A stretch of 64,000 nt of DNA, taken from Candidatus Doudnabacteria bacterium (GTDB lineage: Bacteria > Patescibacteriota > Doudnabacteria > UBA920). Numbering within the stretch: position 1 is the first letter of the stretch; each line of letters begins with the position of its first letter. The translations under genes were made by a program, and so were the position numbers. The DNA lies in contig CAWINB010000001.1 of NCBI GenBank assembly GCA_963837465.1, positions 565,646-629,645 of the forward strand, given 5' to 3'. The notes under the pieces were generated by a model. The model did not search any database and was not told where the DNA came from. It worked only from the letters and a program-made list of their open reading frames with translations. Of the stretch, positions 1 through 64,000 are shown piece after piece.

Positions 1-191
1 GTTCAACTCCGCCCTGGCCAGTATCAAACATGGGAATAATTTTAGCCAGATCATTTTGTTCTTCTTCCTCGTAAATAACTTGTCGGATGTCGTCCAAGGT
101 AAAATCACTGCCGGCTTCTTTAAGCAAATCGGTTAGCTCCTGCTCAATTTCCTGCTTATGCTCAATAATTTGTTCGAGATTTTCCTGTTCC
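1..191 (-). CDS. hypothetical protein, N-terminal fragment (gene runs off the window start)
   Basis: Minus-strand ATG at 189-191 opens MEQENLEQIIEHKQEIEQELTDLL... with no stop before position 1; lies 15 nt downstream of the stop of 206..1354; absent from ORF track because incomplete. Confidence 0.3.
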
Positions 192-205
192 ATACCCAAG
201 CAATT

Positions 206-1354
206 TTATGCTAATTCTTTTATTTGGCTCAGCCCGTCTTTAATCATGTTAACATTATCAATTACAAATCCTGTAATTTGCCCAACAGTAAAGTCAGAGT
301 TCAATAAAACGGAACGGTAAAAATCGGTCTCGCCGTATTTATTAAACATTTTATCTCCCATTGGATATTCCTTAAGGTTGCCGCCAATGTGGACAAAATT
401 AAACCACAATTTTTGTTCTAAAAGAGATTCGGCAACTTTTTTTGATCCCTTGCCGTAACCGGCGTAACCCTGCACCATTTGCCGGTAGTGGTCGCCCTGA
501 ATTTGTACCGTAAGGAACAGCCCCTTTTTCAGGACATAAGCCACGTCCATCATGCCTTGGGCATGGGATAGGCCTGATGAAAAATAGTAACCCCCTTCTT
601 TCCTTCCCGCATCCTTCGGCTTCCCAGGCATGGCGTCTTTGAAGCGGTTGATGCCGTCTTCAAAAAACACTTCCGCCTCAGGAAAGGCATTACGTAATTT
701 TTTACAAATTTCAACGGCCAGTATCTGGTACTTGAGTTTTTGGTAAATGTCGCCCATGCGCAGATCGCACAAAGCGCCGTAGGTATTATCATTGGTTATG
801 GAGTAAAAACTAAATTTATCATTGGGCTTAACGGTTATGTCTTGAAAGATTTTGCTTAAAGCAGATATAACGAAAATGTAGTCCTTAATGATATGGCTAT
901 CGTAGCTATCGTCCAAGTTTGAGTAGTTGCTTTCCATTAAGGCTGCCAGTTCCGCGTAAGTCAGCTTGGCCCAACCATCAGGAAGATCAAAAGACGGCTC
1001 AATCAAAGTTAGCAGCAGGAAATTTTGATTGACTGACGAATTCTGGCTGTAATATTTTAGCTGTTCCAGATTAGGCAGGCTTTTTACCTTATTTTCTATA
1101 ACCAGCTCTTGGCCGTTGGCAAAGAATAGGCATATATCTCGATTTTTCGCTTCCCGCTCCGTGCGGATTACAGAGGCATTGCCGTTTTGGTCTTTCAAAA
1201 ATTTTGAAAATAATTTACCAGTCTGCTGGGGATATTTTTCCGCCAGCCAAGCTATAAAATTGCTATGAAAAAGCTCTTTTGAACCAAGTGAAAAATTAAA
1301 AACTGCTGAGTTTTTAAGACCCTGTTTCAATTTTTCAATTTCTAAAATTTCCAC
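206..1354 (-). CDS. hypothetical protein with PD-(D/E)XK-like nuclease motif
   Basis: 382-aa ORF; D..E-x-K pattern (NRDICLFFANGQELVIENK) typical of PD-(D/E)XK nucleases; no specific family recognised. Confidence 0.5.
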   Translation of the reverse strand: MEILEIEKLKQGLKNSAVFNFSLGSKELFHSNFIAWLAEKYPQQTGKLFSKFLKDQNGNASVIRTEREAKNRDICLFFANGQELVIENKVKSLPNLEQLKYYSQNSSVNQNFLLLTLIEPSFDLPDGWAKLTYAELAALMESNYSNLDDSYDSHIIKDYIFVISALSKIFQDITVKPNDKFSFYSITNDNTYGALCDLRMGDIYQKLKYQILAVEICKKLRNAFPEAEVFFEDGINRFKDAMPGKPKDAGRKEGGYYFSSGLSHAQGMMDVAYVLKKGLFLTVQIQGDHYRQMVQGYAGYGKGSKKVAESLLEQKLWFNFVHIGGNLKEYPMGDKMFNKYGETDFYRSVLLNSDFTVGQITGFVIDNVNMIKDGLSQIKELA

Positions 1355-1364
1355 AAAATTATTA

Positions 1365-1733
1365 TTATCTTTTTTTAGACGAGGTTATAGTGTCCATGGA
1401 ACATTTGCCGGTAAAAGAAGCACCTTCTTCTACTTTTAAGGTTGGGCAAATGATGTCACCGCTAACTTTGGCTGTGGATAACAAAATCAACCGCCCGGAG
1501 ATGTTTATATGGCCCTGTACTTCTCCAGCGATAACCGCGCTTTCAGCCTCCGTCTCAGCCGTAATTTTCGCATTCGGGGTTATAGATATTGTTTGAGTGG
1601 TTGCAATCTTACCTTCAACACGGCCTTCAATTTTAATACTGCCTTGGCTGGTCAATTCTCCTAGTATAATGGCCGAAGGACCGATCACGGTTTCTGTTTG
1701 TTCCTCCAAAGTGTCTTCAAGTTTTTTGGCCAT
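1365..1733 (-). CDS. bactofilin family (polymer-forming cytoskeletal) protein
   Basis: 122 aa with beta-helical repeats IKIEGRVEGKI / VIAGEVQGHINISG / AKVSGDI characteristic of bactofilins. Confidence 0.8.
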   Translation of the reverse strand: MAKKLEDTLEEQTETVIGPSAIILGELTSQGSIKIEGRVEGKIATTQTISITPNAKITAETEAESAVIAGEVQGHINISGRLILLSTAKVSGDIICPTLKVEEGASFTGKCSMDTITSSKKR

Positions 1734-1920
1734 AAACTCCTTTTCGCTAAAGGTTATAAATTTAAGTCGTTTATATCAATCCCGGCTTCATCGGCTCGCT
1801 CCAAAGTTTCGTCAGCGTCACCATTTAAAATATCTTCGCCAAGCTCGTCCTTGAAGCTATTGCTATCAGGTTCTTGTCTGCTTTTATCATCCAGGTCTTT
1901 AGGTAACATAAATTTATTAT

Positions 1921-2926
1921 TTAATTTTTTGCCAACAAACGTTCCCTAATTTCATCAATATGCACTGACCTGCTTTGGTCTGCCGGAAAAATCTCTCTCA
2001 TGCTATAAGGGAAATATCCGCAAAGGCCTTCCATAATCGGCAATGCGTAATAATGTCCACCGCGCTCAAAATTCTCTCTAAAACTTTCTGGGGACGCTGT
2101 GCTAATTACGTAGATTTTTAAACCATAATTTTTTACCCCGTCAACCAAAATTTTATTGATATGCTGGTCTTTGAAGCCGTAACCTATAATCACCAATCTT
2201 TTATTTCCTTCTTTTATAACATTTTGGAATAGCTCAAAATAACACTTCAACAAAGGCTCACGCTCAATATCTTCCTCTTTATTTTTTCCAATCACCATTT
2301 GATTTAAGCCATTAGACGACCTCCACCCGTAGGAGCCGTGAAGTTTTATATAAACAAGCCCATTGTGATCGGCTATGCCTTTTTCTACTTTTTCGGAAAC
2401 CGCATCAGATGATAAGGTCACAAAAAAATTACTTTGGAATTCCGTACTTCTAAAATTATAAAAATCCTGTGGGGAAAAAAGGAGCGCCGGGGGAACGATA
2501 ACGGTATTCCCGTTCCATAAATAAATCTTGGTTTAAAGTAAAATGAAACCCTCTCTTTTGGCCATTTGCGGGTTGGAATAGATTCATCAAATCGCCATTC
2601 AAGCCGTAAATGTTAAAGGCAGTTGGATTATCGTTATTAAAAATCCAATTGCGAGTAGCGTCATCAAGTTTTTTATAAACAGCCTCTACTACCTGTTGCA
2701 TGGTCTGTTTTTCGCTGTCGCTAAACCCATTGCCGCGCAACACCCGCGAATAGACATCTTCATAGTCAAAATTTTCTCTTAAGAGGTTAGCTATGTTTGG
2801 GGTACTTTGAATGGCCGAGCTGTTGAAAATTTTTGACCACATTTCCTTGCCCAAAAAACCGTTAAAATTTTTGGTAAAGCCTGCTCCGGTTAGAAGTATT
2901 AAATTTTTTGATTGCCATTTTGCCAT
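1921..2926 (-). pseudogene. SIR2-like (SIR2_2 / DHS-like NAD-binding) protein, split by a frameshift into ORFs 2456..2926 and 1921..2421
   Basis: N-part has GAGFT glycine motif; C-part starts at GTG and has LVIIGYGFKD and YIKLHGS (catalytic His) motifs; frames differ by 1 around G/A homopolymers at 2470-2495. Confidence 0.65.
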
Positions 2927-2942
2927 AAATAAATCATCAGGA

Positions 2943-3944
2943 TTAACTGCCTACAGTGGCAGTTTCAGCTTTTTCTAAATGCTGTTTGATATTTTCCCAA
3001 AGTTTAATAAAATATAGTCTTGCAAATTCCTGGGCGGAGTGTTTTTGATAGCTTAAGTTTTTTAATTCTTCTAAATTTTGGTTTAAGCTTTGTAGTGTAA
3101 ACTGACTTTTGAATAAAATTAACGCTAATTCAACAGTTGAATTAAGCTGCTGGTCTTGGCTCTCAAACATCATGCTCGATAACTGTTCGTCTGTTATATC
3201 CCCGCTAAAAGCATACGGCCGGCCGTATGACCCAAAAGTTAGCTGCTCTTCAATTAATCCTTTCATCCTATCGTCATTCATCCAAGGCTTAAAAACAAAG
3301 GTTAATATTGCAGCCCATGCTTCCGGTAAAGTTTCGGGAAATAATTTTTTAGCAAGGTAATCCAAGTCTGGATCGTACTCATTTTTAGAATTAACCCAAA
3401 GTTTATTTCTAAGCAAATCTGTAAATTTTTCAAGGGTTACTTTTTGTACTATACTATTTTCCTTTATCCCAGCTAAAGTCACTAACCATTCATAGGGAAA
3501 ACGTTCCCATATATTGTTGTTAAACCTATCGCGAATTTTTGTAACTTCGTCAAAAAAGTTCCGATAAAAGTCAGGTAATATTTCTTTGGCATAGTACCTA
3601 TTAATATTATTTACAATCTTTTGTTCGCCCTTAAATTTTTCTACATGTTTTACAAGCGCATCAAAAAAACCATAGACGGTTATGTTTCCTTCGGCAAATA
3701 TTCTTTTTTGGATATATTCAAAAATTCCAACAAGGATAATACGTAACTGATTGTACTCTGACCAAGTTTCTCTTTTGCTCTCATCTTTCGGATCTAAAAA
3801 CTCCATTTCTTTTTGCCAAGTATTAAAGCGCCAATCTAAAACAACTGGTAAAGCTTTATAAGCCAAAAAGAAACTAGACCTTTTTTCTAAAGAGGTCTGA
3901 AAGTCGCCTAACAATTTTGATGAAAGTTTTAAATCTTCAATCAT
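2943..3944 (-). CDS. hypothetical protein
   Basis: 333-aa ORF, 16 nt upstream of SIR2 gene, overlaps stop of next gene by 4 nt; no recognisable motif. Confidence 0.55.
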   Translation of the reverse strand: MIEDLKLSSKLLGDFQTSLEKRSSFFLAYKALPVVLDWRFNTWQKEMEFLDPKDESKRETWSEYNQLRIILVGIFEYIQKRIFAEGNITVYGFFDALVKHVEKFKGEQKIVNNINRYYAKEILPDFYRNFFDEVTKIRDRFNNNIWERFPYEWLVTLAGIKENSIVQKVTLEKFTDLLRNKLWVNSKNEYDPDLDYLAKKLFPETLPEAWAAILTFVFKPWMNDDRMKGLIEEQLTFGSYGRPYAFSGDITDEQLSSMMFESQDQQLNSTVELALILFKSQFTLQSLNQNLEELKNLSYQKHSAQEFARLYFIKLWENIKQHLEKAETATVGS

Positions 3945-4435
3945 GGTTTATTAAAGAGTTGGTTTACGGTATCAACAAAAATTGTAAAAAATTCGCTTTC
4001 ATTTTCGGAATTTATTTTATCTGAATTCCAAACGGAACTCCAGGATTCTTCAGCATCTTTGGAATTAGTTAGTTTTCTTAAAAAATCAAATCGCAATGGA
4101 AATTTATTTCCTTTGAGCCATTGGTAAGATTTAATAAAGGATCGCCCTAGCAACACAACCCCACCAGCCCATAATAAAAGTTCGATGAATCTGAAAATAA
4201 TGCTTGAGTTATGCCAAAAGAAAACTGGTAAAAAAATCATGGCTAAATAAAATAGTAGCCCTTTTGAATCAATTACGTGATCCAAAATAACATGGTTATC
4301 CAGTTCCCTAAACTCGTTTTCATGATCAAAAATAGCTATAGCAACTGGGATTAAAATGGTAAGGCACGCCAGCCCAATGTTTTGAGCAAGTGCCGGAAAA
4401 TCATTGTTGCATAATAGAGAAAAAAGAAAAGGCAT
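3941..4435 (-). CDS. small integral membrane protein (3-4 predicted TM helices)
   Basis: 164 aa with hydrophobic stretches LACLTILIPVAIAIF, LLFYLAMIFLPVFFW, LLLWAGGVVLLG. Confidence 0.55.
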   Translation of the reverse strand: MPFLFSLLCNNDFPALAQNIGLACLTILIPVAIAIFDHENEFRELDNHVILDHVIDSKGLLFYLAMIFLPVFFWHNSSIIFRFIELLLWAGGVVLLGRSFIKSYQWLKGNKFPLRFDFLRKLTNSKDAEESWSSVWNSDKINSENESEFFTIFVDTVNQLFNKP

Positions 4436-4495
4436 TTTGTCTTATTGGCTAAAAATATTTCTGTACTAAAATATTAAAAAAATAATTTTTATAAT

Positions 4496-5587
4496 TTATT
4501 TCCCCGACTTAGTTCTATTATCTTGTTTGCATAACATCTGACAATTTTTTGAAACTGTTTTTCCACCCTCGTGCCAAGGTTTTATATGGTCAGCTTCCAT
4601 TTCGGAAATATCAAATTCTTTTTTACAAAATCGGCAAAAACCATTCTGTCGTTCATACGCCTCGCGCTTCATTTTGTCAGTAAACGCGCGGATAGAAAGA
4701 TAGTTTTCCTGCCTGGTTAAAACATACGGATAAATGCCAGACTTTTTGGTCACGTCTTCGTCTTGCATTAATTCTTTGACTTCGTTTTCCAGTTTTTTGG
4801 AATTAAGCTTTACGCCTTTAAATTCGTTATACAGTTCTCCCCACTGCACATCGCCCATCTCTTTGCGATAATTAGGAAAAGTTGCGCGCGCCCACTCAAT
4901 CACCATTTGAAAATATTGCCATAGTTGGTCGGCATTTTTGTCGTGCTGATGTTTGGCCATGTAACCCTCTATTTTGCCACCATTAATCCAAGAAAGCACA
5001 GTCTCTAAATAGTCCTGCCTGATGGGTGATCCATTCATTAACTTCCCTCCGTCGTTTGCCAAAAGATAGGCCACGCAATTTGTTTTGCTAAATTTTAACT
5101 TCGCATCAGAAAGCCACGGACCAGTATAAACTGCATTGCGTATCTCCTGCTGGGTAAGTTTTTCCCCCGAAATATTTATTATGGTAAACCAGTCAATCCG
5201 TTCCTTGTCCGTGCCCTCGCAAAAATAAATCATTAGCTCATAATCCAAAATCTGATTCTTTTCTTCATCGGTTAGGTTGTGAAAGTAAAGCTCGTTGAGT
5301 GAAAAATCGCCGTGTACATATTGCCCAATGCTGATAGTGCGCTGCTGCCCATCAAGGACCTCATAGTTGTCGGCGTCGATTTTCATCCAATACATCACAT
5401 TCAACGGAAAACCCTTTTTAATTGTCTCAATTACCGCGTCGCGCTGCTTGCCGCTATAAACAAATTCGCGCTGGTATTTTGGACGGATATCAAGTTTGCC
5501 ATTGTAAGCCACTACGCCTTCTTCCGAGCTGTCTTTATAGCCGGTAGCGATTTTTCGAATTGTAATGCGATGTAATTCTATTTTCAT
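4496..5587 (-). CDS. DUF262 (ParB-like nuclease) plus C-terminal HNH endonuclease; GmrSD-like type IV restriction-type protein
   Basis: DGQQRTISIG motif of DUF262; C-terminal HIKPWHEGG...CQMLCKQDNRTK HNH motif. Confidence 0.8.
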   Translation of the reverse strand: MKIELHRITIRKIATGYKDSSEEGVVAYNGKLDIRPKYQREFVYSGKQRDAVIETIKKGFPLNVMYWMKIDADNYEVLDGQQRTISIGQYVHGDFSLNELYFHNLTDEEKNQILDYELMIYFCEGTDKERIDWFTIINISGEKLTQQEIRNAVYTGPWLSDAKLKFSKTNCVAYLLANDGGKLMNGSPIRQDYLETVLSWINGGKIEGYMAKHQHDKNADQLWQYFQMVIEWARATFPNYRKEMGDVQWGELYNEFKGVKLNSKKLENEVKELMQDEDVTKKSGIYPYVLTRQENYLSIRAFTDKMKREAYERQNGFCRFCKKEFDISEMEADHIKPWHEGGKTVSKNCQMLCKQDNRTKSGK

Positions 5588-5600
5588 AACTATTTGTTCA

Positions 5601-6569
5601 CTATCTCTTTTTAATAAATAATCGTTTGAATGTTTCCTTCTTATTCAAAAATGAGCCTCTGCCGTAGACCCCATTTAGATCTTGATCTATACCGCGATTT
5701 GATCCCACAATTTCGAATTGTTCAGGATTATATCTATCAAGAAAAGTTACCGGCACGCCCATCACCCCATTATAATTCATCGGGATTTCCGAAAATTTTG
5801 ACACCTCAATCGCATCATAATTATCGTATATAGGGTATTCTTTTACACTGTATTTTTTATATAAGTTTAATTTCTCATGACGCTTCGTTGTATCCAGATT
5901 TGTGAACCACATAATACTTCCCATGCTAAAATACTTAATACCGTTCTCAACTTTTACTCTTGACTCTGTTGGTATGTCATAGTCAGCAGGCACCTGAAAC
6001 CATTTCGTTCCGCCATTATCGTAACCGAGCCACATCTTATTTTCTTTTATAAATTTAAATATTTCCTTATAAATAATGGCGTTTTGATTGCCGAGAACCA
6101 AAAACTTTTTATTGTATTCAAAAAGTTGTGCGATGTATTCGCGAAATAAAGAAAACGGTGGATTAGTAACCACGATGTCGGATTGTTTTAAAAGGCTAAT
6201 GCATTCTTGACTGCGGAAGTCGCCAGTACCTATCATCTGGGTTATAAAATCATTTGGATCAGGCAAACGACTACCTTTTTTCCCGCCGGTATACTCCAGT
6301 TTATAAGGTTGCTCATGGGTAAAAAGGTTGGCCTCTTTGTAGTGCGTGGCGATTAGTTTTTTAAGCCCCAGGTCTTGAAAGTTCAAAGTAAAATATTTAA
6401 CAAAGTTGCTTTCTTTTGGATCGTCACAGTTGCAAAAAACGACCTTGCCGCGGAATTGATCCTTGTAGTGCTTTATCTCATTTTCAATATCAGTAAGCTG
6501 AGTATAAAACTCATCTTTTTTTGCGTGGCTTGCTTTGTTCAAGTTTTTATTTAATATTTTTTTGATCAT
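5601..6569 (-). CDS. N6-adenine-specific DNA methyltransferase
   Basis: IVVTNPPF catalytic motif IV; 13 nt upstream of DUF262-HNH gene. Confidence 0.65.
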   Translation of the reverse strand: MIKKILNKNLNKASHAKKDEFYTQLTDIENEIKHYKDQFRGKVVFCNCDDPKESNFVKYFTLNFQDLGLKKLIATHYKEANLFTHEQPYKLEYTGGKKGSRLPDPNDFITQMIGTGDFRSQECISLLKQSDIVVTNPPFSLFREYIAQLFEYNKKFLVLGNQNAIIYKEIFKFIKENKMWLGYDNGGTKWFQVPADYDIPTESRVKVENGIKYFSMGSIMWFTNLDTTKRHEKLNLYKKYSVKEYPIYDNYDAIEVSKFSEIPMNYNGVMGVPVTFLDRYNPEQFEIVGSNRGIDQDLNGVYGRGSFLNKKETFKRLFIKKR

Positions 6570-6738
6570 AGGCTTGCGGACGGAAATATAGCGACATTAA
6601 TATACTTTAATTTTATCACTTTTCCTTGCTTTTGGTAAGCCGGAAAATGAGGAGTTTCCAAGGGTTTTGGCGGGCTGGACAAGGCACGTGGGTTGCGTCA
6701 TTCATGTCTTGTAAGCAACTAACCAGAAAGGAGAAAAT

Positions 6739-8085
6739 ATGCAAGGATTAAGGACAAAACAGGCGGTCGGGCTGATAGACCAATCAGCCGCGCCGCCGCA
6801 AATAGCAGCAACGGTCAAATACTGCCTCTACAGCAGAAAAAGTTCCGAGGACGACGAACGCCAGGCGCTGTCCATAGACAGCCAAATTAAGGAGATGCGG
6901 GCCATGGCCCAGCGCGAGAATATGGAGGTGGTGGAGGTAAGAAAAGAAAGCCACTCTGCCAAAGCCTCGGGCATGAGGCCGGTCTACAATCAACTCTTAG
7001 TAGACATAAGAGCCGGAATGTTTAACGGAATTTTGACCTGGGCACCGGATAGGCTCTCCCGTAATGCCGGAGACTTGGGCGGGTTGGTAGATCTGATGGA
7101 TCAGGGCTACTTAAAAGAAATCCGTACCCATGGCCAAAGATTTACCAACTCACCAAACGAAAAATTCCTGCTGATGATTTTATGCTCTCAAGCCAAGCTA
7201 GAAAACGACAACCGCGGCATTAACGTAAAGCGCGGGCAGCGGGCAAGGCTGGATACTGGCCATCGGCCATGCCTGGCTCCCATAGGTTACCTGAACGAAA
7301 AAATCGGTTACCGCGGAGGGAGCAAAATCATAATAGACCCGGATAGGTCAAATTTTGTAAAACAGATGTTCGACCTAGTGGCCAACAAATTCTACACCGG
7401 CAGAGCTATATATAATTGGGCTAAAGAGGTGGGGTTTACCACCAGAAGCGGCAAGCCGGTGGCTTTAAGCAGTATTTTCCGGATGCTGGGGTCTACCTTC
7501 TACTACGGAGAGTTTGAGTGGCCGGTGGGCAGCGGGCAAATCTACCAAGGCAACTACCCAGCCTTGATAACCAAAGAGCTGTTTGAAAAGGCCAGAAAAA
7601 ATCTGATGACTGCCCCTAAGTCCAAGCCCGGAACTAAAGAGTTTAATTTTACCAAGCTGTTCTACTGCGGCTCCTGCCACAGCGGCATCACGGCCGAGGA
7701 CAAAATTAAATACCTTAAGGACGGGACGGTAAACAAATATATCTACTACCACTGCAGCCAATCCCAGGACTTGGACTGTCCCGAGCCATATATCAGGGAG
7801 GAAGACTTGCTGGAGCAGTTGATCAGTATCATAGATAAAATAGACCTGAATAAGTCCGGACTAAAGCAGCAGATAGACAGCGAGCTGGAACGGCTGCAAA
7901 GCTTTAGTAGCGGCATCTTAGGCAAGATGCTGACGGGCCAAGATCTGACCCAAAAGTTCAGCCCCAAAGAATATGCCAAGCATATTATCAGATACGGCAA
8001 CCATGATGAGAAACGCCAGCTGTTGCAATCCATCAACTCAAAAATTTACCTCAAAAACAGGAAGCTCAAGGTCGGTAAAAGATAA
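6739..8085 (+). CDS. large serine recombinase (integrase)
   Basis: N-terminal resolvase motif YSRKSSEDDERQALSIDSQ, recombinase domain, zinc-ribbon CGSCHSG; RBS aggaga upstream. Confidence 0.85.
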   Translation: MQGLRTKQAVGLIDQSAAPPQIAATVKYCLYSRKSSEDDERQALSIDSQIKEMRAMAQRENMEVVEVRKESHSAKASGMRPVYNQLLVDIRAGMFNGILTWAPDRLSRNAGDLGGLVDLMDQGYLKEIRTHGQRFTNSPNEKFLLMILCSQAKLENDNRGINVKRGQRARLDTGHRPCLAPIGYLNEKIGYRGGSKIIIDPDRSNFVKQMFDLVANKFYTGRAIYNWAKEVGFTTRSGKPVALSSIFRMLGSTFYYGEFEWPVGSGQIYQGNYPALITKELFEKARKNLMTAPKSKPGTKEFNFTKLFYCGSCHSGITAEDKIKYLKDGTVNKYIYYHCSQSQDLDCPEPYIREEDLLEQLISIIDKIDLNKSGLKQQIDSELERLQSFSSGILGKMLTGQDLTQKFSPKEYAKHIIRYGNHDEKRQLLQSINSKIYLKNRKLKVGKR

Positions 8086-8206
8086 AGTACCCAGGACTCG
8101 AACCAAGGGTTTAAGCGGGATTTTTATCAAGAGGAGAGTTGGGAATCGAACCAAAAAACCCTAATAAAAATAGAAAAAGTTATTCAAAGTAATTTTTTAC
8201 AAAACA

Positions 8207-8238
8207 AAATCCGAGAGCGGTAAAGTTCTCGGATTTTG
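8207..8238 (+). terminator. hairpin aaaatccgagag/ctctcggatttt followed by tgtt
   Basis: perfect stem with T-rich tail about 120 nt after recombinase stop. Confidence 0.4.
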
Positions 8239-8305
8239 TTATTGACCCCATTTTCACGGTATAAGGCCCCTAGGGCACCTGGGTCAATTTTGAAACCTGT
8301 AATAG

Positions 8306-8712
8306 TGGCTCGGGAGCTGGGATTCGAACCCAGGACCCATCGGTTACACTTAACCCTAATATTTCTACTAGGCGTGGACTATATCATCATCCCCGATGGA
8401 GGGACGCGAGGCGCTTGGGTCGATTTTATCAACCTACTCCCATAAAGGGATAGTCTCTGAACCTTCAATGGCTTTCGCCAAAGTTTGGCTGCTGATTGCC
8501 TTGTGGTATTTATATACCAGTTAGGTTTCCAGTCCGCCTTCGTCTGCCTGTAGCAGATTATAGCGGATCCGTGCTATAAAAACAAATTATAGTTACGGGC
8601 AATTCACCTCGTTTTTCAATCTCAATTACTTGAGAAAGCTGCTAATTTTCAACTTATTTTGAGACAAGTTGACGGTCTACAGCCGATTGCTCTACCGCTG
8701 AGCTACTCCCGA
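8306..8712 (-). tRNA. tRNA-Asn(GUU) interrupted by a group I intron
   Basis: Exons 8679-8712 (TCGGGAG TA GCTC AGCGGTA GAGC A ATCGG CTGT) and 8306-8346 (TAA CCGAT GGGTC CTGGG TTCGAAT CCCAG CTCCCGA G CCA) join to a canonical 76-nt cloverleaf, anticodon GTT, discriminator G. Confidence 0.7.
8347..8678 (-). ncRNA. group I intron in tRNA anticodon loop (between positions 35 and 36)
   Basis: Conserved R element GTTCAGAGACTA (8448-8463 rc) and S element GATGATATAGTCC (8373-8390 rc); internal guide TTAGCAGC pairs with ligated junction GCTGT/TAA with G.U at splice site; ends in G. Confidence 0.7.
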
Positions 8713-8798
8713 ATATCACAATATTTAATTGTCTTTGGTAGTTTAACAAAACTCCCGGCTTTAATCAATAGCCAAAAGTAGGCGATATTTAAGGATTA

Positions 8799-8933
8799 CT
8801 AGATCTTGGCGCTTTCATCAACCTCTTCTTCCGTAACTTCCGGGCCGATTCTTAAAATTACGGCAAACCAGTAGAGCAGGAATCCGAAGATGCCTAAGGA
8901 GCCAAAGGATAAGATTGTTTCTATTATTCCCAT
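8799..8933 (-). CDS. possible 44-aa hydrophobic peptide
   Basis: MGIIETILSFGSLGIFGFLLYWFAVILRIGPEVTEEEVDESAKI; too short for ORF track; no other support. Confidence 0.2.
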   Translation of the reverse strand: MGIIETILSFGSLGIFGFLLYWFAVILRIGPEVTEEEVDESAKI

Positions 8934-9003
8934 ACAATTTTTAGGAACCTGCCTCAAAATTCCATTTTGGTTGAAACCGTGTAATTTTGAGATGGATTCC
9001 GTT

Positions 9004-10353
9004 TTAATTATTATTGCCTAAATTATTAATATCGGTTTGGTATTTGGCTGTTGTGGCCATGACGCTATCGCCGTAAAAACTGTAGGCCGGGTTGGTGCCT
9101 CCGGAAAAATAACGCATAGCCGCGTCCCAATCTCCCTGGTAAGTCCCGTCCGCGCCGCCAGCCGTAAGCTTTATGGCCGAGGCCAAAAAAGCGTCGCGGA
9201 TGTCCCAGGGGTTGGCCGGCTTGCCGGTAATGGCCGCGACTTTGGCTTCGTAGCCCACCCAGGTGGAAGGAATAAACTGCGCGGGCCCCATAGCTCCGCC
9301 CCAACCCTCCTGCTGGCCGTTTTTATCGCGCAGCGGGCAGGACACGGGAGTAACGTTTGGATCCAAACCCAAACTGGCTGTAATTTGCAAAAATGGCTGG
9401 ATGTCCCGGCTTGGCTTCATGACTACTTTATAACTCTTGCTTGGCGGGTCGCCGGGCCGGTTGCAAGTACCCACATTCTGGCCCAGGTTGGATTCCTGGG
9501 TTAAAATCGCCAGTAAAAAAGCCGGCTGGATGCCTGTCTGGGCCGAGGCCCACTGGGCAATCTGCAAAGCCTGGCCAAAATTAATCTGGCTGCTGACCCC
9601 GAGTAGCTGGTACAGACGGCTTTGAATGGCCGCGGCCTGCGCCTTGGTATCGTTAACCACAATCTGGTAGTCCGCCTCCCGGCCTTTGGTTTGCTGGAGC
9701 AAACTATTTTGCTGGCCCACAGTATCGCTGAGCTGGCTTTGCTGGAGTATGCTGATTGACAATAAATTTTGGTCATCCTGCTGCTCGGATTGCAACTGCT
9801 GCTGCTGCTGCGCCAGTTTCTGGCTGGCTTGATTTAGCTGGCCCACCAGTCCGGTCAGTCCGGTGGAAACCTGAGCGTAATCGGCGTAAGCGGAAAAGAC
9901 ATCGGAAAGTTTCTGCTCGCTGACCACGGTGTATAAAAACGAGTAGTCGTCATTTTCATTGATGGCTCTGATTATGGAAGAAACCTGTCCCCGCAGATTT
10001 TGGACCTGGGCATTGTTCTGGTCTATGGAATTTTCGGTCGCGGTAATCTGCCCGCTTAACTGATTGACCTGCAAATTGGTCTCCTGAATTTGCAAATTCA
10101 AAATTGCCTGCTGTTTTTTTAGCTGGTTGATTTTATTTTGCAGGGTATTTTTTTGGGCCTGGGTCTGGTCCAGTTGCTGCTGATACTGCTGAATTTGTTC
10201 CTGCAGCTGCTGCAGCTGCTGCTGTAATTGCTGTTGCTGCTGGTCCTGAGCGGGCTCTGCCAGCTGGGCCAGAGCCGCGGGAAAACCCGCTGAAACAAAT
10301 ATGAGAAAAAAAACAAGCGCTGCCGAAAAACTGACTCTTTTTAGAATAGTCAT
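9004..10353 (-). CDS. secreted Q-rich coiled-coil protein with C-terminal MltB-like lytic transglycosylase domain
   Basis: signal peptide, Q-rich heptads, C-terminal LTQESNLG ... AMGPAQFIPSTW motif of family 3 lytic transglycosylases. Confidence 0.8.
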   Translation of the reverse strand: MTILKRVSFSAALVFFLIFVSAGFPAALAQLAEPAQDQQQQQLQQQLQQLQEQIQQYQQQLDQTQAQKNTLQNKINQLKKQQAILNLQIQETNLQVNQLSGQITATENSIDQNNAQVQNLRGQVSSIIRAINENDDYSFLYTVVSEQKLSDVFSAYADYAQVSTGLTGLVGQLNQASQKLAQQQQQLQSEQQDDQNLLSISILQQSQLSDTVGQQNSLLQQTKGREADYQIVVNDTKAQAAAIQSRLYQLLGVSSQINFGQALQIAQWASAQTGIQPAFLLAILTQESNLGQNVGTCNRPGDPPSKSYKVVMKPSRDIQPFLQITASLGLDPNVTPVSCPLRDKNGQQEGWGGAMGPAQFIPSTWVGYEAKVAAITGKPANPWDIRDAFLASAIKLTAGGADGTYQGDWDAAMRYFSGGTNPAYSFYGDSVMATTAKYQTDINNLGNNN

Positions 10354-10586
10354 AATATAATAATAGCAATTTATGGCCTAATTTTCCATATCCGGATTTG
10401 GGGTTTGTTGCCAATTGTCGTTTTGATTAAAAATTCATAACTTTGGCCATTCGGCCAAAAAAATTTATCAGCTTAACCAAAAGTTAAACGTCAAAATTTG
10501 TTTTGACCGACTGCCTCAAAATTCTTAATTTTTACCCCAAAAGCCCATTTGGCAACAGGCCCTTTGCTAAAAAAATTAAACCCATC

Positions 10587-10614
10587 AAAAAGGCTCTTTT
10601 TATAAAAGAGCCTT
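10587..10614 (-). terminator. hairpin aaaggctctttt/aaaagagccttt with U-run on minus strand
   Basis: downstream of ABC permease gene end (10656). Confidence 0.4.
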
Positions 10615-10655
10615 TGGCAGCGGCTGTGAATGCGCGGCGAAATGTGAAAACGAAA

Positions 10656-11414
10656 TTATATCTGTATCTTGGAAAAAAGATAGCTGCCGACCGATAAAAA
10701 AACCAGGGTAATCACAGCCAGAACAGCAACGTCCGTTCCCAGGGTATAATGTCCGGAATTGGCGAGCAGTATCCGCAAAGCGTCTATGCCGTAAGACAGC
10801 GGATCTATTTTAATTATATAAGTCAGGGCCGTGGGCAAGCCGCTAAGGGGAAACAAAGCGCCGGAAAGGAAAAATAAAGGCATGACCAGAAAATTCATAA
10901 TAAGCTGGAAGCCCTGCATGTCCTGAAGCTGTGAGGCAATGGCCGTGCCCAAGGCCGTAAACAGCAGGGCTATAAGCAGCATAACTAAAACTGCCGGCAA
11001 AACCAGAGCCCAGTTATACGGCCGGAAACCGGGAACCAGCGCCAGGCAGAATACAATTATCCCCTGGATGGCGGCAATGGTGGCGCCGCCCAAAGTGCGG
11101 CCTATCATTATGTTAAAACGCGAAACGGGCGCGACCATTGTTTCCTTTAAAAAACCGAACTGGCGGTCCCAAATAACCTGGATGCCGGAAAAAATGGAAG
11201 TAAAAATCAGGCTCATGCCGATTATGCCCGGCGCCAAAAAATTGATGTAATTCCCCTGTCCGGCTTTGGCAAATACCGAACCCAAACCATAGCCCAAAGC
11301 CAGCAAAAATAACAGGGGCTGGCCCAAAGAGCCCACTATTCTGGATTTGGAACGCGAGTAACGCTTTAATTCCCTGAGCCACATTATGTAGATAGTCTTC
11401 ATGGGATTGTCCAA
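10656..11414 (-). CDS. ABC-2 type transporter permease
   Basis: six TM segments, ABC-2 family signature; likely true start at ATG 11400-11402. Confidence 0.85.
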   Translation of the reverse strand: MDNPMKTIYIMWLRELKRYSRSKSRIVGSLGQPLLFLLALGYGLGSVFAKAGQGNYINFLAPGIIGMSLIFTSIFSGIQVIWDRQFGFLKETMVAPVSRFNIMIGRTLGGATIAAIQGIIVFCLALVPGFRPYNWALVLPAVLVMLLIALLFTALGTAIASQLQDMQGFQLIMNFLVMPLFFLSGALFPLSGLPTALTYIIKIDPLSYGIDALRILLANSGHYTLGTDVAVLAVITLVFLSVGSYLFSKIQI

Positions 11415-11852
11415 GATTAAATAAGATTAAAAGATTGACCAAAATTTATTTCGTGCGCTGGTTTTTAATTGCGGAATTCTTTGACGCTACCATTATAGCG
11501 GTAACTTCATCAGCTTCCTGTAATAACTGCTTCACCTGATCGTCTTTTATAATATCTGAATCGCTTAACAATTCCAGCCAAAACGCGCTTCGTCCGCTTC
11601 TTCAATTACAATGCCAAGCTTGGCAATAAAATCTCTGGCTGATTTTGCCCTGCAGGCCGCGCGATAATTAGCCGCAACTGATGTTCCTGATCTAAATATT
11701 TTCCTGCCTATAAATTTTCCTGTCGGATGTTTTTCTAAAAATTCCGCGAGCTTCATTATTCTTAAAGCGAACTTCTTTGTCCTGTCCTGTAAATCCCTGG
11801 GCGTTATAATTCTGTCAATTTTGTTCAATACTGGTCAATCTTGGTCAATCCC
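11403..11852. mobile_element. MITE-like insertion with 16-bp terminal inverted repeats carrying a four-helix-bundle gene
   Basis: gggattgtccaagatt (11403-11418) vs reverse complement of aatcttggtcaatccc (11837-11852), 15/16 match; internal tandem sub-repeats aagatta x3 and tggtcaatc x2; sits between the two genes of an ABC transporter. Confidence 0.4.
11565..11828 (-). CDS. four-helix bundle protein (TIGR02436, 23S rRNA intervening-sequence protein family), C-terminally short
   Basis: DLQDRTKKFALRIMKLAEF ... GTSVAANYRAACRAKSARDFIAKLGIVIEEADE matches family; 87 aa vs about 115 typical. Confidence 0.7.
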   Translation of the reverse strand: MNKIDRIITPRDLQDRTKKFALRIMKLAEFLEKHPTGKFIGRKIFRSGTSVAANYRAACRAKSARDFIAKLGIVIEEADEARFGWNC

Positions 11853-12677
11853 CTATCTTCTTCCCCCGCCCGTCCGCATTTGATGCATGTTGCGCAATTG
11901 GTCGGTTGAATTGGCTTCTTCATCGCGGATTTCACTGCCGGTTAGCTTTAAGAAAGCATCTTCCAAAGAACCGGTTTGCGTTTGGGCCTGCAGTTCCGCC
12001 GAGGTACCGGTGGCGATTATTTTGCCGTGGTCTATAATGGCAATCCTTTGGGCGATGCGGCTGGCCTCTTCCATATAATGCGTGGTAAAAAATACGGTCA
12101 CGCCTTCGTCTTTGTTAAGCTTTTGCAAATAAGTCCACATGTGGTTGCGGGTCTGCGGGTCCAGGCCCAAAGTCGGCTCGTCCAAAAAAATGACTTTGGG
12201 ATGGTGCAAAAGTCCGCGCGCGATTTCCAGACGCCGTTTCATACCGCCTGAAAATTCTTTTATCAAACTGTCTTTTCTGTCCCACAGCTCCACGAACTTC
12301 ATCAGCTCTTCTATTCTTTTCCGGCGCAGGGATTTTTCCACGCCGTAAAGCACGCCGTGGAATTCCATATTTTCCCAGGCCGTAAGGTCATCATCCAAAC
12401 TGGGGTCCTGAAACACAATACCAAAGGAACGGCGCGCGGCGGCGGATTCATCTACCGGGTTATGGCCGTTCAGCCTGATGCTACCGGAACTGGGGTTAAG
12501 CAACGTGGTCAACATTTTAATGGTGGTGGACTTACCCGCTCCGTTCGGTCCCAAAAAAGCGAAAATTTCGCCTTGTTTAACGTCAAAGGAAATATTGTCA
12601 ACCGCGACAAAATCGCCGAATTTGCGGACCAGATTTTTTACTTCAATAATATTGCCTGTCCCGTTGGAAGTATCCAT
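11853..12677 (-). CDS. ABC transporter ATP-binding protein
   Basis: Walker A GPNGAGKST, signature LSGGMKRR, Walker B IFLDEPT; 27-aa C-terminal extension running into the right inverted repeat. Confidence 0.9.
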   Translation of the reverse strand: MDTSNGTGNIIEVKNLVRKFGDFVAVDNISFDVKQGEIFAFLGPNGAGKSTTIKMLTTLLNPSSGSIRLNGHNPVDESAAARRSFGIVFQDPSLDDDLTAWENMEFHGVLYGVEKSLRRKRIEELMKFVELWDRKDSLIKEFSGGMKRRLEIARGLLHHPKVIFLDEPTLGLDPQTRNHMWTYLQKLNKDEGVTVFFTTHYMEEASRIAQRIAIIDHGKIIATGTSAELQAQTQTGSLEDAFLKLTGSEIRDEEANSTDQLRNMHQMRTGGGRR

Positions 12678-12683
12678 AATCTA

Positions 12684-12850
12684 TAAGAGCCTGTTTAATA
12701 AATTGCTTTTGCAGCGAAATTTCAGGAATTGGAGCGAAAAAGTTGAAGAAAAATGAGGCGATACCAGGGAGTATCGGTGAATTTTGATGAGACTTTTGCA
12801 GCCCAATTCCTGAAATTGCAGCCAAAATGAATTTTTAAACAGGCTCTAAA
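12684..12850. repeat. nested inverted-repeat element (outer agagcctgtttaa, inner gcagcgaaatttcaggaattgg / ccaattcctgaaattgcagcc)
   Basis: 26-mer agagcctgtttaataaattgcttttg recurs exactly at 62197-62222. Confidence 0.45.
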
Positions 12851-13079
12851 TAAAATCTATTTAACACCCTGTTACTTTATGGCGTAAAAAAGATAGTTAA
12901 TTAACTTCTTTACTGGATCCATAATTTTATTACGCTAAGTCCTGATAAGGTTAATATTAGCACAAAAAAGATTTTTTTTGAATACCTTGTCCTCACCCAT
13001 ATGATACCCCAACTAAAAAGACGCTCCGCTTCAACCCAAAGGCCAAAGCAGAGCGCCGAAGAAATCAAGCTATAGGAGA

Positions 13080-14507
13080 CTAACGCGCAAATTCATAAGT
13101 GTAAGAAAGCCAAAGCCTCTTGTCCCACAATTTGCGGCTAGTATCGTAATAGCCATAAAAGTTCACAACTTTCACCATTTGGCCCCAAAGTTTATTTGGG
13201 ACCCGCAAGAGCTGTCCGGCATTTACCATCAGGCCAATATCTCGCTCCGGCCATCTTCCGTTTGCTACAACATGCCGCTCTTCCAGCTCCGCACTAAAGC
13301 CGATTAAGGCTTTACATAGGGTAGAACGGCACTCGGGCGGACCACGAAGATTTTGGACGTGCCTGTCCACCGAAGCGGTTTTACTACCCTTAAAACCGAA
13401 CGTCAGCCTATTGAACAGGATTAAATGCAAACCCTTCCAGTCGAAGTTGGCGTTTACAAACGCCCCGGTAGCGTCGACCTTCCCCAGAAGGAAGTTATAC
13501 TGCGGACCAAAGACGGCAGTTACGGCGGCGTGCGAGCCAAAACGATAATTACTGCCGATTCCCGTAAAGCTTGAAGCCGCGCCGGTGTCCAGGCTTTTCT
13601 GGTCCTGGTGTATTAGCGAAAACCATCCGTCCTTAAAAATAAGGATAGTTTGGCGAGTATGCTCGGAATCGGCAAAAGCCAAAACCTGAATAGTCGCAGG
13701 AGGCGATGCCTGGGGCGGATCTGTAACGGTCCCGTCGGGAGCTACCGCCGAAACCTTGCCCGGGTCGCTTTCAGGTTTGCCGCCGGCTTTTTGGGCCTTA
13801 GCAACGCCCAAAGAAAATACCGACAGGACCAACGCCAGGCCATAGCACGGGGCGTAGGTACACGCCCAAGCCAGCCAAACGATTTTGCGTACCGGTTGTT
13901 TGACGAGCAGGAAATACAATCCTGCCGGCCAAAAAGCTAGAGCTGGCAGAAGTGTCCACGGCCGATCCCACATCGGGTTTTCGCCGCGGCTAAAGCGGAA
14001 TGCCAGCCAGAAAGGTATAGCGAGCACTACGGTGAGCCAATAGTTACTAGCTTCGTACTGCAAGAGCGGACCGAAATCGTAGTGATATGAGACAGGGCTA
14101 AACTGGCTAGCCTGTCGAAATTCCTCACTATTAGTTAAACGAGAAAAACGGTCCCTGAATTCAGAGTCGTCGCCTCGCTGGGTATCGCGCAACCGACTTT
14201 CGTCGGACATAATTAACTCAATGCGCTTTTTAACGGCGCCGTTCGTTACGTGGCCTTCAAGGTAAACAAGCCGCAGCAAATGGCGGTAAGCCATTTCTGG
14301 ACTGTACGCGGTGTTAGTGTTTATGTCGCTGCTAATTTTTCGCAGATCGCTAAGAGCGGCCTCATCAGCAACGACATCGCCGGGCTTTAGGTTGCTCGTG
14401 GAGTAACACAATCTACTCCACACCGCCTTGTCCCAAGGTATAACCTTGGCGACCATGGCGGACAACAATAGTCCGGCAAGAATGGTGAAGAAAGTTCTAT
14501 TCTTCAT
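13080..14507 (-). CDS. hypothetical Trp/Arg-rich membrane or secreted protein, compositionally atypical
   Basis: 475-aa ORF with N-terminal hydrophobic segment, GGAGGA RBS; GC content clearly above neighbours. Confidence 0.6.
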   Translation of the reverse strand: MKNRTFFTILAGLLLSAMVAKVIPWDKAVWSRLCYSTSNLKPGDVVADEAALSDLRKISSDINTNTAYSPEMAYRHLLRLVYLEGHVTNGAVKKRIELIMSDESRLRDTQRGDDSEFRDRFSRLTNSEEFRQASQFSPVSYHYDFGPLLQYEASNYWLTVVLAIPFWLAFRFSRGENPMWDRPWTLLPALAFWPAGLYFLLVKQPVRKIVWLAWACTYAPCYGLALVLSVFSLGVAKAQKAGGKPESDPGKVSAVAPDGTVTDPPQASPPATIQVLAFADSEHTRQTILIFKDGWFSLIHQDQKSLDTGAASSFTGIGSNYRFGSHAAVTAVFGPQYNFLLGKVDATGAFVNANFDWKGLHLILFNRLTFGFKGSKTASVDRHVQNLRGPPECRSTLCKALIGFSAELEERHVVANGRWPERDIGLMVNAGQLLRVPNKLWGQMVKVVNFYGYYDTSRKLWDKRLWLSYTYEFAR

Positions 14508-14618
14508 CTTGTATGTCCTCCTTTGGGGACCTTTTATAGTACCAAAACAGCTGGAAAAAGTCTAGCCTTTGCAAGCATGATTGCCAAAACTGTTGCAAAA
14601 AGCTAAAATATCATCATT

Positions 14619-15539
14619 ATGAATAAAAAAATTGTCACAATTGGCCTCATCCAAAGCAAAGTATCAGCCGATGCTGCTGCTAACTTAATAAAGACGGAAG
14701 AAATGATACGGCAAGCCGCCCAAAAAGGCGCGCAGATTGTTTGTTTGCCTGAATTATTTCTCTCGCCATACTTTTGTCAGGGGCCAAAGGACAAGAACAA
14801 CTTCAAACTGGCGGAAACCGTACCGGGGCCAACCACCGCATTACTATCCAAGCTGGCAAAAGAATATCGCGTGGTTATTCTTTGCTCAATCTTTGAAAAA
14901 ACCAAAGAAAAAAAATATTATAACAGCTTAGTAGTTATCGGCACTCGCGGTCAGATAATAGGTACTTATCATAAAATGCACATCCCCTCGCTTCCAATAG
15001 ACTACTACTCGGAAAATTATTATTTCCAAAAAGGCGACACAAACTTTAAAGTGTTTAAAACGGAATACGGTACTATTGGGACTCTAATTTGCTATGACCA
15101 ATGGTTTCCTGAGGCAGCCCGCATTGCCGCCGCAAAAGGCGCCCAGATCCTTTTCTATCCCACCGCAATAGGCTGGCCGGAAGGCAACCCAAAATGGAAA
15201 AAGAAAGCCGAGCATGAAGCTTGGCAAATTACTCAAAGAAGCCACGGCATTGACAACAATCTTTTTATTGCCGCTGTGAACCGAATTGGGCTGGAAAAAA
15301 ATATCAGGTTTTGGGGGGGCTCATTTGTTAGCGACCCTTATGGCCGCGTGCTTGCTCAAGCATCGACCAACAAAGAGGAAATTTTAATAGTGCCTATAGA
15401 CTTTTCGGTTACCGAAAAAATGCGTGAAGAATGGCCTTTTTTGGATGAGCGAAGAATAAAAATGGAAAACATTGACACTTCAATAAAATCCAAAAATGTC
15501 GCGCGCTACAAAGATGAAAAGAAAGCTTTGGGAGAGTAA
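14619..15539 (+). CDS. aguB: N-carbamoylputrescine amidase (carbon-nitrogen hydrolase family)
   Basis: nitrilase-superfamily motifs CLPELF and LICYDQWFPE; adjacent to agmatine deiminase. Confidence 0.8.
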   Translation: MNKKIVTIGLIQSKVSADAAANLIKTEEMIRQAAQKGAQIVCLPELFLSPYFCQGPKDKNNFKLAETVPGPTTALLSKLAKEYRVVILCSIFEKTKEKKYYNSLVVIGTRGQIIGTYHKMHIPSLPIDYYSENYYFQKGDTNFKVFKTEYGTIGTLICYDQWFPEAARIAAAKGAQILFYPTAIGWPEGNPKWKKKAEHEAWQITQRSHGIDNNLFIAAVNRIGLEKNIRFWGGSFVSDPYGRVLAQASTNKEEILIVPIDFSVTEKMREEWPFLDERRIKMENIDTSIKSKNVARYKDEKKALGE

Positions 15540-15606
15540 ACACAGCGCGGTTGCTAGATTTATTGAGCCTTTACTAGAATCTCATAAATGAAACAGCCAA
15601 GGAAAA

Positions 15607-16662
15607 ATGCCCGACACGCCAAATAAATTAGGTTTTCATTTGCCCGCGGAATGGGAAAAACATTCCGCTGTTTGGCTTGCTTGGCCGCATGATAGAATCA
15701 GTTTTCCCAATTTGGAAGGAGTGGAAAATGCTGTTGTAAAAATTGTTGCCGCTGTTCATTTTCACGAACAGGTTGAATTGCTTGTTTTAAATGATTCAAT
15801 GCTTCAGCGTACTAGTGCAATAATGCAAAAAGCTGGCATGGATTTATCTAAAATTACTTTCCACATTGTTGACTATATGGACGCCTGGATGCGCGACTGC
15901 GGGCCTTGTTTTTTAAAAAACCCCCAAACAAACGAGCCGGCCTGGATAAAATGGACTTACAATGTCTACGGCGGAAAGTTCCCCAACCTCTTAAAAGACA
16001 ACGAGATAATGCTTAAACTTAGGCGGGAAATTAACGCCCGGATGTTTGAACCGGGAATAGTAATGGAAGGCGGCGCTTTTGACGTTAACGGCCAAGGCAC
16101 ATTAATTACAACCGAGCAATGTTTGCTAAACCCAAATCGCAACCCCAATTTAAACAAGGAAGAAATTGAAAAATATTTAAGAGACTACCTTGGCGTAAGT
16201 AAAATTATTTGGCTCAAAAAAGGTTTAGTGGGCGACCATACAGACGGGCATATAGATGACGTGGCAAAATTTGTTTCAGAGAACAAAATTGTCTGCTCTT
16301 GGGAAGCAGATGCAACCGATGGTAATTATAAAATTTTAGAGGAAAACTACCAGGCCTTGTTAAAAGCTGCTGATCAAAACGGTAAGCCCTTTGAAGTCAT
16401 AAAGCTCCCAATGGCGCATATGACTTACGCCGATGACAAGCCTTTTGAAAAAGGCGGCAAGGCACCCGCTTCCTATACCAATTTTTATATCGGGAACGAA
16501 ACTATTTTAGCGCCAACCTACAACGACCCGAACGACGCCAAAGCCCTGGAGATTTTACAATCCTGTTTTCCTGATAGAAAAGTTGCGCCCATTGACTGCT
16601 CCGATATTATTTACGGCGGCGGCGCGATTCATTGCATGACCCAGCAGCAGCCAGCCATATGA
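15607..16662 (+). CDS. aguA: agmatine deiminase
   Basis: PAEWEKHSAVWLAWPH N-terminus and C-terminal GGGAIHCMTQQ typical of agmatine deiminase. Confidence 0.9.
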   Translation: MPDTPNKLGFHLPAEWEKHSAVWLAWPHDRISFPNLEGVENAVVKIVAAVHFHEQVELLVLNDSMLQRTSAIMQKAGMDLSKITFHIVDYMDAWMRDCGPCFLKNPQTNEPAWIKWTYNVYGGKFPNLLKDNEIMLKLRREINARMFEPGIVMEGGAFDVNGQGTLITTEQCLLNPNRNPNLNKEEIEKYLRDYLGVSKIIWLKKGLVGDHTDGHIDDVAKFVSENKIVCSWEADATDGNYKILEENYQALLKAADQNGKPFEVIKLPMAHMTYADDKPFEKGGKAPASYTNFYIGNETILAPTYNDPNDAKALEILQSCFPDRKVAPIDCSDIIYGGGAIHCMTQQQPAI

Positions 16663-17246
16663 ATGACATCTATCAAAATTTTACAGAACTTGCATCCCGC
16701 AAAAAAAAAGGAAAAGATTTTCGCATAATTTATAAAGTCAGCAGTTTAAACTGGATGATTATGGCGCCTCATGGCGGCAGGATTGAACCAGGAACTTCCG
16801 AAATAGCCATAGCGATAGCCGGCGGCGGACAATTTTCTTTTTACTGTTTTGAGGGAATAAAACCATCGAACAATAAAATTCTGCATATTACCAGCGCGAA
16901 CTTTGACGAACCCAAAGCTTTGGAGCTTGCCTCTCAAGCGGAGCAAATTTTGACAATTCATTGCTGCAGAGTGGAAGAAGAAGCGGAAATATTAATCGGG
17001 GGAATGGACGAGGGCAATAAAAACTTGGCGCAGAAGATATTGGCAAGCCATGACTATGATGCCAAAATAGCCACAAAAAAACTGCTCGGTACCAACCCTC
17101 TAAATATTTGCAACCGCGGCAAGAAAAAAATGGGGGTACAGCTTGAACTTAGACGGGACTTTTTAAAACAACTTCTGAAACACCAAAGCCAAAAATCTTT
17201 TTTTGTGGAAACAATAACAAGCTTTTTGAAACACTCAAATATCTAA
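16632..17246 (+). CDS. poly-gamma-glutamate hydrolase family (PF05908-like) protein
   Basis: MIMAPHGGRIEPGTSEIA motif; overlaps aguA end, real start probably internal Met. Confidence 0.65.
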   Translation: MHDPAAASHMNDIYQNFTELASRKKKGKDFRIIYKVSSLNWMIMAPHGGRIEPGTSEIAIAIAGGGQFSFYCFEGIKPSNNKILHITSANFDEPKALELASQAEQILTIHCCRVEEEAEILIGGMDEGNKNLAQKILASHDYDAKIATKKLLGTNPLNICNRGKKKMGVQLELRRDFLKQLLKHQSQKSFFVETITSFLKHSNI

Positions 17247-17521
17247 GAAGATGTTTAAAAAGTGCTTTGTAGGCGAAATTACAGAATTTTGCGCGGATTG
17301 ACGGAAACAAATTTTGACGTTTAGCCTAAAGCTAAGCGGAAAAATTTTTTTCGGCAAGGCGCCAAACATTCTGGAATTGCGGCCCAAATGACTTTTTAAA
17401 CAGCTTCTAACGCCGCTTTTGACATACCACCCATATCTGTTAGAATAATTTCATAAATCAACCCCGCTTGAACTATCTCTGTAGGAATTCGCGGAAAAGA
17501 ATTAATGCCGTTCCACGGAGT

Positions 17522-17583
17522 GTAGTTAGCTCATTTATGAGCTGTCAAAATTAGAATAACAGCCGATAAATCGGCTAACTACA
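17522..17583. repeat. 62-bp palindromic intergenic element, copy 1
   Basis: gtagttagctcatttatgagctg...aacagccgataaatcggctaactaca; two internal 16-bp palindromes; second copy at 30026-30084. Confidence 0.6.
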
Positions 17584-17591
17584 ATTCACTG

Positions 17592-18719
17592 ATGGCCGGA
17601 AGAATTACTAAATCTATGCAAAAAGGCAAGATAAGCAAACTTTCCAAGGGTTTGCAAAAGTTGATAGAAGAGGAGTCGAACGCCAAAACTACCGGCACTG
17701 TCAGCAGCCATGTTAAAAATGCTCCGGCTCCGGTTTCGGCTTACGCCCAGAGGACGCTTAACCATTTAAACGGCGGATCCACGCTTCAGGCCGCGCTGTG
17801 GCTCAAGGAGCATTTAAAAAACGGCGGGAAATTGGTGGTTACTTTAGCCGGAGCATTATCGTCGTTCCAGGTTGGCGTAATGTTAGCCGAGCTTATTAGG
17901 CAAAATAAAGTCCATTTGGTTTCGGCAACTGGCGCCAATCACGAAGAATCATATTATAGATATGTAGCTCACTCCCATTATGCTTACATCCCCCGCTATA
18001 CCGAACTTACTCCGCAACAGGAAGCGGAACTGCGGGACGCGGGCCTGAGACGGATAACCGATACATTTTTACCGGAAGATGAAAGCGTGCGCATTATGGA
18101 ACCGCATTTATTAAAAATGTGGCAGGAAGCCGAAAGAAAAGGCGAGAAATATTTTCCGCACGAATATTTTAGGGAGTTATTTAAGGAAAAATTAATTAAG
18201 CCCGACCCAAAGGCCAACCAGGCCGATTGCTGGGCTTACGCGGCTTTTGAAAAAAATATTCCGATTGTGGTTCCGGGTTTTGAAGACTCCACCATGGGCA
18301 ATATTTTTGCCAGCTACACTTACAGCGGGCCTCATAAAAATAAAAAAGACCTTGTCTTAAACGGCAGTGTCATGAAAACCGGACTGGATTACTTCCACTT
18401 GATGTACGACTGGTATATGCGGGAGTCCAAAAACTCCCCCATTGCCTTTTTGCAGCTGGGCGGAGGCATCTCGGCCGACTTTCCGATTTGTGTCGTCCCC
18501 TCCCTGAAACATGATTTGCGCATGCACGGCAAAGTCCGCGACTGGGCCGGCTTTGTGGAAATCGGCTCCAGCCCTATGTCCTACGGCTCCTACTCCGGCG
18601 CCGGCGGCAAGGAAAAAATTACCTGGGACAAACTCTCCACCGAAAGCTACTATCAAATAATCCAAAGCGACGTAACCGTAGCCTTCCCGTGGATCGCGGC
18701 GGTGTTGCTGGGGTTGTAA
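17592..18719 (+). CDS. deoxyhypusine synthase-like protein (possible homospermidine synthase)
   Basis: VVTLAGALSS...HLVSATGANHEE matches DHS family NAD-binding core. Confidence 0.8.
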   Translation: MAGRITKSMQKGKISKLSKGLQKLIEEESNAKTTGTVSSHVKNAPAPVSAYAQRTLNHLNGGSTLQAALWLKEHLKNGGKLVVTLAGALSSFQVGVMLAELIRQNKVHLVSATGANHEESYYRYVAHSHYAYIPRYTELTPQQEAELRDAGLRRITDTFLPEDESVRIMEPHLLKMWQEAERKGEKYFPHEYFRELFKEKLIKPDPKANQADCWAYAAFEKNIPIVVPGFEDSTMGNIFASYTYSGPHKNKKDLVLNGSVMKTGLDYFHLMYDWYMRESKNSPIAFLQLGGGISADFPICVVPSLKHDLRMHGKVRDWAGFVEIGSSPMSYGSYSGAGGKEKITWDKLSTESYYQIIQSDVTVAFPWIAAVLLGL

Positions 18720-19274
18720 GCCTTGTGGACAACCTTGACAAAAATTTCTTAAAAGTATAGTATAATAATCCTATAGCGAAAGCTGCCCTGTCCCGCGGAG
18801 CGGGATCCGATATCCAAACCCCGCCGTAATAAGCGGGGTTTACTAATTCCTAAAATTTTATTTCCTTAATAGCCGCGATATCCCGCTTAATTTGCTGCGC
18901 GTTAATATATAAGTCAGCCTGCTCCTTTAAAATTAAAATGTCAAATTTTTAATACAAACAATAATCCCCGCAGTCCTTTATAGGAGATGTGGGGATTATT
19001 TCAGGCTGGCTTTTCCCATACGCGATTTTCTTTTCTACTTAATTGTAGATCAGGCATAAGCGCCTGTAGGCTTTTCGCTGATACAGCGGGAAAAGCTACC
19101 TGCCATAAAACCTGTTAATCATCTATTGCTTTCCTTTCTGCTTTAATTTTACGCCCGCTCAAAAACCTCCGCAAGCCTTTTAAGGTGGATAACCGCAAAA
19201 AAAGCCTTAATAAAAAATAAAAACATTTCTTCCTTGATTTTTCTGTGGTGTTTTCAATTTCATCAATAAAACAA

Positions 19275-19304
19275 AAAATCCGCCCCTGTTTAAGGGCGGA
19301 TTTT
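19275..19304 (-). terminator. rho-independent terminator of dnaG-rpoD operon
   Basis: aaaatccgcccctgtttaagggcggatttt, followed on minus strand by ttttttgtttt. Confidence 0.6.
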
Positions 19305-19377
19305 AAATTCAAGATGAGGGATTGCCACGTCGCCTCTTCGGATGCACTTGAGGCTCCTCGCAATGACACCGAAATGG

Positions 19378-20685
19378 CTAGTAATCTCTCAATTTATTTA
19401 TATCAATATGCTCCCTAATTCTCTCCAAAGCTTTGGACTCAATTTGCCTAATGCGCTCGCGGGTTACGCCGAATTCTTCGCCGACTTCTTCCAAAGTATG
19501 CGTAACGCCGTCTTCCAGACCGAAACGCATTTTTAAAATCTTTTGTTCGCGCGGGTCCAAATCCAGCAGAATATTGCCGACGTATTCCTTTAAAATTTGC
19601 CGGCCGGCCACCTCATTGGGCTTGGTCGTGTCCTCGTCCACAATAAAATCACCCAAAGACGAATCTTCGCCGTCATCCTCACCCACCGGGGAATCTATGG
19701 ACACCGTTTCCTGGGAAATTTTTTTAAGGTGGTAAACTTTTTCCACCTCTATGCCCATTTCCGCGGCAATTTCCTCCGGCAGAGGTTCGCGCCCCAAATC
19801 CTGCACCAATTGGCGCTCGGCCTGGGCGTACTTGTTCAGAGTTTCCACCATGTGCACCGGAATGCGGATGGTGCGGCTTTGGTCGGCCAGGGCGCGGGTA
19901 ATAGCCTGGCGGATCCACCAGGTGGCGTAGGTGGAAAATTTGTAGCCTTTGCGCCAGTCAAATTTTTCCACGGCCCTAAACAGCCCCAGATTACCTTCCT
20001 GGATTAAATCCAAAAGGCCCAGGTTGCGGCCCATATATTTTTTGGCAATGCTGACCACCAGCCTCAAGTTGGCTTCCGTCAATTTTTTGCGCGCGGTCAC
20101 ATCGCCCTTGGTAATGCGTTTGGCCAGATCCACTTCTTCGGCGCCCTTAAGCAGCGGCACCTTGCCGATTTCGCGCAAATACATCTGGATGCTGTCGTCG
20201 TAAATATCGCCCAAATCAAAAGCGTCCACGGCGTCTTCCTGTTTCTTTTTTTTGGCCTTGGCGCCCTTGGCGCCCTTAGGCTCTTCCGGCTGGTCGGCGG
20301 CAGGCTTATTTTGTTCCCAAACGGATGCCACTTCCTGGTCAACAACTTCAATGCCGCGCTTTTCCAGCGCGTCCATAACTTTTTCCAGGGCAGGAATATC
20401 ATCTTCAAAATTGGGCAAAGTATGCAGAATTTCTGCCTCGGTTACAAAACCCCGCTCACTGGCCTTAAACATAAGCTTCTGCAGGAGTTTTTCCGTGTCT
20501 ATGGACTTGGCCGTTGTGTCGACAGGCAAATGCGAAACATCCTGAACCGCTTTTGGCGTCCGGCTTTTGGCTTTGGCGGAAGATTTTTGCTTGGCAGCTT
20601 TTTTTAAAACGCGTTTAAAAACCTTTTTCCCGCGCTTGGCGGTTTTTTGATGTTTTAAATGCCTGGTTTTTTTAGCCATAATCAA
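19378..20685 (-). CDS. rpoD: RNA polymerase sigma-70 factor
   Basis: regions 1.2-4 present; [13 protein letters not shown] in region 4. Confidence 0.9.
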
Positions 20686-20704
20686 GTACCTAAAAATTTA
20701 AAAT

Positions 20705-22464
20705 CTAAAGCAGCGCCTCAAGTTGCATTTTCTCGGCGGAAATAATAGCGAATTTTTGGTTTAGCTCGTGGATTTTTTCTTTATTTTGCGCGATCTCGGC
20801 CATTTTTATTTCCGACTGCAAATTCTGCTGCTGTTTTTTTATGGATACCGTCCTTAAAAGCGCGAAGGCCTTGAACAATTCCCGCAAAAGCGGGATTTGA
20901 TTGCCCCCCAATTCATCTAACTGGGATTCTACCATAAATTGGGCCTCCTTGGCAATGGCTGACTGGCTGAACATATCCCCGTCCGGATTGCCGGAACCAA
21001 GCCGCGTTACCATTTGCCCAATCTCCATAGTTTCAAAATCCTCGGGCTCAAGCTTGCCCAAAACTTCCCGCCTAAAATCCTCAAAAACCAACAGGCCGCC
21101 CAGGACTTCTTTTTCCAGTAAAAGATTACCATTATTGGCTCTGGATATTACCGAAGCGGCCGCGGTGTTTTGGGGCTTGATTTGCCGGCGCAGGGTAGCT
21201 TCGGAAATTAAAAATTTCGTGGCAATTTTATGGATATAGTGATCCTGCTCTAAAGGATCGGAAACAAAAACCAAAAAAGGCACCACTTGCTCGCCCAGAT
21301 AAAGTTTCTGCTCCACCGATCCGGCCGGGAAATTTAATTCCGCGGAATTGATATAATAATCCAGAAACCAGACGGCCTCACTCACGGCTTTTTGCCACAG
21401 TCCCGGACTTTTTTTTATAATATCGTCCGGGTCTAATTTATCTTCCGAACTTGCGGCCAAAACAATCAGCTTAAGCCTGAAACCCATCTTAAGAGCCGTT
21501 TCCCCGGCCCGCCTGGCCGCGGCTTGACCGGCCGCGTCGCTGTCAAAGCAAAATTTTAAATTCTTGGTCAGGCGGCCAAGCTGCTGCAGCTGTTGCTCGG
21601 TCAGGGCCGTACCGCTGGAAGCCACCACATTATTAAAACCGGCCTGGTGGGCTGAAACGCAATCCATTTGGCCCTCTACCATTACGGCTTCGTCGCCTTT
21701 ACGGATGCCGTCCTTGGCGAAATTCAGACCGAATAAAATTTTGCTTTTGTTGTAGATAACTGTTTCGGGGGAGTTGACGTACTTGGCCGATTTTCCGTCA
21801 TCGTTTAATATTCTGGCTGAAAACCCCACGACTTCGCCGAAATAATTATAAACCGGAAAAGTTACGCGGCCCCGGAACCTGTCGTACATTTGGCCGCGTT
21901 CGTTTTTGGCGCTGACCCCGGCTTTGACCAAATCCGCGGGCGCGACTTTTTTTGGGCCAGGGCTTTTTCCAAAGCATGGTAATCATCCGGCGCGAATCCG
22001 ATTTGCCATTTGGCAATAGTTGCTTCATTTAGACCGCGGTGTTTTAAATATTCCAGCGCGGCTTTGCCGCGGCCGTCTTTAACCAAAATCTGGTGGTAGT
22101 AGCGGGCCGCGAAATTATTAATCCGTAAAAACAGGTCTTTTTCGTCGGAAGATATTTTAGCTCCCGTAGCGCTGCCGTAAGCCGGCAATGTCACACCGGC
22201 TTTGTCAGCCAAAATTTTCAGCGCGTCCTTAAAATCCAGGTTTTCATACTTAATGACAAAACCAAAAACATCTCCGCCTTCGCCGCAGCCAAAGCAGTGC
22301 CAAATTTGTTTTTGCGGCGATATCTGCAAAGAAGCGGTTTTCTCGCCGTGAAACGGGCACAGCGCCTTAAAATTGGCGCCGGCTTTTTTTATGGGAATAT
22401 AGCCGGCAATAACATCCGCAATGTTCAACCTATCTTTAATTTCCTGCGTAATTTGGTCAGCCAT
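20705..22464 (-). CDS. dnaG: DNA primase, reading frame interrupted (zinc-finger ORF 21862..22464 and TOPRIM ORF 20705..21931 overlap in different frames)
   Basis: CPFHGEKTASLQ...CFGCGEGGD zinc ribbon; RFRGRVTFPV and EGQMD TOPRIM motifs; frames switch near T7 run at 21945-21960. Confidence 0.8.
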
Positions 22465-22550
22465 AACTTAATTTTAGCTTTATTACCGCTCCGCCGCAAC
22501 CTCGACAAAACTGATGGAATTATGATAAAATAGTTGGGATTTCTATATCT

Positions 22551-22640
22551 GGAGAGGTCGCATAGTGGTCGAGTGCACGCGCTTGGAAAGCGCGCAGACC
22601 TTCACCGGTCTCGGGGGTTCGAATCCCCCTCTCTCCGCCA
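22551..22640 (+). tRNA. tRNA-Ser(GGA)
   Basis: 90 nt, acceptor GGAGAGG/TCTCTCC, anticodon loop TTGGAAA, long variable arm, T-arm GGGGGTTCGAATCCCCC, encoded CCA. Confidence 0.85.
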
Positions 22641-22669
22641 AAAAAATCCCACATTGTGGGATTTTTTTG
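22641..22669. terminator. bidirectional hairpin aaaaaaatcccacattgtgggattttttt
   Basis: perfect stem flanked by A-run and T-run between tRNA-Ser and convergent ppsA. Confidence 0.6.
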
Positions 22670-22713
22670 TTTCAAGCTAACCGCCGCGGGCGGAAAATCA
22701 AGAAGCAAAAAAT

Positions 22714-25182
22714 CTATTTTCCGATTTTTTCTTCCACTGCTTTTATATTTACAGATGCCTTCAAAACCGTATCGGGGTTTATGGATATGGAATCTATGCC
22801 TTCCCCCACCAGCATTTCGGCGAAGTCCGGGAAGTCGGACGGGCCTTGGCCGCAGATACCAACTTTTAATTGGAGCTGGTGGGCTTCTTTAATTAACATC
22901 TTAATAAGTTTCTGCACGGATTTATTGCGCTCGTTGCCGATGTGGGCGATGAGTTTGGAGTCGCGATCAAGACCCAAGGTCAGTTGTGTTAGATCATTGG
23001 AACCAATGGAAAAACCGTCAAAAATTTCCGCGAAATCTTCCACCTGCAAAATGTTGGAAGGGATTTCGGCCATAACCCAGACTTCCAGTGCCTTAACCAA
23101 ATCCCCGCTCTTTTTGGCCAAGCGCTGCTGTTTGCTGATGCGGTTATTAAGCCCGTACTTTTCCATAATCGCGACAACTTTTTTACCCTCTTCCGGCGTG
23201 CGGCAAAACGGCACCATAACGCTTAAGTTCCACAAACCCATTTTTTCCCGGACTTTTTTTACGGCCGCCACTTCCAAAGAAAAAGCCTTTTCATAATTGG
23301 GATCGTAATAGCGGCTGGCCCCGCGCCAGCCCATCATGGGATTTTCTTCTTCCGGCTCGTACATTTTTCCGCCAATTAAATTGGCGTATTCATTGCTTTT
23401 AAAATCGCTGAACCTAAGCAGGACATCATTAGGATAAAAAGCCGCGGCCAATTGCGCGATGCCAAAAGAAAGTTTTTCTACGTAATATTCAGCCTTATCT
23501 TTGTAACCGGCCGTTAGTTCATCAATTTGTTTCTTAACGTTAACGTCGGTTAGTTTTTCGTAATCTATTAAAGCTTTAGGATGGATTTTAATGAAGTTGG
23601 AAATCACAAACTCCTGTCTGGCCAGCCCCACGCCTTTGTTGGGCAGTTGGCAGTGCTTAAAAGCCTGCTCCGGGTCGGCGATAATCATTTTAATGGGAGT
23701 CTTCGGCGCTTTAAAATTGGACAGGTCGGTTTTATTAACTTCAAACTTCAGCAAACCTTTGTAAACTTTTCCCACTTCACCCTCGCTACAGGACACGGTA
23801 ATTTCCTGGCCGTCCTTTAAAACTTCGGTGGCGTTGCCGCAGCCAAGCACAGCGGGAATTCCCAGCTCGCGGCTGACTATAGCGGCGTGGGATGTGCGTC
23901 CCCCGGCATCGGTAACTATGGCCGAAGCGATTTTCATAATCGGCTCCCAGTCCGGATCTGTAATTTGAGTAACCAGGACTTCGCCTTTTTTAAAATCCCT
24001 TAAATTATTTACATCTTTTATAACATGGACTTTCCCCTGGCCGATTTTGGCGCCCACTGCCGCGCCCTTAACCAAAACTTCACCCTGTTCTTTAAGCTGG
24101 TATTCTTCCAAAATAGTTTTATTATCGCGGTTGCGCACGGTTTCCGGACGGGCCTGGATAATATACAAAGCCATGCTGTCGTTTTCGTAAGCCCATTCAA
24201 TGTCCATAGGCCGGCCGTAATGCTCCTCTATAATTACGGCCCAACGCGCCAGCTTCAGCACCGTTTCATCGTCCAGAATAAATTTCCGCCTGTCATCCTT
24301 GCTGACAATTTCTTCGCGCGTTGGCTCCGTACCTTCGGGTGCGTAAATTAATTTTTTCTCTTTGCTACCCAATTTTTTGCTGATAATGGATTTAAAGCCC
24401 TGCTTAAGCGTGGGTTTAAACACCACAAACTCGTCGGGATTAACAATGCCTTTAACCACGTATTCGCCCAAACCCCACGAGCCGTTAATTAATACAACGT
24501 CTTTAAATCCGCTTTCGGTATCTAACGTAAAAATAACTCCGCTGCTGCCCCTGTCCGAGCGCGCCATTTTTTGCACCACCACGGAAAGCGCCACGTTAAA
24601 GTGGTCGTAATTTTTATCCTGCCGGTAGGAAATAGCGCGGTTGGTAAAGAGTGATGAAAAGGCTTTTTTAATGGCTTCCAAAACTTCCAAGGCCCCGGAA
24701 ATATTTAAATAAGATTCCTGCTGGCCGGCAAAGCTGGCGTCCGGAAGATCTTCTGCGGTCGCGGATGACCTTACCGCGACGTCCAACTCTTGAGGATTAA
24801 CGCCAAAGTGTACGGCCAATTTTTCATAAGCCGCGGCTATTTCTTTTTCCAGGCTTTCCGGAAATTTGGCATTTAAAATCGCTTCGCGGATTTTATGACC
24901 CACTTTTTCCAATTGTTCTATGTCTCCGGTATCCAAACCTTTTAAAGTACTATTGATAAAATCATCCAGCTTGTTTTGGGTTATAAAAGTCCGATAAGCA
25001 AAAGCGCTGACGGCAAAGCCATAAGGCACTTGTATCCTTTCATCCTTAAATACCTTGCTTTCGCTCTTGGTCAAATTCCGGTACATCTCCCCCAAATTGG
25101 CGTTCTTGCCGCCGACCAAACCCACATCCTCCCTGCCGATTTCGTCAAACCAAAAAATAAATTTGTCTTGTTTGTTGTCCAT
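22714..25182 (-). CDS. ppsA: phosphoenolpyruvate synthase (pyruvate, water dikinase)
   Basis: 822 aa; N-terminal FDEIGREDVGLVGGKNANLGEM, phosphohistidine region GGRTSHAAIVSRELGIPAV, PEP-utilising C-terminus. Confidence 0.9.
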   Translation of the reverse strand: MDNKQDKFIFWFDEIGREDVGLVGGKNANLGEMYRNLTKSESKVFKDERIQVPYGFAVSAFAYRTFITQNKLDDFINSTLKGLDTGDIEQLEKVGHKIREAILNAKFPESLEKEIAAAYEKLAVHFGVNPQELDVAVRSSATAEDLPDASFAGQQESYLNISGALEVLEAIKKAFSSLFTNRAISYRQDKNYDHFNVALSVVVQKMARSDRGSSGVIFTLDTESGFKDVVLINGSWGLGEYVVKGIVNPDEFVVFKPTLKQGFKSIISKKLGSKEKKLIYAPEGTEPTREEIVSKDDRRKFILDDETVLKLARWAVIIEEHYGRPMDIEWAYENDSMALYIIQARPETVRNRDNKTILEEYQLKEQGEVLVKGAAVGAKIGQGKVHVIKDVNNLRDFKKGEVLVTQITDPDWEPIMKIASAIVTDAGGRTSHAAIVSRELGIPAVLGCGNATEVLKDGQEITVSCSEGEVGKVYKGLLKFEVNKTDLSNFKAPKTPIKMIIADPEQAFKHCQLPNKGVGLARQEFVISNFIKIHPKALIDYEKLTDVNVKKQIDELTAGYKDKAEYYVEKLSFGIAQLAAAFYPNDVLLRFSDFKSNEYANLIGGKMYEPEEENPMMGWRGASRYYDPNYEKAFSLEVAAVKKVREKMGLWNLSVMVPFCRTPEEGKKVVAIMEKYGLNNRISKQQRLAKKSGDLVKALEVWVMAEIPSNILQVEDFAEIFDGFSIGSNDLTQLTLGLDRDSKLIAHIGNERNKSVQKLIKMLIKEAHQLQLKVGICGQGPSDFPDFAEMLVGEGIDSISINPDTVLKASVNIKAVEEKIGK

Positions 25183-25191
25183 AGTTATGAC

Positions 25192-25845
25192 TTAATTATT
25201 TTTATTAATTTCTTGAATATGTACACCTTTTAACTCTAAAACAAAAAAATCTATGCCATCCGTTTTTAACTTAATGTAAGCCAAATTTTCTACATGTTCA
25301 GGTTTTAGCTGATCGTAAGTTACCAGGCCCAGCTTCATCAAAAAAGCCCGCATAATAGAACCATGGCTGACTGCTAAGATTGTTTTGTTGGGATAAGCAA
25401 CCGCCGTTTCTCGTAAAAAGGTCAGCATTCTTGCCGCTATTTCCGTATTGCTCTCAAAACCCTCTGCTGTTTTAAAATCCTGTTTTTCGGCTTCTGTGAA
25501 AGTTTTTAGCTTTTCCCGCTGTTGTTTGGTTTCCTCCAAAAACTCTTTAATCGGCCGGCCTTCGTAAGCGCCAAAAAATCTTTCTCTTAAGATTTTCGTG
25601 GTATTAACTTCCAGAGATTTTCCCGCGGCAATTATTTGAGCGGTTCCGTGAGCCCGTGTCAGATCCGAAGAAAAAACAGCGTCAAAAGAAACATCCCTTA
25701 AACTTTGAGCCAGCTCCTTGGCCTGATTTTTACCTTTGGGTGTAATGGGTGAATTACTATGACCCTGCATAATTTCATTTACATTATGCTCGCTCTCGCC
25801 ATGCCTGACTAAATAAATTATGCAATAATTTCCTTGTTTTTCCAT
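25192..25845 (-). CDS. histidine phosphatase (phosphoglycerate mutase-like) family protein
   Basis: LVRHGESEHN catalytic motif. Confidence 0.8.
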   Translation of the reverse strand: MEKQGNYCIIYLVRHGESEHNVNEIMQGHSNSPITPKGKNQAKELAQSLRDVSFDAVFSSDLTRAHGTAQIIAAGKSLEVNTTKILRERFFGAYEGRPIKEFLEETKQQREKLKTFTEAEKQDFKTAEGFESNTEIAARMLTFLRETAVAYPNKTILAVSHGSIMRAFLMKLGLVTYDQLKPEHVENLAYIKLKTDGIDFFVLELKGVHIQEINKNN

Positions 25846-26011
25846 AAACTTTACCCACCTCTAATTCCCATAATAAACAATGTTTTTATAATATTTGTTT
25901 TTCCGCGAAAATAGCACTTACTGTAAGTACAAACTTGTGAAAATTAGTGGCCGGTTAATTATAGCAATTTTAAAATTATTATCCAGCGTCAAAATTATTT
26001 TTTAGTCTACA

Positions 26012-26039
26012 TCATAAATTCACGGCCGTGAATTTATGA
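26012..26039. promoter_or_regulatory. 28-bp perfect palindrome tcataaattcacggccgtgaatttatga overlapping stop of PaaX-like gene
   Basis: shares core acggccgt with palindrome at 26591-26620. Confidence 0.4.
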
Positions 26040-26592
26040 ATCTTACTTTCTTCAAACCAAACCTCTTACGCAAATCCGCGTCATTATCAATATCATCCGC
26101 GCGGATAATTCTGATATAAGCATCCAAGCCACTTTGCCGCAAATAAGTTATAGCTTCCCGATTTAATGCGTAAGGACTTACAAATACACTGGCCTGCAGT
26201 TTGGTAAAATTATTCCTTTTTAACAACCAGCGCAACTGGTCGCGCTTGTCTCTAGAGGTTTCCGGAATATCAAAAACCATCAGTCGCCATTTGCCATCCC
26301 ACACCCCGGATTGCGGCAGCTTAGCTTTGATGAATAATTTTTCCAACTGACCCTCCCGTGTTAAGACAAGAAGCTGCTTCTTGCCCCGCTTGATCACCTT
26401 TATCAAACCTTTCTTCTTAAGACGGTAGACAGTATTTCCCAGATTTCTTTTATTAACTCCTGCCAATTGCTTTCTGCGCCAGGCTTCGCTATAAGTCAAC
26501 GGCCATTCAAAAAAGCCGGTAGCCTCACCAATAGAGGTTAATAATACACTGGCCACTGATCCATGTTTGCTTCTCATGCTTTTAGTATACAT
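26020..26592 (-). CDS. PaaX-family-like putative transcriptional regulator
   Basis: C-terminal GVWDGKWRLMVFDIPE...RDQLRWLL resembles PaaX C-terminal domain. Confidence 0.55.
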   Translation of the reverse strand: MYTKSMRSKHGSVASVLLTSIGEATGFFEWPLTYSEAWRRKQLAGVNKRNLGNTVYRLKKKGLIKVIKRGKKQLLVLTREGQLEKLFIKAKLPQSGVWDGKWRLMVFDIPETSRDKRDQLRWLLKRNNFTKLQASVFVSPYALNREAITYLRQSGLDAYIRIIRADDIDNDADLRKRFGLKKVRFINSRP

Positions 26593-26620
26593 CAGATATT
26601 TACGGCCGTAAATATCTGAT
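26591..26620. promoter_or_regulatory. 30-bp perfect palindrome atcagatatttacggccgtaaatatctgat overlapping start codon of PaaX-like gene
   Basis: arms differ from the 26012 copy by compensatory changes that preserve the palindrome. Confidence 0.4.
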
Positions 26621-26625
26621 TGAGT

Positions 26626-28005
26626 TTAAAATAGTCCCAATTGCTTAGATTTTTTAAATAGTTTTTCTCTTTCCTGGTCGGTATAGATATGGATTTTCCC
26701 AAACACGCCGTCGTAGCCGCCTTCTATGTGGACGTTGCCTTCTCTGACCCTGATAACGGATTTGGCGATTTCGGTGGCGCTGATTTTGGAGATTTGGTCT
26801 TCGTTAAGATCAAGCAGAATTTCAAACTCGCTCCAACCGCCTCCCCCCGCTTCGCGGGGTGCTCCTCCTTTAAAAGAAGGAGAGACTGCGCCAGTCATCT
26901 GCTCATACATCGCCAAGACTTTTTTGCTCCGCGTGCCGACTTCAAAAACATCGGCGATAACTTCTTCCAAGGGGATAAGGTTTTTAAACGGTACAGCGCG
27001 GGGAGGGACAAAACCAAACTCACGGTCAGCCAAATCATCCACCCTGTTTAAAACCCCAACCAATAATTTCTTGCCGCAAATCGGGCAGATGCCGTTTAAT
27101 TTTTTGGTCTGGCCGGGCAGGCAGGAAAACTTGCAGTCACGATGTCCGTCTAAATGGTATTTGCCTTCTTCGGGAAAAAATTCAATGGTGTATAAAAACC
27201 TAGCCGGATCTTTACTGTATAAAATGCTGATAATTTCCGCGTACGATAATTTATCTTCAGGGATTTCAAACACGTTCGCCTCTCGGCCAATCTTCCTTAA
27301 AGAATGCGCGTCGGAATTGGAAGTTAAGGAATATTTATCAAGTCCGCTAATTTGCCAATTCATTTTTGGGTCCGACGATAACCCCGTTTCAATCGCGCGG
27401 ATATATTTTGCCTGGTCGCCGAACGCTTCTTCAATGCTGTCAAATCCGGACAACGATCCAAAAACCCCAAAATGCGGCGTCCAGGCGTGCGCCGGAATAA
27501 CCTCGGCATCTTGCGAAGCCTCTTTGACTATCTTAACCAAGTCGTCGCAATGCACGCCCATAATCGGCCGACCGTCGGCTTTTAAATTAGCTCCTGTTTT
27601 TTCCAGGCCAATTATGATTTTATCCACGGCCTCAAACGAGGGCGCGAAAATCATATTATGCACCCGCCGGACTTTGTCGCCCTGCTTATATATAGAGGAG
27701 ACTTCGGAGGTCAGCATAAACAGAGCGCTGGGTACGCCTGTAGCGGCATGCCTGGGCATGCCGTTTGAATCAGGCACGCCCCGGCGTGCCTCTACGGGAT
27801 CTGCTTTTAATATGTACAATCCCGGTTTTGCTTCTCCCAAAGTTTCCTTTAACTCCGCCAGCCACTTGGGATGGGTAAAATCGCCTGTGCCGATAACCTG
27901 TATCCCCTTCTTGTCGGCCCAATGGCCGATGTTTTTTGGGATTAAATCCCGCGAGCAGGCCCTGCTATACTTTGAGTGTATTTGTAAGTCTGCGATAATT
28001 CTCAT
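26626..28005 (-). CDS. endonuclease Q (EndoQ)-like PHP-domain nuclease with C-terminal zinc finger
   Basis: DLQIHSKYS PHP motif; LTSNSDAHSLRKIGREANVFEI and CPICGKKLLVG align with archaeal EndoQ. Confidence 0.75.
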   Translation of the reverse strand: MRIIADLQIHSKYSRACSRDLIPKNIGHWADKKGIQVIGTGDFTHPKWLAELKETLGEAKPGLYILKADPVEARRGVPDSNGMPRHAATGVPSALFMLTSEVSSIYKQGDKVRRVHNMIFAPSFEAVDKIIIGLEKTGANLKADGRPIMGVHCDDLVKIVKEASQDAEVIPAHAWTPHFGVFGSLSGFDSIEEAFGDQAKYIRAIETGLSSDPKMNWQISGLDKYSLTSNSDAHSLRKIGREANVFEIPEDKLSYAEIISILYSKDPARFLYTIEFFPEEGKYHLDGHRDCKFSCLPGQTKKLNGICPICGKKLLVGVLNRVDDLADREFGFVPPRAVPFKNLIPLEEVIADVFEVGTRSKKVLAMYEQMTGAVSPSFKGGAPREAGGGGWSEFEILLDLNEDQISKISATEIAKSVIRVREGNVHIEGGYDGVFGKIHIYTDQEREKLFKKSKQLGLF

Positions 28006-28133
28006 AAAATTTTATTTATTCGTTAGCCTGCGATGTCCGCCGAAACGCTTTGGTGAAGGCGGAGTAGCAGGCCCGGGAATATTTGGAGTGGATTTGAAGA
28101 TCAGCAATGACAAGCATAGGTTTTTGATGTATA

Positions 28134-28919
28134 ATGGCACATATGACCAATCAGGATTATCTTAAAGTCGCGGTGGCCGCGGCCAATCAATCGGCAAAAC
28201 TTTTTAAAACAAACTTTGGGAACGCGGGACTCGTTGAGTTAAAAAATAATAACCCGGGGGACTTGGTTACCAACGTTGACAAAAAAATTGAGAAATTAAT
28301 AAGAAGCATTGTTAAAAAAAATTTTCCGGCCCATAAAATAATTGGCGAAGAGTTTGAAAAAGACATTGTAGATAAAAATGATTTCGTCTGGGTAATTGAC
28401 CCCATAGACGGAACGACTAATTATGTTTACGGAATTCCTTTCTGCTGTATATCCATAGGGCTTTGGGACAATAAAGGGCCATTGGTTGCGGTAGTAAATA
28501 ATCCGATTTTAAAACAAGTCTACACCGCGGTAAGGGGTCAGGGAATAAAGCTTAACGGCAAAAAAACACAAGTCGGCAACGGAGCAACAATTAAAACGGC
28601 AATAGGAACAGTGGGGTGGGGTAAAGTCAGAAATGAGGGGCAGATTATTTTTTCCGAACTTATAAAAGATTGTTTTAAAATACGGGTTTTTGCCAGCGGA
28701 ACATGGCAAATCTGCATGGTGGCATCGGGCAATTCAGATTTTTATGCCAGCATGCAGGAAAATGCCTGGGACTTTGGCGCCGCGGTTTTGATGGTAACTG
28801 AAGCCGGCGGAAAAGTCACCGACCTGAAAGGCCGTGATATAAATCTTAAAACCCGGAACCTTATAGCCAGCAACGGTAAAGTACACGACGAGTTGGTGGG
28901 AAGGCTTAAAAATCTTTAA
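28134..28919 (+). CDS. inositol monophosphatase family protein
   Basis: WVIDPIDGTTNY and WDFGAAVLMVTEAGG motifs. Confidence 0.85.
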   Translation: MAHMTNQDYLKVAVAAANQSAKLFKTNFGNAGLVELKNNNPGDLVTNVDKKIEKLIRSIVKKNFPAHKIIGEEFEKDIVDKNDFVWVIDPIDGTTNYVYGIPFCCISIGLWDNKGPLVAVVNNPILKQVYTAVRGQGIKLNGKKTQVGNGATIKTAIGTVGWGKVRNEGQIIFSELIKDCFKIRVFASGTWQICMVASGNSDFYASMQENAWDFGAAVLMVTEAGGKVTDLKGRDINLKTRNLIASNGKVHDELVGRLKNL

Positions 28920-28969
28920 AACTGTAGCTGCTCGATTTATCGAGCTTTGAGGCCTGATGAATCGAGCAA

Positions 28970-29995
28970 CTACACTCTTATCTTTTTTGCCAAATACTCC
29001 ACCAAATAAACCGTCTGCCGCACATAACCCCATTCGTTGTCGTACCAGGAGAGGATGTTGAACAGATGGTCGTTAACGGCCGAACTGGAATATAAATCCA
29101 CAATGGCGCCGTTGGGGTTGGCTTTAAAATCTATGGAGACTAAGGGCAGTGTGGAAATGGCCAGATGGTTTTTAAGTTCACCGCGCGCCGCTTTGGTAAA
29201 AGCGGCTTTTATTTTATCCATAGTAGCCGGTTTTTTAAGGTCAACGGTCAAAACAACAACAGATGGGTCGGCAACCGGGACGCGCAAAGCAAGAGCCGAA
29301 ACTTTTCCTTTCAGACGCGGGTACAAAGCCGTAATAGTTTTGGATACGCCGCTGGAGGTTGGGATAATGGATTGCGTGGCGCCGCGGGCGCGGCGTAAGT
29401 CCTGGTGCGAGCCGTCCAGCAACATTTGATCGCCGGTGAAAGCGTGCACGGTATTTATAAAAGCCTGCTTGATGCCAAATGTTTCTTCCAAGACTTTGAT
29501 GGTTAAAGTAGAGCAAACCGTGGTACAGGAACCGGCGGAAATAATTTTATGCTTTTTGGGGTCAAACTTTTTATGGTTGGCTCCAAAAACAAAAGTTTCG
29601 TCCGGATCCGACATAGGCGCGGTGCAGACCATAAATTTCGCGCCTTTTTCCAAATGCTTTAGGCCTTGCGCTTTTTTGGTGTAGCGGCCGGTGGCATCTA
29701 CAACAATATCTATGCCCATTTTTTCCCAGTGATTGTTGGTTTCGGCATTGGTGACAAAGGGAAATTTTTTACCTTCTATAATTAAGTTGTTGCCTTTTAC
29801 GCTGACTTCTTTATCCCAAACGCCGTAAGTGGAATCGTATTTTAGTAAATGCGCGTAGATTTCCAAACCGCTGCGGCTGTGCAAAGCCGCGATTTTAAAC
29901 TGCGGGTTATTCCAAGCCTGCCGCAAAAAAATCCGGCCAATCCTTCCAAGGCCGTTAATGGCAATGCGGGTTTTTGATGATGATTTTAACTTCAT
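28970..29995 (-). CDS. gap: glyceraldehyde-3-phosphate dehydrogenase
   Basis: NGLGRIGR NAD-binding motif, catalytic SCTT. Confidence 0.9.
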   Translation of the reverse strand: MKLKSSSKTRIAINGLGRIGRIFLRQAWNNPQFKIAALHSRSGLEIYAHLLKYDSTYGVWDKEVSVKGNNLIIEGKKFPFVTNAETNNHWEKMGIDIVVDATGRYTKKAQGLKHLEKGAKFMVCTAPMSDPDETFVFGANHKKFDPKKHKIISAGSCTTVCSTLTIKVLEETFGIKQAFINTVHAFTGDQMLLDGSHQDLRRARGATQSIIPTSSGVSKTITALYPRLKGKVSALALRVPVADPSVVVLTVDLKKPATMDKIKAAFTKAARGELKNHLAISTLPLVSIDFKANPNGAIVDLYSSSAVNDHLFNILSWYDNEWGYVRQTVYLVEYLAKKIRV

Positions 29996-30025
29996 TGTAA
30001 ATAGTTAATAATTTGGCGTTGAAAT

Positions 30026-30084
30026 GTAGTTAGCCCATTTATGGGCTGTTTTGTCTTAACAGCCGATAAATCGGCTAACTACAC
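30026..30084. repeat. palindromic intergenic element, copy 2
   Basis: gtagttagcccatttatgggctg...aacagccgataaatcggctaactacac; about 30 bp upstream of gap start. Confidence 0.6.
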
Positions 30085-30921
30085 TTACTTGTTTATTTCT
30101 TTCATCGCCTGTTTATAAGCCGCGCTGTTGCTAATATCCAGCCACAAGCCTTGGTATGGATAGCCAAACAATCGGCCCTCTTCGGCCAGGCGGGGGAAAA
30201 TATCACTTTCCAGTTTATTTGCCTTGGGGCTTACAAAACTAAAAAACTCGGGCTCAATTACGTAAATGCCGGCGTTAATCAGGCGGGAAAAAGTTTTGGG
30301 ATTTTGGGGTTTTTCTTCAAAGGCCACAATGCGGTTACCCTGAAGTTTGGCCACGCCCCACATGGAAACCGTATCAACCGAGGCTAAAGCCATGGTGCAG
30401 GCAGCCGCTTTTTGCGAGCGGTGAAATTCCACAAAATCTCCATAGTCGATGTCGGAAAGCACATCACCATAAATAAGCAAAAAGCTATGCCGGAAATATT
30501 CCTTAACCTGCAAAACCGGCTGGGCGTTGCCCTGGTTGGTTTTGGACTGATGGATGTAAGTTATGCTCATACCCATTTGTCCGCCGTCACCGAAATATTC
30601 TTCTATAATATTTCCGCCCTTGCCGAGCGAAATACAAACGTCGGTTAACTTGGCGGCTTTAAGCCTCTGCAAAGTCTGTTCCAAAAGCGGCTTGCCGGCA
30701 ATTTTAACCATAGCCTTGGGCAAAGCTTTTTTCTCGCTGTCAAAATACACGGGCTCCCCACCCGCCAAAATTAAAACCTTAACCGCCTTAAGCCCCAACG
30801 ACCGCGACAAAAAATATTCTATGGCGTGACTCCTGTTCCTCAACCTATCGCCATCAATCTCCCCATCCAAAGCTTTTACAAGATCACTCCTTAATGTAAT
30901 TGTAAGTCGTTCGCGGTTCAT
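30085..30921 (-). CDS. sugar-phosphate nucleotidyltransferase with N-terminal ribbon-helix-helix-like extension
   Basis: LILAGGEPVYFDSEKKALPKAMVKIAGKPLL NTP-transferase motif; first about 45 aa (LTITLRSDLVKALD) resemble CopG/RHH fold. Confidence 0.7.
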   Translation of the reverse strand: MNRERLTITLRSDLVKALDGEIDGDRLRNRSHAIEYFLSRSLGLKAVKVLILAGGEPVYFDSEKKALPKAMVKIAGKPLLEQTLQRLKAAKLTDVCISLGKGGNIIEEYFGDGGQMGMSITYIHQSKTNQGNAQPVLQVKEYFRHSFLLIYGDVLSDIDYGDFVEFHRSQKAAACTMALASVDTVSMWGVAKLQGNRIVAFEEKPQNPKTFSRLINAGIYVIEPEFFSFVSPKANKLESDIFPRLAEEGRLFGYPYQGLWLDISNSAAYKQAMKEINK

Positions 30922-31025
30922 AAGACTACAGAATTACTAACAATACTAATCTACAGAAAACTACAGAACCTGTTCAACCTATTAGTTTCTGTAGGCTTCT
31001 GTAGTGCAATATTGTTCCATTTCTG
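30913..31025. repeat. direct repeat L (ctacagaa x3 then ttctgtag x3)
   Basis: about 80 percent identical to 32783-32870 in the same orientation. Confidence 0.55.
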
Positions 31026-31146
31026 TAGTATGATAATATCATACACTTCAAAAATTTCAAAATTTTAAAAACTGGTGGGCGGAGACAAACCAGATGGATT
31101 TTCAAAATTATCCACTGTCTGTCGCCGCCCATCGCGTGCAAGAGAA

Positions 31147-32250
31147 CTAACCTGCTGTCAAAACCTCAGTAAGTTGGCTGCAGGCGGTGCGTGTTTCCGC
31201 TTCCGAAACACGCAAGCACCAACGGATATGTTGTCCGCAACCCCCATACAGCAAGTCATCACGGAGGATGATGCCACATTTGTAAAGTTCGGCAACGAGA
31301 CGAACCGAGCCGCCATAGTAGTTGTCGACCGGAAACCACCCAAACATCCCACCTTCCGGCATAAGCGCGTTTTTCAGGCCAGCTTCACGCACAAGATTTG
31401 TAGTCAACTCAGCCTGAATGCGATAGTGTTTACGTACACGAATAACATCAGCCCGGCACTCACGCAGCGCTGTCGCTGTTGCCAACTGACCTGGAATGGA
31501 GCCACCTTCAGAATAAATAGACTTAGCCCTGGTGAGAATAGCAATCCGGTCTTGACGCCCCACTGCGAAGCCAACTTTCCAGCTCGCAGCGGAGAACATC
31601 TTTGAAGCAGTCCCAAACCACAATGCAACATCCAGTGCTTTCGGTACTGCAAGAACGCATGGGACATAGCCTTGTTCGTAGTCAAGCGCGCCGTATGCAT
31701 AGTCATCCAAAATCAGAAACCCATACTTGTGAGCAAGCGCAACCAGCCGCTCATAGACGGCCTTCTGACAGCTTATGCCGGTTGGGTTGCTCACAAAGCA
31801 AGTGATTACCGCCTTGGGCTTCCAACCAGAACGGAGCCGTTCCTCAATACCATCGACGTAAGCCGAAGCACTTGGCATCGGCACGAACACAGGCTGCAGT
31901 AGAAACTTCACCGCTGCGTCCCTGTGACCGTTATAAAAACGAGATGGCATAATAACCTCATCGCCGGGATGGAACAGCGCTTCAAAAGCACTGACCAATA
32001 AGAGCCTCGATCCTTCGGCAAAGGTTACATTCCCACAAGATTCCGGGGTTCCGTTATAGTCTTTGCCCGGGTTGAGACCCTCAACACCGAAAACATCTTG
32101 TTGCCAGAAACAAACTGCTTCTCGTGCTTCTTGTACACCGTTTGACGTTGCGTAACCTAACCCTCCAGGGCGCAGCATTTCTTGGTAAAATCTTTCTATT
32201 GCTCTTTGGGGTGCAGCTTGCACCGGAGAGCCCAGTCCTAAGTTGATCAA
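31147..32250 (-). CDS. PLP-dependent aminotransferase class I/II, GC-rich (probably horizontally acquired)
   Basis: SKMFSAASWKVGF lysine motif; GC content far above flanks. Confidence 0.8.
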   Translation of the reverse strand: MINLGLGSPVQAAPQRAIERFYQEMLRPGGLGYATSNGVQEAREAVCFWQQDVFGVEGLNPGKDYNGTPESCGNVTFAEGSRLLLVSAFEALFHPGDEVIMPSRFYNGHRDAAVKFLLQPVFVPMPSASAYVDGIEERLRSGWKPKAVITCFVSNPTGISCQKAVYERLVALAHKYGFLILDDYAYGALDYEQGYVPCVLAVPKALDVALWFGTASKMFSAASWKVGFAVGRQDRIAILTRAKSIYSEGGSIPGQLATATALRECRADVIRVRKHYRIQAELTTNLVREAGLKNALMPEGGMFGWFPVDNYYGGSVRLVAELYKCGIILRDDLLYGGCGQHIRWCLRVSEAETRTACSQLTEVLTAG

Positions 32251-32782
32251 ATTTTTCTCCCTTGTACAATATATATATACACCCTCCTCTTGGATTATGG
32301 GTGTTCTGTAACTGGTTGCTCAAAAGCATTGCGATTATTCAGCGACAGATAAAACTAACTTTTTTAAAGTTAGTTTTATCTGGTGCCGATGGGTATTTAT
32401 TTTTTCTAGTGGCAAGGGCGGGGGCGAAAACTTTATGTTTCCGCCTCCCGCCTCGCCACCAGGAATAGTGTAAATAAAAAGCAGGTGGCGGAGTCCCAAG
32501 TTTTTAGGCTTTGGGCCCCACATCTGCTTTTATTTTTGTGTTTGTTTTTCGTCATTGCCAGTAGCACCCGACTTGTCCGCCGTAGCTTTAGCAAAGGTGG
32601 AAGCAATCTGATCGATTTTTAAGATTGCTTCGTCGGCTGCACTCCTCGCAATGACACGTATTTCTTTCTTTTCATATATTATCATATACTATCATACAAA
32701 TCATTGTCAAACAACAATATCCCTTTTAAATAAAAGGGGTGTCAGTATTATATCCACACACTACAATAGGGAACTGGAATGC

Positions 32783-32870
32783 CTACAGAACCTAAAAACC
32801 ATAGCAACCTATTAAATAATAGCTTCTGTAGTTTTCTGTAGTGTAATTTGTTTCTATTTCTGTAGTATTG
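32783..32870. repeat. direct repeat R (ctacagaa then ttctgtag x3)
   Basis: homologous to 30950-31022; overlaps stop of 32854..33594. Confidence 0.55.
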
Positions 32871-33594
32871 TTTCCGCCAGCTTTAAATCTTCTTTACTGT
32901 TTACACCTATCACCTCCTTGGGATCAATATGGGTAGATGAGATTTTTTCTCCCCGCGCAATGGCAATTTCCACTATATCGGTTAAGTAGTATTCGGCCTG
33001 CTCGTTTTTGTTTTTTATTTTTTCCGCTTGCTGCCACAGCCATGCCGCGTTAAACATATAAATGCCGGGGTTGAGTTCTTTTATTTTCTTTTGGCCGGCG
33101 CTGGCGTCTTTGTATTCCACAATTTTGACCAGTTTTTTATTGGCATCGCGAATTATCCTGCCGTAGTATTCCAAAGGCTTGTTTAGGCCTTTAAAATTAT
33201 CAACGACTGTTGTAAACATGCTTATGTTGGACTGCTTTTTATGATGCAGCTCCATAAGCTTTTTTAAGCCTTCCGCTTTTATAAATGGATGGTCCCCATA
33301 AAGCACCAAAATATTTTTACCAATAGCTTTGTGTTTGGCGGCCAGCAAAGCGTGGGCGGTGCCCAACTGCTTGTCCTGGATGGCGTAAATATAATTATTG
33401 CCAAGCACCGCTTTAACTTTGTCCGCCATATAACCGACAACAATAATCGGCTTGGCCAGTTGGTTTATTTTTTCCACTTCTTCCAGCAAATACAAAATCA
33501 GCGGTTTGTTGTTCAACATTACCAAAACCTTGGGCACACTGCCGCCCATCCTTGTACCTTTGCCTGCCGCCAGTATGACTATCTGATTTCTCAT
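32854..33594 (-). CDS. nucleotidyltransferase (GlmU N-terminal domain-like)
   Basis: LAAGKGTRM motif. Confidence 0.8.
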   Translation of the reverse strand: MRNQIVILAAGKGTRMGGSVPKVLVMLNNKPLILYLLEEVEKINQLAKPIIVVGYMADKVKAVLGNNYIYAIQDKQLGTAHALLAAKHKAIGKNILVLYGDHPFIKAEGLKKLMELHHKKQSNISMFTTVVDNFKGLNKPLEYYGRIIRDANKKLVKIVEYKDASAGQKKIKELNPGIYMFNAAWLWQQAEKIKNKNEQAEYYLTDIVEIAIARGEKISSTHIDPKEVIGVNSKEDLKLAETILQK

Positions 33595-33595
33595 A

Positions 33596-33928
33596 TTAAA
33601 AATCTATCCGAAACTCAAACCCGTGCTTTTTAAAACCCAGACGCTCATAAAACCCGTGGACTTTTTCGTTTGATTGCCTGCTAGTGCATATAATTTTATA
33701 ACAGCCCTGCTCCCTGGCTTCTTCTATGGCTTTTTGAATCAGTTGGGAACCGAACCCCTGTTTTCTGTAAGTTTCTTCCACAAAAACATCCTCCAAAAAG
33801 GCAAAAGGCTCTTCGTGCAAGTCATTTTTCAAAATATACAAATACGCCCTGCCAACGGTTTTGCCCTGGTCTTCGGCCGTAAACTTTAAAGCATATCCCT
33901 CGTAAACTGAAGTTTTTTTAATTTCCAT
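33596..33928 (-). CDS. GNAT family N-acetyltransferase
   Basis: acetyl-CoA binding motif RKQGFGSQLIQ. Confidence 0.85.
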   Translation of the reverse strand: MEIKKTSVYEGYALKFTAEDQGKTVGRAYLYILKNDLHEEPFAFLEDVFVEETYRKQGFGSQLIQKAIEEAREQGCYKIICTSRQSNEKVHGFYERLGFKKHGFEFRIDF

Positions 33929-33941
33929 ATTAAGATGAGTT

Positions 33942-34913
33942 CTAAACCAACTCCCAAATTAATTTAGCCAATTTATCCGAATCGTGCCTCAAAAAGCTGC
34001 GCTTAAGTTTGTCTCCGGAAGTCTTTTTCACAATATCTTTTGAGGTCAAATCCCCAGTAAATATCTTTAAATCCTTACCATCCTTTAAGTCAGGTTCAAC
34101 AAACAAGGCCTTTTCCGCGGCGTATTTTTTTAAAACTTCAGGTGAAGGCTTTTTATTATTTTCCAAAACCACGTCGATTTTTCCCCCAAGATACTTTTCC
34201 AACTCGCGGACAAAATCAGATGCCTTAAAGCCATCTGTCTGGCCGTGCTTAGTCATTATATTGCTGATTAAAACTTTTTTTGCCTTGGATTTATTCAGCG
34301 CTTCGGCAACACCCTTAACCAAAAGGTTCGGGATGGTGCTGGTAAACAAGTCTCCTGGCCCAAAAATAATTACATCCGCCGATTGTATGGCAGTAATGGC
34401 TTTAGGATTCGCGGGCCCATTTGGCTTTAACCGCAGTGATTTGATATTTGGAATTTGTAATTTGACATTTGGCTGGTCTATATTATGCTCCCCTAAAATC
34501 TTTTTTCCGTTTTCCAAAACCGCCGACAAGAATGTGGGCTTTAATGTAACGGGTAAAACCTGGCCGCGGACGTTGAGCATTTTGGAAGCAAGATTAATGG
34601 CGTCATCAACATTGCCGGTAATTTTTTCCAACGCGGCGATAATAATATTGCCGACGCTGTGGCCTTTTAAGCTTCCGGCATCAAACCTAAAATTAAACAA
34701 CTGCTTCATTTCTTCCTGGGTATAAGAAAGCCCGACCAAACACTGGCGAATATCCCCAGGCGGCATCACGCCCAGCTCTTTTCTCAAAATCCCGGTTGAG
34801 CCGCCGTCGTCGGCCGATGACACAATAACAGTGTTATTGGATGGATATTTCCTAAGACCCGATAGAAGTGTGAATGTTCCGGTTCCCCCGCCGATGATAA
34901 CAATATTTTTCAT
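33942..34913 (-). CDS. YvcK/CofD-like (UPF0052) gluconeogenesis factor family protein
   Basis: IVIIGGGTG ... SSADDGGSTG motifs. Confidence 0.85.
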   Translation of the reverse strand: MKNIVIIGGGTGTFTLLSGLRKYPSNNTVIVSSADDGGSTGILRKELGVMPPGDIRQCLVGLSYTQEEMKQLFNFRFDAGSLKGHSVGNIIIAALEKITGNVDDAINLASKMLNVRGQVLPVTLKPTFLSAVLENGKKILGEHNIDQPNVKLQIPNIKSLRLKPNGPANPKAITAIQSADVIIFGPGDLFTSTIPNLLVKGVAEALNKSKAKKVLISNIMTKHGQTDGFKASDFVRELEKYLGGKIDVVLENNKKPSPEVLKKYAAEKALFVEPDLKDGKDLKIFTGDLTSKDIVKKTSGDKLKRSFLRHDSDKLAKLIWELV

Positions 34914-34921
34914 ACGAATTA

Positions 34922-35204
34922 TTATTCTAAATAATTAGATGGCGTTCCATTTTCTAAATCTTTTACAATATATCTATCTCCTTTTGGATTCTCAGGCGTA
35001 TGATCCGCTAAGTGTTCATTTGGACAACAAAAGACAAAATCGCTCTGGCCACCCTTAATCGCTCTCCAAGTATGGACACGACCTTCATCAAGCCTAAACT
35101 CAGTATTCGGAAACACCTCTTAATTCTTTAAAAACTATTTCTGAAAAGGCATTAAGCTCGGGCCTTTCCGGTGTTTTGAGCATATTAATTTTTTCTTCAG
35201 TCAT
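34922..35204 (-). CDS. hypothetical small protein in two overlapping frames (ATG at 35204 then GTG-initiated 34922..35116)
   Basis: 33-aa frame MTEEKINMLK... ends inside start of 64-aa frame; frameshift or two tiny genes. Confidence 0.25.
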
Positions 35205-35218
35205 ATGCTTTAATTTAA

Positions 35219-36451
35219 TTATTTTAAAACTCCCATCTCTTTACCAACTTCCTCAAACGCCTTTACCGCTTTACACATCTGTTCTTTGGTATGCGCCGCG
35301 GAAATTTGGACGCGGATACGGGCTTTGCCTTTGGGGACTACCGGGTAGGTGAAACCGCGGACGTAAATTCCTTTTTCAGATAAAGCGCTAGCCATATCGG
35401 ACGCCAACTTTTCCTCTCCCAGCATAACCGGAGTTATGGGATGTTTCCCGTCGCCGCCTAAAGTAAAGCCTAATTTTTCCATTGCCGAACGAAAGTATGA
35501 GGTATTGGCTTCCAAAGTTTCCCGATTGTTTATAAATTTTTCATCGTAATTTTGTAAAACATACAGCGCGGCGTTTGCAATTGCGGGAGGCAAGGAATTG
35601 GAGAACAAAGTCGTGCGGCTGCGCTGGTGCAGCACCTGGATAATTTCTTTGCGCCCAGCGGTAAACCCGCCGCCGGCGCCTCCCAGCGCTTTGCCGAAAG
35701 TAGAGGTTAGGATGTCGATACGATCAACTACACCGGCTTGCTCAATACTGCCCCGGCCGGTCTTGCCCAATACCCCGCTGGCGTGGCTGTCATCCACCAT
35801 AACCAATGCGCCATATTTATCGGCCAAATCGCAAATTTCTTTTAACTTTGCCGTAATGCCATCCATAGAAAATACACCATCAGTAGCAATCAACAATCGT
35901 GGAGCCCTTCCGTGTTCATCCGTTTCTTTATCCGTGTTCATCCGTGAACTAAATTCTTTTAACTTGTCCTCCAAATCCCCCATATCCGAATTCTTAAACC
36001 TAAACCTTTCTGCCTTGCACAACCTTATTCCGTCGATGATAGAGGCGTGGTTAAGCTCGTCGCTAAATATCGCATCCCCTTCCTTTGAAATAGTCTCAAA
36101 CAAACCCGTATTGGCGTCAAAGCAGGATGTATAGGTAATAGAATCTTCCTGCCCAAAAAACTTGGCAATTTCCTTTTCCAAATCTTTATGGATGGTGGAC
36201 GTACCGACGATAAACCTTACTGATGCCTCGCCAAAACCATATGTATCAATTCCCTCTTTGGCAGCCTTAGCCAATTCATCCGATGACGCCAAACCCAGAT
36301 AGTTATTGGCGCAAAAGTTTAAAAGATTTTTCCCGTTGGCAACAATCTTTGTTCCTTGCTTAGTCTCCAAAACGCCTTCTTCCTTCCAGGTCCCGGCCGT
36401 TTTTATTTCCTTAAGTTCGTCTTCAAATTGTTGTTTGTATGCTTTATACAT
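35219..36451 (-). CDS. kbl: 2-amino-3-ketobutyrate CoA ligase (glycine C-acetyltransferase)
   Basis: class II aminotransferase fold, PLP lysine in TFGKALGG context; sits next to tdh. Confidence 0.9.
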   Translation of the reverse strand: MYKAYKQQFEDELKEIKTAGTWKEEGVLETKQGTKIVANGKNLLNFCANNYLGLASSDELAKAAKEGIDTYGFGEASVRFIVGTSTIHKDLEKEIAKFFGQEDSITYTSCFDANTGLFETISKEGDAIFSDELNHASIIDGIRLCKAERFRFKNSDMGDLEDKLKEFSSRMNTDKETDEHGRAPRLLIATDGVFSMDGITAKLKEICDLADKYGALVMVDDSHASGVLGKTGRGSIEQAGVVDRIDILTSTFGKALGGAGGGFTAGRKEIIQVLHQRSRTTLFSNSLPPAIANAALYVLQNYDEKFINNRETLEANTSYFRSAMEKLGFTLGGDGKHPITPVMLGEEKLASDMASALSEKGIYVRGFTYPVVPKGKARIRVQISAAHTKEQMCKAVKAFEEVGKEMGVLK

Positions 36452-36481
36452 AATACTTGATGCTTAATACTCGAACCTATT

Positions 36482-37816
36482 TTAAAATTGTATTAAAAAT
36501 TTAGGATGCCTGGACATCATCTCCTCAAACCTGTCTTTAGTATACTCCGAAATCGGTAAAATTGTCTTATTCCCGCGGTCCAGGATTATGTTAAACAATT
36601 TTTCCTGCACGCCGTTGCTTGTGTCTTCCATAAGCGCGCGGGTACGCTCCCAGGTTTTCCAAATTTGCCGGCCAATAACGGCGTGAAAGGTAAAACCATG
36701 GACAATCAAACGGTTATAGTCTTCAAAAACAAAGTCGCCGGTTTTAATGCCGAATAAAATTATTTCGCCGCCGCGCCTTGTCGCGTACAGGCAATTATTT
36801 ACCGATGAGTTAAAGCCGGCCATTTCAAAACTCACGTCCACGCCAACGCCGTTGGTGATTTTTTTGATTTCGTCTGTAACCGATTGATCGTGGGAATACG
36901 GTTTTACTGTCTGCTGGTTGCTGTCTGCTGGTTGCTTGAGTGGAATAACATAATCAATCCCCAGCTTCTTAGCCATATCCGCCGCAATAGGATTTGGCTC
37001 CACTCCAATAATTAGTTTTGCTCCAAGCCCCCGTAACACCAAAGTCAAAAACATCCCAATTGGCCCAAGCCCAAAAATTGCCACGGTTTTGTCTTTAAGA
37101 TCAATTTTGGAAGCCGCGTGCACCGCGTTGCCAAACGGCTCCTGCATTGCCGCGACTTCCGGCCTTATTTTATCCGTATCCGTTTTCCAAACAATGCGCG
37201 CCGGGACTTTGGCGTATTCGGCAAAACCGCCGTCGTGGGAAATTCCCAGGATTTTTTCGTTCATACAAACTTCTTTTTGCCCGCGCAAACAATTGTAACA
37301 TTTGTTGCAAACCACGTGACTTTCGCACGAAACAAAATCCCCAGGCTTAACATTTTTTACGTTAGACCCGACTTTAACAATCTCGCCAAAAAATTCGTGG
37401 CCGATGATGCGATAGGATTTCTTATTAACTCCAACCCCCTCCCCCTGCTTTGCAGGGTACTCCCCCTTGCCAGGGTGAGAGGCTCCGCGGTTATCCGTGG
37501 ATACCTGCGGAGCATCCCCTCCTTTTAAAGGAGGGGTGGCCGCGCTAGCGGACGGGGTGGTTGGAGTACCCATTTCCGCGTCTATACTATTCAAAATCTG
37601 ATCCCTAAAAGCCTGCCGGTTCCAAATCCCCTTATCCGTCCCGCAAACCCCGGCATAATGGACTTTCATAATCACGTAATCGGCATCGGCCGGATTATTT
37701 TTTTCGTCGATGATGGGCTCGGCAACATCCACCAACTCAAACCCGCGCGATGTTTCCCAGTCTGTTTTTGATTTGTCGAAAATTAAGGCGCGCATAAATA
37801 CTACGGCTTTTGGCAT
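36482..37816 (-). CDS. tdh: L-threonine 3-dehydrogenase with about 90-aa in-frame low-complexity insertion
   Basis: zinc-ADH motifs VCGTDKGIW and GHEFFGEI; insertion TPTTPSASAATPPLKGGD... encoded by GC-rich palindrome-bearing DNA 37380-37620. Confidence 0.85.
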   Translation of the reverse strand: MPKAVVFMRALIFDKSKTDWETSRGFELVDVAEPIIDEKNNPADADYVIMKVHYAGVCGTDKGIWNRQAFRDQILNSIDAEMGTPTTPSASAATPPLKGGDAPQVSTDNRGASHPGKGEYPAKQGEGVGVNKKSYRIIGHEFFGEIVKVGSNVKNVKPGDFVSCESHVVCNKCYNCLRGQKEVCMNEKILGISHDGGFAEYAKVPARIVWKTDTDKIRPEVAAMQEPFGNAVHAASKIDLKDKTVAIFGLGPIGMFLTLVLRGLGAKLIIGVEPNPIAADMAKKLGIDYVIPLKQPADSNQQTVKPYSHDQSVTDEIKKITNGVGVDVSFEMAGFNSSVNNCLYATRRGGEIILFGIKTGDFVFEDYNRLIVHGFTFHAVIGRQIWKTWERTRALMEDTSNGVQEKLFNIILDRGNKTILPISEYTKDRFEEMMSRHPKFLIQF

Positions 37817-37818
37817 AT

Positions 37819-38022
37819 TTAAAATAAAAACTGCCGTCCCAAGGCAAGCCCCGAGAAAGCAGTGAGATTAACTAAAAATATAATAACAAACAACCAAAGG
37901 AATGTCAAGCCCAAAACCGGCTCAGGAGCATCTACCAACTCAAAACCCCGCGATGTTTCCCAATCCGTTTTTGATTTGTCGAATACTAATGCTTTCATAT
38001 TAGCGATTTTTCCTCTTGGCAA
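37819..38022 (-). pseudogene. duplicated 5' fragment of tdh
   Basis: MKALVFDKSKTDWETSRGFELVDAPEPV vs tdh MRALIFDKSKTDWETSRGFELVDVAEPI; DNA 37925-38000 about 85 percent identical to 37720-37800. Confidence 0.45.
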
Positions 38023-38545
38023 CCGCCTCTACAATTATCATTAAAATAAACAGGCCTATAACCATTGCAAAAAACACGGATGGAACAGAAATATTTTGGC
38101 CGCTAAGACTTGTAGGGTCGAGTAACCACATATAATAAAGCAGGCCTGCCACAACTGCGACGGTAATTAAAATTAGAGTTATAACTGCAAGCCAGGGTCT
38201 TTTTGCGCCGGTGTAAATTTGAGCAAAGCCGCCAATAAAAAAGACCGAAAATAAAATAATTATCGGATTAAGATTAAAAATTGAATGGTCTGCCGGGTTA
38301 TTAAACTTATCAAGTATATTAAAATACCAAGCCACAAACAAAATTGCGCATCCGATAAACATTGACAAGTAACCTAAGATTTTATGAGAATTTTTAGCCA
38401 TTTCTAATCCCGGAACAATAACGGATGCCGGGCTAATCCCAGAACTCAAGCCCGATTGATTTTCAAGAGACTGAATTTTTTCTGCGGAATCTAAATTTGT
38501 GAAAAATCCAATTTCTTCTTTTTTATTTTGTTGTTCTTTTGCCAT
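38000..38545 (-). CDS. hypothetical membrane protein
   Basis: 4 hydrophobic helices. Confidence 0.55.
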   Translation of the reverse strand: MAKEQQNKKEEIGFFTNLDSAEKIQSLENQSGLSSGISPASVIVPGLEMAKNSHKILGYLSMFIGCAILFVAWYFNILDKFNNPADHSIFNLNPIIILFSVFFIGGFAQIYTGAKRPWLAVITLILITVAVVAGLLYYMWLLDPTSLSGQNISVPSVFFAMVIGLFILMIIVEAVAKRKNR

Positions 38546-38607
38546 AAATATAAAATTAATAATAATTTTTATTCAATAAATAATTAAATTTATAAGGGAA
38601 TTAAGGC

Positions 38608-40524
38608 TTATTCCACTGTCACGCTCTTCGCCAAATTTCTTGGCCGATCAACGTCGCGGCCTAAAGCTACAGATATAAAATAAGTAAATAACTGCAGGGG
38701 TATTGTATTTAACAAAGGCTCAAGTAATTCCATGGTCTTAGGAACGTAAATAACATCTTCGGTAATTTCCTTGGCTTCTTCATCGCCTTGGGTTGCCACA
38801 AGAATTATTCTGGCTCCCCGCGATTTGGCTTCTTGAACATTACTCTTGATTTTTTCATATAAAGAATTTTTTGTCATTATGGCCACTATTGGCAAGTCCT
38901 TGGAAATAATAGCCAAGGGCCCGTGTTTCATTTCTCCGCTGCCCATACCTTCAGCATGAATATAAGAAATCTCTTTTACTTTTAAAGCGCCTTCCAAAGC
39001 AACAGGATAATTAACTCCCCGGCTTATGAAAAACATATTCTTATAATCTTTATATTTTTCGGCAATTTTTTTTATATCGTCTGTTTGGGCTAAAATTTTG
39101 TTCATCTTTTCAGGAATTTCTAATAATGCCTGGATTATCCTCTGCCCGGTTGCAAGCGAAGTATGCTTAAGCCTGCCAAATTGCAAAGCATACAACAATA
39201 AAACCGCTATCATATTGGTATAGGCTTTGGTAGAAGCGACGGAAAGTTCCGGGCCGGCATGGATATAAGTTCCTGCTCCAATTTCCCTGGCAATTGTTGA
39301 TCCTACGGTATTTACTATACCCCGAACAACCGCGCCTTTTCTTTTGGCTTCTCTAATGGCTAAGATAGTATCGGCCGTTTCACCGGATTGCGAAATTGCG
39401 AACACAAGCGTGCTTTTATTAACCACCGGGTCGCGATACAAAAACTCGGAAGAAAAATCCACTTCTGTTGGCAAGTTAGCCAAACGTTCAAAGGCATACT
39501 TAGCTATCATACCGGCATGCTTAGCGGTGCCTTCGGCAATAATCACAACGCGTTTAATATGTTGCATCTGCTCTTCTGTCATGTTCAAGCCACCAAGCTT
39601 GGCCGTACCGGCTTCCATATCAAACCTGCCTCTAATTGCATCTTCAAAAACTACCGGCTGGTCAAAAATTTCCTTTAGCATAAAATACTCAAAGCCGCCT
39701 TTTTGCGCTGTTTCTTTATTCCAATCTATTTGAGTAATGGTTTTGTTTATGATTTCATCCCGCATATTCACAATCTTTAAGCCGTCTCCGTTAATGCTGG
39801 CAATTTCACCGTCGTCCAAAAAACTAACCTGTTTGGTAAACGGCAGCATTGGCGTAACATCGGAAGCAATGTAGTATTCGCCGTCGCCTATACCAATGGC
39901 CAAAGGACTGCCCAGCCGCGCGGCCACAAGCTGGTTTGGATGGTCGGCGTGCATTACAACCAGGCCGTAAGTTCCCCGGACTTTTAAGAGAGCTTTTTTT
40001 ACAGCCTGGGCCAAGTCAGGTGTCTTGTAGTTAGCCGATTTATCGGCTGTCCTTAATGAGCCCATAAACTTGTCCCGTGCTTCGACACGGGATGGGCTGA
40101 CTACATTTTCACTCTCTTCATAAATTTCAATTATCAGCTGGCCCAAAACTTCGGAGTCCGTTTCCGATTCCTGATTTTGGTTTTTGAGATGTTTTTTTAT
40201 TTCTCTATAATTTTCAATAATGCCATTATGCACCAAAACCAGCTTGCCGTTGCCAACAATATGCGGATGGGCGTTTGCTTCGGTCACTCCACCATGCGTG
40301 GCCCAGCGGGTGTGCGCGATTCCGATTGTGCCGACAAATTTATCGCCGCCGATTTTCTTAGCAAGCATATCCACCTTACCTACCTCACGCACACGATCAA
40401 TCCTGCCATTATCAAGAACCGCGATTCCCGCTGAATCATAGCCCCTATACTCCAAATCCCGCAATCCCTGCAAGAGGATAGGAAGAGCTTGTTTTTTACC
40501 GATGTAAGCGACAATTCCGCACAT
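38608..40524 (-). CDS. glmS: glutamine--fructose-6-phosphate aminotransferase
   Basis: MCGIV N-terminus (Cys1), two SIS domains, C-terminal QLFTYFISVALGRDVDRPRNLAKSVTVE; ORF track start at 40569 is probably too far upstream. Confidence 0.9.
   Translation of the reverse strand: MCGIVAYIGKKQALPILLQGLRDLEYRGYDSAGIAVLDNGRIDRVREVGKVDMLAKKIGGDKFVGTIGIAHTRWATHGGVTEANAHPHIVGNGKLVLVHNGIIENYREIKKHLKNQNQESETDSEVLGQLIIEIYEESENVVSPSRVEARDKFMGSLRTADKSANYKTPDLAQAVKKALLKVRGTYGLVVMHADHPNQLVAARLGSPLAIGIGDGEYYIASDVTPMLPFTKQVSFLDDGEIASINGDGLKIVNMRDEIINKTITQIDWNKETAQKGGFEYFMLKEIFDQPVVFEDAIRGRFDMEAGTAKLGGLNMTEEQMQHIKRVVIIAEGTAKHAGMIAKYAFERLANLPTEVDFSSEFLYRDPVVNKSTLVFAISQSGETADTILAIREAKRKGAVVRGIVNTVGSTIAREIGAGTYIHAGPELSVASTKAYTNMIAVLLLYALQFGRLKHTSLATGQRIIQALLEIPEKMNKILAQTDDIKKIAEKYKDYKNMFFISRGVNYPVALEGALKVKEISYIHAEGMGSGEMKHGPLAIISKDLPIVAIMTKNSLYEKIKSNVQEAKSRGARIILVATQGDEEAKEITEDVIYVPKTMELLEPLLNTIPLQLFTYFISVALGRDVDRPRNLAKSVTVE
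40027..40072. repeat. partial reverse-orientation copy of the 60-bp palindromic element inside glmS coding sequence
   Basis: tgtagttagccgatttatcggctgt is the exact reverse complement of the 3' 25 nt of the element at 17559-17583. Confidence 0.45.
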
Positions 40525-40582
40525 AAGGTTAGGGGTTAGGGTATAGCGTTTAGCGTATAGAGCGATCACTAAACGCTAAAAT

Positions 40583-41347
40583 CTAAACGCTAGACGCTAA
40601 ATTACTCCAATTAAATTCAAAAATTTCCTTCTGCATATTGTATATCTCTTCATTCTGAATGACCACACCTACAGGTTCATCGTTACTGTCGATGCTAATA
40701 TGAGCAACCTTTCCCGCATAAATGATTTCGTGGGTGGCTTTTAAATCTTTTTTACCTATGGGCATTTGTTTACGCTCATCCAAACCCGCCAGTTTGCCAC
40801 CTTCGCCCAGGGAAATAATTTTTACTGATATATTTTTGGCAATTCTTTTTTTACTAAAATCGGGCATAGAACCGTAAACATTTTTGCGGTGTTCGGTTGT
40901 GGCGGAAGAGTAAAGATAATATGCTTTATCGGCAACTGACGAAACTTCACCAAGCACATCTTCAAAAATTTGCCTTACGCCTTTGCTGCCTTCGTAAAAC
41001 CTGACCACCGGCTTGCCGCCCTGCTTTTCAAATAACGTTTTTATCAACGGTAAATTTTCAGCAATGCTGCCGCGTACTTCATCCAGATCTTCTTTTTTTT
41101 GATCAATGGCGCTAAGGAGTTTTTCCGGAGCTTCGGCAATAAAATATTGCTTGGATTCTTTATTGTAATAAGAAACAATACCCAAAGCAATAAGCGACTT
41201 TAGTATATCGTAACTCGTCCCGCGGTTAACCTTGGATTTAGCCGATATGTCGCGCACCGACGACGGCCCGAGTTCAATAAGCGCTAAGTATACCGCTATC
41301 TCTTTTTCACTAAGCCCAAAGTTTTTTAATATAACCTGGATTTCCAT
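40583..41347 (-). CDS. TrmB family transcriptional regulator
   Basis: N-terminal wHTH LSEKEIAVYLALIELGPSSVRDISAKSKVNRGTSYDILKSL. Confidence 0.7.
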   Translation of the reverse strand: MEIQVILKNFGLSEKEIAVYLALIELGPSSVRDISAKSKVNRGTSYDILKSLIALGIVSYYNKESKQYFIAEAPEKLLSAIDQKKEDLDEVRGSIAENLPLIKTLFEKQGGKPVVRFYEGSKGVRQIFEDVLGEVSSVADKAYYLYSSATTEHRKNVYGSMPDFSKKRIAKNISVKIISLGEGGKLAGLDERKQMPIGKKDLKATHEIIYAGKVAHISIDSNDEPVGVVIQNEEIYNMQKEIFEFNWSNLASSV

Positions 41348-41434
41348 ATGGCTGCGAGATATTTGTTGATATTTGGATATTAATAGATATTAGTTATCTT
41401 GTCAACTATTTTTCTACAAAATTGTGGATAAATC

Positions 41435-41462
41435 AAAATAGCCTTTAAATAAAGGCTATTTT
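41435..41462 (-). terminator. hairpin aaaatagccttt/aaaggctatttt
   Basis: downstream of 41585..41821. Confidence 0.4.
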
Positions 41463-41584
41463 AATAAAAAAGTATAAAAAATTTATCTGCAAAATTGTTA
41501 AGGCTTTGTAGGATCTTTGATCTCACGGGGTTCAATTTTACTAAGATTAAGTTTTTCCAAAAAACCATTGAACAATTCTAGTTT

Positions 41585-41821
41585 TTACCTTTCCAGCTGG
41601 TCTAGAGTTTTCTCAATTTCGTTAAAACGTCCAAATAAATCACGAATATCAGCCGACGATCGTCCATTGAGCGCATCTTTTATTTCCGCGCTGCTTGGGA
41701 CTCTCACAAAATCATAAACATGATTGTTTTGCAGATGGCCAATCTCAATACTAATCGCTCGCCTCAGTCTTGCTGACAAAGACGCTTGTAATTCTTGTTC
41801 TTCGTTATATTGTTCTCTCAT
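41585..41821 (-). CDS. hypothetical protein
   Basis: 78-aa ORF, charged. Confidence 0.4.
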   Translation of the reverse strand: MREQYNEEQELQASLSARLRRAISIEIGHLQNNHVYDFVRVPSSAEIKDALNGRSSADIRDLFGRFNEIEKTLDQLER

Positions 41822-41860
41822 ATATTTTTGGACTTTCCCAAGTTTAAAACTAACAAGTAA

Positions 41861-42394
41861 TTATTTTTTATAAATATAAATTTCGTGCTTTTTAGGAAGG
41901 TTATAAACTTCGTCCGGCTTAAAATCCGCCAGAGGAAAATCGCGGATAATCGCCACGCTACCTGGTTTGCATTCGGCCAGGAATTTTTGTTTGACCCTGG
42001 CCATAAGCGGCGGGTAAAGGTAGCCGTAAATATAGTTGGCGCCGGACCAGTTCTGTTTGAAAAAATTTTTATTAACGAACTCGGCCTTGGAACCTTTGAA
42101 TTTGGCTTTAAGTTTGGCAAATAAAATTGTCCACCAGGACAACTCAAAGCCTTTTACTTTGGCTCCGCTTAACTCTTCAACCAAAAATACGACCTTGCCG
42201 TTGCCGCTGCCCAAATCGTAAAAAGTATCTTTGGATGATATACCAAGTTTCTCCACGATAAACTTAATGTCACCGGCGTGCGTGGGCACAAACGGCACCC
42301 TGGTCCTTAAAAAAGCCACGAACTCGCTCAAGATTATAAAAAGAAGGCAAAGGACGACGATTAAAAAAAATATCAGCAAAATTGTTATCATCAT
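41861..42394 (-). CDS. class I SAM-dependent methyltransferase
   Basis: motif I FYDLGSGNGKVV. Confidence 0.7.
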   Translation of the reverse strand: MMITILLIFFLIVVLCLLFIILSEFVAFLRTRVPFVPTHAGDIKFIVEKLGISSKDTFYDLGSGNGKVVFLVEELSGAKVKGFELSWWTILFAKLKAKFKGSKAEFVNKNFFKQNWSGANYIYGYLYPPLMARVKQKFLAECKPGSVAIIRDFPLADFKPDEVYNLPKKHEIYIYKK

Positions 42395-43164
42395 ATATTT
42401 TTGGGCGGGGTGATAAGCCGCCAGACAACTTTTGACTCGGGCTTGTTTATCGCTTTAAAAATATAATAAAAAGCCGAAGCCAGCAAGATAACCGCCAGCA
42501 GTAACCCCCAAGATCCAAGCTGGATGGAAACATTAAAAGCCGCGTGCAGCAACGCGGCCAGCAAGACCAATAGAAAAACTTTGGTCCAGGAGTGGGGTAA
42601 TTTAAATTTCTGCCTGCCTAAGGCCAGACCGGAAATACTGGTGGCCAAAACATGCAAAGTAACGGAAAATAAACCGCGGGAGGCGGCAGTGGCAATTAAA
42701 AACATAGTGCCGCCGTGCCGGTAAAAATCAATAAAATAAAAAATATTTTCCACGAACGAAAAGCCCAAAGCCAGGCTCACGGCGTAAAAAACGCCGTCGG
42801 CAATCTGGTTAAAATCGGTCTTGTCGTAAATATACTCCTTTAAAAACAGGAACTTGCCGCCTTCTTCCAAAAAACCAGCCGACGCCAACAACAAAAAACC
42901 TATAACTCCTATATTATGGTTTTCCAGATTACTTAATGTCAAAATATTTTGCGCCATTGCCCCAAAGGCTGATTGGATAAGCGCGTACTCCAAAATCCCT
43001 ATAAGTACGGCCGCCAAAGCGCCCAAAAAGAATGTCTTTATCAGCAAAACTTTTGGTTCGGGCTCGGCGCGGTCTTCCCAGGAACAAAACTTGTACCAGG
43101 CGAGTATGGGCAAGACTATAAAAATTAAAAAGATAATTATCGCCATATTACCACATTCCCACAA
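42391..43164 (-). CDS. PrsW-family intramembrane metalloprotease
   Basis: EEGGKF, FSFVENIFY and HVLATS motifs in a polytopic protein. Confidence 0.65.
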   Translation of the reverse strand: MWECGNMAIIIFLIFIVLPILAWYKFCSWEDRAEPEPKVLLIKTFFLGALAAVLIGILEYALIQSAFGAMAQNILTLSNLENHNIGVIGFLLLASAGFLEEGGKFLFLKEYIYDKTDFNQIADGVFYAVSLALGFSFVENIFYFIDFYRHGGTMFLIATAASRGLFSVTLHVLATSISGLALGRQKFKLPHSWTKVFLLVLLAALLHAAFNVSIQLGSWGLLLAVILLASAFYYIFKAINKPESKVVWRLITPPKNI

Positions 43165-43498
43165 AGCTTCTGGAAGCCGGTAAATAAGTGTGGGCTAAAG
43201 CACCCAAAATTATCCCTATAACCATAAAAACCGCGGAAAGGATTATTCCCACAAGCCCCAAAGCGCGCTGCCCCTTATTTTTTGCCTTAACGGCCAATAG
43301 GATTCCTATGACGCCAAATAGAATTGGGATAAACAGCAGGGAGATCGCGGCGCAAATAATGGCGATAACCCCCTCTGTCCGGCCGGGATTTTTTACGGAA
43401 GGCTCAGCCGGCATAGTGCCGACATAGTAAGGCTGCCGCGTTGGAGGCTTTGGCGCCGGAGTATTTTGACTTGGCTGACTTGTTGATTTTTGATCCAT
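43148..43498 (-). CDS. DUF4190 membrane protein
   Basis: two TM helices with GIIAIICAAISL / GLVGIILS pattern. Confidence 0.65.
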   Translation of the reverse strand: MDQKSTSQPSQNTPAPKPPTRQPYYVGTMPAEPSVKNPGRTEGVIAIICAAISLLFIPILFGVIGILLAVKAKNKGQRALGLVGIILSAVFMVIGIILGALAHTYLPASRSFVGMW

Positions 43499-43554
43499 TT
43501 TTTGAAGCTTAATATTTTACTGTATTATACCATAAAATTTCAGGTTCATAATAA

Positions 43555-43581
43555 AAGACCTCTCATTTTAAGAGAGGTCTT
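43555..43581 (-). terminator. rho-independent terminator after 5S rRNA
   Basis: aagacctctcattttaagagaggtctt with U-run on minus strand. Confidence 0.6.
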
Positions 43582-43589
43582 TTATATAG

Positions 43590-43704
43590 TGGGCAGCCAC
43601 CTACTTTTGCGCATACATGCGTATGACTATCATTGGCCCGCGCGCGTTTTACTTCTTAGTTCGGGATGGGGTAAGGTAGGACCGCGCTGGAAATGCCACC
43701 CAAG
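43590..43704 (-). rRNA. rrf: 5S rRNA
   Basis: rc reads GGGTGGCATTTCCAGCGCGGTCCTACCTTACCCCATCCCGAACTAAGAAGTAAAACGCGCGCGGGCC...GTAGGTGGCTGCCCA, colinear with bacterial 5S. Confidence 0.8.
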
Positions 43705-44071
43705 GAAAATTTTTGTAAGAAAATTTTCCACGATTGACATTTGACGATTAACAATTAACGACTTTCGTTTAAAGAGTTAATTGTAAATCGTTACTCGTTA
43801 ATTGTTGCGCCAGCTAAGGCTTTAAGGCGCCGACTGTGCCCTGGCTTAAAACAAAGAACGCCCCTGTTATAGCTAAGACTGCCAGAAATAATGCCAAGAC
43901 TTTAAGGTTTTGTTTGAACATTGTATGTATTCACTGATTCACTGATGCCACGGATTTCACGGATGTGCGCATTTGTGCTATCCGTGTTATCTGTGTACCC
44001 GTGAACTTACTTATCCGCCTTCGCGCGAGGCTTCGGCGGACGACTCTCTATTAAATAGATTAATAATGTGA

Positions 44072-44091
44072 GTCACAAATTGCTAGTCAAT
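44072..44091. repeat. 3' arm of 20-bp perfect inverted repeat bracketing the 23S gene (pre-rRNA processing stem)
   Basis: gtcacaaattgctagtcaat is the exact reverse complement of 49575-49594. Confidence 0.6.
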
Positions 44092-44508
44092 TTTTCCGCC
44101 TTAGCTAAAGCTATGGCGGATGAAAAAGAATTAAAATTTTCGGTTGATTAGTACTGCTCGGCTGAACACATTACTGTGCTTACACCTGCAGCCTATAGAT
44201 AGCGTTTAGTTATTAGCGTTTAGCGTCCAGTATTGCTACTATTCGCTATTCACTAACCGCTATTCACTATTTTGTTACGGGGTAGTCTTCCCCGAACCTT
44301 TTGTCACCGAAGTGACAACGAAACCTAGTTTTGTAGACGGCTTCACGCTTATATGCCTTCAGCGCTTATCCTAACTAGACCTAGCTACCCCGCCATGCCC
44401 TGGACAGGACAACGGGTACACCAGAGGTCTATGCTTTTCGGTCCTCTCGTACTAAAAAAGCGACTACTCAAGTTTCGCACACCCACAGCAGATAAGGACC
44501 AACACTTT

Positions 44509-44830
44509 GTTACAAAAGTAACAAAAATTCCAAATTTCAAATTAAAAATTTCAAACTGGAAAACACTTTGCTACTTTGGCATAAATATTTCTATTATGCT
44601 CTGCATGTCGCCATGCAGTTCGGACTATATCTTCAATGCATTATCCCGGCGGTTCATCCGGTATCGTAAAAATTTAAGATTGATAATTACAAAGTCTGGC
44701 GTGTAGTCTCTACGGGTTCCCTGGGATTGTTATGTATTCCCAAAGCCTTCCCTCGGTATTGTCTCACGTTTTCTACCATGAGAGTTTCACCGATTTAGCC
44801 AAATTTACAGACAGCATGGTTATTCCTTTT
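44509..44830 (-). ncRNA. group I intron 3 at the L2593-equivalent site (after GTGAGACAGT), no ORF
   Basis: R element GTAGAGACTACAC and S element GAAGATATAGTCCGAAC; exon resumes ...GGTCCTTATCTGC. Confidence 0.65.
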
Positions 44831-44908
44831 ACTGTCTCACGACGTTTTGAACCCAGCTCGCGTACCACTTTAATATGCGAACAGCATAACCCTTGGGAGC
44901 TTCTACAC

Positions 44909-44947
<39 letters not shown>

Positions 44948-45491
44948 TCTCGTCGCTGTGGACGCTTGGAGAGGATCAGCCTGTTATCCCTAGAGTAACT
45001 TTTATCCGTTGGGCTTTGCGTCTTCCACTCGAACGCATCGGATCACTAACTTCCACTTTCGTGCCTGCGCGGGTCGCTGCCCTTGCAGTCAAGCAGGCTT
45101 ATGCGTTTGCACTACCGGCATGATTTCCATCCATACCTAGCCTACCTTAATAAACGCCTCCGTTACCATTTAGGAGGCAACCGCCCCAGTTAAACTACCC
45201 ACGAGCCACTGTCCCAAAGCAGGTTAAACTTTGGTTAGCAATTTCATCTTTACAGGGTGGTATTTCACCTGTTGCCTCCATGCCAGCTGGCGCCGGCACT
45301 TCAAAGGCTCCCACCTAGGCTAAACAATAAAAATAAAATTGCAATGACACGCTATAGTAAAGCTTCATAGGGTCTTTCCGTCTTGCTGCGGGTAGACGGC
45401 ATCTTTACCGCCATTGTAAATTCATCGGAATGTTCGTTAAGACAGTTCTCTACTCGTTATGCCATTCGTGCGGGTCGCAACTTACGCGACA

Positions 45492-45812
45492 CAAAATTGT
45501 TACTTTGCAAAACCACATCGGTTACTGATTGAGCTCTGTGGCGCGCTAATCTTTCGATTAGCATCTGCATGTCGCCATGCAGTTCAGACTATATCATCTC
45601 GCCTTGTTGGCGAGTTCCGCGTATAGTCGTTGAGGATCCGTTAAAAAAATTCAACGTTTCCTGCGGATTGTCCGGACTCCAACTCGTTTTGTTGGCATCA
45701 CTGAAGCATTTTTACTTATAAATAAGTAGCTTCAGATACTTCCGGGGTTCCCCGCATACAGCGGAATTTTCCATTCTTTAATAAATATTAAAGAATGGTC
45801 CCAGTCGTGTTT
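45492..45812 (-). ncRNA. group I intron 2 in domain IV (after GGTAGCGAAATTCCT), no ORF
   Basis: Q element AATCCGCAGG, S element GATGATATAGTCTGAAC; P7-P9 block CTGCATGGCGACATGCAG shared with intron 3. Confidence 0.65.
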
Positions 45813-45838
45813 AGGAATTTCGCTACCATAGGACAGTT

Positions 45839-46574
45839 CATTTATGTTAGCTTTATGTTTCCATAAAGATCAGACTATATCATTCCACCAGATTGATGGA
45901 TTCGGCGTTTAGTCGTTGAGGGTTTTTACTAAATGATTCTTTAAAATTTGTTAAATTATGTTTTCGTGTTCTTCCTTTTCCTTCATTTAAGCCTTCACGA
46001 AGTTTTACTATTTCTAGCAAGCCTTCGGAAGTTAAGTGTTGGTTTGCAAAAACTAGTTTTGCAATTTTAGAAAATAACGAATAGTTTCTTTTTTTAATTG
46101 CGGACAAGAAACCGAACCGGTCAAAGAAAGGGATTATTCTTTCTTTGAGTGCTGTATGATTTTGAACAATATATTGATGTACTCCATCTTTTCTATGGTC
46201 AATGCGACCACAGCCTAAATGATGCTTCAATAATGCAAGTACGGTAATATCTTTTTGAGAGACATTAAACGTTAGAATAACTTGCCATAATACTTTACTG
46301 TCAGTTCGTTTACGAAGGGAAACGTTAAAGCTTCCTTCTCCGTCTACAAAACCTGCAAAGTAATTTCCAAATTCAACAGGAATTTGTTTTAACCAATTTT
46401 GATCCATAAAGTTTCCTTTTGAATCGTTTAGTAAATCTTCCCTGCGGATTGACTGTATCTTGTAAATTTTTACTGTCATATTTCAGACGAGTATTACAAG
46501 TTTTAAGCACGTCGTTGTCCACGCGTGCACAGTTATTCCCGCAAATAGCCAAATTTTATAACTACAACATGTTC
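45839..46574 (-). mobile_element. group I intron 1 at the L1917-equivalent site (GTAACTAT|AACTGTCC) carrying a homing endonuclease gene
   Basis: Q element AATCCGCAGG at 46441-46455 rc, S-like GGAATGATATAGTCTGATC near 3' end; separated from intron 2 by a 26-nt exon (45813-45838). Confidence 0.7.
45880..46479 (-). CDS. LAGLIDADG homing endonuclease (intron-encoded)
   Basis: FAGFVDGEGSF motif; ORF lies entirely within intron 1. Confidence 0.85.
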   Translation of the reverse strand: MTVKIYKIQSIRREDLLNDSKGNFMDQNWLKQIPVEFGNYFAGFVDGEGSFNVSLRKRTDSKVLWQVILTFNVSQKDITVLALLKHHLGCGRIDHRKDGVHQYIVQNHTALKERIIPFFDRFGFLSAIKKRNYSLFSKIAKLVFANQHLTSEGLLEIVKLREGLNEGKGRTRKHNLTNFKESFSKNPQRLNAESINLVE

Positions 46575-46758
46575 ATAGTTACTGCCGGCGTTCATCAGGG
46601 CTTGGCCGAGCGGCTTGCGCCACCCGGTTTAACCTTCTGACACTGGCCAGGCATCAGCCCGTATACATCAGCTTGCGCTTTAGCACGGACCTAAGTTTTT
46701 GGTAAACAGTCGGAGGAGATCTTTCGCTGCGGGCCTAATTTATATGCTGGGTAATGAA

Positions 46759-47227
46759 GATATTTGAGACAGCAAATATCAAACTGTTTAAAAAATCAGG
46801 GTTAAGATTTTCCAAAGGAGGGTGTGTGGTACTCATCGCGGGTTCGAGCCGCAACAATTCAATCAAACGTGAGGTTAATCCGTCCGATTTATAACACACT
46901 TATCCCTCCTTTGGTACGGAGTTGACGGGTCCTAGGACGCCTAGTCGAGAAGGCAACAATGGTCTGTTGCCGACAAGACTATTTTTTCATCTACTCCGAA
47001 CTGGTGCATCGGATGGGAGTTGAACCCATACTGACACGGCTTAAGAGACCGCCGCTCTGCCCTTGAGCTACCGATGCGATTGTTTAAATCAAACAATCAA
47101 AACTTTCACCATAAAGAGTGATTACATTCTCACTTTGCCTCGCGGCTTATCTCTTTACTCAGAACGGGTATGCCTTTAACGGGCCGTATCTTTTCTAGGA
47201 GTCTTTATGGCAAACTCTAAAATTTTT
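46759..47227 (-). other. 469-nt insertion in 23S helix 63 region flanked by an 18-bp perfect inverted repeat
   Basis: arms tatatgctgggtaatgaa (46741-46758) and ttcattacccagcatata (47228-47245); flanking sequence matches E. coli 23S about 1700 and 1770. Confidence 0.5.
47002..47077 (-). tRNA. tRNA-Lys(CUU)-like cloverleaf embedded in the 23S helix-63 insertion
   Basis: GCATCGG TA GCTC AAGGGCA GAGC G GCGGT CTCTTAA GCCGT GTCAGT ATGGG TTCAACT CCCAT CCGATGC A CCA; perfect 7-bp acceptor and 5-bp T stems; anticodon stem has two G.U pairs. Confidence 0.5.
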
Positions 47228-47823
47228 TTCATTACCCAGCATATAAAAAGGTCAAGGTATATACCGAAGGTACACCTGCTTTTTTGCCGAGTTCCTTAAC
47301 GAACATTGTTCCGGACGCCTTGGGATTCTCTCCCCATCCACCTGTGTCGGTTTACGGTACGGACACTTTATAACGTGACTTCGACGCTTTTCTTGACACC
47401 TTGATTCACACTAATTCCCGTTGCCAGGTTTCTTCTTATTTTCGAGATTGTAACCGGACTTTACATCTCTCGCGAGGCAGTAAAGCCCGAAAAAGAAATT
47501 CCGGATTTGCCTGGAATTTCACCCTACGAATAAGACAACGCAAATAGTCAGATTACGCCAGTGTTATCATGATGCGTCCCGCCTAAGATAATTATAAAGT
47601 GGTTACGGAATATCAACCGTATTTTCCATCGGATGGACCCCTTGGGGCCCACTCTTAGGATCGACTAACCCAGGGACGACGATCGTTGCCCTGGAAACCT
47701 TGGATATTCGGCGAAGAGGATTCTCACCTCTATATATATTACTTATTCCAACATTCTTACTTGTACACTGTCCACGGCCGCTTACGCATACCGCTTCAAC
47801 CTGTGTACAACACTCCTCTACCA

Positions 47824-47938
47824 CTTGTGCGAAGCACAAGCATCCTTGATCCTTTATCATTTATCCTTGACCAACTGCGGAGCTGCAGCGGTAAAAGATA
47901 AAGGATTAAAGATAAAAGATACTTGTGCTTCGCACAAG
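47824..47938 (-). other. intervening sequence (IVS) in 23S helix 45
   Basis: 17-bp perfect stem cttgtgcgaagcacaag / cttgtgcttcgcacaag enclosing AT-rich hairpin at the canonical IVS site. Confidence 0.6.
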
Positions 47939-48020
47939 TCCACGTCTTCGGCACCTAGCTTAGCCCCTATATATTGTCGGCGCAGGATCGCTTGACCAGT
48001 GAGCTGTTACGCTTTCTTTA

Positions 48021-48057
<37 letters not shown>

Positions 48058-48829
48058 GGGCAATCCCACATCCTTTACACTATAGCTAGGATTTGGGGGC
48101 CTTAGACGGTGGTGTGGATTCTTCTCCATTTGTCTGGTGGAGCTTAGCCCCCACAGACTGACTGCCAGATTCTTGACCTTAAGAATTCAGAGTTTGGTTG
48201 GAGCCTACCGCTTGCGCAGCAGGTTTCCATTCAGTGCTTTACCTCTTAAGGGAACATCTGACGCTAGCCCTAAAGCTATTTCGAGGAGAACCAGCTATCA
48301 CCCGGTTCGATTGGAATTTCTCCCCTACGCACAGCTCATCCCCTATTTTTGCAGCAATAGTGGGTCCGGACCTCCCGTTACTTTTACATAACGTTCATCC
48401 TGGCCATGCGTAGCTCACGCGGGTTTCGGGTCTAACTCATGCGACATATAGGAATAGAATTATGAATATGGAATTATGAATTAGGAATACTGCGAATGCA
48501 GTCCCATAATTCTTAACTCATACTTCATAATTCTCATCCTATTACGGACTATTCATCCTCGCTTTCACTGCACTTTCGTCTTTGATAAGACTTAAGTAAG
48601 CCGCACAAGATTAACTCGTTGGATCATTCTTCAATAGGCACGCGGTTACTCACTGCTTCGCAGATGAGAATTTCAAATTAAAAATTTCAAATGTCAAATG
48701 AACTTGCAAGCTGCAGCCCTTTTGAAATTTGTAATTTGATATTTGACATTCCTAACTGCGAAGCAGTCAGAGCTTCCACTCCTTGTAAGTATACGGTTTC
48801 AGATACTATTTCATTCCCCTTCCGGGGTG

Positions 48830-48870
<41 letters not shown>

Positions 48871-49025
48871 ATATGAGTATTTAGCCTTGGATCTTAGTCG
48901 ACCCGATTTCCGACCAGATTTCTCGTGTCTGGTCGTACTCAAGTTTAAAGTTCAGGAAATTGCATGGTTTTTCGCGATACGGGACTATCACCCTCTTTGG
49001 TCCGCCGTTCCAGGCGTGTTCTGCT

Positions 49026-49235
49026 AAACAGCAAACATAATTCCCAGCCCCTTTACAGAGGGGCAATGACTTCCACTTATAACGCCATCTTAGCAACGAC
49101 TGTAATCTTTAATTCTCCGTCTTGCGACTTTGAAAACACTAAAATGGTTTGGGCTAATTATTTAGAGATTAGCGTTTAGCGAATTAGCGTTTAGTAACTA
49201 ACCGCTATTCACTATCCACTAATCACTAATAATAT
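49026..49235 (-). other. about 210-nt expansion/IVS in 23S helix 9 region
   Basis: about 60 nt in E. coli; contains tagcgtttagcg / taaccgctattcactat short repeats also present in 3'-terminal expansion 44190-44275. Confidence 0.5.
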
Positions 49236-49574
49236 ACTTCCGCGTTCGCTCGCCACTACTAACGGAATCTCTTTCGTACTCGCGTACGAATTGATTTATT
49301 TTCCACGTGCTACTGAGATGTTTCACTTCGCACGGTTCCCGCATATACCGCCCCACGGCGGCACAGCACGCGCTCTTCCAGCGCGTGGGTTTCCCCATTC
49401 GGACACCCCCGGATCAAAGCTTGTTTGCCAGCTCCCCGAGGCTTTTCGTCAGGCTACAACGTCCTTCATCGGCTCATATTACCTAGGCATCCACCGTATA
49501 CCCTTATCTATTTTAATTCTATCCGCGAATTGTCATCTGTCTTAAAAAAACAGACGCGCGATCCGCGGTTTATT

Positions 49575-49594
49575 ATTGACTAGCAATTTGTGAC
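49575..49594. repeat. 5' arm of the 20-bp inverted repeat bracketing 23S
   Basis: attgactagcaatttgtgac. Confidence 0.6.
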
Positions 49595-50522
49595 GACCAA
49601 ACTAGTTTAGAGTTGCGTGTTATTTGTAATGAGTGTCTCCACCCGAAACTTCCAACTCGCTACTCGCTACTGTTTGATCAACAAATTGTGATTTGGATAC
49701 AATGTTCAAAATCAGATCCTTAGACTTCGCTCAGGATAAAATCCTAAATTAAGTCCAAAGGATGATTTTACTTACAATTATTACAATGTCCATCTTATTT
49801 TATTAAGATGGATCTACCCAAGATTACCACTACTTGGTAAAGTGGTAATCTCTATTCAATTTTTAAATTGCTATCCGCTCGTCCTTCTAGGAATACATCC
49901 ATTTGTCTACTGCCCGGCAGCGTCTACGAGCCTGTATTCCCTAAGAAAGAAGGAATGCTGAGATCTGTGAGCAGTATATAAATAGATATATTGATTTTTG
50001 ATTTTGTGACATCCGCCTTCGCTAAAGCTACGGCGGATTATTCTCTGTAAAAATTGATTAGGGTGAATAAAAAAACCGCTTTCGCGGCTATGCTGGGCAC
50101 AATCTAAATTGGCCGTTTACATAAACCGCTTTTGGTTGATTAATAATGTTTGGATTACCATAGTTTTTTACCCTTTGTTTACCGTTTAAATATTTTATAC
50201 AAATTAGTCTAGACTGTCAAGGGAAAAAGCCAAAAATTGGAATAATATATTATGGCTTATTTATAAGGGTTTACTTTCCACTTAAACACAACCAATCCAC
50301 ACGATAACCACAGTCACGCTAGATGTGCCATCCCGGGCGAGCGCGTCCGAGACCCGGGATCCGGAACTTAGCGTTTTCCTCGGGTGGATTCCGGACATTT
50401 TTGGCCTACCTATCCTCTGGCAAAAATTCCGGAATGACGCAGGGTTTTATTTGACTCTCTCTCTCTGATTTGCTAACCTCTGGTTATCCTGTGCCAGAGG
50501 CGCGGGATTAAAGGAGGCCGCA

Positions 50523-50867
50523 ATGTCGGTCAGAATCACAATAAGGGAAGTTAGCGAAGTTACCATCATTGATAGCGCCGGTAGAATTACACTCGGAGAA
50601 GGAGCGGGAAGCTTGCGCGAGACGATCCGCGATTTAGTTTCTAAAGGTAAACAAAAAGTAATTCTCAACCTGGCAGAAACTACCTACGTGGATTCGTCAG
50701 GAATTCAGGAAATGATTTCCGGCTTCAGTATACTGGCCAACCAAGGCGCGGGATTAAAGTTACTCGCTCTAAACAAGAGGGTTAAAGATCTTCTTCAAAT
50801 AACCAAGCTGTACAACGTTTTCGAAGTCTACGAAGACGAAGCCGACGCTATTGGCTCCTTTAACTAG
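50523..50867 (+). CDS. STAS-domain anti-sigma factor antagonist (SpoIIAA-like)
   Basis: 114 aa; ETTYVDSSGI motif with conserved Ser; aaaggagg RBS. Confidence 0.8.
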   Translation: MSVRITIREVSEVTIIDSAGRITLGEGAGSLRETIRDLVSKGKQKVILNLAETTYVDSSGIQEMISGFSILANQGAGLKLLALNKRVKDLLQITKLYNVFEVYEDEADAIGSFN

Positions 50868-50947
50868 GGAGCGACACAATGACCCAGCACACCGCGGGCC
50901 GCGCGCATCAGAAAACTGATGTTGTCGCCGGCCCGCTTTTCTTTTAT

Positions 50948-50986
50948 TAGCCATAGTGTCAAGGGTCACCCTTGACACTATGGCTA
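50948..50986 (+). terminator. rho-independent terminator (19-bp perfect stem plus tttattttttg)
   Basis: tagccatagtgtcaagggtcacccttgacactatggcta. Confidence 0.6.
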
Positions 50987-51397
50987 CTCATTTATTTTTT
51001 GCGTCACTTTAGGCAACGCTGTAGCCATAACCAGGTTAAAACGCACGCTACCAATAACCTGGCCGCGGGTAGTTAGGACATTGACGCGCCAATGTCCGGG
51101 AGTAAGGCCGAGTGTTTTTTCCGAATATGTGCGAAAGCCGCCGTCCCTGCCGCCTACTACAACATCGCCTTCGCTTTTTTCCATAGCATGCACCAGGACG
51201 ATGCATGTTCCGACAATTGCCAAACGCGCGATTACCCAAAAATTTTCCCAGAATAAATCCACGCGCTTAAGCGTAATCGCGTCAAACACAAATCCGCCGA
51301 TTAACGACAGCGAGGAAACAGGCCGTTCGTATTTTCCATACCAGGTTTTAATTTTTTCCGTGAGCATAACATTACAAGGGCAGCCCTGGTGTGGCAC
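50984..51397 (-). CDS. hypothetical protein
   Basis: 137-aa ORF with one hydrophobic helix; opposite-strand ORF 51081..51542 is S/T/P-rich and less plausible. Confidence 0.35.
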   Translation of the reverse strand: MPHQGCPCNVMLTEKIKTWYGKYERPVSSLSLIGGFVFDAITLKRVDLFWENFWVIARLAIVGTCIVLVHAMEKSEGDVVVGGRDGGFRTYSEKTLGLTPGHWRVNVLTTRGQVIGSVRFNLVMATALPKVTQKINE

Positions 51398-51427
51398 GAA
51401 GGTTGCCTTTGTTGATTCCTTTACGGA

Positions 51428-52420
51428 TCAAACTTTTTCTATTTCCCCGATCCTCTTTGGATCAACAACAACCGTCCCCTGTTCATCCCGCTCTATAATA
51501 TTGGAAAATCTTACGCCGCTTTCCACTTCGTCGGCCGTGTAAGAAGAGCGGGCGTAAACCGTTTTGGAAAGTTCCTGATCTTTGGCCGTAATGCTGATTA
51601 TAAACTCGGCCTGCGTTTTCTTTAAGTCGTCAACGCTTTTCCCGTAAAGCGGGCTGCTTTGGGTTATGGGATGGACAATGGTCCAATTAAGAGGGAACAC
51701 CAGTACTTTCTCCCGCTCAAGCGACAGCTGATGAAATTCGCGTTGGCCGCTGACGGTCATGGACACGGTCACAGTCGCGTTAACTTCGACCAATTCGTTG
51801 CTGCGCCCATTTATTATGCGTGCCATAAAAGCAGTAATACTATCGTAAGGGGCAATAACCGCTTTTTCGCTGAACAAAATTTTGGTGGCCGGATTGCTGA
51901 AACGGGCAAAAAATAAACTGGCGCCAACGGCAAAACCCAGCATGCCCACCATAGCCTCCACCGCCAAAACCACATCGGCGAAAGTATTGGCAGGATGCAA
52001 AGGGCTGGTGCCTAAAGTAGTAATTACCTGGACGCTGTAAAAAAACAGCTGCCCAAAACGCTGATGCGCGTTAAGGGTCGCTATGTCCGGAAAAGCATAG
52101 GGTCCGGCCAGCATATATAAAAAGGTAAAAATAAAATTCGCCACTAAATAGTAGGCTAAAATACCCCAGTTAAACCGCCACCAGGAAGCGTTAAGCACGG
52201 CATGGTACGGGCTAAAGTTGCCGCTGTCCAGCACACCTTTCCTGTGGACGTTAAAACTGCCGTCCCGGTTTAAAAACCTGGTGCGGTTTTCCTGGATAAC
52301 CTTATCGCCAAGGCCCAAGTCTTCATCAGCATCTATATTTTCCTCTTGTTCCAAATTCGGATTGGTTGTTTTCATAATATTATCTAAAACCAATTTTATA
52401 AATCCAGTCGTGGGAGCCAA
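51428..52420 (-). CDS. inward-rectifier (KirBac)-like channel with non-canonical selectivity filter
   Basis: N-terminal RTRFLNRDGSFNV, two TM helices plus pore helix FFYSVQVITTLGTSPLHP (TLGTSP in place of TVGYGD), IRK C-terminal beta-rich domain; TTG start at 52420 doubtful, Met16 possible. Confidence 0.6.
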   Translation of the reverse strand: MAPTTGFIKLVLDNIMKTTNPNLEQEENIDADEDLGLGDKVIQENRTRFLNRDGSFNVHRKGVLDSGNFSPYHAVLNASWWRFNWGILAYYLVANFIFTFLYMLAGPYAFPDIATLNAHQRFGQLFFYSVQVITTLGTSPLHPANTFADVVLAVEAMVGMLGFAVGASLFFARFSNPATKILFSEKAVIAPYDSITAFMARIINGRSNELVEVNATVTVSMTVSGQREFHQLSLEREKVLVFPLNWTIVHPITQSSPLYGKSVDDLKKTQAEFIISITAKDQELSKTVYARSSYTADEVESGVRFSNIIERDEQGTVVVDPKRIGEIEKV

Positions 52421-52742
52421 TAATAAAGGTTCCCCGCGGGAGAGATGACGAGGTATTAACGCGGGAGCGGCTATCTTTTCGGAGCGGAGCTCCGCGGTAT
52501 TGAACCTGTACTAAGACTCCTTCGACCCGGAAATTAAACAGCAAGCTGTTTAATTTCTCCCGCTCTTACGCCCGCGAATAAATTTTACTGTATTGTTAGA
52601 ACCTGTTTGAAAAACAATGAACGGGTAGTAATTTTTTGTAAGCATGTAATATCAGCGTCAATCTTTTTTAAAGCCTTAGGAATTTCCTCGGCTTTTTCTG
52701 AATATAAAATATTCCATTGCAATACTTTAATCAGCATGAAAG

Positions 52743-54794
<2,052 letters not shown>

Positions 54795-54952
54795 TTAATT
54801 ATACTATTTTTAGCTTGCTTAGGCCACTTCTCCGCTGAAGTTTTATCTCCATGAGACTTCCAAGGCTTATCCACAGATTAGTTTTAAAAAATATGTTAAA
54901 ATTAATGCGGATTTAATTTATTTTAAAAAGTCGCCGTCTGAAATTTGTTATC

Positions 54953-55348
54953 ATGGCTTTCAGCAATAAAAAATTTGAACTTTCACCCCGCCTTAAACTT
55001 GGCGTAGGCAGAGGCTACTCTCAAAACCAAATACTCAAACTTTCCGCTACACTATGCCTTGTCCTGGCCTTAATTTTAACCTTTAACGCCATTAGGCTGG
55101 TGGTAAAAAACAAAAATTCGCCACAAATAAGCGATGGGCAGCCGCAAGTTCTTGGGGCAAGCGATATCAGACAGCAAAATGGCGGAAACACAGCCCAATT
55201 TACAACCTACACCGTTCAAAAAGGCGATACTTTATTTGATATAAGCCAAAAATTCAACATTGACTGGAGCACCCTGGCGGACTTGAACAATTTAAAAAGT
55301 CCTTTTGACCTCCAGCCCGGACAAACGCTAGAAATTCCAAAGCAATAA
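54953..55348 (+). CDS. LysM domain protein
   Basis: YTVQKGDTLFDISQKFNIDWSTLADLNNL. Confidence 0.75.
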   Translation: MAFSNKKFELSPRLKLGVGRGYSQNQILKLSATLCLVLALILTFNAIRLVVKNKNSPQISDGQPQVLGASDIRQQNGGNTAQFTTYTVQKGDTLFDISQKFNIDWSTLADLNNLKSPFDLQPGQTLEIPKQ

Positions 55349-55418
55349 TCGGTTTTTGTATATTTATTATAAAATCCCGTTGAAGGCTGTCTTCAAGGGG
55401 ATTTTATAATCTGGCGAG

Positions 55419-56273
55419 TTATTGCGGCACCAACACCTGGACTTTGCGGCCGACATCGCCATTGATAACATCAACAGTTACCGAAGTTTTTCCCTGCAAA
55501 GGCAAGCCTTCGGGAGTGCCCAAGGCGCTGCCGAAAGCTTCTATTGAGACATAAATGGGGTTTGCGCTTTGGGTGTAAAGTATCAGCTCCTGTTGCTGGG
55601 CGGGGTCCAGGTTCCAGCTGTAGGGGTTGTTGTTAGTTTGGGTTATTTGGACGCCGACCAGACCCGGGTCAAGCTGCCAATAGCTGCTGGAGTAGCCTTG
55701 ATTTTGATCGGTGGAAGAACAAGGCGGCGTGCTGTAATAATTACCACCCGGACTGCTGGTGGCAACAGGATAAGCAGGATTAAACTGGCAGAGCCAGGCA
55801 GTCAGCGGATCGGTATTGCCGGTAGATAAATAAGTAACGGTGATTTTACTGTAGCCGCAGCCGCTGCCGCTGCTGCCTACGCAAAAATTATAGATATCGG
55901 GCTGCTGACTGAAGCTGCTGCCGGGAAACACCTTAGCCTGAAAAATAGGAGTGGAGGTAGTACTGGTAACCGGAACGCCGTTTAAACTGACGTTGTTGTT
56001 AAACTGGGCGACATAACAATTATTGCCGCAGCTGACCTGCCTTTTTAAGTTAAACAGGGCCTGCTCGCTGACTCCGGTGGAAGCGTAAAGGGCGGCCTCG
56101 CTTCTGGTTAAGTCACCCGAAGTCCGGATTTCAATAAATAAAATGCTGGCCAGGCTAAAGCTGATGGCTAAAATAAAAGACAGCAGCAAAATGGCCAGCA
56201 GCAAAGTCACGCCCGCCTGTCTGCTGTCTGCTGTTTGTTTTTTGTTGTCTGCTGTTTTACTATGGTATATCAT
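55419..56273 (-). CDS. pseudopilin-like protein (type IV pilus minor component)
   Basis: N-terminal hydrophobic helix QAGVTLLLAILLLSFIL, Ser/Thr-rich. Confidence 0.55.
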   Translation of the reverse strand: MIYHSKTADNKKQTADSRQAGVTLLLAILLLSFILAISFSLASILFIEIRTSGDLTRSEAALYASTGVSEQALFNLKRQVSCGNNCYVAQFNNNVSLNGVPVTSTTSTPIFQAKVFPGSSFSQQPDIYNFCVGSSGSGCGYSKITVTYLSTGNTDPLTAWLCQFNPAYPVATSSPGGNYYSTPPCSSTDQNQGYSSSYWQLDPGLVGVQITQTNNNPYSWNLDPAQQQELILYTQSANPIYVSIEAFGSALGTPEGLPLQGKTSVTVDVINGDVGRKVQVLVPQ

Positions 56274-57030
56274 ATTTATTGGAAGAAACCGAAGTCTGAT
56301 AATAAATTGAGGTTGTTTCCCCAGTGGGTAGTTGTACGGTAAAGCGGATGATAATGACTACCGAGGGCTGGATTTGCGGATAATTATTTCCGTAATCCTT
56401 ACAGGAAGGAGCGTAAGGATCGCACAAAGGCCGGATTAAAAACATCAACTGATCAATCCGAAAGTTGGGCGGATTTAAAATTACATAGGGATTGGGGATT
56501 AAACTATTTGTGACGCCGTTTTTTTGCAGAACCAGGGTATATTTACTGCCGGAAGGCGCGGTAAATTTTACAGGAGCGCCGGCGTTACCGGCGTCAACAT
56601 AAACGCCGTTATTGTCGCCGAAATAAAAACATTCCTCTACTCCGTCGGTGTTAATTATACCGAGCTTATTATCCTGAGAGTAATAGGTGGAAGGAGTGGG
56701 AGTGGGCACGGGATTGCCGCCCGTTGTTTGGGGAACCGAGCAGGGAGAACTTGGAGTGATGGGGCTTTTGTAGGTTGGGGTGGTTCCGTCATTGATATAA
56801 TAATCAATCTGGCCGTTGCGGATTTCCTTGACCAAAAATTCCACAAAATCCCTGGCCCCCTGCGAGGCCTGGCTTAAGGCTTCGGTGCGGCGGTTGATTT
56901 TTAAAATATAGTTAAACAAAGAAAGCAGGGACGCGGCCACAATCACAAAAATTGTCGTCGCGACCAAAATTTCCACCAGGGTAAACCCAGCCCGGTTGTT
57001 CTGATTCTTGATTTTTGGTTCTTGGTTCAT
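56260..57030 (-). CDS. prepilin-type N-terminal cleavage/methylation domain protein
   Basis: RAGFTLVEILVATTIFVIV. Confidence 0.75.
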   Translation of the reverse strand: MNQEPKIKNQNNRAGFTLVEILVATTIFVIVAASLLSLFNYILKINRRTEALSQASQGARDFVEFLVKEIRNGQIDYYINDGTTPTYKSPITPSSPCSVPQTTGGNPVPTPTPSTYYSQDNKLGIINTDGVEECFYFGDNNGVYVDAGNAGAPVKFTAPSGSKYTLVLQKNGVTNSLIPNPYVILNPPNFRIDQLMFLIRPLCDPYAPSCKDYGNNYPQIQPSVVIIIRFTVQLPTGETTSIYYQTSVSSNKYDIP

Positions 57031-57034
57031 AATT

Positions 57035-57772
57035 CTAATAATTTTTCCAGTTGGTAAGATAGCTGTCCAGTTCCAGGCGGCAGGTTACTGATGCTGAAGA
57101 AAAATCAACCGCGCGGGGGCATTTTTTATCTATCCACCAAACCTCGGACTGGACTTTCAGCATGGACAGGTTGGGGTCTGTATTGTAAGGCGAATCCGTG
57201 GTATCGTTGGTGATGATTATTTTCCGGCAATAATCAGAAGGGTTTGAGCCTTTGCCGCAGTCGGTATTGCCATCCTGCTCGTAAAAACCCTCGCCCAGAG
57301 AGTTGCCCTGGTCCAAGACCATGCCATAGTGGGTGGATGGCTGCAAGTTCCACAAAGCCCCGACGTTACCGCTGGAAGCGCCGATATCCAAAGTGTACGT
57401 ATTGGAAGCAAGCTTGCCATTGCAAGAACCGCCGTTACTTGGAGCAAGGCAAAACAAATTATGGCCGCCGCTTTTCCCCAGCCAATTTTCATAGCAGGAC
57501 GCGCTGTCAGGCGAAGAGGAGGAATAACTGTAACAGCCGTTGGCTACCAAAGTATCATTCAGCCAGTTGGTATCCCGCATATTTCTGACCGCCTCCTCGC
57601 CTTCGCGGGCCAAACCGACGGCGATTATTTGTTTTGTGATATTGGTGGAAGAGGCAAAGGCATAAACCGCCAGGCTGACCGAAGCGCTGACGCCCATAAC
57701 TAAAATAAACAAACCGGCTAAAGTTTCTATTAAAGTTTGTCCGGCGGAAGTTTTGTGTAAATAAAGCTTCAT
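57035..57772 (-). CDS. pseudopilin-like protein
   Basis: SAGQTLIETLAGLFILVMGV N-terminal helix. Confidence 0.55.
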   Translation of the reverse strand: MKLYLHKTSAGQTLIETLAGLFILVMGVSASVSLAVYAFASSTNITKQIIAVGLAREGEEAVRNMRDTNWLNDTLVANGCYSYSSSSPDSASCYENWLGKSGGHNLFCLAPSNGGSCNGKLASNTYTLDIGASSGNVGALWNLQPSTHYGMVLDQGNSLGEGFYEQDGNTDCGKGSNPSDYCRKIIITNDTTDSPYNTDPNLSMLKVQSEVWWIDKKCPRAVDFSSASVTCRLELDSYLTNWKNY

Positions 57773-57993
57773 AATGGGAACATTGATAGGACTTACGCGC
57801 TTGTCCGATAACTATACCATCCGGCCCGGGCAATGCCCGATGCCAAAGGCGTTTAGGTTTTTTTTGGATTTTACGGAGCCTAGTCGGACCCGCGCCGGGC
57901 AAAACCGGAAAAAAATAACGACGTTGGCGGGTAAGCCTCTGTGGTTTTAAGCCTTAATTTAAATTTTTACGGCTAAAACGCTTAAGTCCCGCG

Positions 57994-58725
57994 CTAATTA
58001 AAACTTACGGAACCGCTTATGCCGTTTATGGTTACCGTTTTAGCGACAGTGTCGGAGCTGTTGGTCAGTGTTATGGACATACTGGAATCGGAGCTGACGT
58101 TACAGGCGGGAGGGTTTAAAGGGCTGGTGGAAATACATGGGGTGTTGGTTACAAAGTTAATCAGATTCCAGTAATCATCATTCATGTTGATATTCGGAGC
58201 GTTGGCTATGGAGCAAGCAGTGTCCAGTAAAGTTTTGGCAAAAGGCGCGACAAAACCTATTAAGGCGCACCCCGAAGGGCTGACAACGCTTTGCGTGGCC
58301 GGAGTAATTGGACGGGTAATAGTTATAGGGGTGCCGCTTGCCAGCCGGATACCCGGAGGAAGCAGGATGGTTTGCAAATCCTGAAGCTTGGGGCTGCTGC
58401 TGACATTATAAACCGCTTGTATGGTGTACTGCGTGGGCTTGGACAAATCAAACTTCAAAAAATAGTACTGCACGGACTGGCCGGCGGCCAATTCCCGTTC
58501 GGATAATGATTCGCTTTGCACCAGCCGTATATTGCTAACCAGCTGATTTTCGGCTATTTGGATATCCCTGTTGGCACGCTCACCGTTTAGGTTAATGACC
58601 AGCACAGTGGCCAAAATAGCCATAATACTGGTAACCACCATCAGTTCAATCAGGGTAAAGCCTTTATTGAATTTAAGATTTAAAATTTTAGATTTTAGAT
58701 TTAAGCCCAACAGAACTTTTTGCAT
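57994..58725 (-). CDS. prepilin-type N-terminal cleavage/methylation domain protein
   Basis: NKGFTLIELMVVTSIMAIL. Confidence 0.8.
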   Translation of the reverse strand: MQKVLLGLNLKSKILNLKFNKGFTLIELMVVTSIMAILATVLVINLNGERANRDIQIAENQLVSNIRLVQSESLSERELAAGQSVQYYFLKFDLSKPTQYTIQAVYNVSSSPKLQDLQTILLPPGIRLASGTPITITRPITPATQSVVSPSGCALIGFVAPFAKTLLDTACSIANAPNINMNDDYWNLINFVTNTPCISTSPLNPPACNVSSDSSMSITLTNSSDTVAKTVTINGISGSVSFN

Positions 58726-58768
58726 TTTATTTCATCAAATAATTACCATAGCTGATTATATTATAGCT

Positions 58769-59572
58769 TTAAATGCCCAAAATCGCCAAATACCAGCGCA
58801 GAAGCTGCGGGCCGTAAAAGACAGCCAAAAGCGCGCCTAAGGATAAAAAAGTGCCGAAAGGAACCTGGCTTTTTAAGTTTTTGCCGCTGAAACAAAGCAG
58901 CAGCAGCGAAACTGTCCCTCCCAGAAAAACAGCCAGCATCAAGCCTACCAGGGACTGCGGCCAGCCCAAAACAAGCCCCAAAAAAACAGCCAATTTGACG
59001 TCGCCAAACCCCAGCCATGTTCCCCGGGAAAAATACCACAGCAGAAAAAATGGTACGGTTACGGACATGGCTCCTGCCAGGCCGGAGACAAAAAAACCTG
59101 CCAAAGAAAGCAGATGCCGGCCGGAGGCGGCAGTCAAAAATACATTGATCAGCAGCATTAAGACTGAACCCGGAAAAATTACCCGGTCTAAAATCAGGTA
59201 GTGTTCCAGATCAATGACAAAGACCACCACCAAAACAGCGGCGGCCAGCCAGAGTTTAAGCAGCAACAGGGAGGAAAAAATATTAACCGGCGGCGCGTAA
59301 AGACAGATTAAGACAAACAAAAGTCCGGTAACAAATTCAATAAAAAAATAACGGGGGGAAATTTTTTTGCCGCAGGAGGAGCACTTACCCCGCAAAAACA
59401 AAAAGCTCAGCAGCGGCACCAATTCCCAGGGCAAAAGACCGCGGCCGCAGCGCGGGCAGCCGGACCGGCCGCCTAAAGATTGGCCGCGGGGCAGACGTAA
59501 AATAACCACGTTCAAAAAACTGCCGATTACGCTGCCGAAAATAAAACTTAAAATTAAAAGCAGAGCGGTCAT
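58769..59572 (-). CDS. pilD: prepilin peptidase (A24 family)
   Basis: CPRCG...CSSCG zinc motif then polytopic membrane domain. Confidence 0.9.
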   Translation of the reverse strand: MTALLLILSFIFGSVIGSFLNVVILRLPRGQSLGGRSGCPRCGRGLLPWELVPLLSFLFLRGKCSSCGKKISPRYFFIEFVTGLLFVLICLYAPPVNIFSSLLLLKLWLAAAVLVVVFVIDLEHYLILDRVIFPGSVLMLLINVFLTAASGRHLLSLAGFFVSGLAGAMSVTVPFFLLWYFSRGTWLGFGDVKLAVFLGLVLGWPQSLVGLMLAVFLGGTVSLLLLCFSGKNLKSQVPFGTFLSLGALLAVFYGPQLLRWYLAILGI

Positions 59573-59587
59573 TTAGAGGATAAATGC

Positions 59588-61576
59588 TTAACTTAAATAT
59601 CCCAGGTTAAAATTTAAACCAAGCGGCAGGGTCCGAATATCAGGCTCCCGCGCTGCCAGCCCGATTACTTTAATCAGTTCCAAATTAGTCGGCTCAATTT
59701 TTAAGGCTTGGTTTAAAGCCGCTATCACCTGGGTTTTATTATCGTCAAGCTGGTAAATTTTCGCCAGCAATATCCAGGAATCATAGGACTGCGGATTCAG
59801 GCTTAAAGATGTCTGGATGGAAGCCTCGGCCGCGGGAAGCTGGCGCAAAACCAGCTGGTACTGAGCCATTAAAGAATAATTGTCCACGGAAAAAGGATCC
59901 AGACTTATGGCTTTCCGCATATTGGAAATAATCGGACCGCCATAGGAAAGGCTTTGGGTTTGATATAAAAGCAGATAATACAAACTGGCGTCCTGTATGT
60001 AACTGTCGGCGCGCCCGGGGTTAAGCTTGTCCGCGGCGGCCAACAGCGCCTGTATTTGGGCGGGTGGCAGACCGGCGCGAATAGCGCTGCCGGCGCGATA
60101 GACATAATAAAGCCTGTTTGTCGGATTAAGCCGTTCAGCTACGGTAATTTCCTTATAGGCTGTTAAATAATTATGGGCATCATAAGCCTGGGTTCCGGAA
60201 TAAAATAAAGTTTCGGCAGTTATAAACACGGCTCCATAAACCGCGAAAACCAAACCCAAAACCAGAATTATTTTTTTAAACACTCCGTTTCCGCTAACCC
60301 ATGAGGGCAAGTTTGCCCGATTGGAAAAACAGGCACTGACCAAAAGCGCCACTGCCATATAGCAGGGAATGGCAACAGGATTAAACAAACTGCCCACCAG
60401 CCAGGCGGCTATGGATGCCACCAGGGCGATATTCAAGGGATTATATTCAGCGGCCAGCTGCTTCAAGGCGCTTATTACCGCCAAGGCAATAAGCCCCAAA
60501 AATAAAAGCAGGAACGGCAGGCCGCCGGTGACCGCCAACTCAAGCGGCAAATTGTGGGCATCGTCAAAAAATCCGCTGGCTACAATGGGAGACTTACGGT
60601 CGTGTTCAAACATCAATTCAAAATTTCCCAAACCAACCCCAAACACGGGTCGTTTTTTTACGCTGCCGAGGGAAAGCTTCCAGACGCCGAGACGGTTGCT
60701 GATATTTGGATCATTATTAAAAGAGGCTGTCGTGGCCACGGCATTGGGCCGCGCGAAATTTAAAAACTCGCTTCCAAACCATAAGCTTAAGAGCAGTGTT
60801 AAAACGATTAAAATTAAAAACTTGCGGGAGCCTTTGCTAAAAATTAAAGTCAAAACTACGGCCACCAACAGGCCGGCGGCCAAACCCAGCAAGGCTCCGC
60901 GGCTGGCAAAAATAGCCAAACTCCATAACTGCAGCGCCACGCTTACGCCGTAGTAAACCCTGGACTTCAGCGAACAACTTTGGTATAAAAATGCCAGCGT
61001 CAAAGGCAGGAGCGCCGCCACGAACATGCTGGAAAAATCCGGATTGCCCAAAAAACTGGGGGCCGCGCGGTTAAAAAAATCCGTGGTAAACCCGAGGTAA
61101 AAACCAAAACCCACGCTTTGCAAAAGTCCCCACAAAGCCACCAGGCCGGAAGTAAATATCAGTGTCTTCAGCAGGGCTTTTATTTTATCCAGGCCGAGCA
61201 GGCAAAAAAGAGCCAGCAAGATTGACCAAAGCGTGTAAAACAAAAACCCGTTGGTAAACCTGGCGTAGAAACCAAAGAAGCTGTAATTTTTGTCCCAGGC
61301 CAAAAGGCTGGATAAAAGCGCCCACAGCCAAAATAAAGCCAGGCAATAAAACAAAGCTTTGGGCCCTCGTACGGCTTTATCCTCCTGTTGCTTATTGGCC
61401 GCCAACCCAAAAGCCAAAGCCAAGCCGGTAAAAATAAACAGGAGGGCGTATTTTATAATTTCAAAGCTTTCGTAATTAAATTCGCTGAAAGCCAGGGGGA
61501 TTATCAGGACTATTAAAAACAAAAATCCGAATAACTTATCCCGGGAGTATGGCAGGCGCGGCAGACTGAGGTTCAT
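59588..61576 (-). CDS. O-antigen ligase-like polytopic membrane protein with C-terminal TPR repeats
   Basis: more than 10 TM helices followed by TPR-like repeats (LNPQSYDSWILLAKIYQ). Confidence 0.75.
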   Translation of the reverse strand: MNLSLPRLPYSRDKLFGFLFLIVLIIPLAFSEFNYESFEIIKYALLFIFTGLALAFGLAANKQQEDKAVRGPKALFYCLALFWLWALLSSLLAWDKNYSFFGFYARFTNGFLFYTLWSILLALFCLLGLDKIKALLKTLIFTSGLVALWGLLQSVGFGFYLGFTTDFFNRAAPSFLGNPDFSSMFVAALLPLTLAFLYQSCSLKSRVYYGVSVALQLWSLAIFASRGALLGLAAGLLVAVVLTLIFSKGSRKFLILIVLTLLLSLWFGSEFLNFARPNAVATTASFNNDPNISNRLGVWKLSLGSVKKRPVFGVGLGNFELMFEHDRKSPIVASGFFDDAHNLPLELAVTGGLPFLLLFLGLIALAVISALKQLAAEYNPLNIALVASIAAWLVGSLFNPVAIPCYMAVALLVSACFSNRANLPSWVSGNGVFKKIILVLGLVFAVYGAVFITAETLFYSGTQAYDAHNYLTAYKEITVAERLNPTNRLYYVYRAGSAIRAGLPPAQIQALLAAADKLNPGRADSYIQDASLYYLLLYQTQSLSYGGPIISNMRKAISLDPFSVDNYSLMAQYQLVLRQLPAAEASIQTSLSLNPQSYDSWILLAKIYQLDDNKTQVIAALNQALKIEPTNLELIKVIGLAAREPDIRTLPLGLNFNLGYLS

Positions 61577-61757
61577 AATAGGCTATATTTATAAAATAAC
61601 CGGAACTCATTTTAAAAACAAGGGGCAAATTTTTGAAAACTGACGCGCGGGGCGGACAAACAGATAAACACGGACAGGGCGCATCGTCGTCCGCGCTCAT
61701 CTGTTTCAAATCCGTATTTATCCGCGTTATGCGATACATAAAATGCCGGAATGATTG

Positions 61758-62171
61758 CTATCCGCCATTTACATTCACTGCGGGACTGCCGTTCATTACG
61801 TTCCAGCCGGCCTGGTAAGTTGAGGCGGGTGTGGGCAGGCAAAAATCCAGCTGGAAGCTCTGGTCGCCGATTTGTTTGTAAACAAAACTCTGGCTGCAAT
61901 TTTTGGAAACAAAATCAGGCAGAGGAAAAGAGCTTAAATAATTCAACATTGTATTCTGGTCGCCGAATTCCGAAACTGTGGGGTAGCGGTTTTGGTCCTG
62001 GTAAAAAAATTGCAGGGCGCGTCCGGTATTTTGCGCCGTTTGAACCACAATTTGGGCCTGAGCTTCTGTTTGTCCCCGGCTGATGCCAAGGATTATGGCA
62101 AGTAAAAAAACAGCAGCCACTGCCAGGCTGCTTAAAATGTTTTTGGTTTTTTTTGGTAGCTTTAAATCCAC
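61758..62171 (-). CDS. hypothetical secreted/membrane-anchored protein (pilus-locus associated)
   Basis: GTG start, N-terminal TM anchor; preceded by the 26-mer repeat. Confidence 0.4.
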   Translation of the reverse strand: MDLKLPKKTKNILSSLAVAAVFLLAIILGISRGQTEAQAQIVVQTAQNTGRALQFFYQDQNRYPTVSEFGDQNTMLNYLSSFPLPDFVSKNCSQSFVYKQIGDQSFQLDFCLPTPASTYQAGWNVMNGSPAVNVNGG

Positions 62172-62196
62172 TGTAACAATTTTAAGCCTTAGAGCC

Positions 62197-62222
62197 TGTT
62201 TAATAAATTGCTTTTGTGATGA
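62197..62222. repeat. 26-mer agagcctgtttaataaattgcttttg, second copy
   Basis: exact match to 12684-12709; both lie 7-25 nt upstream of a minus-strand gene start. Confidence 0.5.
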
Positions 62223-62281
62223 AATTTCAAAATCTTGTGAAATGGACTTTGAGGAGGATTTTCTTAAATTACATCCCCGCC

Positions 62282-62310
62282 TTTTTAAAGGGCGGGGATG
62301 TAAACTTTTT
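62282..62310. terminator. hairpin catccccgcc/ggcggggatg after pilin gene
   Basis: 10-bp GC stem with T-run on plus side. Confidence 0.45.
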
Positions 62311-62324
62311 ACACTGCGTTATGA

Positions 62325-62834
62325 TTACTGAATTCCGGATTGGGTAAGTGTGTGGGGACCGGGTGCGTAAGAACCAGTTGAATTTCCAAGACAGAAAGTA
62401 ATGGCATAACCTGCCGTTTGGCCTCCACCAACGGCACTGTTGGCTATAAACTCATAACCATTAGCTCCGGGGGTATTGGCTGTGCTTGAACAGTTACCGT
62501 CAGCCGGAGTCGGGGCGATTGGTAATTGGCCAATGTATGTCGGGGCCATCGCTACCACTGATGTCAGGCTATTAAGCTGCACGTTGGACGATGCCGTCGG
62601 ATAGCTGGTCTGGTCGTTAAAATACAACTCCATGGCCGAAGACATTTGGGTCATATCCGAGATTCTTTTTGCGTCCCTGGCTTTGGCTCGAGCGCCGTTT
62701 AAGGCCAGCAATACCACGGAAGCCAAAAGACCGATAATGGCTATAACTACCAACAATTCAATTAAAGTAAAACCGGCATTTTCAGCGGTGGTTTTAGCGA
62801 AGTTGGATTTATTTTTGTTTCTCAATTTTTTCAC
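62325..62834 (-). CDS. pilA: type IV major pilin (paralog 1)
   Basis: leader MKKLRNKNKSNFAKTTAENAG then FTLIELLVVIAIIGLLASVVL. Confidence 0.85.
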   Translation of the reverse strand: MKKLRNKNKSNFAKTTAENAGFTLIELLVVIAIIGLLASVVLLALNGARAKARDAKRISDMTQMSSAMELYFNDQTSYPTASSNVQLNSLTSVVAMAPTYIGQLPIAPTPADGNCSSTANTPGANGYEFIANSAVGGGQTAGYAITFCLGNSTGSYAPGPHTLTQSGIQ

Positions 62835-62967
62835 CCCCGATCCTTGATTAAAATAGAATTAAAGATATATTAAAAATACCTTTAATTTGATATTTTATTA
62901 TTAATAATATTATAACATTCCCCTAAATTTAAGCAAGGAAAGTTATGCACAATCACCAACGTTATTA

Positions 62968-63480
62968 CTACTGAATTCCGGATTGAGTAAGGGTATGGGG
63001 GCCGGGCGGATAAGAACCGGTTGTATTTCCAAGACAGAAAGTAATGTAATAACCTGCCGTAGCGGGTCCGTTGGCTGCACTGTTAGCTAGGAAATCATAA
63101 GCGTTACCTCCTGAAACTGGAGGATTCGCAGTGCTGGCCGAACAGTTACCATCAGCAGGAGTCGGAGCTGAAGGCATTTTGCCAATATATGTCGGGACCA
63201 TGGCAGGAGAAGTCGTTAAAAGATTAAGCGGTATACCACTGGCCGATGATGTGGGGTAGGTGTTGTTGTCGTTAAAATACAACTCCATGGCCGAAGACAT
63301 TTGGGTTATATCCGAGATTCTTTTTGCGTCCCTGGCTTTGGCTCGAGCGCCGTTTAAAGCGACCAATACCACGGAAGCCAAAAGACCGATAATGGCTATA
63401 ACTACCAACAATTCAATTAAAGTAAAACCGGCATTTTCAGCGGTGGTTTTAGCGAAGTTGGATTTATTTTTGTTTCTCAT
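62968..63480 (-). CDS. pilA: type IV major pilin (paralog 2)
   Basis: 5' about 220 nt and upstream region near-identical to paralog 1; shared C-terminal GPHTLTQSGIQ; variable middle. Confidence 0.85.
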   Translation of the reverse strand: MRNKNKSNFAKTTAENAGFTLIELLVVIAIIGLLASVVLVALNGARAKARDAKRISDITQMSSAMELYFNDNNTYPTSSASGIPLNLLTTSPAMVPTYIGKMPSAPTPADGNCSASTANPPVSGGNAYDFLANSAANGPATAGYYITFCLGNTTGSYPPGPHTLTQSGIQ

Positions 63481-63624
63481 AATTTGATATTTTATTGTTT
63501 ATTAATAACATCATAACATTTCCCTAAATTTAAGTGAGAAAAGTTATGCACAAGGGGGTTATCCTTAATCCTTAATCTTTAATAAGCGTGGTTCCCGTTA
63601 AGGATTAAGGATAATCTACCCATC

Positions 63625-64000
63625 CTATCCGCTCGTACTGGCCAAATTGTAAATAGGCAGCAGAATGCCGGCCACCAGAATACCCACGCCTATACCCAAT
63701 ACCACCATAATAATAGGCTCAAGCAGAGTAGTCATCGTGGAGACTTTGGCGTCCACTTCTTTTTCGTAAAAAGAGGCCAGCTTGGCCATAATGATATCGA
63801 GCTGGGCGGTCTGCTCCCCGACTTTAACCATTTGGGTGACAATTCCGGGAAATTCCGGGTGTCCGGACAAACCTTCGCTGATGCTTTTGCCGGCCTGGAC
63901 TTGGGCTATACAGCTTAAAATGATATCCCGGTAAATCACATTATTAATAATCTCCGCCACAATCTGCAGGGCTTTAATAATGGGAATGCCTCCGAGTATC
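63625..64000 (-). CDS. pilC: type II secretion system F / PilC family protein, C-terminal part (gene continues beyond window)
   Basis: GLSGHPEFPGIVTQMVKVGEQTAQLD ... LLEPIIMVVLGIGVGILV typical PilC C-terminus. Confidence 0.8.
   Translation of the reverse strand, partial: ILGGIPIIKALQIVAEIINNVIYRDIILSCIAQVQAGKSISEGLSGHPEFPGIVTQMVKVGEQTAQLDIIMAKLASFYEKEVDAKVSTMTTLLEPIIMVVLGIGVGILVAGILLPIYNLASTSG

Follow-up and report, generated by a model that had tools for sequence, protein, structure and literature searches.

Among the closest described counterparts of the locus reported here are the SIR2-HerA system (Nezha / GAO_19), whose SIR2 protein requires a second protein, HerA or pAgo (PMC11514479), and the Thoeris ThsA and DSR1/DSR2 proteins, with which it has a SIR2_2-type domain and a defence-island context in common and for which NAD+ depletion is the presumed mechanism. 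A first-pass annotation of the window, the 64,000-nucleotide stretch of a Candidatus Doudnabacteria genome that we analysed, had proposed that a SIR2-type gene, a small membrane protein and a protein of no recognised family form one novel operon. Based on the neighbourhoods of their homologues, we consider it likely that the locus is instead a mosaic island, a head-to-tail stack of independent and separately exchangeable modules that do not make up one system.

Layout of the island

Positions 1-8712 of the window would represent that end of an integrative island which lies nearest the tRNA gene, in a genome of the CPR/Patescibacteria type. The features are as follows:

8306..8712, minus strand: tRNA-Asn(GUU) gene with a group I intron inside (Rfam and ARAGORN)
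6739..8085, plus strand: large serine recombinase, 448 aa (Pfam Resolvase, Recombinase, Zn_ribbon_recom)
5601..6569, minus strand: N6-adenine DNA methyltransferase of the EcoRI-methylase family, Type II, 322 aa (PF13651, E 2e-124); module 1
4496..5587, minus strand: restriction endonuclease candidate, DUF262 + HNH, 363 aa (Pfam GmrSD_N plus HNH); module 1
3941..4435, minus strand: membrane half of a split protein, here called TMH, 164 aa (hydropathy profile, 3-4 TM segments); module 2
2943..3944, minus strand: soluble half of TMH, 333 aa, predicted all-alpha (homology to fused relatives); module 2
1921..2926, minus strand: stand-alone SIR2_2 gene, disrupted (PF13289); module 3
1754..1909, minus strand: very acidic 51-aa ORF (ORF list; gene call on contig L001)
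1365..1733, minus strand: bactofilin, 122 aa (PF04519, E 6e-27)
206..1354, minus strand: PD-(D/E)XK nuclease-fold protein, 382 aa (PDDEXK_4, PF14281, E 4e-6); module 4
1..199, minus strand: 5' part of a 102-aa ORF, completed on contig L001

The tRNA-Asn gene is likely the landmark or integration site of the island. Its exons (exon 1, 8712-8679; exon 2, 8346-8306) are separated in the anticodon loop by a 332-nt group I intron (8678-8347) that matches Rfam RF00028 with 53.3 bits (gathering score 50), and from the spliced exons ARAGORN calls a 75-nt tRNA-Asn(gtt). The gene is convergent with that of the serine recombinase, the presumed integrase, which matches a PHROG integrase (1.7e-55), while its matches to the NCBIfam CcrB/XisF-like models are weak and far under the cut-off. 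In other CPR genomes, orthologues of the recombinase (47-56% identity; loci L002, L014, L015, L017, L071, L074, L080 and L114) adjoin tRNA genes and variable defence-type cargo. The G+C content of the cargo is 33-39%, versus ~44-47% elsewhere. The pairing of an intron-containing tRNA-Asn with a large serine recombinase, noted in the first-pass annotation, was thus borne out by Rfam, ARAGORN and Pfam, and its reading as an integrative-island layout is supported by the recombinase orthologues near tRNA genes and by the low G+C of the cargo. The recombinase would presumably mobilise the island.

Ten cargo genes are co-directional, the distance from one to the next ranges from -4 to 60 nt, and we found no convincing internal terminator in the ten-gene cluster. 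With this tight packing the ten genes may be co-transcribed, and therefore functional cooperation among them may occur in this one genome. All of the minus-strand ORFs that had been listed at first pass are present at the coordinates given there. The 51-aa acidic ORF was missing from that list, and family searches with it gave no match. The island proteins are all singletons in a 15-billion-protein collection, so the exact gene arrangement has no replicate with which it could be compared. The Logan assembly of ERR10755945 agrees with the window base for base over 10,508 nt, though its source reads are possibly shared. Contig L001, which matches window 1-10508 without a difference, reaches 2243 nt beyond. 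This contig completes the 102-aa ORF, which is followed there by a Smr-domain gene and then a 488-aa Cas4-like/RNase_H_2 gene.

Apart from modules 1 to 3, the cargo would comprise the bactofilin, a nuclease resembling PDC-S26 and further nuclease-type genes. The bactofilin and PD-(D/E)XK assignments, both made at first pass, hold in Pfam. The PD-(D/E)XK protein is distantly similar, with partial coverage, to the PADLOC single-gene candidate PDC-S26 (E 1e-11), and a full-length homologue (32% identity) stands alone on a Paenibacillus plasmid. A homologue of the 102-aa ORF (47% identity) lies directly downstream of the TMH pair in another locus (L133).

The restriction-modification pair

Judging from domains and conserved adjacency, the methylase and the DUF262-HNH nuclease are a self-contained restriction-modification (R-M) pair. 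The methylase matches PADLOC MTase_II (PDLC03297, E 1e-117), and the nuclease, with a DUF262/ParB-like domain at the N-terminus and an HNH domain at the C-terminus, matches PADLOC REase_II PDLC03418 over its full length (E 1e-134). Full-length homologues of the nuclease (52-61% identity) adjoin EcoRI-family methylases on plasmids of Aeromonas, Mammaliicoccus, Sulfitobacter, Variovorax and Gordonia, spanning several phyla and surrounded by unrelated neighbours. The methylase would shield host DNA, and the nuclease would cleave incoming DNA that is unmodified. Pfam and PADLOC thus agree with the domains assigned at first pass, when the nuclease was called GmrSD-like; the GmrSD_N domain is indeed present, but the enzyme would be a methylase-paired Type II nuclease. 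It is not a GmrSD-type enzyme working together with SIR2.

A membrane protein family that is usually fused

We regard the TMH membrane protein family as the most interesting lead of the island. By homology, the 164-aa and 333-aa proteins are two halves of one family that usually occurs as a single polypeptide of ~500 aa. We found 261 TMH homologues, and 90/149 are at least 440 aa. In 70/90 of these fused ~500-aa relatives, the 164-aa protein matches the N-terminal ~170-230 residues (phmmer, best E 1.9e-47), and tblastn finds it in 46/56 TMH loci. In this genome the stop of the 164-aa gene overlaps the start of the 333-aa gene by 4 nt, and the split form recurs in other loci with overlaps of 3-16 nt. 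The 164-aa membrane anchor and the all-alpha 333-aa domain would assemble as one membrane unit. The small protein had been described at first pass as having four TM segments, compatible with the 3-4 hydrophobic segments in its hydropathy profile, and the 333-aa protein as unknown; in HMM searches neither product gave a family match, and the TMH family has no match in Pfam, PADLOC or the PDB. R-M and recombinase genes outnumber all other identifiable families among 144 TMH neighbours (raw counts, from a modest number of loci, many of them on short contigs), which makes a defence-linked role for TMH plausible.

A stand-alone SIR2 gene with a frameshift

The SIR2 gene consists of two ORFs, 2456-2926 and 1921-2421, in different reading frames, and the disruption is a single surplus base within a G4A6 tract of the plus strand, GGGGAAAAAA (2471-2480). 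Removing one base from the run gives a 334-aa protein (AF2 model pLDDT 89.7) that aligns without gaps across the junction (...PGAPFFPQDFY...) with homologues of ~330 aa, at 46-68% identity over 97-100% of the length (955 matches). The alignment is colinear, with invariant GAG, TLNQD and KLHGS motifs. A frameshift in a G/A homopolymer had been reported at first pass; it is real in the sequence, and the Logan assembly is identical. Because the 1-nt insertion splits the gene, SIR2 is most likely inactive in this genome. Intact ~330-aa relatives, which retain the GAG, N/D and H catalytic motifs, would be NAD+-consuming abortive-infection effectors by analogy with other defence SIR2 proteins, and would act without a dedicated partner gene.

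The closest homologue (68% identity) is in locus L002, in an island between two serine recombinases and a tRNA-His, where the cargo is different (an AbiU2 HEPN protein and an AAA ATPase). In L014, L015, L071 and L074, SIR2 lies directly beside orthologous recombinases as near-sole cargo, and in L014 and L015 a tRNA-Gln gene is ~0.4 kb or less from SIR2/recombinase.

One system or several modules

We searched 89 loci of SIR2 homologues, with up to 10 kb of flank, for every window neighbour of SIR2 by tblastn. The recombinase is the sole neighbour that recurs; the TM, 333-aa, bactofilin, PD-(D/E)XK and R-M genes were found in 0/89. Clustering of the 1,426 ORFs neighbouring SIR2 gave just two recurrent families, the recombinase in 23 loci and another family in 12. 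Conversely, SIR2 occurs in 0/56 loci of the TMH family, and the bactofilin gene is in none of these loci. It is therefore very improbable that the small TM protein and the 333-aa protein (and possibly the bactofilin and the PD-(D/E)XK protein) join SIR2 in one new multi-gene SIR2 defence system whose NADase was recently inactivated or is phase-variable. In favour of that proposal are the tight co-directional packing, with 16 nt between the 333-aa gene and SIR2, the membership of SIR2 in the defence-type SIR2_2 family, and an architecture unlike Thoeris, DSR or SIR2-HerA, which PADLOC searches corroborated. Against it, the genes right next to SIR2 vary from locus to locus in length, strand and sequence, TM and 333-aa are halves of one split protein with its own distribution and neighbourhoods, and the arrangement is seen once in databases. 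The single SIR2 system fails because its gene order is found in no other genome, the outcome that the first-pass annotation had itself named as refuting it. Another alternative is that TMH serves as a functional accessory of the upstream R-M pair (a membrane-anchored regulator, a sensor or a back-up abortive-infection effector), which would make modules 1 and 2 a three-gene unit. TMH begins 60 nt past the nuclease gene; a Type ISP R-M enzyme is encoded just upstream of it in L094 (gap 1 nt) and L133 (gap -3 nt), as are a Type ISP enzyme and a KAP NTPase in L137, and R-M families prevail among its neighbours. The R-M partners are however not of one type (Type II in this genome, Type ISP in those loci), most TMH loci have no adjoining R-M gene (radA-like, trypsin-like, integrase and DUF362 genes are among those upstream), and on plasmids the methylase/nuclease pairs have no TMH gene beside them. 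General residence in defence islands accounts for the pattern equally well, and we think such a unit unlikely.

As to the frameshift itself, an assembly or sequencing artefact, or reversible slippage, would leave the organism with an intact and active stand-alone SIR2. The indel sits in a homopolymer tract and could be an assembly error, since reads, if homopolymer-error-prone, would yield such indels; the two halves are otherwise undamaged, with no extra stops and all invariant motifs present, and the similarity to the closest homologue extends over the whole length. On the other hand, the second assembly is identical, with the proviso about shared reads given above, and no homologue has a frameshift at this position; just one other of the 89 loci (L019) has a split SIR2, at a different position. 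Runs of 4 and 6 bases are also shorter than typical phase-variable tracts. We hold an intact SIR2 to be doubtful, although a possibility to be taken seriously.

Comparison with known systems

Among characterised proteins, the SIR2 subunit of SIR2-HerA comes closest to the repaired SIR2. Its structures were found in a profile search (8yhx, 9e-11; 8j4u/8su9, 2e-10) and with Foldseek (8sub/8sxx, E 1e-7, TM ~0.5), the best PADLOC SIR2 models also match, and the catalytic motifs (GAG, N/D and H) are retained. In contrast to that subunit, the repaired protein is ~80 residues shorter, with 16-18% identity, there is no HerA ATPase gene here or beside any of the 89 homologues, and, unlike for GAO_19 SIR2, no second protein is encoded near this family. 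It is not Thoeris, because the SLOG or Macro sensor domain and a TIR ThsB gene are missing, and not DSR, because it has 330 aa versus >1000 aa and lacks the large C-terminal sensor; none of the PADLOC ThsA and DSR models scored on it. TMH resembles Kiwa (KwaA + KwaB) in layout alone, in that a small protein with several TM segments precedes a soluble partner of ~320 aa within a defence island, but it has no PADLOC KwaA/KwaB or Pfam match and its 333-aa protein is predicted to be all-alpha.

Like large-serine-recombinase islands (SCCmec Ccr-type, XisF-type), the locus has a three-domain large serine recombinase where the cargo ends. Here, unlike in Ccr/XisF elements, the recombinase is beside a tRNA gene, and it belongs to a different subfamily, because its score is far under the cut-offs (99.8 vs 900 bits). 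The nuclease shares the N-terminal DUF262 (GmrSD_N, PF03235) with GmrSD / Type IV nucleases, but it ends in a classical HNH domain (PF01844), the Pfam scan gave no score for any DUF1524 family, and a methylase gene accompanies it, as is the case in modification-blocked Type II systems. The plasmid pairs of EcoRI-family methyltransferase and DUF262 nuclease agree with this module in both genes and in their order, the ORFs overlapping or nearly so; in this genome the host is a member of the CPR and the module is carried in a chromosomal serine-recombinase island.

An island beside an intron-bearing tRNA-Asn gene

We consider it likely that the gene cluster at the left end of the window is a mosaic island at a tRNA gene, driven by a serine recombinase, with a cargo made up of a stack of independent cassettes. 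The first-pass annotation had proposed a single novel defence operon here, combining a SIR2 protein, a transmembrane (TM) protein and an unknown partner within an integrative island. Ten minus-strand ORFs, all co-directional, run from 6569 to the window edge with intergenic gaps of -4 to 60 nt, and they adjoin a recombinase gene and a tRNA gene.

Features of the island (coordinates, strand, description)
8712-8679 and 8346-8306 (exons), minus: tRNA-Asn(GUU), convergent with the recombinase (ARAGORN on the spliced exons)
6739-8085, plus: large serine recombinase with three domains, upstream of the cluster
5601-6569, minus: EcoRI-family N6-adenine methylase (PF13651, E 2e-124; PADLOC MTase_II, E 1e-117)
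4496-5587, minus: DUF262/GmrSD_N and HNH protein (family scans)
3941-4435, minus: 164-aa ORF without family match
2943-3944, minus: 333-aa ORF without family match
2456-2926 and 1921-2421, minus: two ORFs sharing a SIR2_2 domain (family scans)
1754-1909, minus: acidic 51-aa ORF (ORF list)
1365-1733, minus: bactofilin (family scans)
206-1354, minus: PDDEXK_4 protein, partial match to the PADLOC candidate PDC-S26

What the first-pass annotation reported was confirmed in all particulars by the ORF list, the family scans, the tRNA analysis, the base composition and a second assembly. The G+C content of the cargo region is 33-42%, against about 44-50% across most of the window. The second assembly, L001 (a separately assembled Logan contig of ERR10755945, possibly from the same reads as the window), is identical to window positions 1-10508 and reaches 2,243 nt further. 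It completes the window-edge ORF to 102 aa; beyond that ORF come an Smr gene and a gene for a 488-aa Cas4-like/RNase_H_2 protein. Past the window's left edge, L001 also carries a partial ORF on the opposite strand (12463-12744 of L001) ending in a ...SPSLAADVVTGRSSNGWISWKD... motif, which may resemble the DUF4357-type C-terminal domain of R-M-associated proteins; this ORF suggests that the island continues leftwards beyond the window.

The tRNA-Asn(GUU) gene (8306-8712, minus strand) has its anticodon loop interrupted by a group I intron of 332 nt. The gene escapes standard tRNA finders, and ARAGORN finds it only when given the spliced exons. Bacterial tRNA-Asn genes with a group I intron did not turn up in a literature search. 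The integrative layout that had been recognized at this site is sound: the three-domain recombinase lies at the island edge beside the tRNA gene, and recombinase orthologues sit beside tRNA-His (L002), tRNA-Pro (L008), tRNA-Gln (L014, L015 and L080) and tRNA-Gly (L066) in the comparison loci. Serine recombinases leave very short core repeats only. A second copy of the tRNA 3' end, as an att direct repeat, was not found within 12.7 kb, and the left border of the island lies beyond that span. Two short fragments resembling a tRNA T-arm are found at 8100-8170 (minus strand), between the recombinase stop codon and the tRNA; one of them, GGTTCGATTCCCAACTC (about 8140-8160), is identical to the T-arm/acceptor of tRNA-Asn at 15 of 17 positions. 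They could be remnants of earlier integrations or a chance likeness to a generic T-loop.

Insertion-rich rRNA genes are known in the CPR. Elsewhere in the window, the 23S rRNA gene (44127-49518, minus strand) occupies about 5.4 kb for a 2.9-kb model and holds group I introns at 44601-44859 and at 45565-45799. A tRNA-Lys(CUU) is called at 47002-47077, within the 23S span, which is an odd location for a tRNA.

A mobile methylase and nuclease pair

The methylase gene ends 13 nt upstream of the gene for the DUF262-HNH protein, whose full length is covered by a match to the PADLOC Type II REase model PDLC03418 (E 1e-134). Full-length homologues of the nuclease, with 52-61% identity, are found on plasmids of Aeromonas, Mammaliicoccus, Chryseobacterium, Sulfitobacter, Variovorax and Gordonia, and in most of the listed plasmid records an EcoRI-family methylase is annotated immediately upstream. 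The pair is conserved on plasmids of Gamma-, Alpha- and Betaproteobacteria, Bacillota and Actinomycetota, and its surroundings are otherwise unrelated in the two plasmid regions inspected (Aeromonas and Mammaliicoccus). A methyltransferase of a known family next to a nuclease that co-occurs with it across genomes is what the sequence of a Type II R-M system should contain, and the two genes appear to be a self-contained, widely mobile R-M module. Methylation would protect self DNA, and the HNH nuclease would cut unmodified DNA.

A frameshifted member of a family of short SIR2 proteins

The frameshift that had been noticed in the SIR2 gene is real: the two halves occupy different reading frames, with one surplus base in the plus-strand tract GGGGAAAAAA (G4A6, 2471-2480), and deleting one base yields a 334-aa protein, which we refer to as the repaired SIR2. 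This protein matches PF13289 (SIR2_2) with 39.8 bits, against a cut-off of 24.5. Its AF2 model is confident (pLDDT 89.7), with alternating beta and alpha elements as in a Rossmann-like fold, and Foldseek matches it to SIR2 structures with a probability of 1.00. The catalytic and NAD-binding residues T13-G14-A15-G16 (GAG loop), N132 and D134 (TLNQD) and H196 (KLHGS) do not vary among 20 aligned sequences, and the window copy has them too. Family-model match, fold and motifs are therefore those of a SIR2 protein, and only an intact reading frame is lacking.

Database searches returned 955 relatives of the repaired SIR2, the majority from MAGs of CPR/Patescibacteria and others from further phyla; the best of them are 322-341 aa long, with 46-68% identity and 97-100% query coverage. 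The alignment is colinear over the frameshift junction (PGAPFFPQDFY versus a consensus of PGAPxFxQxFY). Based on the homologue lengths, the colinear alignment, the motifs and the AF2 model, the window SIR2 is a member of a large SIR2_2 family whose proteins are short and stand alone.

We also considered whether the frameshift might be programmed or phase variable. Among 89 loci with SIR2 homologues only one has a split gene, and it is split at a different position, so the shift is no conserved, programmed feature. None of the homologues has a shift at the window's site, and we rejected a programmed frameshift. Phase-variable loci are marked by a long simple-sequence tract whose length varies in the population; the tract here is only G4A6, and the homologues are unshifted there. 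In intact relatives the protein may act as an NAD+-depleting effector, and the copy in the window would be inactive.

SIR2 as a free-standing cassette

The neighbourhoods of SIR2 homologues were compared in the same 89 loci, which included flanks of at most 10 kb either side. When all other proteins of the cluster were searched against these loci with tblastn, nothing was found except the serine recombinase, in 21 loci. Clustering of the 1,426 ORFs neighbouring SIR2 gave two recurrent families, the recombinase (23 loci) and one other (12 loci), the rest being locus-specific, and the genes immediately flanking SIR2 vary in size, strand and sequence. Known SIR2 partners such as HerA or TIR proteins were absent from the neighbours in the 89 loci. 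Two candidate partners were tried and rejected: a small upstream gene of 150-190 aa is present in nine loci, but these genes share no sequence relationship (DUF2726-like, TPR and others), and DUF4238, rejected as a general partner, is confined to one group of closely related loci.

In four loci the SIR2 gene directly adjoins an orthologue of the window recombinase (47-56% identity). The recombinase and SIR2 stretches are at 8747-11160 in L014, 9537-12303 in L015, 8677-10951 in L071 and 2631-4923 in L074; past SIR2, at a distance of about 0.1-0.4 kb, L014 and L015 have a tRNA-Gln gene. This layout suggests minimal recombinase-plus-SIR2 mobile elements in which SIR2 is the sole cargo. The closest SIR2 homologue (68% identity, L002) is found in an island bounded by serine recombinases and tRNA-His, and its cargo, an AbiU2 HEPN protein and an AAA ATPase, is quite unlike that of the window. 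Given the absence of conserved neighbours other than the recombinase and the differing cargo of the islands, SIR2 appears from these comparisons to be a free-standing cassette that moves among recombinase islands.

Another variable island context is seen in L006/L030 (GCA_023246565.1, contig JAHFIE010000003.1), where a SIR2 homologue with 58% identity lies beside Transposase_mut genes, a ParB_N protein and a reverse transcriptase, with a 1525-aa helicase-nuclease further downstream. A bAvd gene, as in diversity-generating retroelements, is additionally present on a nearly identical contig from a different sample.

The TM and 333-aa proteins as halves of one family

A word-indexed search with the 333-aa protein returned only itself, as expected of an ORFan, but an exhaustive phmmer search of 1.84 billion representatives gave 261 relatives, 188 of them with E <= 1e-10. 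Among the 149 best relatives, 90 have a length of 440 aa or more, and the 333-aa protein aligns with the C-terminal two-thirds of each; in 70 of these 90, the N-terminus matches the 164-aa TM protein (best E 1.9e-47). Another 40 of the 149 have the split size of 290-350 aa, and the split form recurs in metagenome loci where the two ORFs overlap by 3-16 nt, as they do in the window. Because the long relatives match both proteins and the split form recurs, we conclude that the two genes code for two halves of a single membrane-anchored protein, which we call TMH. With fused and split members counted together, the family has 261 or more clusters at 50% identity. The predicted fold is confident and without match, and the predicted all-alpha domain contains the conserved motifs FPxEWK[VI]T and NLFPEVDPxxWA.

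TMH neighbours are varied, leaning to R-M and mobility. A Type ISP R-M enzyme is directly upstream of TMH in L133 (43-5029, TMH split) and L094 (925-5616, TMH fused), with gaps of 1 nt in L094 and -3 nt in L133, and in L137 (2164-9518) TMH is preceded by a Type ISP gene and then a KAP NTPase gene. The TMH gene of L114 adjoins an orthologue of the window recombinase. In L133, a single observation, a homologue of the 102-aa edge ORF (47% identity) is directly downstream of the TMH pair. The commonest Pfam families among 144 neighbours within 3.5 kb were Eco57I (4), Type_ISP_C (3), N6_Mtase (3), Resolvase (3) and T1RH-like_C (2), as raw counts from contigs many of which are short, and PADLOC gave several more Type I/II/IIG matches. 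We take TMH genes to reside in defence islands and perhaps to be functionally linked with R-M.

One operon or a stack of cassettes

The HMM searches that had been advised left the 164-aa and 333-aa products without family match; the third product, the PD-(D/E)XK protein, was assigned to PDDEXK_4, with a partial match to PDC-S26 of similar overall length (best E 1e-11, residues 55-163 versus profile positions 88-205 of 397), and a Paenibacillus plasmid has a full-length homologue of it (32% identity) as a solitary gene. Neither the bactofilin nor the 51-aa ORF is present in any SIR2 or TMH comparison locus.

A single SIR2-centred system should keep its gene order in other genomes, a test that the first-pass annotation had itself set and that the proposed system fails. 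The arrangement in the window is unique in the databases, the proposed partners are absent from the 89 SIR2 loci, and none of the 56 TMH loci has a SIR2 gene; the 333-aa protein is not a separate SIR2 partner, as had been supposed, but shares a family, with neighbours of its own, with the TM protein. Co-transcription is possible because no clear internal terminators were found, in a scan where promoter and terminator counts were the same as in shuffled sequence, but shared transcription would not turn these genes into one system. The multi-gene system is not upheld, which keeps a false lead out of follow-up cloning. In the mosaic island that we favour, the R-M pair, the split TMH protein, the stand-alone SIR2 and the nuclease-type genes would each be separate cassettes.

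Both families are leads worth following: TMH as an uncharacterized membrane protein family whose commonest identifiable neighbours are R-M enzymes, and the short SIR2 proteins as a large partner-less family sometimes found in minimal recombinase-plus-SIR2 elements. A bolder joint reading, which we regard as rather doubtful, is that the undescribed and widespread TMH family (a 3-4-TM anchor with a novel all-alpha cytoplasmic domain) is a new defence/abortive-infection module or R-M accessory travelling in R-M-rich islands of CPR and other bacteria and, separately, that the ~330-aa SIR2 is a self-sufficient single-gene NADase defence, the sole cargo of small serine-recombinase elements. If the short SIR2 does defend alone, a real question is how it could detect infection, having neither a sensor domain nor a partner. 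A literature search on SIR2 defence in CPR found no relevant report.

Comparison with known systems

The closest solved relatives of the repaired SIR2, by profile and fold, are the SIR2 subunits of SIR2-HerA (Nezha), with 16-18% identity and a TM-score of about 0.5. That system requires an adjacent HerA-type ATPase gene, whereas the window has no HerA (the sole match, E 0.0028 to the SIR2 N-half, is spurious) and there is no recurrent ATPase neighbour in the 89 loci. Thoeris pairs ThsA, which has a SLOG or Macro sensor, with the TIR protein ThsB, and the cluster genes have no TIR, SLOG or ThsA/ThsB matches in Pfam or PADLOC. DSR1 and DSR2 are large single proteins with an N-terminal SIR2 and a long C-terminal sensor, while the repaired SIR2 has 334 aa and its homologues 322-341 aa. 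Kiwa consists of KwaA and KwaB (DUF4868), neither of which was matched by PADLOC or Pfam in the window proteins or in 39 TMH family members.

The nuclease had been called GmrSD-like, and it does have a DUF262 domain. GmrSD Type IV enzymes combine an N-terminal DUF262 with a C-terminal DUF1524 and have no cognate methylase; the window nuclease has a C-terminal HNH (PF01844/PF14279). With no DUF1524 family scoring in a Pfam scan and a methylase as partner, this protein is not an enzyme of the GmrSD type (Type IV). CPR bacteria are known to rely mostly on R-M systems. The island itself is a defence island, a known kind of thing, and a new example of it that is ordinary but instructive: a serine-recombinase island in a CPR bacterium stacking interchangeable defence cassettes.

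Follow-up and report, generated by a model that had tools for sequence, protein, structure and literature searches.

A bacterial tRNA-Asn(GUU) gene interrupted within its anticodon by a group I intron of a large family found mostly in Patescibacteria

Results

A Split tRNA-Asn Gene Beside a Serine Recombinase

The window—a 64,000-nt stretch of a Candidatus Doudnabacteria contig—carries on its minus strand, at 8306–8712, a tRNA-Asn(GUU) gene whose anticodon is interrupted by a 332-nt group I intron. A prior sequence-only reading had given these coordinates exactly, with no mention of the strand. The 5′ exon (8712..8679, minus strand; 34 nt, ending ...AUCGGCUGU) supplies the acceptor strand UCGGGAG, the D arm, the anticodon-stem strand AUCGG, and the loop nucleotides CU followed by G34 and U35. 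The 3′ exon (8346..8306, minus strand; 41 nt, UAACCGAU...GCCA) continues with U36, A37, and A38, the stem strand CCGAU, the variable loop, the T arm, the acceptor strand CUCCCGA, G73, and an encoded CCA. Joined, the exons form a tRNA-Asn(GUU) of 75 nt, CCA included, rather than the 76 nt first claimed. ARAGORN in its default mode did not detect the gene. Run on the spliced sequence it folds a cloverleaf with anticodon GUU, and with introns allowed it reports tRNA-Asn(GTT) with a 332-nt intron.

Convergent with the tRNA lies a large serine recombinase of 448 aa (6739..8085, plus strand) with the Pfam domains Resolvase (PF00239; 7e-18), Recombinase (PF07508; 7e-13), and Zn_ribbon_recom (PF13408; 9e-7); its stop codon falls 220 nt short of the tRNA. 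Two T-arm-like fragments occupy 8088..8160 (minus strand), between the recombinase stop and the tRNA. About 65 nt past the tRNA 3′ end, a terminator-like hairpin with a U run can be read from the sequence (8205..8240, minus strand; AAAAUCCGAGA...UCUCGGAUUUU); its loop exceeds 8 nt, which places it outside the list of the terminator scan. A promoter scan found no promoter for the tRNA. The ORF at 8236..8445 (plus strand) is antisense to the 3′ exon and the intron and has no Pfam match, and its earlier dismissal as an artefact is reasonable.

Fold of the Intron

The intron (8678..8347, minus strand) has no ORF: the longest open frame on its sense strand runs to 64 codons and contains no endonuclease motif. 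Its assignment to group I, made earlier from the sequence, is borne out by a match to Rfam Intron_gpI (RF00028) at 8661..8355 (minus strand; 53.3 bits, E = 1e-10, model positions 1–253, full length), about 3 bits above the gathering score of 50. Both consensus blocks named in the sequence-only reading were found, R as GGUUCAGAGACUA and S as GAUGAUAUAGUCC. The minimum free energy is −105.1 kcal/mol (z = −5.4 vs. shuffles), and the P1–P9 fold that had been set as a test was obtained, with RNAalifold predicting P1–P9 from 41 sequences of the family described below.

The internal guide sequence (8637..8645, minus strand; UUAGCAGC, intron nt 34–41) is complementary to the anticodon-loop junction and includes the U·G pair, as had been proposed. 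Its UUA (nt 34–36) is the P10 partner of U36–A38, and GCAGCU (nt 37–42) is the P1 partner of (G30 G31) C32 U33 G34 U35; within it, GCAG(C) pairs with C32–U35, the G37·U35 wobble included. The P1 exon pairs C-G, U-A, G-C, and U·G are invariant in 41/41 sequences, and the intron pair next to the U·G covaries (G-C 16, C-G 11, A-U 8). In the window copy, intron nt 1 and the base that precedes the guide G on its 5′ side form an A-A mismatch, at a position that is paired in most relatives. No covariation was found between the guide and anticodon-stem positions 30–31, and the C that follows GCAG is conserved irrespective of the base at position 31; P1 thus consists of the four loop pairs and intron pairs only.

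Downstream of P1, the P2 hairpin (8620..8635, minus strand; UCUCAA-GUAA-UUGAGA) has a GNRA loop and compensatory changes in 6/6 pairs. The 5′ strand of P3 is CGAGGUG (8605..8611, minus strand), partnered by CGCCUCG at 8407..8413; up to five pair types occur per position among 78 sequences, and four of the seven pairs show compensatory changes in the 41-sequence alignment. An alternative P3 5′ strand, AGGCG at intron nt 140–144, is ruled out by the covariation of CGAGGUG with CGCCUCG. P4 is a covarying 6-bp helix (UGCUGG/UCAGCA, UCGGGG/UCCCGA, UGCGGG/UCCGCA, and others). Its 5′ strand is contiguous as UGCUGG in 65/78 relatives; in the window copy it is split between UG (8601..8600) and CUGG (8532..8529) by a 67-nt insertion (8533..8599, minus strand) that folds into two hairpins in the minimum-free-energy structure. 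The segment that follows (8490..8532, minus strand) runs from CUGG through J4/5 (AAA), P5 (CCUAAC...ACAAGG), and J5/4 (CAA) to P4′ (UCAGCA), and its P5 resembles the 11-nt tetraloop receptor, for which the family consensus is CCUAAA..UAUGG. Rfam places P4/P5 at AAUUGCCCGUAAC, a placement ruled out by the family consensus P4 (UG^CUGG/UCAGCA with the 67-nt insertion at the caret); the Rfam alignment goes wrong in P4–P5 because the insertion splits the P4 5′ strand.

P6/P6a, with a GAAA loop, spans 8461..8489 (minus strand), and all seven P6a pairs show compensatory changes. The guanosine-binding helix P7, which matches the Rfam core, pairs GAGACUA of the R block (8451..8457, minus strand) with UAGUCC of the S block (8376..8381). 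It is invariant in 78/78 and 41/41 sequences and therefore neutral as to covariation; like the four P1 exon pairs, it lies beyond the reach of that test because it does not vary. Between P7 and P3′ lie two extra hairpins (8418..8450, minus strand): a P7.1-like UCCC..GGGA and, after the linker GUA, a P7.2-like GGUUGAU-AAA-AUCGACC with compensatory changes in 6/6 pairs. Both fold in 73/78 relatives; the Rfam alignment handles this region as a 35-nt insertion, against the 33 nt given here. P3′ (8413..8407) leads into the P8 hairpin (8406..8388; both minus strand), and P3, P4, P5, P6a, and P8 each show compensatory changes. The 3′ end (8347..8375, minus strand) comprises P9.0 (AC/GU), the GAAA-looped hairpin P9, and the omega G at 8347. 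P9.0 pairs covary (C-G 26, U-A 9, A-U 3, U-G 3) and stand directly before the G that precedes UAA.

A Family of Introns at the Same Site

We scanned species-representative genomes with a pattern comprising only the S block, G/UAA (slash, splice point), and the T-loop. Introns of the same family occupy the same tRNA-Asn site in at least 120 species-level genomes, mostly metagenome-assembled Patescibacteria/CPR. Re-cutting was possible for 107 loci: 107/107 gave Asn-type tRNAs with the same split site, and the 5′ exon ended in CUGU in every one, a motif that lay outside the search pattern. Covariation was assessed on a 41-sequence alignment for P1–P9.0 and on 78 sequences for P3 and P4. The independent RNAalifold prediction (41 sequences) shows compensatory changes in 43 of its 56 pairs. 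The full P1–P9.0 model, P7 pseudoknot included, is 95.4% paired, and 47/68 of its pairs show compensatory changes (41 sequences), as compared with 74% paired in shuffles and 35–41% in models slid by 1–3 columns. The covariation score is 0.568 vs. 0.171, and the observed value was reached by none of 500 shuffles.

About 30 of the 107 relatives carry, in the P1 loop, an ORF for an HNH endonuclease of ~105 aa. These introns measure 511–630 nt, and 12/13 intron ORFs match Pfam HNH (best E = 2e-6). Identical or near-identical exons can enclose different introns—549 nt with an ORF at locus L053, 268 nt at L100, and 216 nt of another subfamily at L147—which indicates that the intron turns over. That minimal sister subfamily (L147, L126) occupies the same site without the P7–P3′ hairpins. 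The sequence comparisons suggest a mobile family, spread by homing, with the window copy as an ORF-less derivative.

The Neighboring Recombinase and a Possible Attachment Site

The sequence-only reading had proposed that the tRNA 3′ end served as an attachment site for the neighboring enzyme. The part of this proposal that stands is the company the recombinase family keeps. Of the intron-bearing tRNA-Asn loci, 74 extend at least 1.5 kb downstream; 18 of these have a homologous recombinase, in every case downstream of the tRNA and convergent with it, and 17 of the 18 recombinase ORFs enter the tRNA 3′ end, all in one and the same frame. Sampling by recombinase yielded 22 loci at which the stop codon falls within a tRNA convergent with the gene, with nine isotypes represented. 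The window recombinase's own subfamily is tied instead to tRNA-Asn: 13 to 15 close relatives sit 30–78 nt upstream of an intron-bearing tRNA-Asn, with the stop codon overlapping the −35 box of its promoter. At three of these loci another intron-bearing tRNA-Asn copy lies 1.2–2.7 kb away in inverted orientation, an arrangement that could likewise belong to a module that is invertible or carries tRNA.

An att junction did not emerge from the window. No repeat of the tRNA 3′ end was found in the window or beyond the recombinase at related loci, and the recombinase stops well short of the tRNA. T-arm fragments had been reported at this place and do exist: on the minus strand they read ..CUUGG UUCGAGU CCUGG.. 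and ..UUUGG UUCGAUU CCCAA CUCUCC.., with T-loop-like motifs at 8094–8104 and 8142–8152, so that three such motifs, the tRNA's own T-loop counted, fall within 240 bp. Of 17 positions compared with the tRNA-Asn 3′ end, the second fragment shares 15. As evidence for an attachment site the fragments are weak. Recombinase and tRNA might simply be neighbors by coincidence and the motifs at 8094–8152 chance matches rather than att scars, a reading that we consider unlikely though still worth weighing. The motifs are short—with one mismatch allowed, an 11-mer would be expected 3.6 times per window, against eight occurrences observed—and the fragment beside the recombinase stop appears in L147, the closest relative, in degenerate form. 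The window has no far-end copy; serine integrases do not duplicate their target sequence, and those of mycobacteriophages are reported not to use tRNA genes (PMC9262239). Chance is harder to reconcile with the convergent recombinases that run into tRNA 3′ ends, with the 22 stops inside tRNAs and the 13 to 15 upstream relatives, and with the peptide that the window fragments spell in frame past the recombinase TAA: DSNQ and ESNQ, the same D/E-S-N-Q antisense T-loop peptide as in recombinases that run into tRNAs.

That the recombinase frame ends inside a tRNA 3′ end at 17 + 22 independent loci suggests an att site embedded in the 3′ coding end of the recombinase. We tentatively propose, at somewhat less than even confidence, an extensive family of large serine recombinases for which tRNA genes serve as the address, undescribed in the literature searched. 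If this holds, the T-arm fragments would be scars, and the tRNA-Asn gene with its intron part of a recombinase-driven hot spot; the far end of the candidate element probably lies beyond the window start. Motifs of the form GGTTCGAGCC in other recombinase genes were considered as att scars and rejected, since they lie in coding sequence in two frames (WLEP.., GSNL..). A single-protein scan of viral contigs for a free (attP) form returned one distant recombinase, with no tRNA-like sequence.

Splicing Proposal

Taken together, the exons and the intron fold very probably represent a functional tRNA-Asn(GUU) gene interrupted between U35 and U36 by an ORF-less 332-nt group I intron, with catalysis and splicing in vivo predicted from the conserved structure. 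In the precursor, GCAG (intron nt 37–40) would pair with loop nucleotides C32–U35 in a short P1 with the U35·G37 wobble, without disturbing the anticodon stem. P7 would bind an external guanosine, which would then attack after U35. UUA (nt 34–36) would hold the 3′ exon at U36–A38 as P10, and the terminal G (nt 332), placed by the 2-bp P9.0, would move into the P7 site. Exon ligation would produce the anticodon loop CUGUUAA.

We consider it improbable that the intron is instead a decayed, nonsplicing relic in a tRNA-Asn pseudogene made redundant by a copy elsewhere in the genome, even though the homing endonuclease ORF is absent, the Rfam score is near threshold, and some related loci (L126) have two tRNA-Asn copies. 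All 57 invariant alignment columns are kept by the window copy, every helix of the family model pairs in it, the exons are intact with CCA encoded, and no further tRNA-Asn was found within the 64-kb window. Two further features favor the relic reading. The 67-nt insertion breaks the core helix P4 and could impair folding; the same point, however, carries comparable two-hairpin insertions in three other species (L021, L108, and L026), a one-hairpin insertion in a fourth (L080), and a 1-nt bulge in five, which indicates that the site tolerates insertions. The A-A mismatch leaves intron nt 1 unpaired but is offset by a full 3-bp P10.

The position of the cut bears on the identity of the tRNA, which the tRNA fold alone leaves ambiguous. 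GU is repeated at both intron ends, and the cuts CU/.../UGUAA and CUG/.../GUAA (slashes, splice points) therefore also give perfect cloverleaves in ARAGORN, as Thr(UGU) and Thr(GGU). ARAGORN labels 64 of 110 relatives (~60%) Thr(tgt). Splicing is predicted to fall between U35 and U36, as first claimed, fixed by the invariant U·G and by the covarying P9.0 with its terminal G. A tRNA-Thr(UGU) or (GGU), with the intron two nucleotides (or one) further 5′ (positions 33/34 for UGU), is very improbable: a group I 5′ site needs the U·G, and the guide G stands opposite U35 in 41/41 sequences; P9.0 sets the terminal G immediately before UAA; and where a relative's intron ends in something other than GUG, Asn is the only possible reading, on the same tRNA body. 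That body is itself Asn-type. U1 and G73 are present in the window tRNA, where U1 pairs with A72, in 107/107 relatives, and in nine intron-less tRNA-Asn genes from related metagenome loci, whereas three tRNA-Thr genes from such loci have G1-C72 and U73. The identity elements of E. coli AsnRS are G73 and the anticodon. The P1 wobble, P9.0, and the body thus rule out both Thr alternatives and support the Asn(GUU) identity proposed at the outset.

Discussion

The modeled core resembles subgroup IC3 in the layout of its features (P3–P8, P4–P6, GNRA loops in L2 and L9, and a receptor-like P5). Compared with the IC3 introns of cyanobacterial/plastid tRNA-Leu(UAA), Azoarcus tRNA-Ile(CAU), and Agrobacterium tRNA-Arg(CCU), it shares insertion into a bacterial anticodon loop, small size (typically 180–345 nt in the window family), a short P1 drawn from anticodon-loop nucleotides that leaves the anticodon stem intact, GNRA loops L2 (GUAA) and L9 (GAAA) with a candidate P5 receptor motif of the CCUAA..UAUGG type, the R/S core sequences, and an ORF absent from most copies. 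It departs from them in its host and site, tRNA-Asn(GUU) at 35/36; in the 33-nt, two-hairpin insertion between P7 and P3′ that 73/78 relatives add to the compact IC3 core; and in the 67-nt module in P4 of the window copy. We know of no IC3 introns with extra hairpins between P7 and P3′.

Two added hairpins in the P7 region also characterize subgroup IA phage introns (Twort orf142-I2 and T4 td), as the P7.1–P7.2 domain, which in Twort has been described as encircling the guanosine-binding pocket (PMC1995217). By their position, the hairpins of the window family may be homologous to P7.1/P7.2. The IA introns, in contrast, interrupt phage protein-coding genes, and the P2/P5/P9 tetraloop/receptor layout and small size of the window intron look IC3-like.

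The intron of Synechocystis tRNA-fMet, which encodes I-Ssp6803I, offers a parallel in its mobility. It too lies in an anticodon loop and belongs to a family with and without endonuclease genes, a pattern that in both families points to homing followed by ORF loss. [quoted passage not shown]

The mechanism is ordinary; it is the host tRNA that is absent from the searchable literature. A 2007 paper put the number of bacterial tRNA genes with introns at four (PMC1995217), Asn goes unmentioned in a 2014 review (PMC3984707), and our full-text searches for a group I intron in tRNA-Asn returned organellar or unrelated papers only. Lui et al. (2021) remark that group I introns make some CPR tRNAs hard to detect (PMC8172020), in a passing comment that cites a private communication and specifies neither the host tRNA nor the site nor the structure. 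The present family adds tRNA-Asn(GUU), at 35/36, to the bacterial tRNA hosts of group I introns (Leu, fMet, Ile, and Arg). Standard tRNA finders miss tRNA-Asn genes with such introns or label them tRNA-Thr, so that genomes appear to be without tRNA-Asn or to have a surplus tRNA-Thr(UGU), and estimates of completeness and decoding are distorted for the lineages concerned. With its size, its HNH-encoding and ORF-less forms, and its record of intron replacement, the family is a natural data set for intron homing; its P7.1/7.2-like hairpins and the P4 insertion hot spot suit it equally to the study of how peripheral elements of ribozymes evolve.

The neighborhood recalls the islands and prophages that tyrosine integrases insert at tRNA 3′ ends: a recombinase beside the tRNA 3′ end, tRNA-like fragments nearby, and cargo of restriction or defence type (an EcoRI-like methylase and GmrSD-HNH, SIR2-like, and PD-(D/E)XK proteins). 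Unlike those islands, it has a large serine recombinase and no direct repeat of the tRNA 3′ end, and in relatives the recombinase ORF itself terminates within the tRNA. An association of serine recombinases with tRNA genes also contrasts with the mycobacteriophage report cited above. Elsewhere in the same window, a 23S rRNA gene, one of whose insertions carries a tRNA-Lys, contains at least two, and probably three, group I introns, insertions separate from the tRNA-Asn intron and with ORFs of their own.

A Group I Intron in tRNA-Asn(GUU)

The minus strand from 8712 to 8306 reads TCGGGAGTAGCTCAGCGGTAGAGCAATCGGCTGT, then 332 nt, then TAACCGATGGGTCCTGGGTTCGAATCCCAGCTCCCGAGCCA (exons 8712..8679 and 8346..8306; intron 8678..8347). 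On sequence and comparative evidence, tRNA-Asn(GUU) here holds a genuine group I intron that lacks an ORF and is almost certainly functional. Default ARAGORN reported no tRNA in the window besides tRNA-Ser and tRNA-Lys; with introns allowed, it returned tRNA-Asn(GTT), 75 nt, with a 332-nt intron. In an Rfam scan at gathering thresholds, Intron_gpI matched at 8661..8355 (−) with 53.3 bits (E = 1e-10; cut-off 50 bits), and the R block GGUUCAGAGACUA and S block GAUGAUAUAGUCC are visible in the local alignment. No ORF lies within the intron, whose isolated fold reaches −105.1 kcal/mol (z = −5.4 against 100 shuffles). A sequence-only reading had placed the feature at 8306–8712 and suggested an Rfam scan and an intron-aware tRNA search; both recover the locus, and its coordinates, intron length, R/S blocks and guide sequence all stand. 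The mature tRNA is 75 nt by ARAGORN, not the 76 nt that the sequence-only reading had given.

Relatives of the Intron in Public Genomes

We scanned species-representative genomes with the pattern ATATAGTC-N{15,45}-GTAA-N{12,14}-GGTTCGANTCC, representing the S block, the G|UAA junction, and the T-loop. At least 120 loci match, and those listed lie mostly in Patescibacteria/CPR metagenome-assembled genomes, with Omnitrophota, Elusimicrobia, and a few other labels also represented. Re-cutting gave clean exons for 107 listed loci plus the window copy, with introns in two length groups: 180–345 nt (n = 78) and 511–630 nt (n = 30). The tRNA-Asn intron family is found widely across public genomes.

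In 2007, the count of bacterial tRNA genes containing group I introns stood at four (PMC1995217), Asn is unmentioned in a 2014 review (PMC3984707), and Lui et al. (2021), citing a private communication, describe some CPR tRNAs as having group I introns that are hard to detect (PMC8172020). Our full-text search for tRNA-Asn with a group I intron returned nothing relevant, with incomplete coverage that makes this absence no proof of novelty. The splicing mechanism of the window intron is standard; what is new is which tRNA hosts it and where, together with the extra hairpins and the P4 module. The main value of the family lies in annotation and as a comparative data set.

Splice Point and tRNA Identity

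The tRNA fold alone leaves the splice point ambiguous because a GU marks both the 5′ exon end (CUGU|AGAC) and the intron end (AAGUG|UAAC). ARAGORN returns a perfect cloverleaf for each of three cuts, which read Asn GUU, Thr UGU, and Thr GGU. Of the 110 related intron-bearing tRNA-Asn genes listed, intron-mode ARAGORN labeled 64 as Thr(tgt), and a few relatives among L002–L121 (loci sampled through an intron-bearing tRNA-Asn) as His, Tyr, Asp, Lys, or Leu. These mislabelings arise because the first and last bases of the intron mimic anticodon-loop positions.

The exons themselves are uniform. All 107 re-cut relatives and the window copy have U1, discriminator G73, and a 5′ exon ending in CUGU, a motif absent from the search pattern. 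At other metagenome loci, intron-less tRNA-Asn has the same body as the intron-bearing genes (TCC...GGAG|CCA), and tRNA-Thr at those loci has the body GCC...GGCT|CCA. The shared CUGU end, U1, G73, and Asn body therefore identify all re-cut loci as tRNA-Asn split at one site.

A MAFFT alignment of the window copy and 40 short relatives (A1, 41 sequences) locates that site. U35 pairs with the guide G in 41/41 sequences, and a 2-bp P9.0 directly before the last G covaries (C-G 26, U-A 9, A-U 3, U-G 3), so the terminal G is the one preceding UAA. Because the U·G is invariant and P9.0 covaries, the splice sites are fixed at U35/U36; this comparative evidence puts the intron between these two nucleotides and makes the anticodon GUU. 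The insertion between 35 and 36, the Asn identity, and the U·G at the 5′ splice site proposed from sequence alone are thereby upheld. A Thr identity for the relatives was rejected as an artefact of the GU repeat, since the body is Asn-type and the U·G and P9.0 fix the cut; Thr labeling of intron-bearing tRNA-Asn is a systematic annotation trap.

Intron Structure and Covariation

The family consensus begins with L1, xxx-GCAGC, P2 with a GNRA loop, UUGAAAAA, CGAGGUG (P3), and AAU, followed across P4–P6 by UGCUGG (P4), AAR, CCUAA.. (P5) ..AUGG, YAA, UCAGCA (P4′), and GCC.. (P6/P6a). The P7 region comprises GGUUCAGAGACUA (P7), UCCC..GGGA, GUA, and a second hairpin; the 3′ part comprises AAGCGCCUCGC (P3′), P8, GAUGAUAUAGUCC (P7′), AC, P9 with a GAAA loop, and ..GUG. 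Among 78 members, as many as five pair types are seen at single positions of P3 and as many as four at those of P4; P7 does not vary, and in 73 members two hairpins fold between P7 and P3′.

RNAalifold, run on A1, recovers on its own the anticodon stem, P1–P6, P6a, the two extra hairpins, P8, and P9, with a compensatory change in 43 of 56 predicted pairs. With the P7 pseudoknot, two proximal P4 pairs, and P9.0 added, the full model is 95.4% paired in A1, against 74.2% for shuffles and 35–41% when partners are slid by 1–3 columns. Both sides have changed in 47 of its 68 pairs, and the covariation score is 0.568 versus 0.171 (0/500 shuffles reach the observed value). P1 uses only the loop nucleotides C32–U35, and the base 3′ of GCAG is C irrespective of position 31; the anticodon stem is therefore not invaded by P1. 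The Anabaena tRNA-Leu intron P1 likewise spares the anticodon stem (Zaug et al. 1993, as cited in PMC3984707).

In the window copy, intron nucleotide 1 (A) faces an A immediately 5′ of the guide G and does not pair with it; most relatives do have this pair, and it covaries. That guide-side base instead pairs with U36 in the window copy and in three relatives, giving a full 3-bp P10 (UUA/UAA). A 67-nt two-hairpin module (8599..8533, −) breaks into the 5′ strand of P4, separating UG from CUGG, and because of it the Rfam alignment misplaces P4/P5. This strand is contiguous in 65 of 78 relatives and carries a one-base bulge in 5; similar insertions of two hairpins occur at this point in L021, L108, and L026, and one of a single hairpin in L080.

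The GNRA loops on P2 and P9 and the CCUAA..UAUGG-like P5 of the family look like the layout of IC3 tRNA introns, as in the Azoarcus structure. Its two P7–P3′ hairpins resemble IA introns by position, occupying the place of P7.1/P7.2; IC3 and IA are both candidate subgroups. In the Twort intron, P7.1/P7.2 are described as surrounding the guanosine pocket (PMC1995217). The minimal sister subfamily that occupies this tRNA site in L126 and L147 has neither hairpin.

Intron Mobility

The 30 introns of 511–630 nt (within L006–L118, e.g., L053) carry a ~105-aa HNH endonuclease-like ORF in the P1 loop that starts M-P-D-K-R-x-Y-A-D-R and continues with C-x2-C-G-Y, H-H, and C-A-N-C-H-R-E motifs. Pfam HNH was matched by 12 of 13 such ORFs (best E = 2e-6), and several are truncated or frameshifted. 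Identical or near-identical exons contain different introns: 332 nt in the window, 549 nt with an ORF in L053, 268 nt in L100, and 216 nt, of the minimal subfamily, in L147, which shares 82% nucleotide identity with the window across the flank 7639–8385. Together, these features are the pattern expected of homing, ORF loss, and replacement.

A Serine Recombinase Associated with tRNA 3′ Ends

Domain search identified a large serine recombinase (6739–8085, +) convergent with tRNA-Asn. On its far side, on the minus strand, lie genes for an EcoRI-like adenine methylase (5601–6569), a GmrSD_N+HNH protein (4496–5587), a SIR2-like protein (1921–2421), and a PD-(D/E)XK protein (206–1354). This defence-type run (206–6569) has the look of island cargo; the island itself probably continues past the window start. 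A bactofilin gene also lies among the run.

Homologous recombinases occur in 18 of the 74 listed intron-tRNA-Asn loci whose downstream sequence reaches 1.5 kb or more, always downstream and convergent. Seventeen of these ORFs (within L002–L097) stay open into the tRNA-Asn 3′ end in one constant frame, ending in ..L-L-R-G/D* or reading through the T-arm as ..D-S-N-(L/Q/P)-E-P... Conversely, among 76 metagenome loci picked by recombinase, 22 (within L149–L197) have the stop codon 11–227 nt inside a convergent tRNA. Nine isotypes are represented (Asn ×6, all intron-less; Gly, Thr, and Ile ×3 each; Pro and Arg ×2 each; Ser, Leu, and His ×1 each), and the association is therefore with tRNA genes generally, not with the intron. 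Together, the 17 and 22 loci suggest that the 3′ coding end of the recombinase itself contains an attachment site; we found no published description of recombinase ORFs ending inside tRNA 3′ ends. The pattern is noteworthy because serine integrases leave no target duplication. It is so also because tRNA genes are said not to serve as integration sites for those of mycobacteriophages (PMC9262239), and we consider the pattern a more surprising lead than the intron.

Six loci (L018, L040, L032, L023, L080, L025) carry two GGTTCGAGCC motifs ~100 nt apart in the recombinase C-terminal coding region. They are read in two different frames (WLEP.., GSNL..), and the arrangement points to conservation at the DNA level.

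In the subfamily of the window recombinase (41–85% identity), a co-directional intron-bearing tRNA-Asn lies 30–78 nt past the stop in 13–15 loci (L125–L131, L142–L144, L148, L150, L162, L171, L177), where the stop overlaps the −35 box of a TTGAAA-17-TGTGATAAAAT tRNA-Asn promoter. A second, inverted intron-bearing tRNA-Asn lies 1.2–2.7 kb farther in L126 (6760–7026), L131, and L142; the two L126 copies have identical exons and ~93% identical introns. These pairs may form an invertible or tRNA-carrying module.

The convergent layout, with recombinase and tRNA-Asn ~220–240 nt apart, is found in the window, L147, L124, and L153. At 8083–8240, past the window recombinase TAA, the frame continues for ~50 further sense codons, STQDSNQGFKRDFYQEESWESNQKTL..., spelling S-T-Q-D-S-N-Q-G...E-S-W-E-S-N-Q. 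The T-loop-like motifs there (8094–8104 and 8142–8152), seen as T-arm fragments in the sequence-only reading, are real but short; the fragment with the second agrees with the tRNA-Asn 3′ end at 15/17 positions. The in-frame DSNQ/ESNQ therefore marks the fragments as antisense T-loop codons, where other recombinases meet a tRNA. The further sense codons suggest that the window recombinase once reached towards the tRNA, like its relatives, and the fragments are plausibly decayed junctions. We read the tRNA-Asn neighborhood as a habitual address of this recombinase. The earlier proposal of the tRNA 3′ end as attachment site is thus partly sustained: recombinase relatives recur at tRNA genes, but a tRNA 3′-end repeat sought in the window was not found. 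On either side of the recombinase gene (6658–6674 and 8103–8119) stands an imperfect direct repeat of 17 nt, CCAAGGGTTT(TG/AA)GCGGG, which may be chance; its downstream copy overlaps the first T-arm-like fragment.

Insertions in the 23S rRNA Gene

The 23S rRNA gene (44127–49518, −) spans 5.4 kb. Rfam identifies group I introns at 44601–44859 (69 bits) and 45565–45799 (64 bits), and a third, sub-threshold match (45851–46057, 40.6 bits) adjoins a 199-aa ORF (45880..46479, −). The gene also contains a strong tRNA-Lys(CUU) (47002–47077, −; Rfam 60.4 bits, CCA encoded) in a ~505-nt insertion (47282→46712), which takes the place of ~65 nt in domain IV of the E. coli 23S rRNA and in which no group I intron was detected. 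If RNase P and RNase Z process this tRNA-Lys, the 23S rRNA would be fragmented there. Distant from the rRNA operon and flanked by ABC transporter genes, an 87-aa ORF (11565–11828, −) shows a weak match to PF05635, the "23S rRNA-intervening sequence protein" family, at 31.4 bits where the cut-off is 33.8.

What the first reader, a model, noticed from the sequence alone, without database searches (positions are those of the whole stretch)
11403..11852. 450-bp TIR-bounded mini-element carrying a four-helix-bundle (IVS-protein family) gene, inserted between ABC transporter genes
16-bp inverted repeats GGGATTGWCCAAGATT (15/16 match), each followed by short tandem sub-repeats, bracket a segment. Its only content is a C-terminally short member of the four-helix bundle family, a family first noticed inside 23S intervening sequences. 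The element sits exactly between the ATPase and permease genes of one ABC-2 transporter. The ATPase has a 27-aa C-terminal tail running into the right repeat, and the permease start codon abuts the left repeat. No clean target-site duplication was found.
Basis: seen in the sequence. Interest (0 to 1): 0.55.

Follow-up and report, generated by a model that had tools for sequence, protein, structure and literature searches.

The report
rRNA-type intervening element inside an operon
A 450-bp cassette built like the "intervening sequences" known from bacterial 23S rRNA genes (inverted arms of short tandem repeats around a small four-helix-bundle gene) sits here between two ABC-transporter genes, is missing from the same spot in close relatives, and is decaying in this genome.

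Summary
The 16-nt inverted repeat, the sub-repeats and the flush position between the ATPase stop and the permease start are all confirmed. Two details are wrong. The gene is not C-terminally short: it has a -1 frameshift and its ancestral ATG is ATA. The ATPase tail is native. Orthologous operons show every state: four empty sites, an intact 120-aa gene with the same arms, and a 96-nt arms-only remnant. Relatives of the gene that are 62-83% identical carry the same 10-nt ATTGAYCA arms in three other operon junctions. The anatomy matches the Coxiella 23S rRNA intervening sequence: complementary borders, tandem repeats just before the ORF start, and a sense-strand S23p ORF of about 430 nt. In that element RNase III cuts the stem. 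Across 74 unrelated PF05635 genes, 74% have such upstream arrays and 50% have inverted arms. My best reading is an IVS-type selfish cassette living in an mRNA operon. Its arms probably form an RNA panhandle. How it moves is unknown. I rate it a new variant of a known kind, with interest 0.6.

The parts
11808..11852 (-). 5' arm. On the gene strand it reads GGGATTGACCAA GATTGACCAG TATTGAACAA AATTGACAGA ATT: four to five 10-nt units with an ATTGAYCA core, ending directly at the ancestral start codon. The outermost 16 nt (11837-11852) are one copy of the terminal inverted repeat.
   Evidence: The same units lie upstream of related genes in L201, L204, L213 and L223. The tandem score is 22/30 at period 10.
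11446..11807 (-). Four-helix-bundle (PF05635 / TIGR02436, 'S23p') gene, inactivated here. The ancestral ATG is ATA (11805-11807). There is a -1 frameshift in the T-run at 11580-11583. The stop codon TAA is at 11446-11448.
   Evidence: The repaired protein scores 59 bits on PF05635 and 83 bits on TIGR02436. It is 82% identical to intact 120-aa proteins. dN/dS against relatives is 0.04-0.09.
11403..11445 (-). 3' arm. On the gene strand it reads ATTTTGGTCAATCTTTTAATCTTATTTAATCTTGGACAATCCC: inverted copies of the same units, ending directly at the permease ATG. The outermost 16 nt (11403-11418) are the other copy of the terminal inverted repeat.
   Evidence: Both the MFE and the centroid RNA fold pair this arm with the 5' arm.
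11853..12677 (-). ABC transporter ATPase (274 aa), the host gene upstream of the insert. Its C-terminal tail and stop codon are native.
10656..11402 (-). ABC-2 permease (248 aa), the host gene downstream of the insert. Its ATG abuts the 3' arm.

Best explanation
This is a decaying copy of an IVS-type cassette. Elements of this build are known from 23S rRNA genes, where they are called intervening sequences and carry an 'S23p' four-helix-bundle ORF. Here the cassette is lodged in a protein-coding operon.

Shown:
- The unit consists of a 5' array of short tandem repeats that ends at the ORF start, a roughly 120-aa PF05635 gene in the sense orientation of the host transcript, and a 3' array that is the inverted copy of the 5' one.
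- It occupies the stop/start junction of the ABC-2 ATPase and permease genes.
- That junction is empty in several close relatives. One relative carries an intact copy and one carries only the arms.
- Sister copies with the same arm units sit at other stop/start junctions between co-directional genes.

Inferred:
- The cassette has no promoter of its own and is transcribed as part of the operon mRNA.
- Its two arms pair into a long panhandle with the ORF in the loop, as in rRNA IVSs.
- RNase III probably cuts that stem. This would release the cassette RNA and split the ATPase and permease messages.
- Because the insert lies exactly between a stop and a start codon, both host ORFs stay intact and the insertion is tolerated.
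- The protein is under purifying selection in the family, so it does something for the element. It may bind the repeated arm units. In this genome it has just been lost.

The DNA-level mechanism of insertion is unknown.
For: Anatomy:
- The inverted arms, tandem units and position flush with the stop and start codons are confirmed.

Insertion polymorphism at the orthologous site:
- Empty junctions occur in L205, L207, L209 and L212.
- An intact copy occurs in L201-L203.
- A 96-nt arms-only remnant occurs in L211.
- Filled sites are not monophyletic on a rough host-gene tree.

Same module elsewhere:
- Copies lie at enolase|2-hydroxyacid dehydrogenase (L204), PilB|PilC (L213) and unknown|DUF2157 (L223, and P0001). 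All are co-directional with their neighbours and carry ATTGAYCA arms.
- Clusters of these units occur only beside the gene in all held loci and in the 64-kb window.
- The element tree does not follow the sites. P0001 and P0022 share a site at 70% identity, while P0001 is 83% identical to the window copy.

RNA:
- The MFE and centroid folds pair the two arms, with z = -3.0 for the window and -2.5 for L204.
- RNAalifold keeps a long-range arm-arm helix in five elements.

Match to the rRNA IVS:
- The Coxiella IVS is 428 nt and is bordered by complementary sequences.
- RNase III cuts that stem.
- Three tandem heptamers lie directly upstream of the S23p ATG, and the ORF is in sense orientation and decaying (PMC4990558).

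Generality:
- Of 74 diverse PF05635 genes, 74% exceed the control 95th percentile for an upstream tandem array and 50% do so for up/down complementarity. The period is mostly 7.
- In 42 of 54 loci the best tandem array in the whole locus is next to the gene.
- The upstream neighbour is co-directional in 60 of 69 cases, with a median gap of 45 nt.
- The same flanks are seen in five plasmid records, four of them from cultured strains (Nostoc, Gloeocapsa, Treponema, Bernardetia) and one from an enrichment-derived isolate, Ca. Chlorohelix.

Protein constraint:
- dN/dS is 0.04-0.09 with dS saturated.
Against: - No experiment or transcript data exist for this element. RNase III cleavage is extrapolated from rRNA IVSs.
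- Covariation within the subfamily is weak: most arm pairs are invariant and only one is compensatory. The complementarity could simply reflect the same protein-binding unit placed in inverted orientation.
- The inner units of the 3' arm are degenerate (GATTTAAA instead of GATTGACC), so only the outer 16 bp pair well.
- The arms-only hairpin in L211 is not unusually stable (z = -1.75).
- The arm unit is conserved although synonymous sites are saturated. This argues for sequence-specific recognition, not merely pairing.
- Half of the family members lack a 3' arm.
- There is no target duplication, no recombinase and no second copy in the window, so mobility is inferred only from distribution.
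- The frameshift sits in a homopolymer and could be an assembly error. The ATG-to-ATA change is less likely to be one.
Confidence: 0.6

Rival explanations
1. It is a DNA-level transposon-like element. The repeated units at both ends are binding sites for the element's own pentameric four-helix-bundle protein, which brings the ends together. This would resemble the subterminal repeats of Mu, Tn7 or En/Spm-type elements. A host nuclease or recombinase would then do the cutting, and RNA pairing of the arms would be incidental.
For: - The arm unit ATTGAYCA is conserved across four insertion contexts although synonymous sites in the gene are saturated.
- Several units occur per end, in inverted orientation.
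- A GATT/ATTG core is enriched three- to four-fold in the fraction of loci holding it (seven- to eight-fold in mean copies per array) in upstream arrays across the whole family.
- The protein is under strong purifying selection.
- Covariation for an RNA helix is weak.
Against: - The period is 7, 8, 9 or 10 nt in different subfamilies. That is hard to reconcile with same-face binding on B-DNA.
- No nucleic-acid binding specificity is known for this family.
- There is no target-site duplication.
- About half of the family members have only the upstream array.
- My test for co-variation between protein and repeat unit was inconclusive.
- In rRNA IVSs the inverted borders have a demonstrated RNA role (PMC4990558).
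Confidence: 0.2
2. It is not mobile. On this view it is a resident small gene of the ABC operon with a regulatory palindrome, such as an attenuator or a processing site, inherited vertically and lost in some lineages.
For: - The same gene sits at the same site in a relative whose permease is 83% identical.
- Only one copy occurs in the 64-kb window.
- There is no transposase and no target duplication.
Against: - Four orthologous operons lack it cleanly.
- Filled sites are not monophyletic on the host tree.
- The same gene-plus-arms module sits in three unrelated operons.
- The element phylogeny conflicts with site identity.
- The gene is decaying here while the transporter genes remain intact.
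Confidence: 0.06
3. It is an orphan Avd gene, left over from a diversity-generating retroelement.
For: PF05635 proteins resemble the DGR accessory protein Avd (PMC10053308). My own knowledge is that DGRs are common in Patescibacteria.
Against: - The immediate neighbours are the ABC ATPase and permease. No reverse transcriptase and no template/variable repeat pair adjoins the gene.
- The flanks are short tandem-unit arms, not TR/VR repeats.
- There is no PADLOC or PHROGs match.
- The same module recurs in housekeeping operons.
Confidence: 0.03

Closest known systems
ORF-bearing intervening sequences (IVS) of 23S rRNA genes, as in Coxiella burnetii helix 45 and Leptospira
   Same: - Similar size (428 nt in Coxiella, 450 nt here).
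- Complementary borders that can form a stem with the ORF in the loop.
- Tandem short direct repeats immediately upstream of the ORF start (GACAGAT x3 in Coxiella, four 10-nt units here).
- An S23p / PF05635 ORF in the sense of the host transcript.
- An ORF that is prone to decay.
- Sporadic distribution suggesting horizontal spread (PMC4990558; this work).
   Different: - The host transcript is an mRNA, at a stop/start junction of an ABC-2 operon, not an rRNA helix. The window's own 23S gene carries no such ORF.
- The repeat period is 10 nt rather than 7.
- RNase III excision is shown for rRNA IVSs and only inferred here. In an mRNA it would split a polycistronic message rather than fragment a ribosome.
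MITEs and small TIR-bounded transposons
   Same: Terminal inverted repeats, small size, intergenic location, presence/absence polymorphism, and an ORF-less arms-only derivative (L211).
   Different: - No target-site duplication.
- No transposase, and no known autonomous partner.
- The ends are arrays of tandem units.
- The element carries a conserved non-transposase gene under purifying selection.
- No second copy occurs in 64 kb.
Short tandemly repeated heptamer arrays (cyanobacterial STRR; GGGAATC arrays of Xanthomonas)
   Same: - 7-nt tandem units in intergenic regions, often as convergent pairs able to form hairpins, with unknown function (PMC4692102).
- The flanks of PF05635 genes in Nostoc and Gloeocapsa are exactly such arrays.
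   Different: Those arrays have been described without any link to PF05635 genes: that paper contains no mention of S23p, IVS or helix bundle. Here the arrays are part of a gene cassette, and in this subfamily the unit is 10 nt.
Avd, the accessory protein of diversity-generating retroelements
   Same: A homologous four-helix-bundle fold, reported in the literature to form pentamers (PMC10053308; PMC4990558).
   Different: No reverse transcriptase or template/variable repeats adjoin the gene. The gene travels with its own inverted arms.

Membership tests
PF05635 / TIGR02436 four-helix-bundle protein (23S rRNA IVS protein, S23p) | Score above the curated HMM cut-off over the full domain | tested here: met
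   The frameshift-repaired protein scores 59.0 bits on PF05635 (cut-off 33.8), covering profile positions 7-104 of 106. It scores 83.2 bits on TIGR02436 (cut-off 24). As encoded, the 87-aa ORF scores 31.4 bits, just below the cut-off.
PF05635 / TIGR02436 four-helix-bundle protein (23S rRNA IVS protein, S23p) | Sequence relative of a family member with a solved structure | tested here: met
   The 82%-identical relative P0002 matches PDB 2rld chain A (121 aa) at E = 4.6e-21 over residues 5-109. I predicted no structure for the window protein.
PF05635 / TIGR02436 four-helix-bundle protein (23S rRNA IVS protein, S23p) | Intact, translatable gene | tested here: not met
   There is a -1 frameshift at 11580-11583, and the ancestral ATG is ATA at 11805-11807. 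An assembly error cannot be excluded for the frameshift.
Bacterial rRNA intervening sequence (IVS) element | Located within a 23S (helix 9, 25 or 45) or 16S rRNA gene and transcribed as part of the pre-rRNA | tested here: not met
   The element lies between an ABC ATPase gene and a permease gene. The window's 23S gene is at 44127-49518 and holds no PF05635 ORF.
Bacterial rRNA intervening sequence (IVS) element | Bordered by complementary sequences that form a stem enclosing the element | tested here: met
   The outer repeat matches 15/16 and the arms extend to 29 nt. The MFE and centroid folds pair the arms, with z = -3.0.
Bacterial rRNA intervening sequence (IVS) element | S23p ORF on the sense strand of the host transcript, preceded by tandem short direct repeats | tested here: met
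   The gene is on the same strand as the operon, and four 10-nt units end at the start codon. Compare the Coxiella heptamers.
Bacterial rRNA intervening sequence (IVS) element | Excised from the transcript by RNase III without religation | not testable with these tools
   This needs RNA mapping. No rnc gene lies within the 64-kb window, which says nothing about the rest of the genome.
Bacterial rRNA intervening sequence (IVS) element | Sporadic presence among close relatives | tested here: met
   Empty, intact, pseudogene and arms-only states occur at the same site. Filled sites are not monophyletic.
MITE / classical TIR transposon | Target-site duplication flanking the TIRs | tested here: not met
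   Comparing filled and empty junctions shows no duplicated bases.
MITE / classical TIR transposon | Transposase, or an autonomous partner with the same ends | tested here: not met
   The only ORF is the PF05635 gene. The same holds for all related cassettes examined.
MITE / classical TIR transposon | Multiple dispersed copies in the genome | tested here: inconclusive
   There is no second copy in the 64-kb window. The rest of the genome was not available: the exact-protein look-up of P0121 found no record, and the 16-mer scan of genome contigs returned only chance hits.
DGR accessory gene (avd) | Adjacent reverse transcriptase and template/variable repeat pair | tested here: not met
   The neighbours are the ABC ATPase and permease. 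There is no PADLOC hit. The rest of the window was not scanned for a reverse transcriptase.

The most novel reading that the evidence does not exclude
PF05635 four-helix-bundle genes together with their flanking inverted arrays of short tandem units form one very widespread, autonomous class of mini mobile cassettes. The classical rRNA intervening sequences would then be only the subset that landed in rRNA. The pentameric protein would recognise the repeated units of its own arms. Decayed or ORF-less copies would seed many of the enigmatic heptamer (STRR-type) arrays and convergent array pairs in bacterial genomes.
Probability: 0.25. Interest if true: 0.8.

Novelty: new variant of a known kind. 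Interest (0 to 1): 0.6.

Why it matters
Intervening sequences in bacterial rRNA have been known for over 30 years as probable selfish elements. How they move, and what their conserved ORF does, is still unknown (PMC4990558).

If the same cassette routinely lives in ordinary operons, with clean empty sites, intact and decayed copies and arms-only derivatives, the question becomes tractable. The ends are defined to the base. Insertion sites can be compared. The protein and its putative binding units can be tested directly.

It would also give a concrete origin for part of the unexplained heptamer arrays in cyanobacteria, Xanthomonas and others. It would explain why 'four helix bundle protein' genes turn up between co-directional genes in cas, restriction and housekeeping operons (PMC3936711; PMC5524665).

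For genome annotation, it flags a class of inserts that may split polycistronic mRNAs.

Tried and rejected
- **Genome-contig scan with the 16-mer repeat.** It gave 120 or more single hits in unrelated phyla with no PF05635 gene nearby.
- **Finding the source genome.** The exact permease protein P0121 is listed on a 699,532-bp contig, but the look-up found no record. Other copies in the same genome therefore could not be searched.
- **Promoter inside the 5' arm.** The one sigma-70-like match (TTGACC-18-CAGAAT) would start transcription downstream of the ancestral start codon. I rejected it as a promoter for the gene.
- **Split Shine-Dalgarno idea.** I considered that the stem might bring an SD at the ATPase end next to the permease AUG. 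I dropped it because the start regions I read in this stretch (ATPase, the 449-aa gene, the four-helix-bundle gene) show no obvious SD (reading).
- **Co-variation of protein clade with repeat unit.** The test was inconclusive (rho 0.08). The k-mer measure is confounded by unit phase and by arrays in the opposite orientation.
- **Covariation for the arm-arm helix within the subfamily.** Most pairs are invariant and one is compensatory, which is too weak to prove an RNA structure.
- **Phage and defence libraries.** PHROGs and PADLOC gave no match.
- **Other filings considered.** I rejected integron cassette, REP/RAYT, IS200/IS605 and DGR remnant on anatomy: no attC or integrase, no palindromic REP units, no TnpA, and no reverse transcriptase next to the gene.
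- **RNase III gene in the window.** None was found, which says nothing about the rest of the genome.
Full report
**What is at the coordinates**

All genes here are on the minus strand. An ABC ATPase gene (11853-12677) is followed by the 450-bp segment 11403-11852 and then by an ABC-2 permease gene (10656-11402).

The segment begins one base after the ATPase stop codon (TAG, 11853-11855). It ends one base before the permease ATG (11400-11402).

Its ends are GGGATTGACCAAGATT (gene strand, 11852-11837) and the inverted GGGATTGTCCAAGATT (11403-11418), a 15/16 match. The repeat finder extends the arms to 29 nt at 76% complementarity.

The 5' arm reads GGGATTGACCAA GATTGACCAG TATTGAACAA AATTGACAGA ATT. 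It has a 10-nt period and runs right up to the gene's ancestral start codon. The 3' arm is made of inverted, partly degenerate copies of the same unit.

With the metric I later applied to many loci, the arm complementarity scores 29 against a control 95th percentile of 17. The tandem score is 22 of 30 at period 10.

**The gene**

In fact it is split into 87-aa and 41-aa ORFs by a -1 frameshift in a run of T at 11580-11583. The codon that is ATG in every relative is ATA here, at 11805-11807.

Adding one T restores a full-length protein:
- It scores 59 bits on PF05635 (cut-off 33.8) and 83 bits on TIGR02436 (cut-off 24).
- It is up to 82% identical to many intact 120-aa proteins from Patescibacteria.
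- A close relative matches the solved structure 2rld at E = 4.6e-21.

Between lineages dN/dS is 0.04-0.09 with saturated dS. The family protein is therefore under purifying selection, and the inactivation here is recent, or partly an assembly error.

**The ATPase tail**

The last residues...STDQLRNMHQMRTGGGRR*, are conserved in orthologues that have no insert. The tail is native and stops before the repeat.

**Is it an insertion?**

I searched with the permease and looked at the encoding contigs of its relatives.

| Locus | Permease identity to the window | State of the ATPase/permease junction |
|---|---|---|
| L205 | 87% | Empty: AGATAA-ATTT-ATG |
| L207 | 83% | Empty: AGATAATG (stop and start overlap) |
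| L209 | 83% | Empty: AGGTAA-AAT-ATG |
| L212 | 83% | Empty: TAA, 19 nt, ATG |
| L201-L203 | 83% (L201) | Intact 120-aa gene. The 5' arm is TAATTGACCACGATTGACCAGTATTGATCAAAATTGACAAGATT; the 3' arm is shortened |
| L211 | 86% | 96-nt insert made of the two arms with the ORF deleted |

The empty junctions come, the intact copy, and the arms-only remnant.

No duplicated target bases are visible at any filled site.

On a rough neighbour-joining tree of ATPase plus permease, the window groups with the empty L209 and L205. L201 and L211 group with the empty L207 (no bootstrap). The pattern therefore needs either repeated gain at this junction or several precise losses.

**The same module elsewhere**

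Close relatives of the gene sit in other operon junctions, always co-directional and tightly packed:
- between enolase and a 2-hydroxyacid dehydrogenase (L204; 79% identical to the repaired window protein by BLASTP, 81% in my MAFFT alignment);
- between PilB and PilC (L213; 63% by BLASTP, 62% by MAFFT);
- between an unknown 171-177-aa gene and a DUF2157 gene (L223, 70% by BLASTP, 72% by MAFFT; also P0001, 82% by BLASTP, 83% by MAFFT).

In each locus for which DNA was held (P0001's contig had none), the flanks are the same 10-nt ATTGAYCA units: direct upstream and ending at the ATG, inverted downstream and ending at the next gene's ATG. Clusters of that unit occur nowhere else in those loci or in the 64-kb window.

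The element tree does not follow the sites. P0001 and P0022 share a site but are 70% identical, whereas P0001 is 83% identical to the window copy at a different site.

The first unit, TAATTGA, supplies stop codons in two frames. In L204 and L201 the upstream gene ends inside it.

**What known thing has this anatomy?**

The Coxiella burnetii intervening sequence shares these features (PMC4990558):
- It is a 428-nt element in helix 45 of 23S rRNA.
[quoted passage not shown] - The ORF is in the sense of the host transcript and is decaying.

That paper also recalls the old proposal (Ralph and McClelland 1993) that the IVS was a mobile element whose ORF served its mobility.

The window element matches every structural point. 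It fails only the location: it sits in an mRNA operon, and the window's own 23S gene (44127-49518) has no such ORF.

RNA folding of the window element and of L204 pairs the two arms in both the MFE and the centroid structure, with z = -3.0 and -2.5. RNAalifold on five elements keeps a long-range arm-arm helix, but with only one compensatory pair.

**Is this general for the family?**

I analysed 74 non-redundant PF05635 genes from unrelated metagenomes, 48-61% identical to the query.
- 74% exceed the control 95th percentile for a tandem array just upstream, and 50% do so for complementarity between the upstream and downstream flanks. The period is mostly 7, sometimes 8-10.
- In 42 of 54 loci of at least 3 kb, the strongest tandem array of the whole locus lies next to the gene. 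Only about 300 nt were searched there, against about 5,300 nt elsewhere.
- By crude ORF calling, the upstream neighbour is co-directional in 60 of 69 cases and the downstream neighbour in 43 of 63. The median gap from the upstream stop to the gene's start is 45 nt, which is just the array.
- The unit sequences differ between subfamilies, but GATT or ATTG is present in 62-65% of upstream arrays against 14-20% of controls. The arrays are C-poor.

Five plasmid records show the same flanks; four come from cultured strains and one from an enrichment-derived isolate (Ca. Chlorohelix):
- Nostoc punctiforme has GTCGGAG/GTCGGAA heptamers upstream and their complement downstream.
- Gloeocapsa PCC 7428 has TTTAGAT upstream and ATCTAAA downstream.
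- Ca. Chlorohelix, Treponema saccharophilum and Bernardetia also carry arrays. In Bernardetia the two arrays are direct rather than inverted.

I found no paper in the searchable library that links PF05635 genes outside rRNA to such arrays. A study of GGGAATC heptamer arrays in Xanthomonas reports 70-75 convergent array pairs of unknown function and does not mention this gene family (PMC4692102). The library lacks most subscription journals, so this absence is not proof.

**How it most likely works**

Shown:
- The cassette structure.
- Its exact placement between a stop and a start codon.
- The insertion polymorphism at the orthologous site.
- The recurrence of the module in other operons.
- Purifying selection on the protein.
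- The decay of the window copy.

Inferred:
- The cassette has no usable promoter and is read through from the host operon. The orientation bias fits this.
- The arms pair in the transcript. By analogy with rRNA IVSs, RNase III cuts the stem.

An alternative or additional role is that the repeated units are binding sites for the element's own ring-forming protein. The conservation of the unit despite saturated synonymous sites favours this, while the variable period argues against it. My direct test was inconclusive.

The DNA mechanism of insertion is unknown. There is no transposase, no target duplication, and no second copy within 64 kb.

**Verdict**

It is best described as an IVS-type four-helix-bundle cassette in a non-rRNA host site, here as a fresh pseudogene. 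I rate it a new variant of a known kind. The single locus is modest in itself. The family-wide pattern it exposes is what makes it interesting.

Noticed in passing
window 12686-12847: A roughly 160-nt near-perfect hairpin lies directly upstream of the ATPase start codon (12677). It is made of nested inverted repeats 12686-12715/12818-12847 and 12718-12764/12771-12817. The RNA fold is -62.5 kcal/mol with z = -10.1, and there is no Rfam match. In the orthologues the gap before the ATPase gene is 25 nt (L205), 53 nt (L209) and 233 nt (L207), so at least in L205 and L209 there is no room for it; it may be a second, unrelated palindromic insert at the 5' end of the same operon.
   Followed up: partly
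window 44127-49518: The 23S rRNA gene spans 5.4 kb against a 2.9-kb model. It holds two group I introns (44601-44859 and 45565-45799) and a 199-aa ORF with a LAGLIDADG-like motif (45880-46479). ARAGORN and Rfam both call a tRNA-Lys(CTT) at 47002-47077 inside the 23S span. The 5S gene is at 43588-43703. This is typical of CPR rRNA genes except for the tRNA call, which I did not examine.
   Followed up: partly
window 8355-8661: A third group I intron match (53 bits, minus strand) lies outside any rRNA or tRNA gene. It sits in an ORF-poor stretch between a 448-aa ORF (6739-8085, not scanned; I read it as serine-recombinase-like by eye) and the 449-aa Q-rich protein gene (9004-10353). Its host gene is not identified.
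   Followed up: no
L211 1428-1523: A 96-nt arms-only derivative of the cassette lies at the same ATPase/permease junction. The start codon is kept and the ORF is deleted. It is a hairpin-forming, MITE-like remnant.
   Followed up: yes
L234 1201-1569 (Gloeocapsa PCC 7428 plasmid) and L237 1201-1569 (Ca. Chlorohelix plasmid): In a cyanobacterium and a Chloroflexota, a PF05635 cassette sits at the same junction, between a DUF1156 protein gene and a Swt1-family HEPN protein gene. That gene pair looks to me like a defence operon (my reading, not tested). Published work also found such genes between cmr3 and cmr2 in cas loci (PMC3936711).
   Followed up: no
L201 about 3300-3420, compared with L202 and L203: The ATPase gene upstream of the intact cassette in L201 has an internal deletion that removes most of the conserved C-terminal tail and shifts the frame. 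It then terminates on the TGA inside the first arm unit (TAATTGA). L202 and L203 keep the full tail and end on the TAA of that unit.
   Followed up: partly
L125, L161, L169, L195, L196, L198: Several metagenomic loci carry two or three PF05635 cassettes within a few kilobases, each with its own arrays. In 18 of 54 loci another strong tandem array lies away from any PF05635 gene. These may be ORF-less remnants.
   Followed up: no
L212 2501-2519: The empty ATPase/permease junction in this relative is a 19-nt A/T palindrome (AAATTTTTTTAAAAAAATT). It could be a footprint or just a spacer.
   Followed up: no

Follow-up and report, generated by a model that had tools for sequence, protein, structure and literature searches.

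Palindromic repeat families in compact genomes

Pneumococcal BOX elements and MITEs such as Correia and RUP are modular, transcribed intergenic palindromes of 100–150 bp that can alter the expression of neighbouring genes. Elements of this type possess defined terminal inverted repeats and are associated with TA target duplications. The Rickettsia palindromic elements (RPE) are palindromic repeats of ∼100 bp in a reduced genome: they reside both in intergenic DNA and in frame within essential genes, and are conserved at orthologous sites between species.

RPE are cited in the catalogue of Di Nocera et al. (2013), which covers GTAG-tagged REPs and their inverted dimers, known as REPINs or BIMEs (PMC3733652). 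The GTAG ends point outward in the dimers, the stems contain G·T pairs and the sites adjoin or overlap stop codons, with intragenic copies in polA, uvr and tRNA-related genes (PMC3733652). This survey does not extend to the CPR phyla (PMC3733652). The genomes of the ultra-small CPR bacteria are tiny and tightly packed, and their cis-regulatory DNA is barely known.

Two arrays in the window

The 64-kb stretch of DNA analysed here, the window, harbours two repeat blocks, A and B, and there is good support for regarding them as members of a palindromic repeat family that is multi-copy and specific to one lineage, the Doudnabacteria-type CPR. The 8-mer CTACAGAA or its reverse form TTCTGTAG occurs exactly ten times in the window and all ten copies lie inside one of the two blocks; shuffled windows contain 0.96 copies on average and four at most. 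The repeats pointed out in the initial annotation are thus real, with about one copy expected. One-mismatch copies of CTACAGAA outside the blocks are not above chance in the 64-kb window, and a relaxed cluster scan of the whole 64 kb disclosed no arrays beyond A and B. The blocks and the features next to them are as follows.

30085–30921, minus strand: RHH-NT, sugar-1-phosphate nucleotidyltransferase (NTP_transferase, E = 1.7e-30)
30926–31028, no strand assigned: block A, complete palindromic array of three forward and three reverse 8-mers
31028–31060, minus strand: RHH-NT promoter (TTGAAA, 16 nt, TATTAT, with an upstream TG)
32721–32738, minus strand: terminator-like hairpin behind the GlmU-like gene, directly downstream of block B
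32760–32865, no strand assigned: block B, partly decayed array
32854–33594, minus strand: GlmU-like nucleotidyltransferase (NTP_transf_3 and NTP_transferase matches), whose final codons enter block B

The 8-mers of block A are set at start-to-start spacings of 25, 10, 26, 10 and 24 around a symmetry centre at 30977. Read on the minus (sense) strand, the block comprises three CTACAGAA units, an 18-nt loop and three TTCTGTAG units. The predicted transcription start of RHH-NT falls in its first unit, at the start of the block, and the ATG at 30921 lies 4 nt past its end. Block B, separated from block A by 1754 bp, retains an intact forward copy at 32783 and intact reverse copies at 32824, 32834 and 32858, accompanied by a decayed forward copy, CTACAATA, at 32761; in sense orientation three CTACAGAA and one TTCTGTAG are intact and the other copies have decayed. 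The outermost 8-mer of this block is located within the final codons (ILQK and stop) of the GlmU-like gene, and the block overlaps the stop codon. The right halves of the two blocks are 83% identical over 52 nt in a pairwise alignment, with all nine mismatches outside the 8-mers, and the loops have the 10-mer TAATAGGTTG in common.

A dispersed family in Doudnabacteria-type CPR genomes

The same architecture, CTACAGAA-N∼17-CTACAGAA-NN-CTACAGAA, mostly paired with its mirror image, recurs at no fewer than 35 other sites in Doudnabacteria-type CPR genomes. The triple-unit pattern has 38 matches in species-representative genomes, against ∼0.1 expected, with up to 12 matches per genome; 35 of them belong to MAGs that bear the label Doudnabacteria, Saccharibacteria or Patescibacteria. 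The four MAGs compared share 59–94% FtsZ identity, which points to one clade. Chance sharing of the 8-mer accounts for the matches in L022 (Elusimicrobia, beside a response regulator), L028 and L038, which are unrelated tandem repeats.

Seventeen full elements, from 14 independent loci, are available for comparison. The inverted dimers all carry CTAC...GTAG with the ends outward, and this motif, positioned at the outer end of every dimer, is the part of the unit that persists even in decayed copies. The inner pair of units adheres to a strict 10-bp phase, contiguous 8-bp tandem units are present in L018, L005, L030 and L042, and many arrays are single arms. Arrays are absent from the viral contigs of IMG/VR, on which ground a phage origin was rejected. 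Gathering and E-value searches of Rfam 15 with the window and its relatives yielded no family for the arrays, only sub-threshold miRNA-like hairpin matches, and the literature on the motif and on CPR repeats provided nothing specific to them.

Placement against genes and predicted behaviour in transcripts

The arrays occupy the interval from a stop codon to a terminator or that from a promoter to an ATG. The outer unit lies 0–2 nt past a stop codon in ∼17 cases and exactly 4 nt ahead of an ATG in ∼12 cases. The neighbours are unrelated housekeeping genes, such as ftsZ, nusG/rplK, secA, pilB and those for aminoacyl-tRNA synthetases, and half-arrays are located in frame within uvrC, polA and fmt. 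These neighbours form no coherent set, and the arrays were therefore rejected as marks of a regulon; the small unknown proteins encoded next to arrays display no DNA-binding features. There is no consistent target-site duplication, TA included, at the arrays, and the left flanks vary (0–3 nt to TA or a stop codon). Searches by tblastn for RAYT/IS608 TnpA, with weak query sequences and over 841 kb of genome fragments, found none in array-bearing loci. A role for the arrays as substitutes for Shine-Dalgarno sequences was discarded as not needed, since only 8 of the 52 window genes (∼15%) have such a sequence.

Block A separates the −10 box of RHH-NT from its ATG, two elements that are adjacent in L047, L049 and L002. 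Counted from the predicted start, the block is the whole 5′ leader (105 nt) of the RHH-NT mRNA, and the gene is leaderless in relatives. The RNA fold of the block has a predicted energy of −41.3 kcal/mol (z = −6.0). Non-Watson–Crick transition pairs within the units, scored on the sense strand of the 17 full elements, are eight G·U versus no A·C, in favour of pairing on that strand, a bias that could partly reflect strand-biased mutation or a single-stranded DNA hairpin in the lagging-strand template rather than RNA. One compensatory pair, CTACAGAT/ATCTGTAG, is observed in L043; RNAalifold is uninformative, with almost no covariation, because the units are invariant. A promoter inside the array was also considered and rejected: the TAGATT/TAGAAT past the inner pair is −10-like, but lacks a consistent −35, and the promoter scan made no call. 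The promoters in the window are separate elements outside the arrays.

Conservation, gain and decay

Arrays orthologous to block A are present in L039 and L046, and arrays orthologous to block B are found at the same GlmU-like junction in L039, L046, L043, L047 and L055. Four-fold degenerate sites are only 32–48% identical among the window, L039, L043, L047 and L055; at the GlmU-like 3′ junction three to five exact 8-mers are kept per genome and the spacers have diverged. The 8-mers survive across saturated synonymous divergence and must therefore be under selection: this comparison of sequences demonstrates that the units, once inserted, have been retained by selection. The hairpin itself is not the conserved feature, as block B of the window retains one arm and L055 the opposite one. 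The retention of either arm and the many single arms fit a factor that binds double-stranded DNA better than an RNA hairpin.

Gain and loss are also evident. In L043, the closest relative, block A is absent and its spot is taken by another palindrome; arrays have been lost in L003, L044 and L049. The distal arms decay, and the spacers are homogenised neither within nor between arrays.

A replaceable aminotransferase slot

The gene between the two blocks and its leader contain the following features.

31147–32250, minus strand: AT1, class I/II aminotransferase of 367 aa, TTG start with AGGGAG upstream (PF00155, E = 4e-28)
32346–32382, no strand assigned: perfect palindrome with 17-bp arms and a TTT loop, third hairpin of the aminotransferase leader
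32399–32535, minus strand: leader hairpins 1 and 2, both conserved ahead of slot genes of different kinds
32550–32657, no strand assigned: MITE-like palindrome GTGTCATTGCGAGGAG...GGCAATGACG, inserted in the aminotransferase leader
32681–32710, minus strand: aminotransferase promoter (TTGACA, 18 nt, TATGAT), matching 11 of 12 consensus positions and conserved in relatives

Domain matches bear out the initial annotation of the flanking genes as NTP_transferase-family members and of the middle gene as a class I/II aminotransferase; the palindrome had been misplaced at 32350–32386. A word-indexed search of a collection of 5.8 billion proteins retrieved eight AT1 homologues with >48% identity, the next matches being at 27%. 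Relatives share the gene order CofD, GNAT, GlmU-like, slot, RHH-NT, GAPDH. AT1 is syntenic in L002, L003 and L004, and in the last two the same aminotransferase type (65–68% identity) occupies the same site free of arrays. At least three unrelated class I/II aminotransferase lineages fill the slot in syntenic relatives, and the resident gene is always GC-rich relative to its neighbours. The slot of L047 is empty and a single array is left, a state that had been anticipated for some relative. The aminotransferase thus occupies a replaceable slot whose content is swapped between relatives.

The DNA between the blocks had been described as strikingly GC-rich. AT1 does have a GC content of 0.515 against 0.447 ± 0.046 for the 52 window genes, but the description overstates the case: its GC3 of 0.489 is average (gene mean 0.486; rank 27 of 52), and the excess is confined to codon positions 1 and 2.

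Whichever type of gene occupies the slot, it is separated from block B by a terminator, a promoter and a leader, all of them conserved. Leader hairpins 1 and 2 have no match in Rfam. L043 and L003 harbour a hairpin of different sequence at the position of the third, and the MITE-like palindrome is missing from the otherwise collinear leader of L043. The slot is thus a case of repeated replacement of GC-rich aminotransferases beneath a conserved promoter and leader.

The RHH-NT protein

The product of RHH-NT has an N-terminal extension of ∼45 aa that is ribbon-helix-helix-like, followed by residues 45–275, which match UGPase, GMPP and RmlA in the PDB. The N-terminus matches RHH_1 at E = 0.009, below the curated cut-off, and the N-terminus of NikR at E = 0.25; a single-sequence AF2 model of the protein has a pLDDT of 33, too low to be of use. 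More than 80 CPR loci retain the extension, and RHH-NT itself is found in more than 480, far wider than the arrays. Only some RHH-NT loci bear arrays, all in a subclade at least 67% identical to the RHH-NT of the window, and L044 and L049 of this same subclade are without. The palindrome GTATGATAATATCATAC (31028–31044) overlaps the RHH-NT promoter and is unique in the window; its copies in relatives are almost only at RHH-NT and slot-gene promoters.

Competing explanations

The initial annotation took the aminotransferase for a cassette acquired by site-specific recombination, with the blocks as att-like or arm-type sites or as a duplicated promoter block. Two homologous blocks in direct orientation indeed flank the gene, slot content differs among relatives, where slot genes are GC-rich, and in one relative a lone array is found with no aminotransferase. 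The replaceability of the slot stands, but the boundaries of the exchange do not coincide with the blocks: they lie inward of them, past the conserved terminator, promoter and leader, which means that what is exchanged stops short of the blocks. Between L047 and the window there are two indels, independent of one another: the aminotransferase module, on the upstream side of the −10 box, and block A, which extends from this box to the ATG, so that a single insertion with a duplicated target is not what happened. The blocks belong to a dispersed family whose other members, at 35 or more gene boundaries, adjoin unrelated, non-variable housekeeping genes; the same gene exists free of repeats in L003 and L004; GC3 is uniform across the genes of the window; and the stretch from 13 to 43 kb of the window, hence ∼15 kb around the locus, codes for neither an integrase nor a transposase. 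The repeat-free gene and the uniform GC3 are the very observations that the initial annotation had named as refuting its model. The promoters, being separate and outside the arrays, speak against a duplicated promoter block. Taken together, these observations make the cassette extremely improbable, and the neighbouring aminotransferase does not appear to be cargo of the arrays. Genome scans should heed the caution that direct repeats around a gene of odd composition need not be scars of its insertion and may instead belong to a dispersed family.

The probable explanation, in our judgement, is that the arrays form a GTAG-tagged REP/REPIN-like family that was inserted, came under selection and acts as transcript hairpins, the aminotransferase being no cargo. 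An arm consists of an outer CTACAGAA unit, a spacer of ∼17 nt and two inner units 10 bp apart, with an invariant CTAC/GTAG core, and a full element of two inverted arms with the GTAG ends outward. The elements would have originated by DNA insertion wherever the compact genome tolerates it: just past stop codons, between a promoter or upstream stop codon and an ATG, and in protein loops in frame. At RHH-NT, a gene that is leaderless in relatives, block A would thus have entered downstream of the −10 box and upstream of the ATG, and block B would have come to span the GlmU-like stop codon ahead of the terminator. Judging from position and predicted folding, the most likely site of action is the transcript, where the arrays would form long hairpins abutting stop and start codons; such hairpins would shield the ends of mRNAs and control termination or initiation at the flanking genes, and the GTAG-containing unit would be the recognition site of a candidate protein, such as a mobilising enzyme or a host factor. 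A rather unlikely alternative is that the arrays are homotypic operators for a sequence-specific protein binding double-stranded DNA, which would repress or block transcription at gene boundaries and for which the RHH-NT domain is a candidate. MetJ and omega-type RHH proteins bind tandem 7–8-bp boxes. It is the 8-mer rather than the hairpin that is conserved, either arm may be retained, the inner phase is strictly 10 bp, contiguous 8-bp tandems exist, and the fullest array is found where transcription of the gene for the RHH-like domain begins (window, L039 and L046). However, the neighbouring genes make no coherent regulon, and the sites between stop codons and terminators or within coding sequences are odd for operators; the exact distance of 4 nt to the ATG does not follow from a model based on DNA alone. 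The predicted base-contacting residues R5, T7 and T9 are invariant in relatives without an array at the RHH-NT locus, and the gene is tracked by a different sequence, GTATGATAnTATCATAC, at RHH-NT and slot-gene promoters. The RHH-NT family extends far beyond the arrays, whereas an operator and its regulator should co-occur. Quite improbable is the proposal that the arrays are selfish, MITE-like relics without present function, whose units would stay intact through repeated re-insertion or through within-array homogenisation by slippage or quasipalindrome correction. Presence varies at orthologous sites (block A is wanting in L043, and losses affect L003, L044 and L049), distal arms decay, intragenic copies are in frame and the compensatory pair of L043 could stem from a single templated event, all of which such relics would explain. 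Nevertheless, the same 8-mer persists at orthologous junctions despite saturated synonymous divergence, in loci found independently of the motif; the spacers are not homogenised within or between arrays, and no target-site duplication can be defined.

A bolder interpretation, which we regard as unlikely, views the CTACAGAA arrays as a gene-boundary punctuation system specific to a Shine-Dalgarno-poor CPR clade. A candidate sequence-specific factor would read the 8-mer arrays flush at stop codons and 4 nt ahead of start codons, and, by opening and closing stop-to-start hairpins, would tie together termination, the protection of mRNA ends and (re)initiation at many housekeeping genes simultaneously. 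If this were true, a domesticated repeat family would constitute a global layer of post-transcriptional control. The family has been kept through deep divergence with single-nucleotide regularity at the starts and stops of core genes, and the arrays offer a testable handle on how gene expression starts and ends where ∼15% of genes have a Shine-Dalgarno sequence.

Comparison with known systems

TIGR-Tas arrays were rejected on description, as their units of ∼36 nt with box C/D and two variable spacers represent a different architecture, and no Nop-domain (tas) match was detected among the proteins scanned near the locus. The attC sites of integrons are also imperfect palindromes (60–140 bp) with conserved ends and a variable centre; they begin at or over a stop codon with the next start codon close by, and here the arrays lie beside an exchanged gene. 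The arrays lack the RYYYAAC/GTTRRRY core sites, an integrase and a cassette array, however; most copies flank non-variable housekeeping genes and the exchange boundaries are off the arrays. MITEs likewise have inverted arms, but the arrays have no consistent target duplication. With BOX, Correia and RUP elements they share the character of modular intergenic palindromes of 100–150 bp that would be transcribed. The resemblance to RPE is broader, encompassing palindromes of ∼100 bp, a reduced genome, intergenic copies alongside in-frame ones in essential genes and conservation at orthologous sites, but RPE have neither iterated 8-mers nor the rule of lying flush with starts and stops, and there is no sequence similarity.

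Among known kinds, the GTAG-tagged REP/REPIN repeats come closest, although the arrays are built differently. Both are short, multi-copy and lineage-specific, with invariant GTAG/CTAC at the outer ends of the dimers; the inverted dimers of both have the capacity to form one larger hairpin, as in the 17 full elements, and both have G·T pairs in their stems. Both are extragenic, mostly downstream of ORFs where neighbouring genes are co-directional or convergent, at sites that adjoin or overlap stop codons, and both also have intragenic copies, including ones in polA, uvr and tRNA-related genes. The REP unit is an imperfect palindrome of 20–40 bp, whereas the arrays iterate an 8-mer three to four times per arm without a stem-loop of its own. 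Arms are rich in AT instead of GC, copies number in the tens and not the hundreds, and no RAYT (Y1/HUH transposase) was seen with the weak queries and genome fragments searched. Many array copies, unlike REPs, abut start codons at a fixed 4 nt. GTAG-tagged repeats, including copies in uvrC and polA, would thus be extended to a new major lineage and to a new architecture.

Repeat blocks at the aminotransferase locus

The 8-mer CTACAGAA or its complement (hereafter the unit) occurs ten times in exact form in the 64-kb window, and all ten copies fall within two blocks on either side of a class I/II aminotransferase gene. Shuffled sequence gives a mean of 0.96 copies and a maximum of 4. The two blocks recognized in the initial annotation are confirmed. 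Outside them, one-mismatch copies show no excess over chance in the window, and a relaxed cluster scan of the 64 kb returned no further arrays. The right halves of the blocks are 83% identical over 52 nt, with every mismatch outside the units, and their loops have a 10-mer in common. The three genes of the locus all lie on the minus strand.

Features of the locus in order of transcription
GlmU-like nucleotidyltransferase gene, minus: first in order; last codons (ILQK*) within the first unit of block B
32760-32865, block B: four intact units (one forward, three reverse) and a decayed forward copy; the remainder of the block follows the gene end
32738-32721, minus: terminator-like hairpin
32710-32681, minus: strong promoter TTGACA-18-TATGAT, ahead of the aminotransferase leader
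Aminotransferase leader, ~430 nt: 108-bp MITE-like insertion and three hairpins
32250-31147, minus: aminotransferase gene, type AT1
31044-31028, minus: RHH-NT promoter, -10 region inside palindrome GTATGATAATATCATAC
30926-31028, block A: six units, three in each orientation, spaced 25, 10, 26, 10 and 24 apart, symmetry centre at 30977; then four nucleotides and the RHH-NT ATG
30921-30085, minus: RHH-NT, a sugar-1-phosphate nucleotidyltransferase with a ribbon-helix-helix-looking N-terminal extension of ~45 aa

Transcription of RHH-NT is predicted to start within block A, in its first unit, so that the block would form the entire 5' leader; this leader folds as a single hairpin (-41.3 kcal/mol, z = -6). 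The third hairpin of the aminotransferase leader is the perfect 17-bp palindrome reported initially, located at 32346-32382 and not at 32350-32386.

A dispersed family

One-genome-per-species contigs were searched with the pattern TTCTGTAG-NN-TTCTGTAG-N8-30-TTCTGTAG, for which ~0.1 chance matches are expected. The search retrieved 38 stretches, 35 of them from MAGs labelled Doudnabacteria, Saccharibacteria or Patescibacteria, with as many as 12 strict matches per genome. FtsZ is 59–94% identical among four compared MAGs, which therefore represent one clade under unreliable taxon labels. Viral contigs gave zero matches. The other three of the 38 stretches (L022, L028 and L038; such handles denote contigs or loci from other genomes) were rejected as unrelated tandem repeats. 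Blocks A and B are assigned with high confidence to this dispersed, REP-like family.

Outward from the gene, a half-array comprises an outer CTACAGAA (often with a degenerate copy directly behind it), a spacer placing the next unit at 19–34 nt (mode 25), and an inner pair of units exactly 10 bp apart. Full elements consist of two inverted half-arrays, with CTAC...GTAG outward in every case, around a loop of 9 to >160 nt that can contain a terminator or promoter. In one genome six contiguous units directly follow the argS stop codon (L018 4500-4547), so the outer unit can expand in microsatellite-like fashion.

In ~17 cases the outer unit either overlaps a stop codon or follows it by 0–2 nt; in ~12 cases it is exactly 4 nt ahead of an ATG, and in one further case 3 nt ahead. 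Genes with an array at the stop are rpsG, argS, ftsZ, nusG, a ribonucleotide reductase, methyltransferases and cobA; those with an array at the start are pilB, secA, pilC, rplK, RHH-NT, a glycosyltransferase, a UPF0047 gene, an ABC-F ATPase and a class II aminoacyl-tRNA synthetase. On these gene lists, the notion of a regulon was rejected. In-frame half-arrays are also found within uvrC, polA, fmt and a membrane-protein gene (L019 2606-2647; L031 809-847; L030 6183-6224; L037 1399-1442), where they encode TTELQK/TTENYR-type peptides. The fmt array sits in a variable-length loop, and related peptides (TAENYR, STDNYG) occupy the same loop in fmt homologues from other genomes.

Among the long ORFs of the window, a Shine-Dalgarno sequence is recognizable in only 8 of 52, and several genes carry a -10-like box directly ahead of the ATG. 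Both features suggest widespread leaderless or Shine-Dalgarno-independent initiation.

A slot with variable content

The order CofD, GNAT, GlmU-like gene, slot, RHH-NT, GAPDH is conserved; the content of the slot is variable.

Slot content in the window and its relatives
Window, L002, L003, L004: AT1 (65–68% identical to that of the window)
L043: AT1 relative, 39% identical
L039, L046: AT2, 22% identical to AT1
L049: AT2 relative, 41% identical to AT2
L044: third aminotransferase type
L055: glycoside hydrolase and unknown ORF
L047: empty

At least three unrelated class I/II aminotransferase lineages share the slot, where the promoter and leader ahead of them are conserved, and AT1-type proteins are nearly restricted to this clade. 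In every relative with a filled slot, the slot gene immediately ahead of RHH-NT is richer in GC than its neighbours: GC3 is 0.68 in L002 against 0.19–0.40, and AT1 reaches 0.63–0.68 in genomes with neighbouring genes at 0.19–0.48. In the window, the DNA between the blocks was first described as strikingly GC-rich, but the aminotransferase gene is only mildly so, with GC 0.515 versus a window-gene value of 0.447 ± 0.046. Its GC3 of 0.489 equals the gene mean, the extra GC residing at codon positions 1 and 2.

One reading in the initial annotation was that this gene is a cassette with the blocks as att-like sites. Variable slot content and GC-richness in relatives uphold a replaceable, compositionally odd unit, but not the att role of the repeats. 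Both blocks are members of a dispersed family, and the terminator, promoter and first leader hairpin are common to different slot genes, so exchange occurs inside the span of the arrays. Moreover, two separate indels distinguish the window from L047, and no recombinase gene lies within ~15 kb of the locus.

Selection and level of action

Loci for the selection test were fetched via the RHH-NT protein and are hence independent of the motif. Among them, L043, L046, L047 and L055 have an array at the GlmU-like 3' junction, as do the window and L039, each keeping 3–5 exact units among unalignable spacers. Identity at four-fold degenerate sites of the flanking genes is only 32–48%, so the probability of neutral survival of an 8-mer is ~0.003 or less. 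The retained units and arms differ between lineages (the stop-side arm in window block B, the opposite arm in L055); selection therefore acts on the 8-mer and not on the hairpin.

A strand-specific hairpin is favoured by the invariable location of arrays in transcribed DNA (stop codon to terminator, or promoter to ATG), by the non-Watson-Crick transition pairs within units of 17 gene-oriented full elements (8 G.U, 0 A.C), and by a compensatory CTACAGAT/ATCTGTAG pair in L043. A factor recognizing duplex DNA is favoured by the conservation of either arm alone and by the strict 10-bp phase of the inner pair. The G.U bias could be partly mutational or derive from single-stranded DNA, and the units, being invariant, offer no usable covariation. 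Given these invariant units and this ambiguous bias, we infer with moderate-to-low confidence that an RNA hairpin plus a unit-specific factor is the most likely mechanism.

Insertions and leaders

The RHH-NT -10 box abuts the ATG in L047, L049 and L002, indicating a leaderless mRNA. Between box and ATG lies an array in the window, L039 and L046, a different palindrome in L043, the closest relative, and a GTCATTGCGAGG-type element in other relatives; judging from these sequences, hairpin-forming insertions are evidently tolerated here.

Two promoters have palindrome GTATGATAnTATCATAC overlapping their -10 regions, that of RHH-NT and, in relatives, that of the slot gene as well (window 31028-31044; L002 315, 2026; L003 2603, 5159; L039 2101, 3742; L046 957, 2600; L055 3038, 5967). 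Nearly all of its 28 matches in 841 kb of DNA lie at these promoters. The palindrome could serve the RHH-like domain as an auto-operator, in which case RHH-NT would be a possible 'trigger enzyme'.

The aminotransferase leader is long and structured, with several hairpins, one beside the ribosome-binding site (window 32260-32680, minus; L002 300-655; L003 2560-3000; L004 300-605; L043 2760-3085). Hairpin positions are conserved, their sequences differ, and Rfam has no match for the leader, which may be an unrecognised cis-regulatory RNA. Inserted in it is a MITE-like palindrome of ~108 bp (GTGTCATTGCGAGGAG...GGCAATGACG, window 32550-32657), missing at the same point in L043 and with relatives in the RHH-NT leaders of L004, L044, L066 and L119. 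The overlying 51-aa ORF (32530-32685) is probably spurious.

Other features of the window

The 23S rRNA gene (44127-49518, 5.4 kb) carries two group I introns, and a tRNA-Lys(CTT) is called within its span by ARAGORN and Rfam (47002-47077). Another group I intron, the third, is located at 8355-8661; the window contains no 16S gene. The dnaG gene (20705-22464) is split into overlapping zinc-ribbon (22464-21862) and catalytic/Toprim (21931-20705) ORFs; the split could be genuine or could stem from a frameshift or an assembly error.

Comparison with known repeat systems

In E. coli, terminating ribosomes reportedly stall at REPs that lie within ~15 nt of a stop codon, and expression of the gene upstream is reduced. 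The CTACAGAA family lacks the 'stem-loop unit' that defines REPs and is therefore filed as a REP-like variant, not as a member. Assignment to MITEs, attC sites, TIGR arrays or an Rfam family was rejected, as their defining features are missing. A weak test over 841 kb of DNA showed no RAYT gene in the array-bearing loci. Of the described repeats, the GTAG-tagged REP super-family (PMC3733652) comes closest: its dimers likewise have GTAG ends that face outward, its stems contain G.T pairs, its sites adjoin or overlap stop codons, and some copies lie inside polA and uvr genes. Unlike those REPs, the CTACAGAA family keeps a constant distance of 4 nt to start codons, is AT-rich and has a low copy number. 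It is a clade-wide, selected repeat, unusual in both architecture and placement, from a lineage that is poorly understood.
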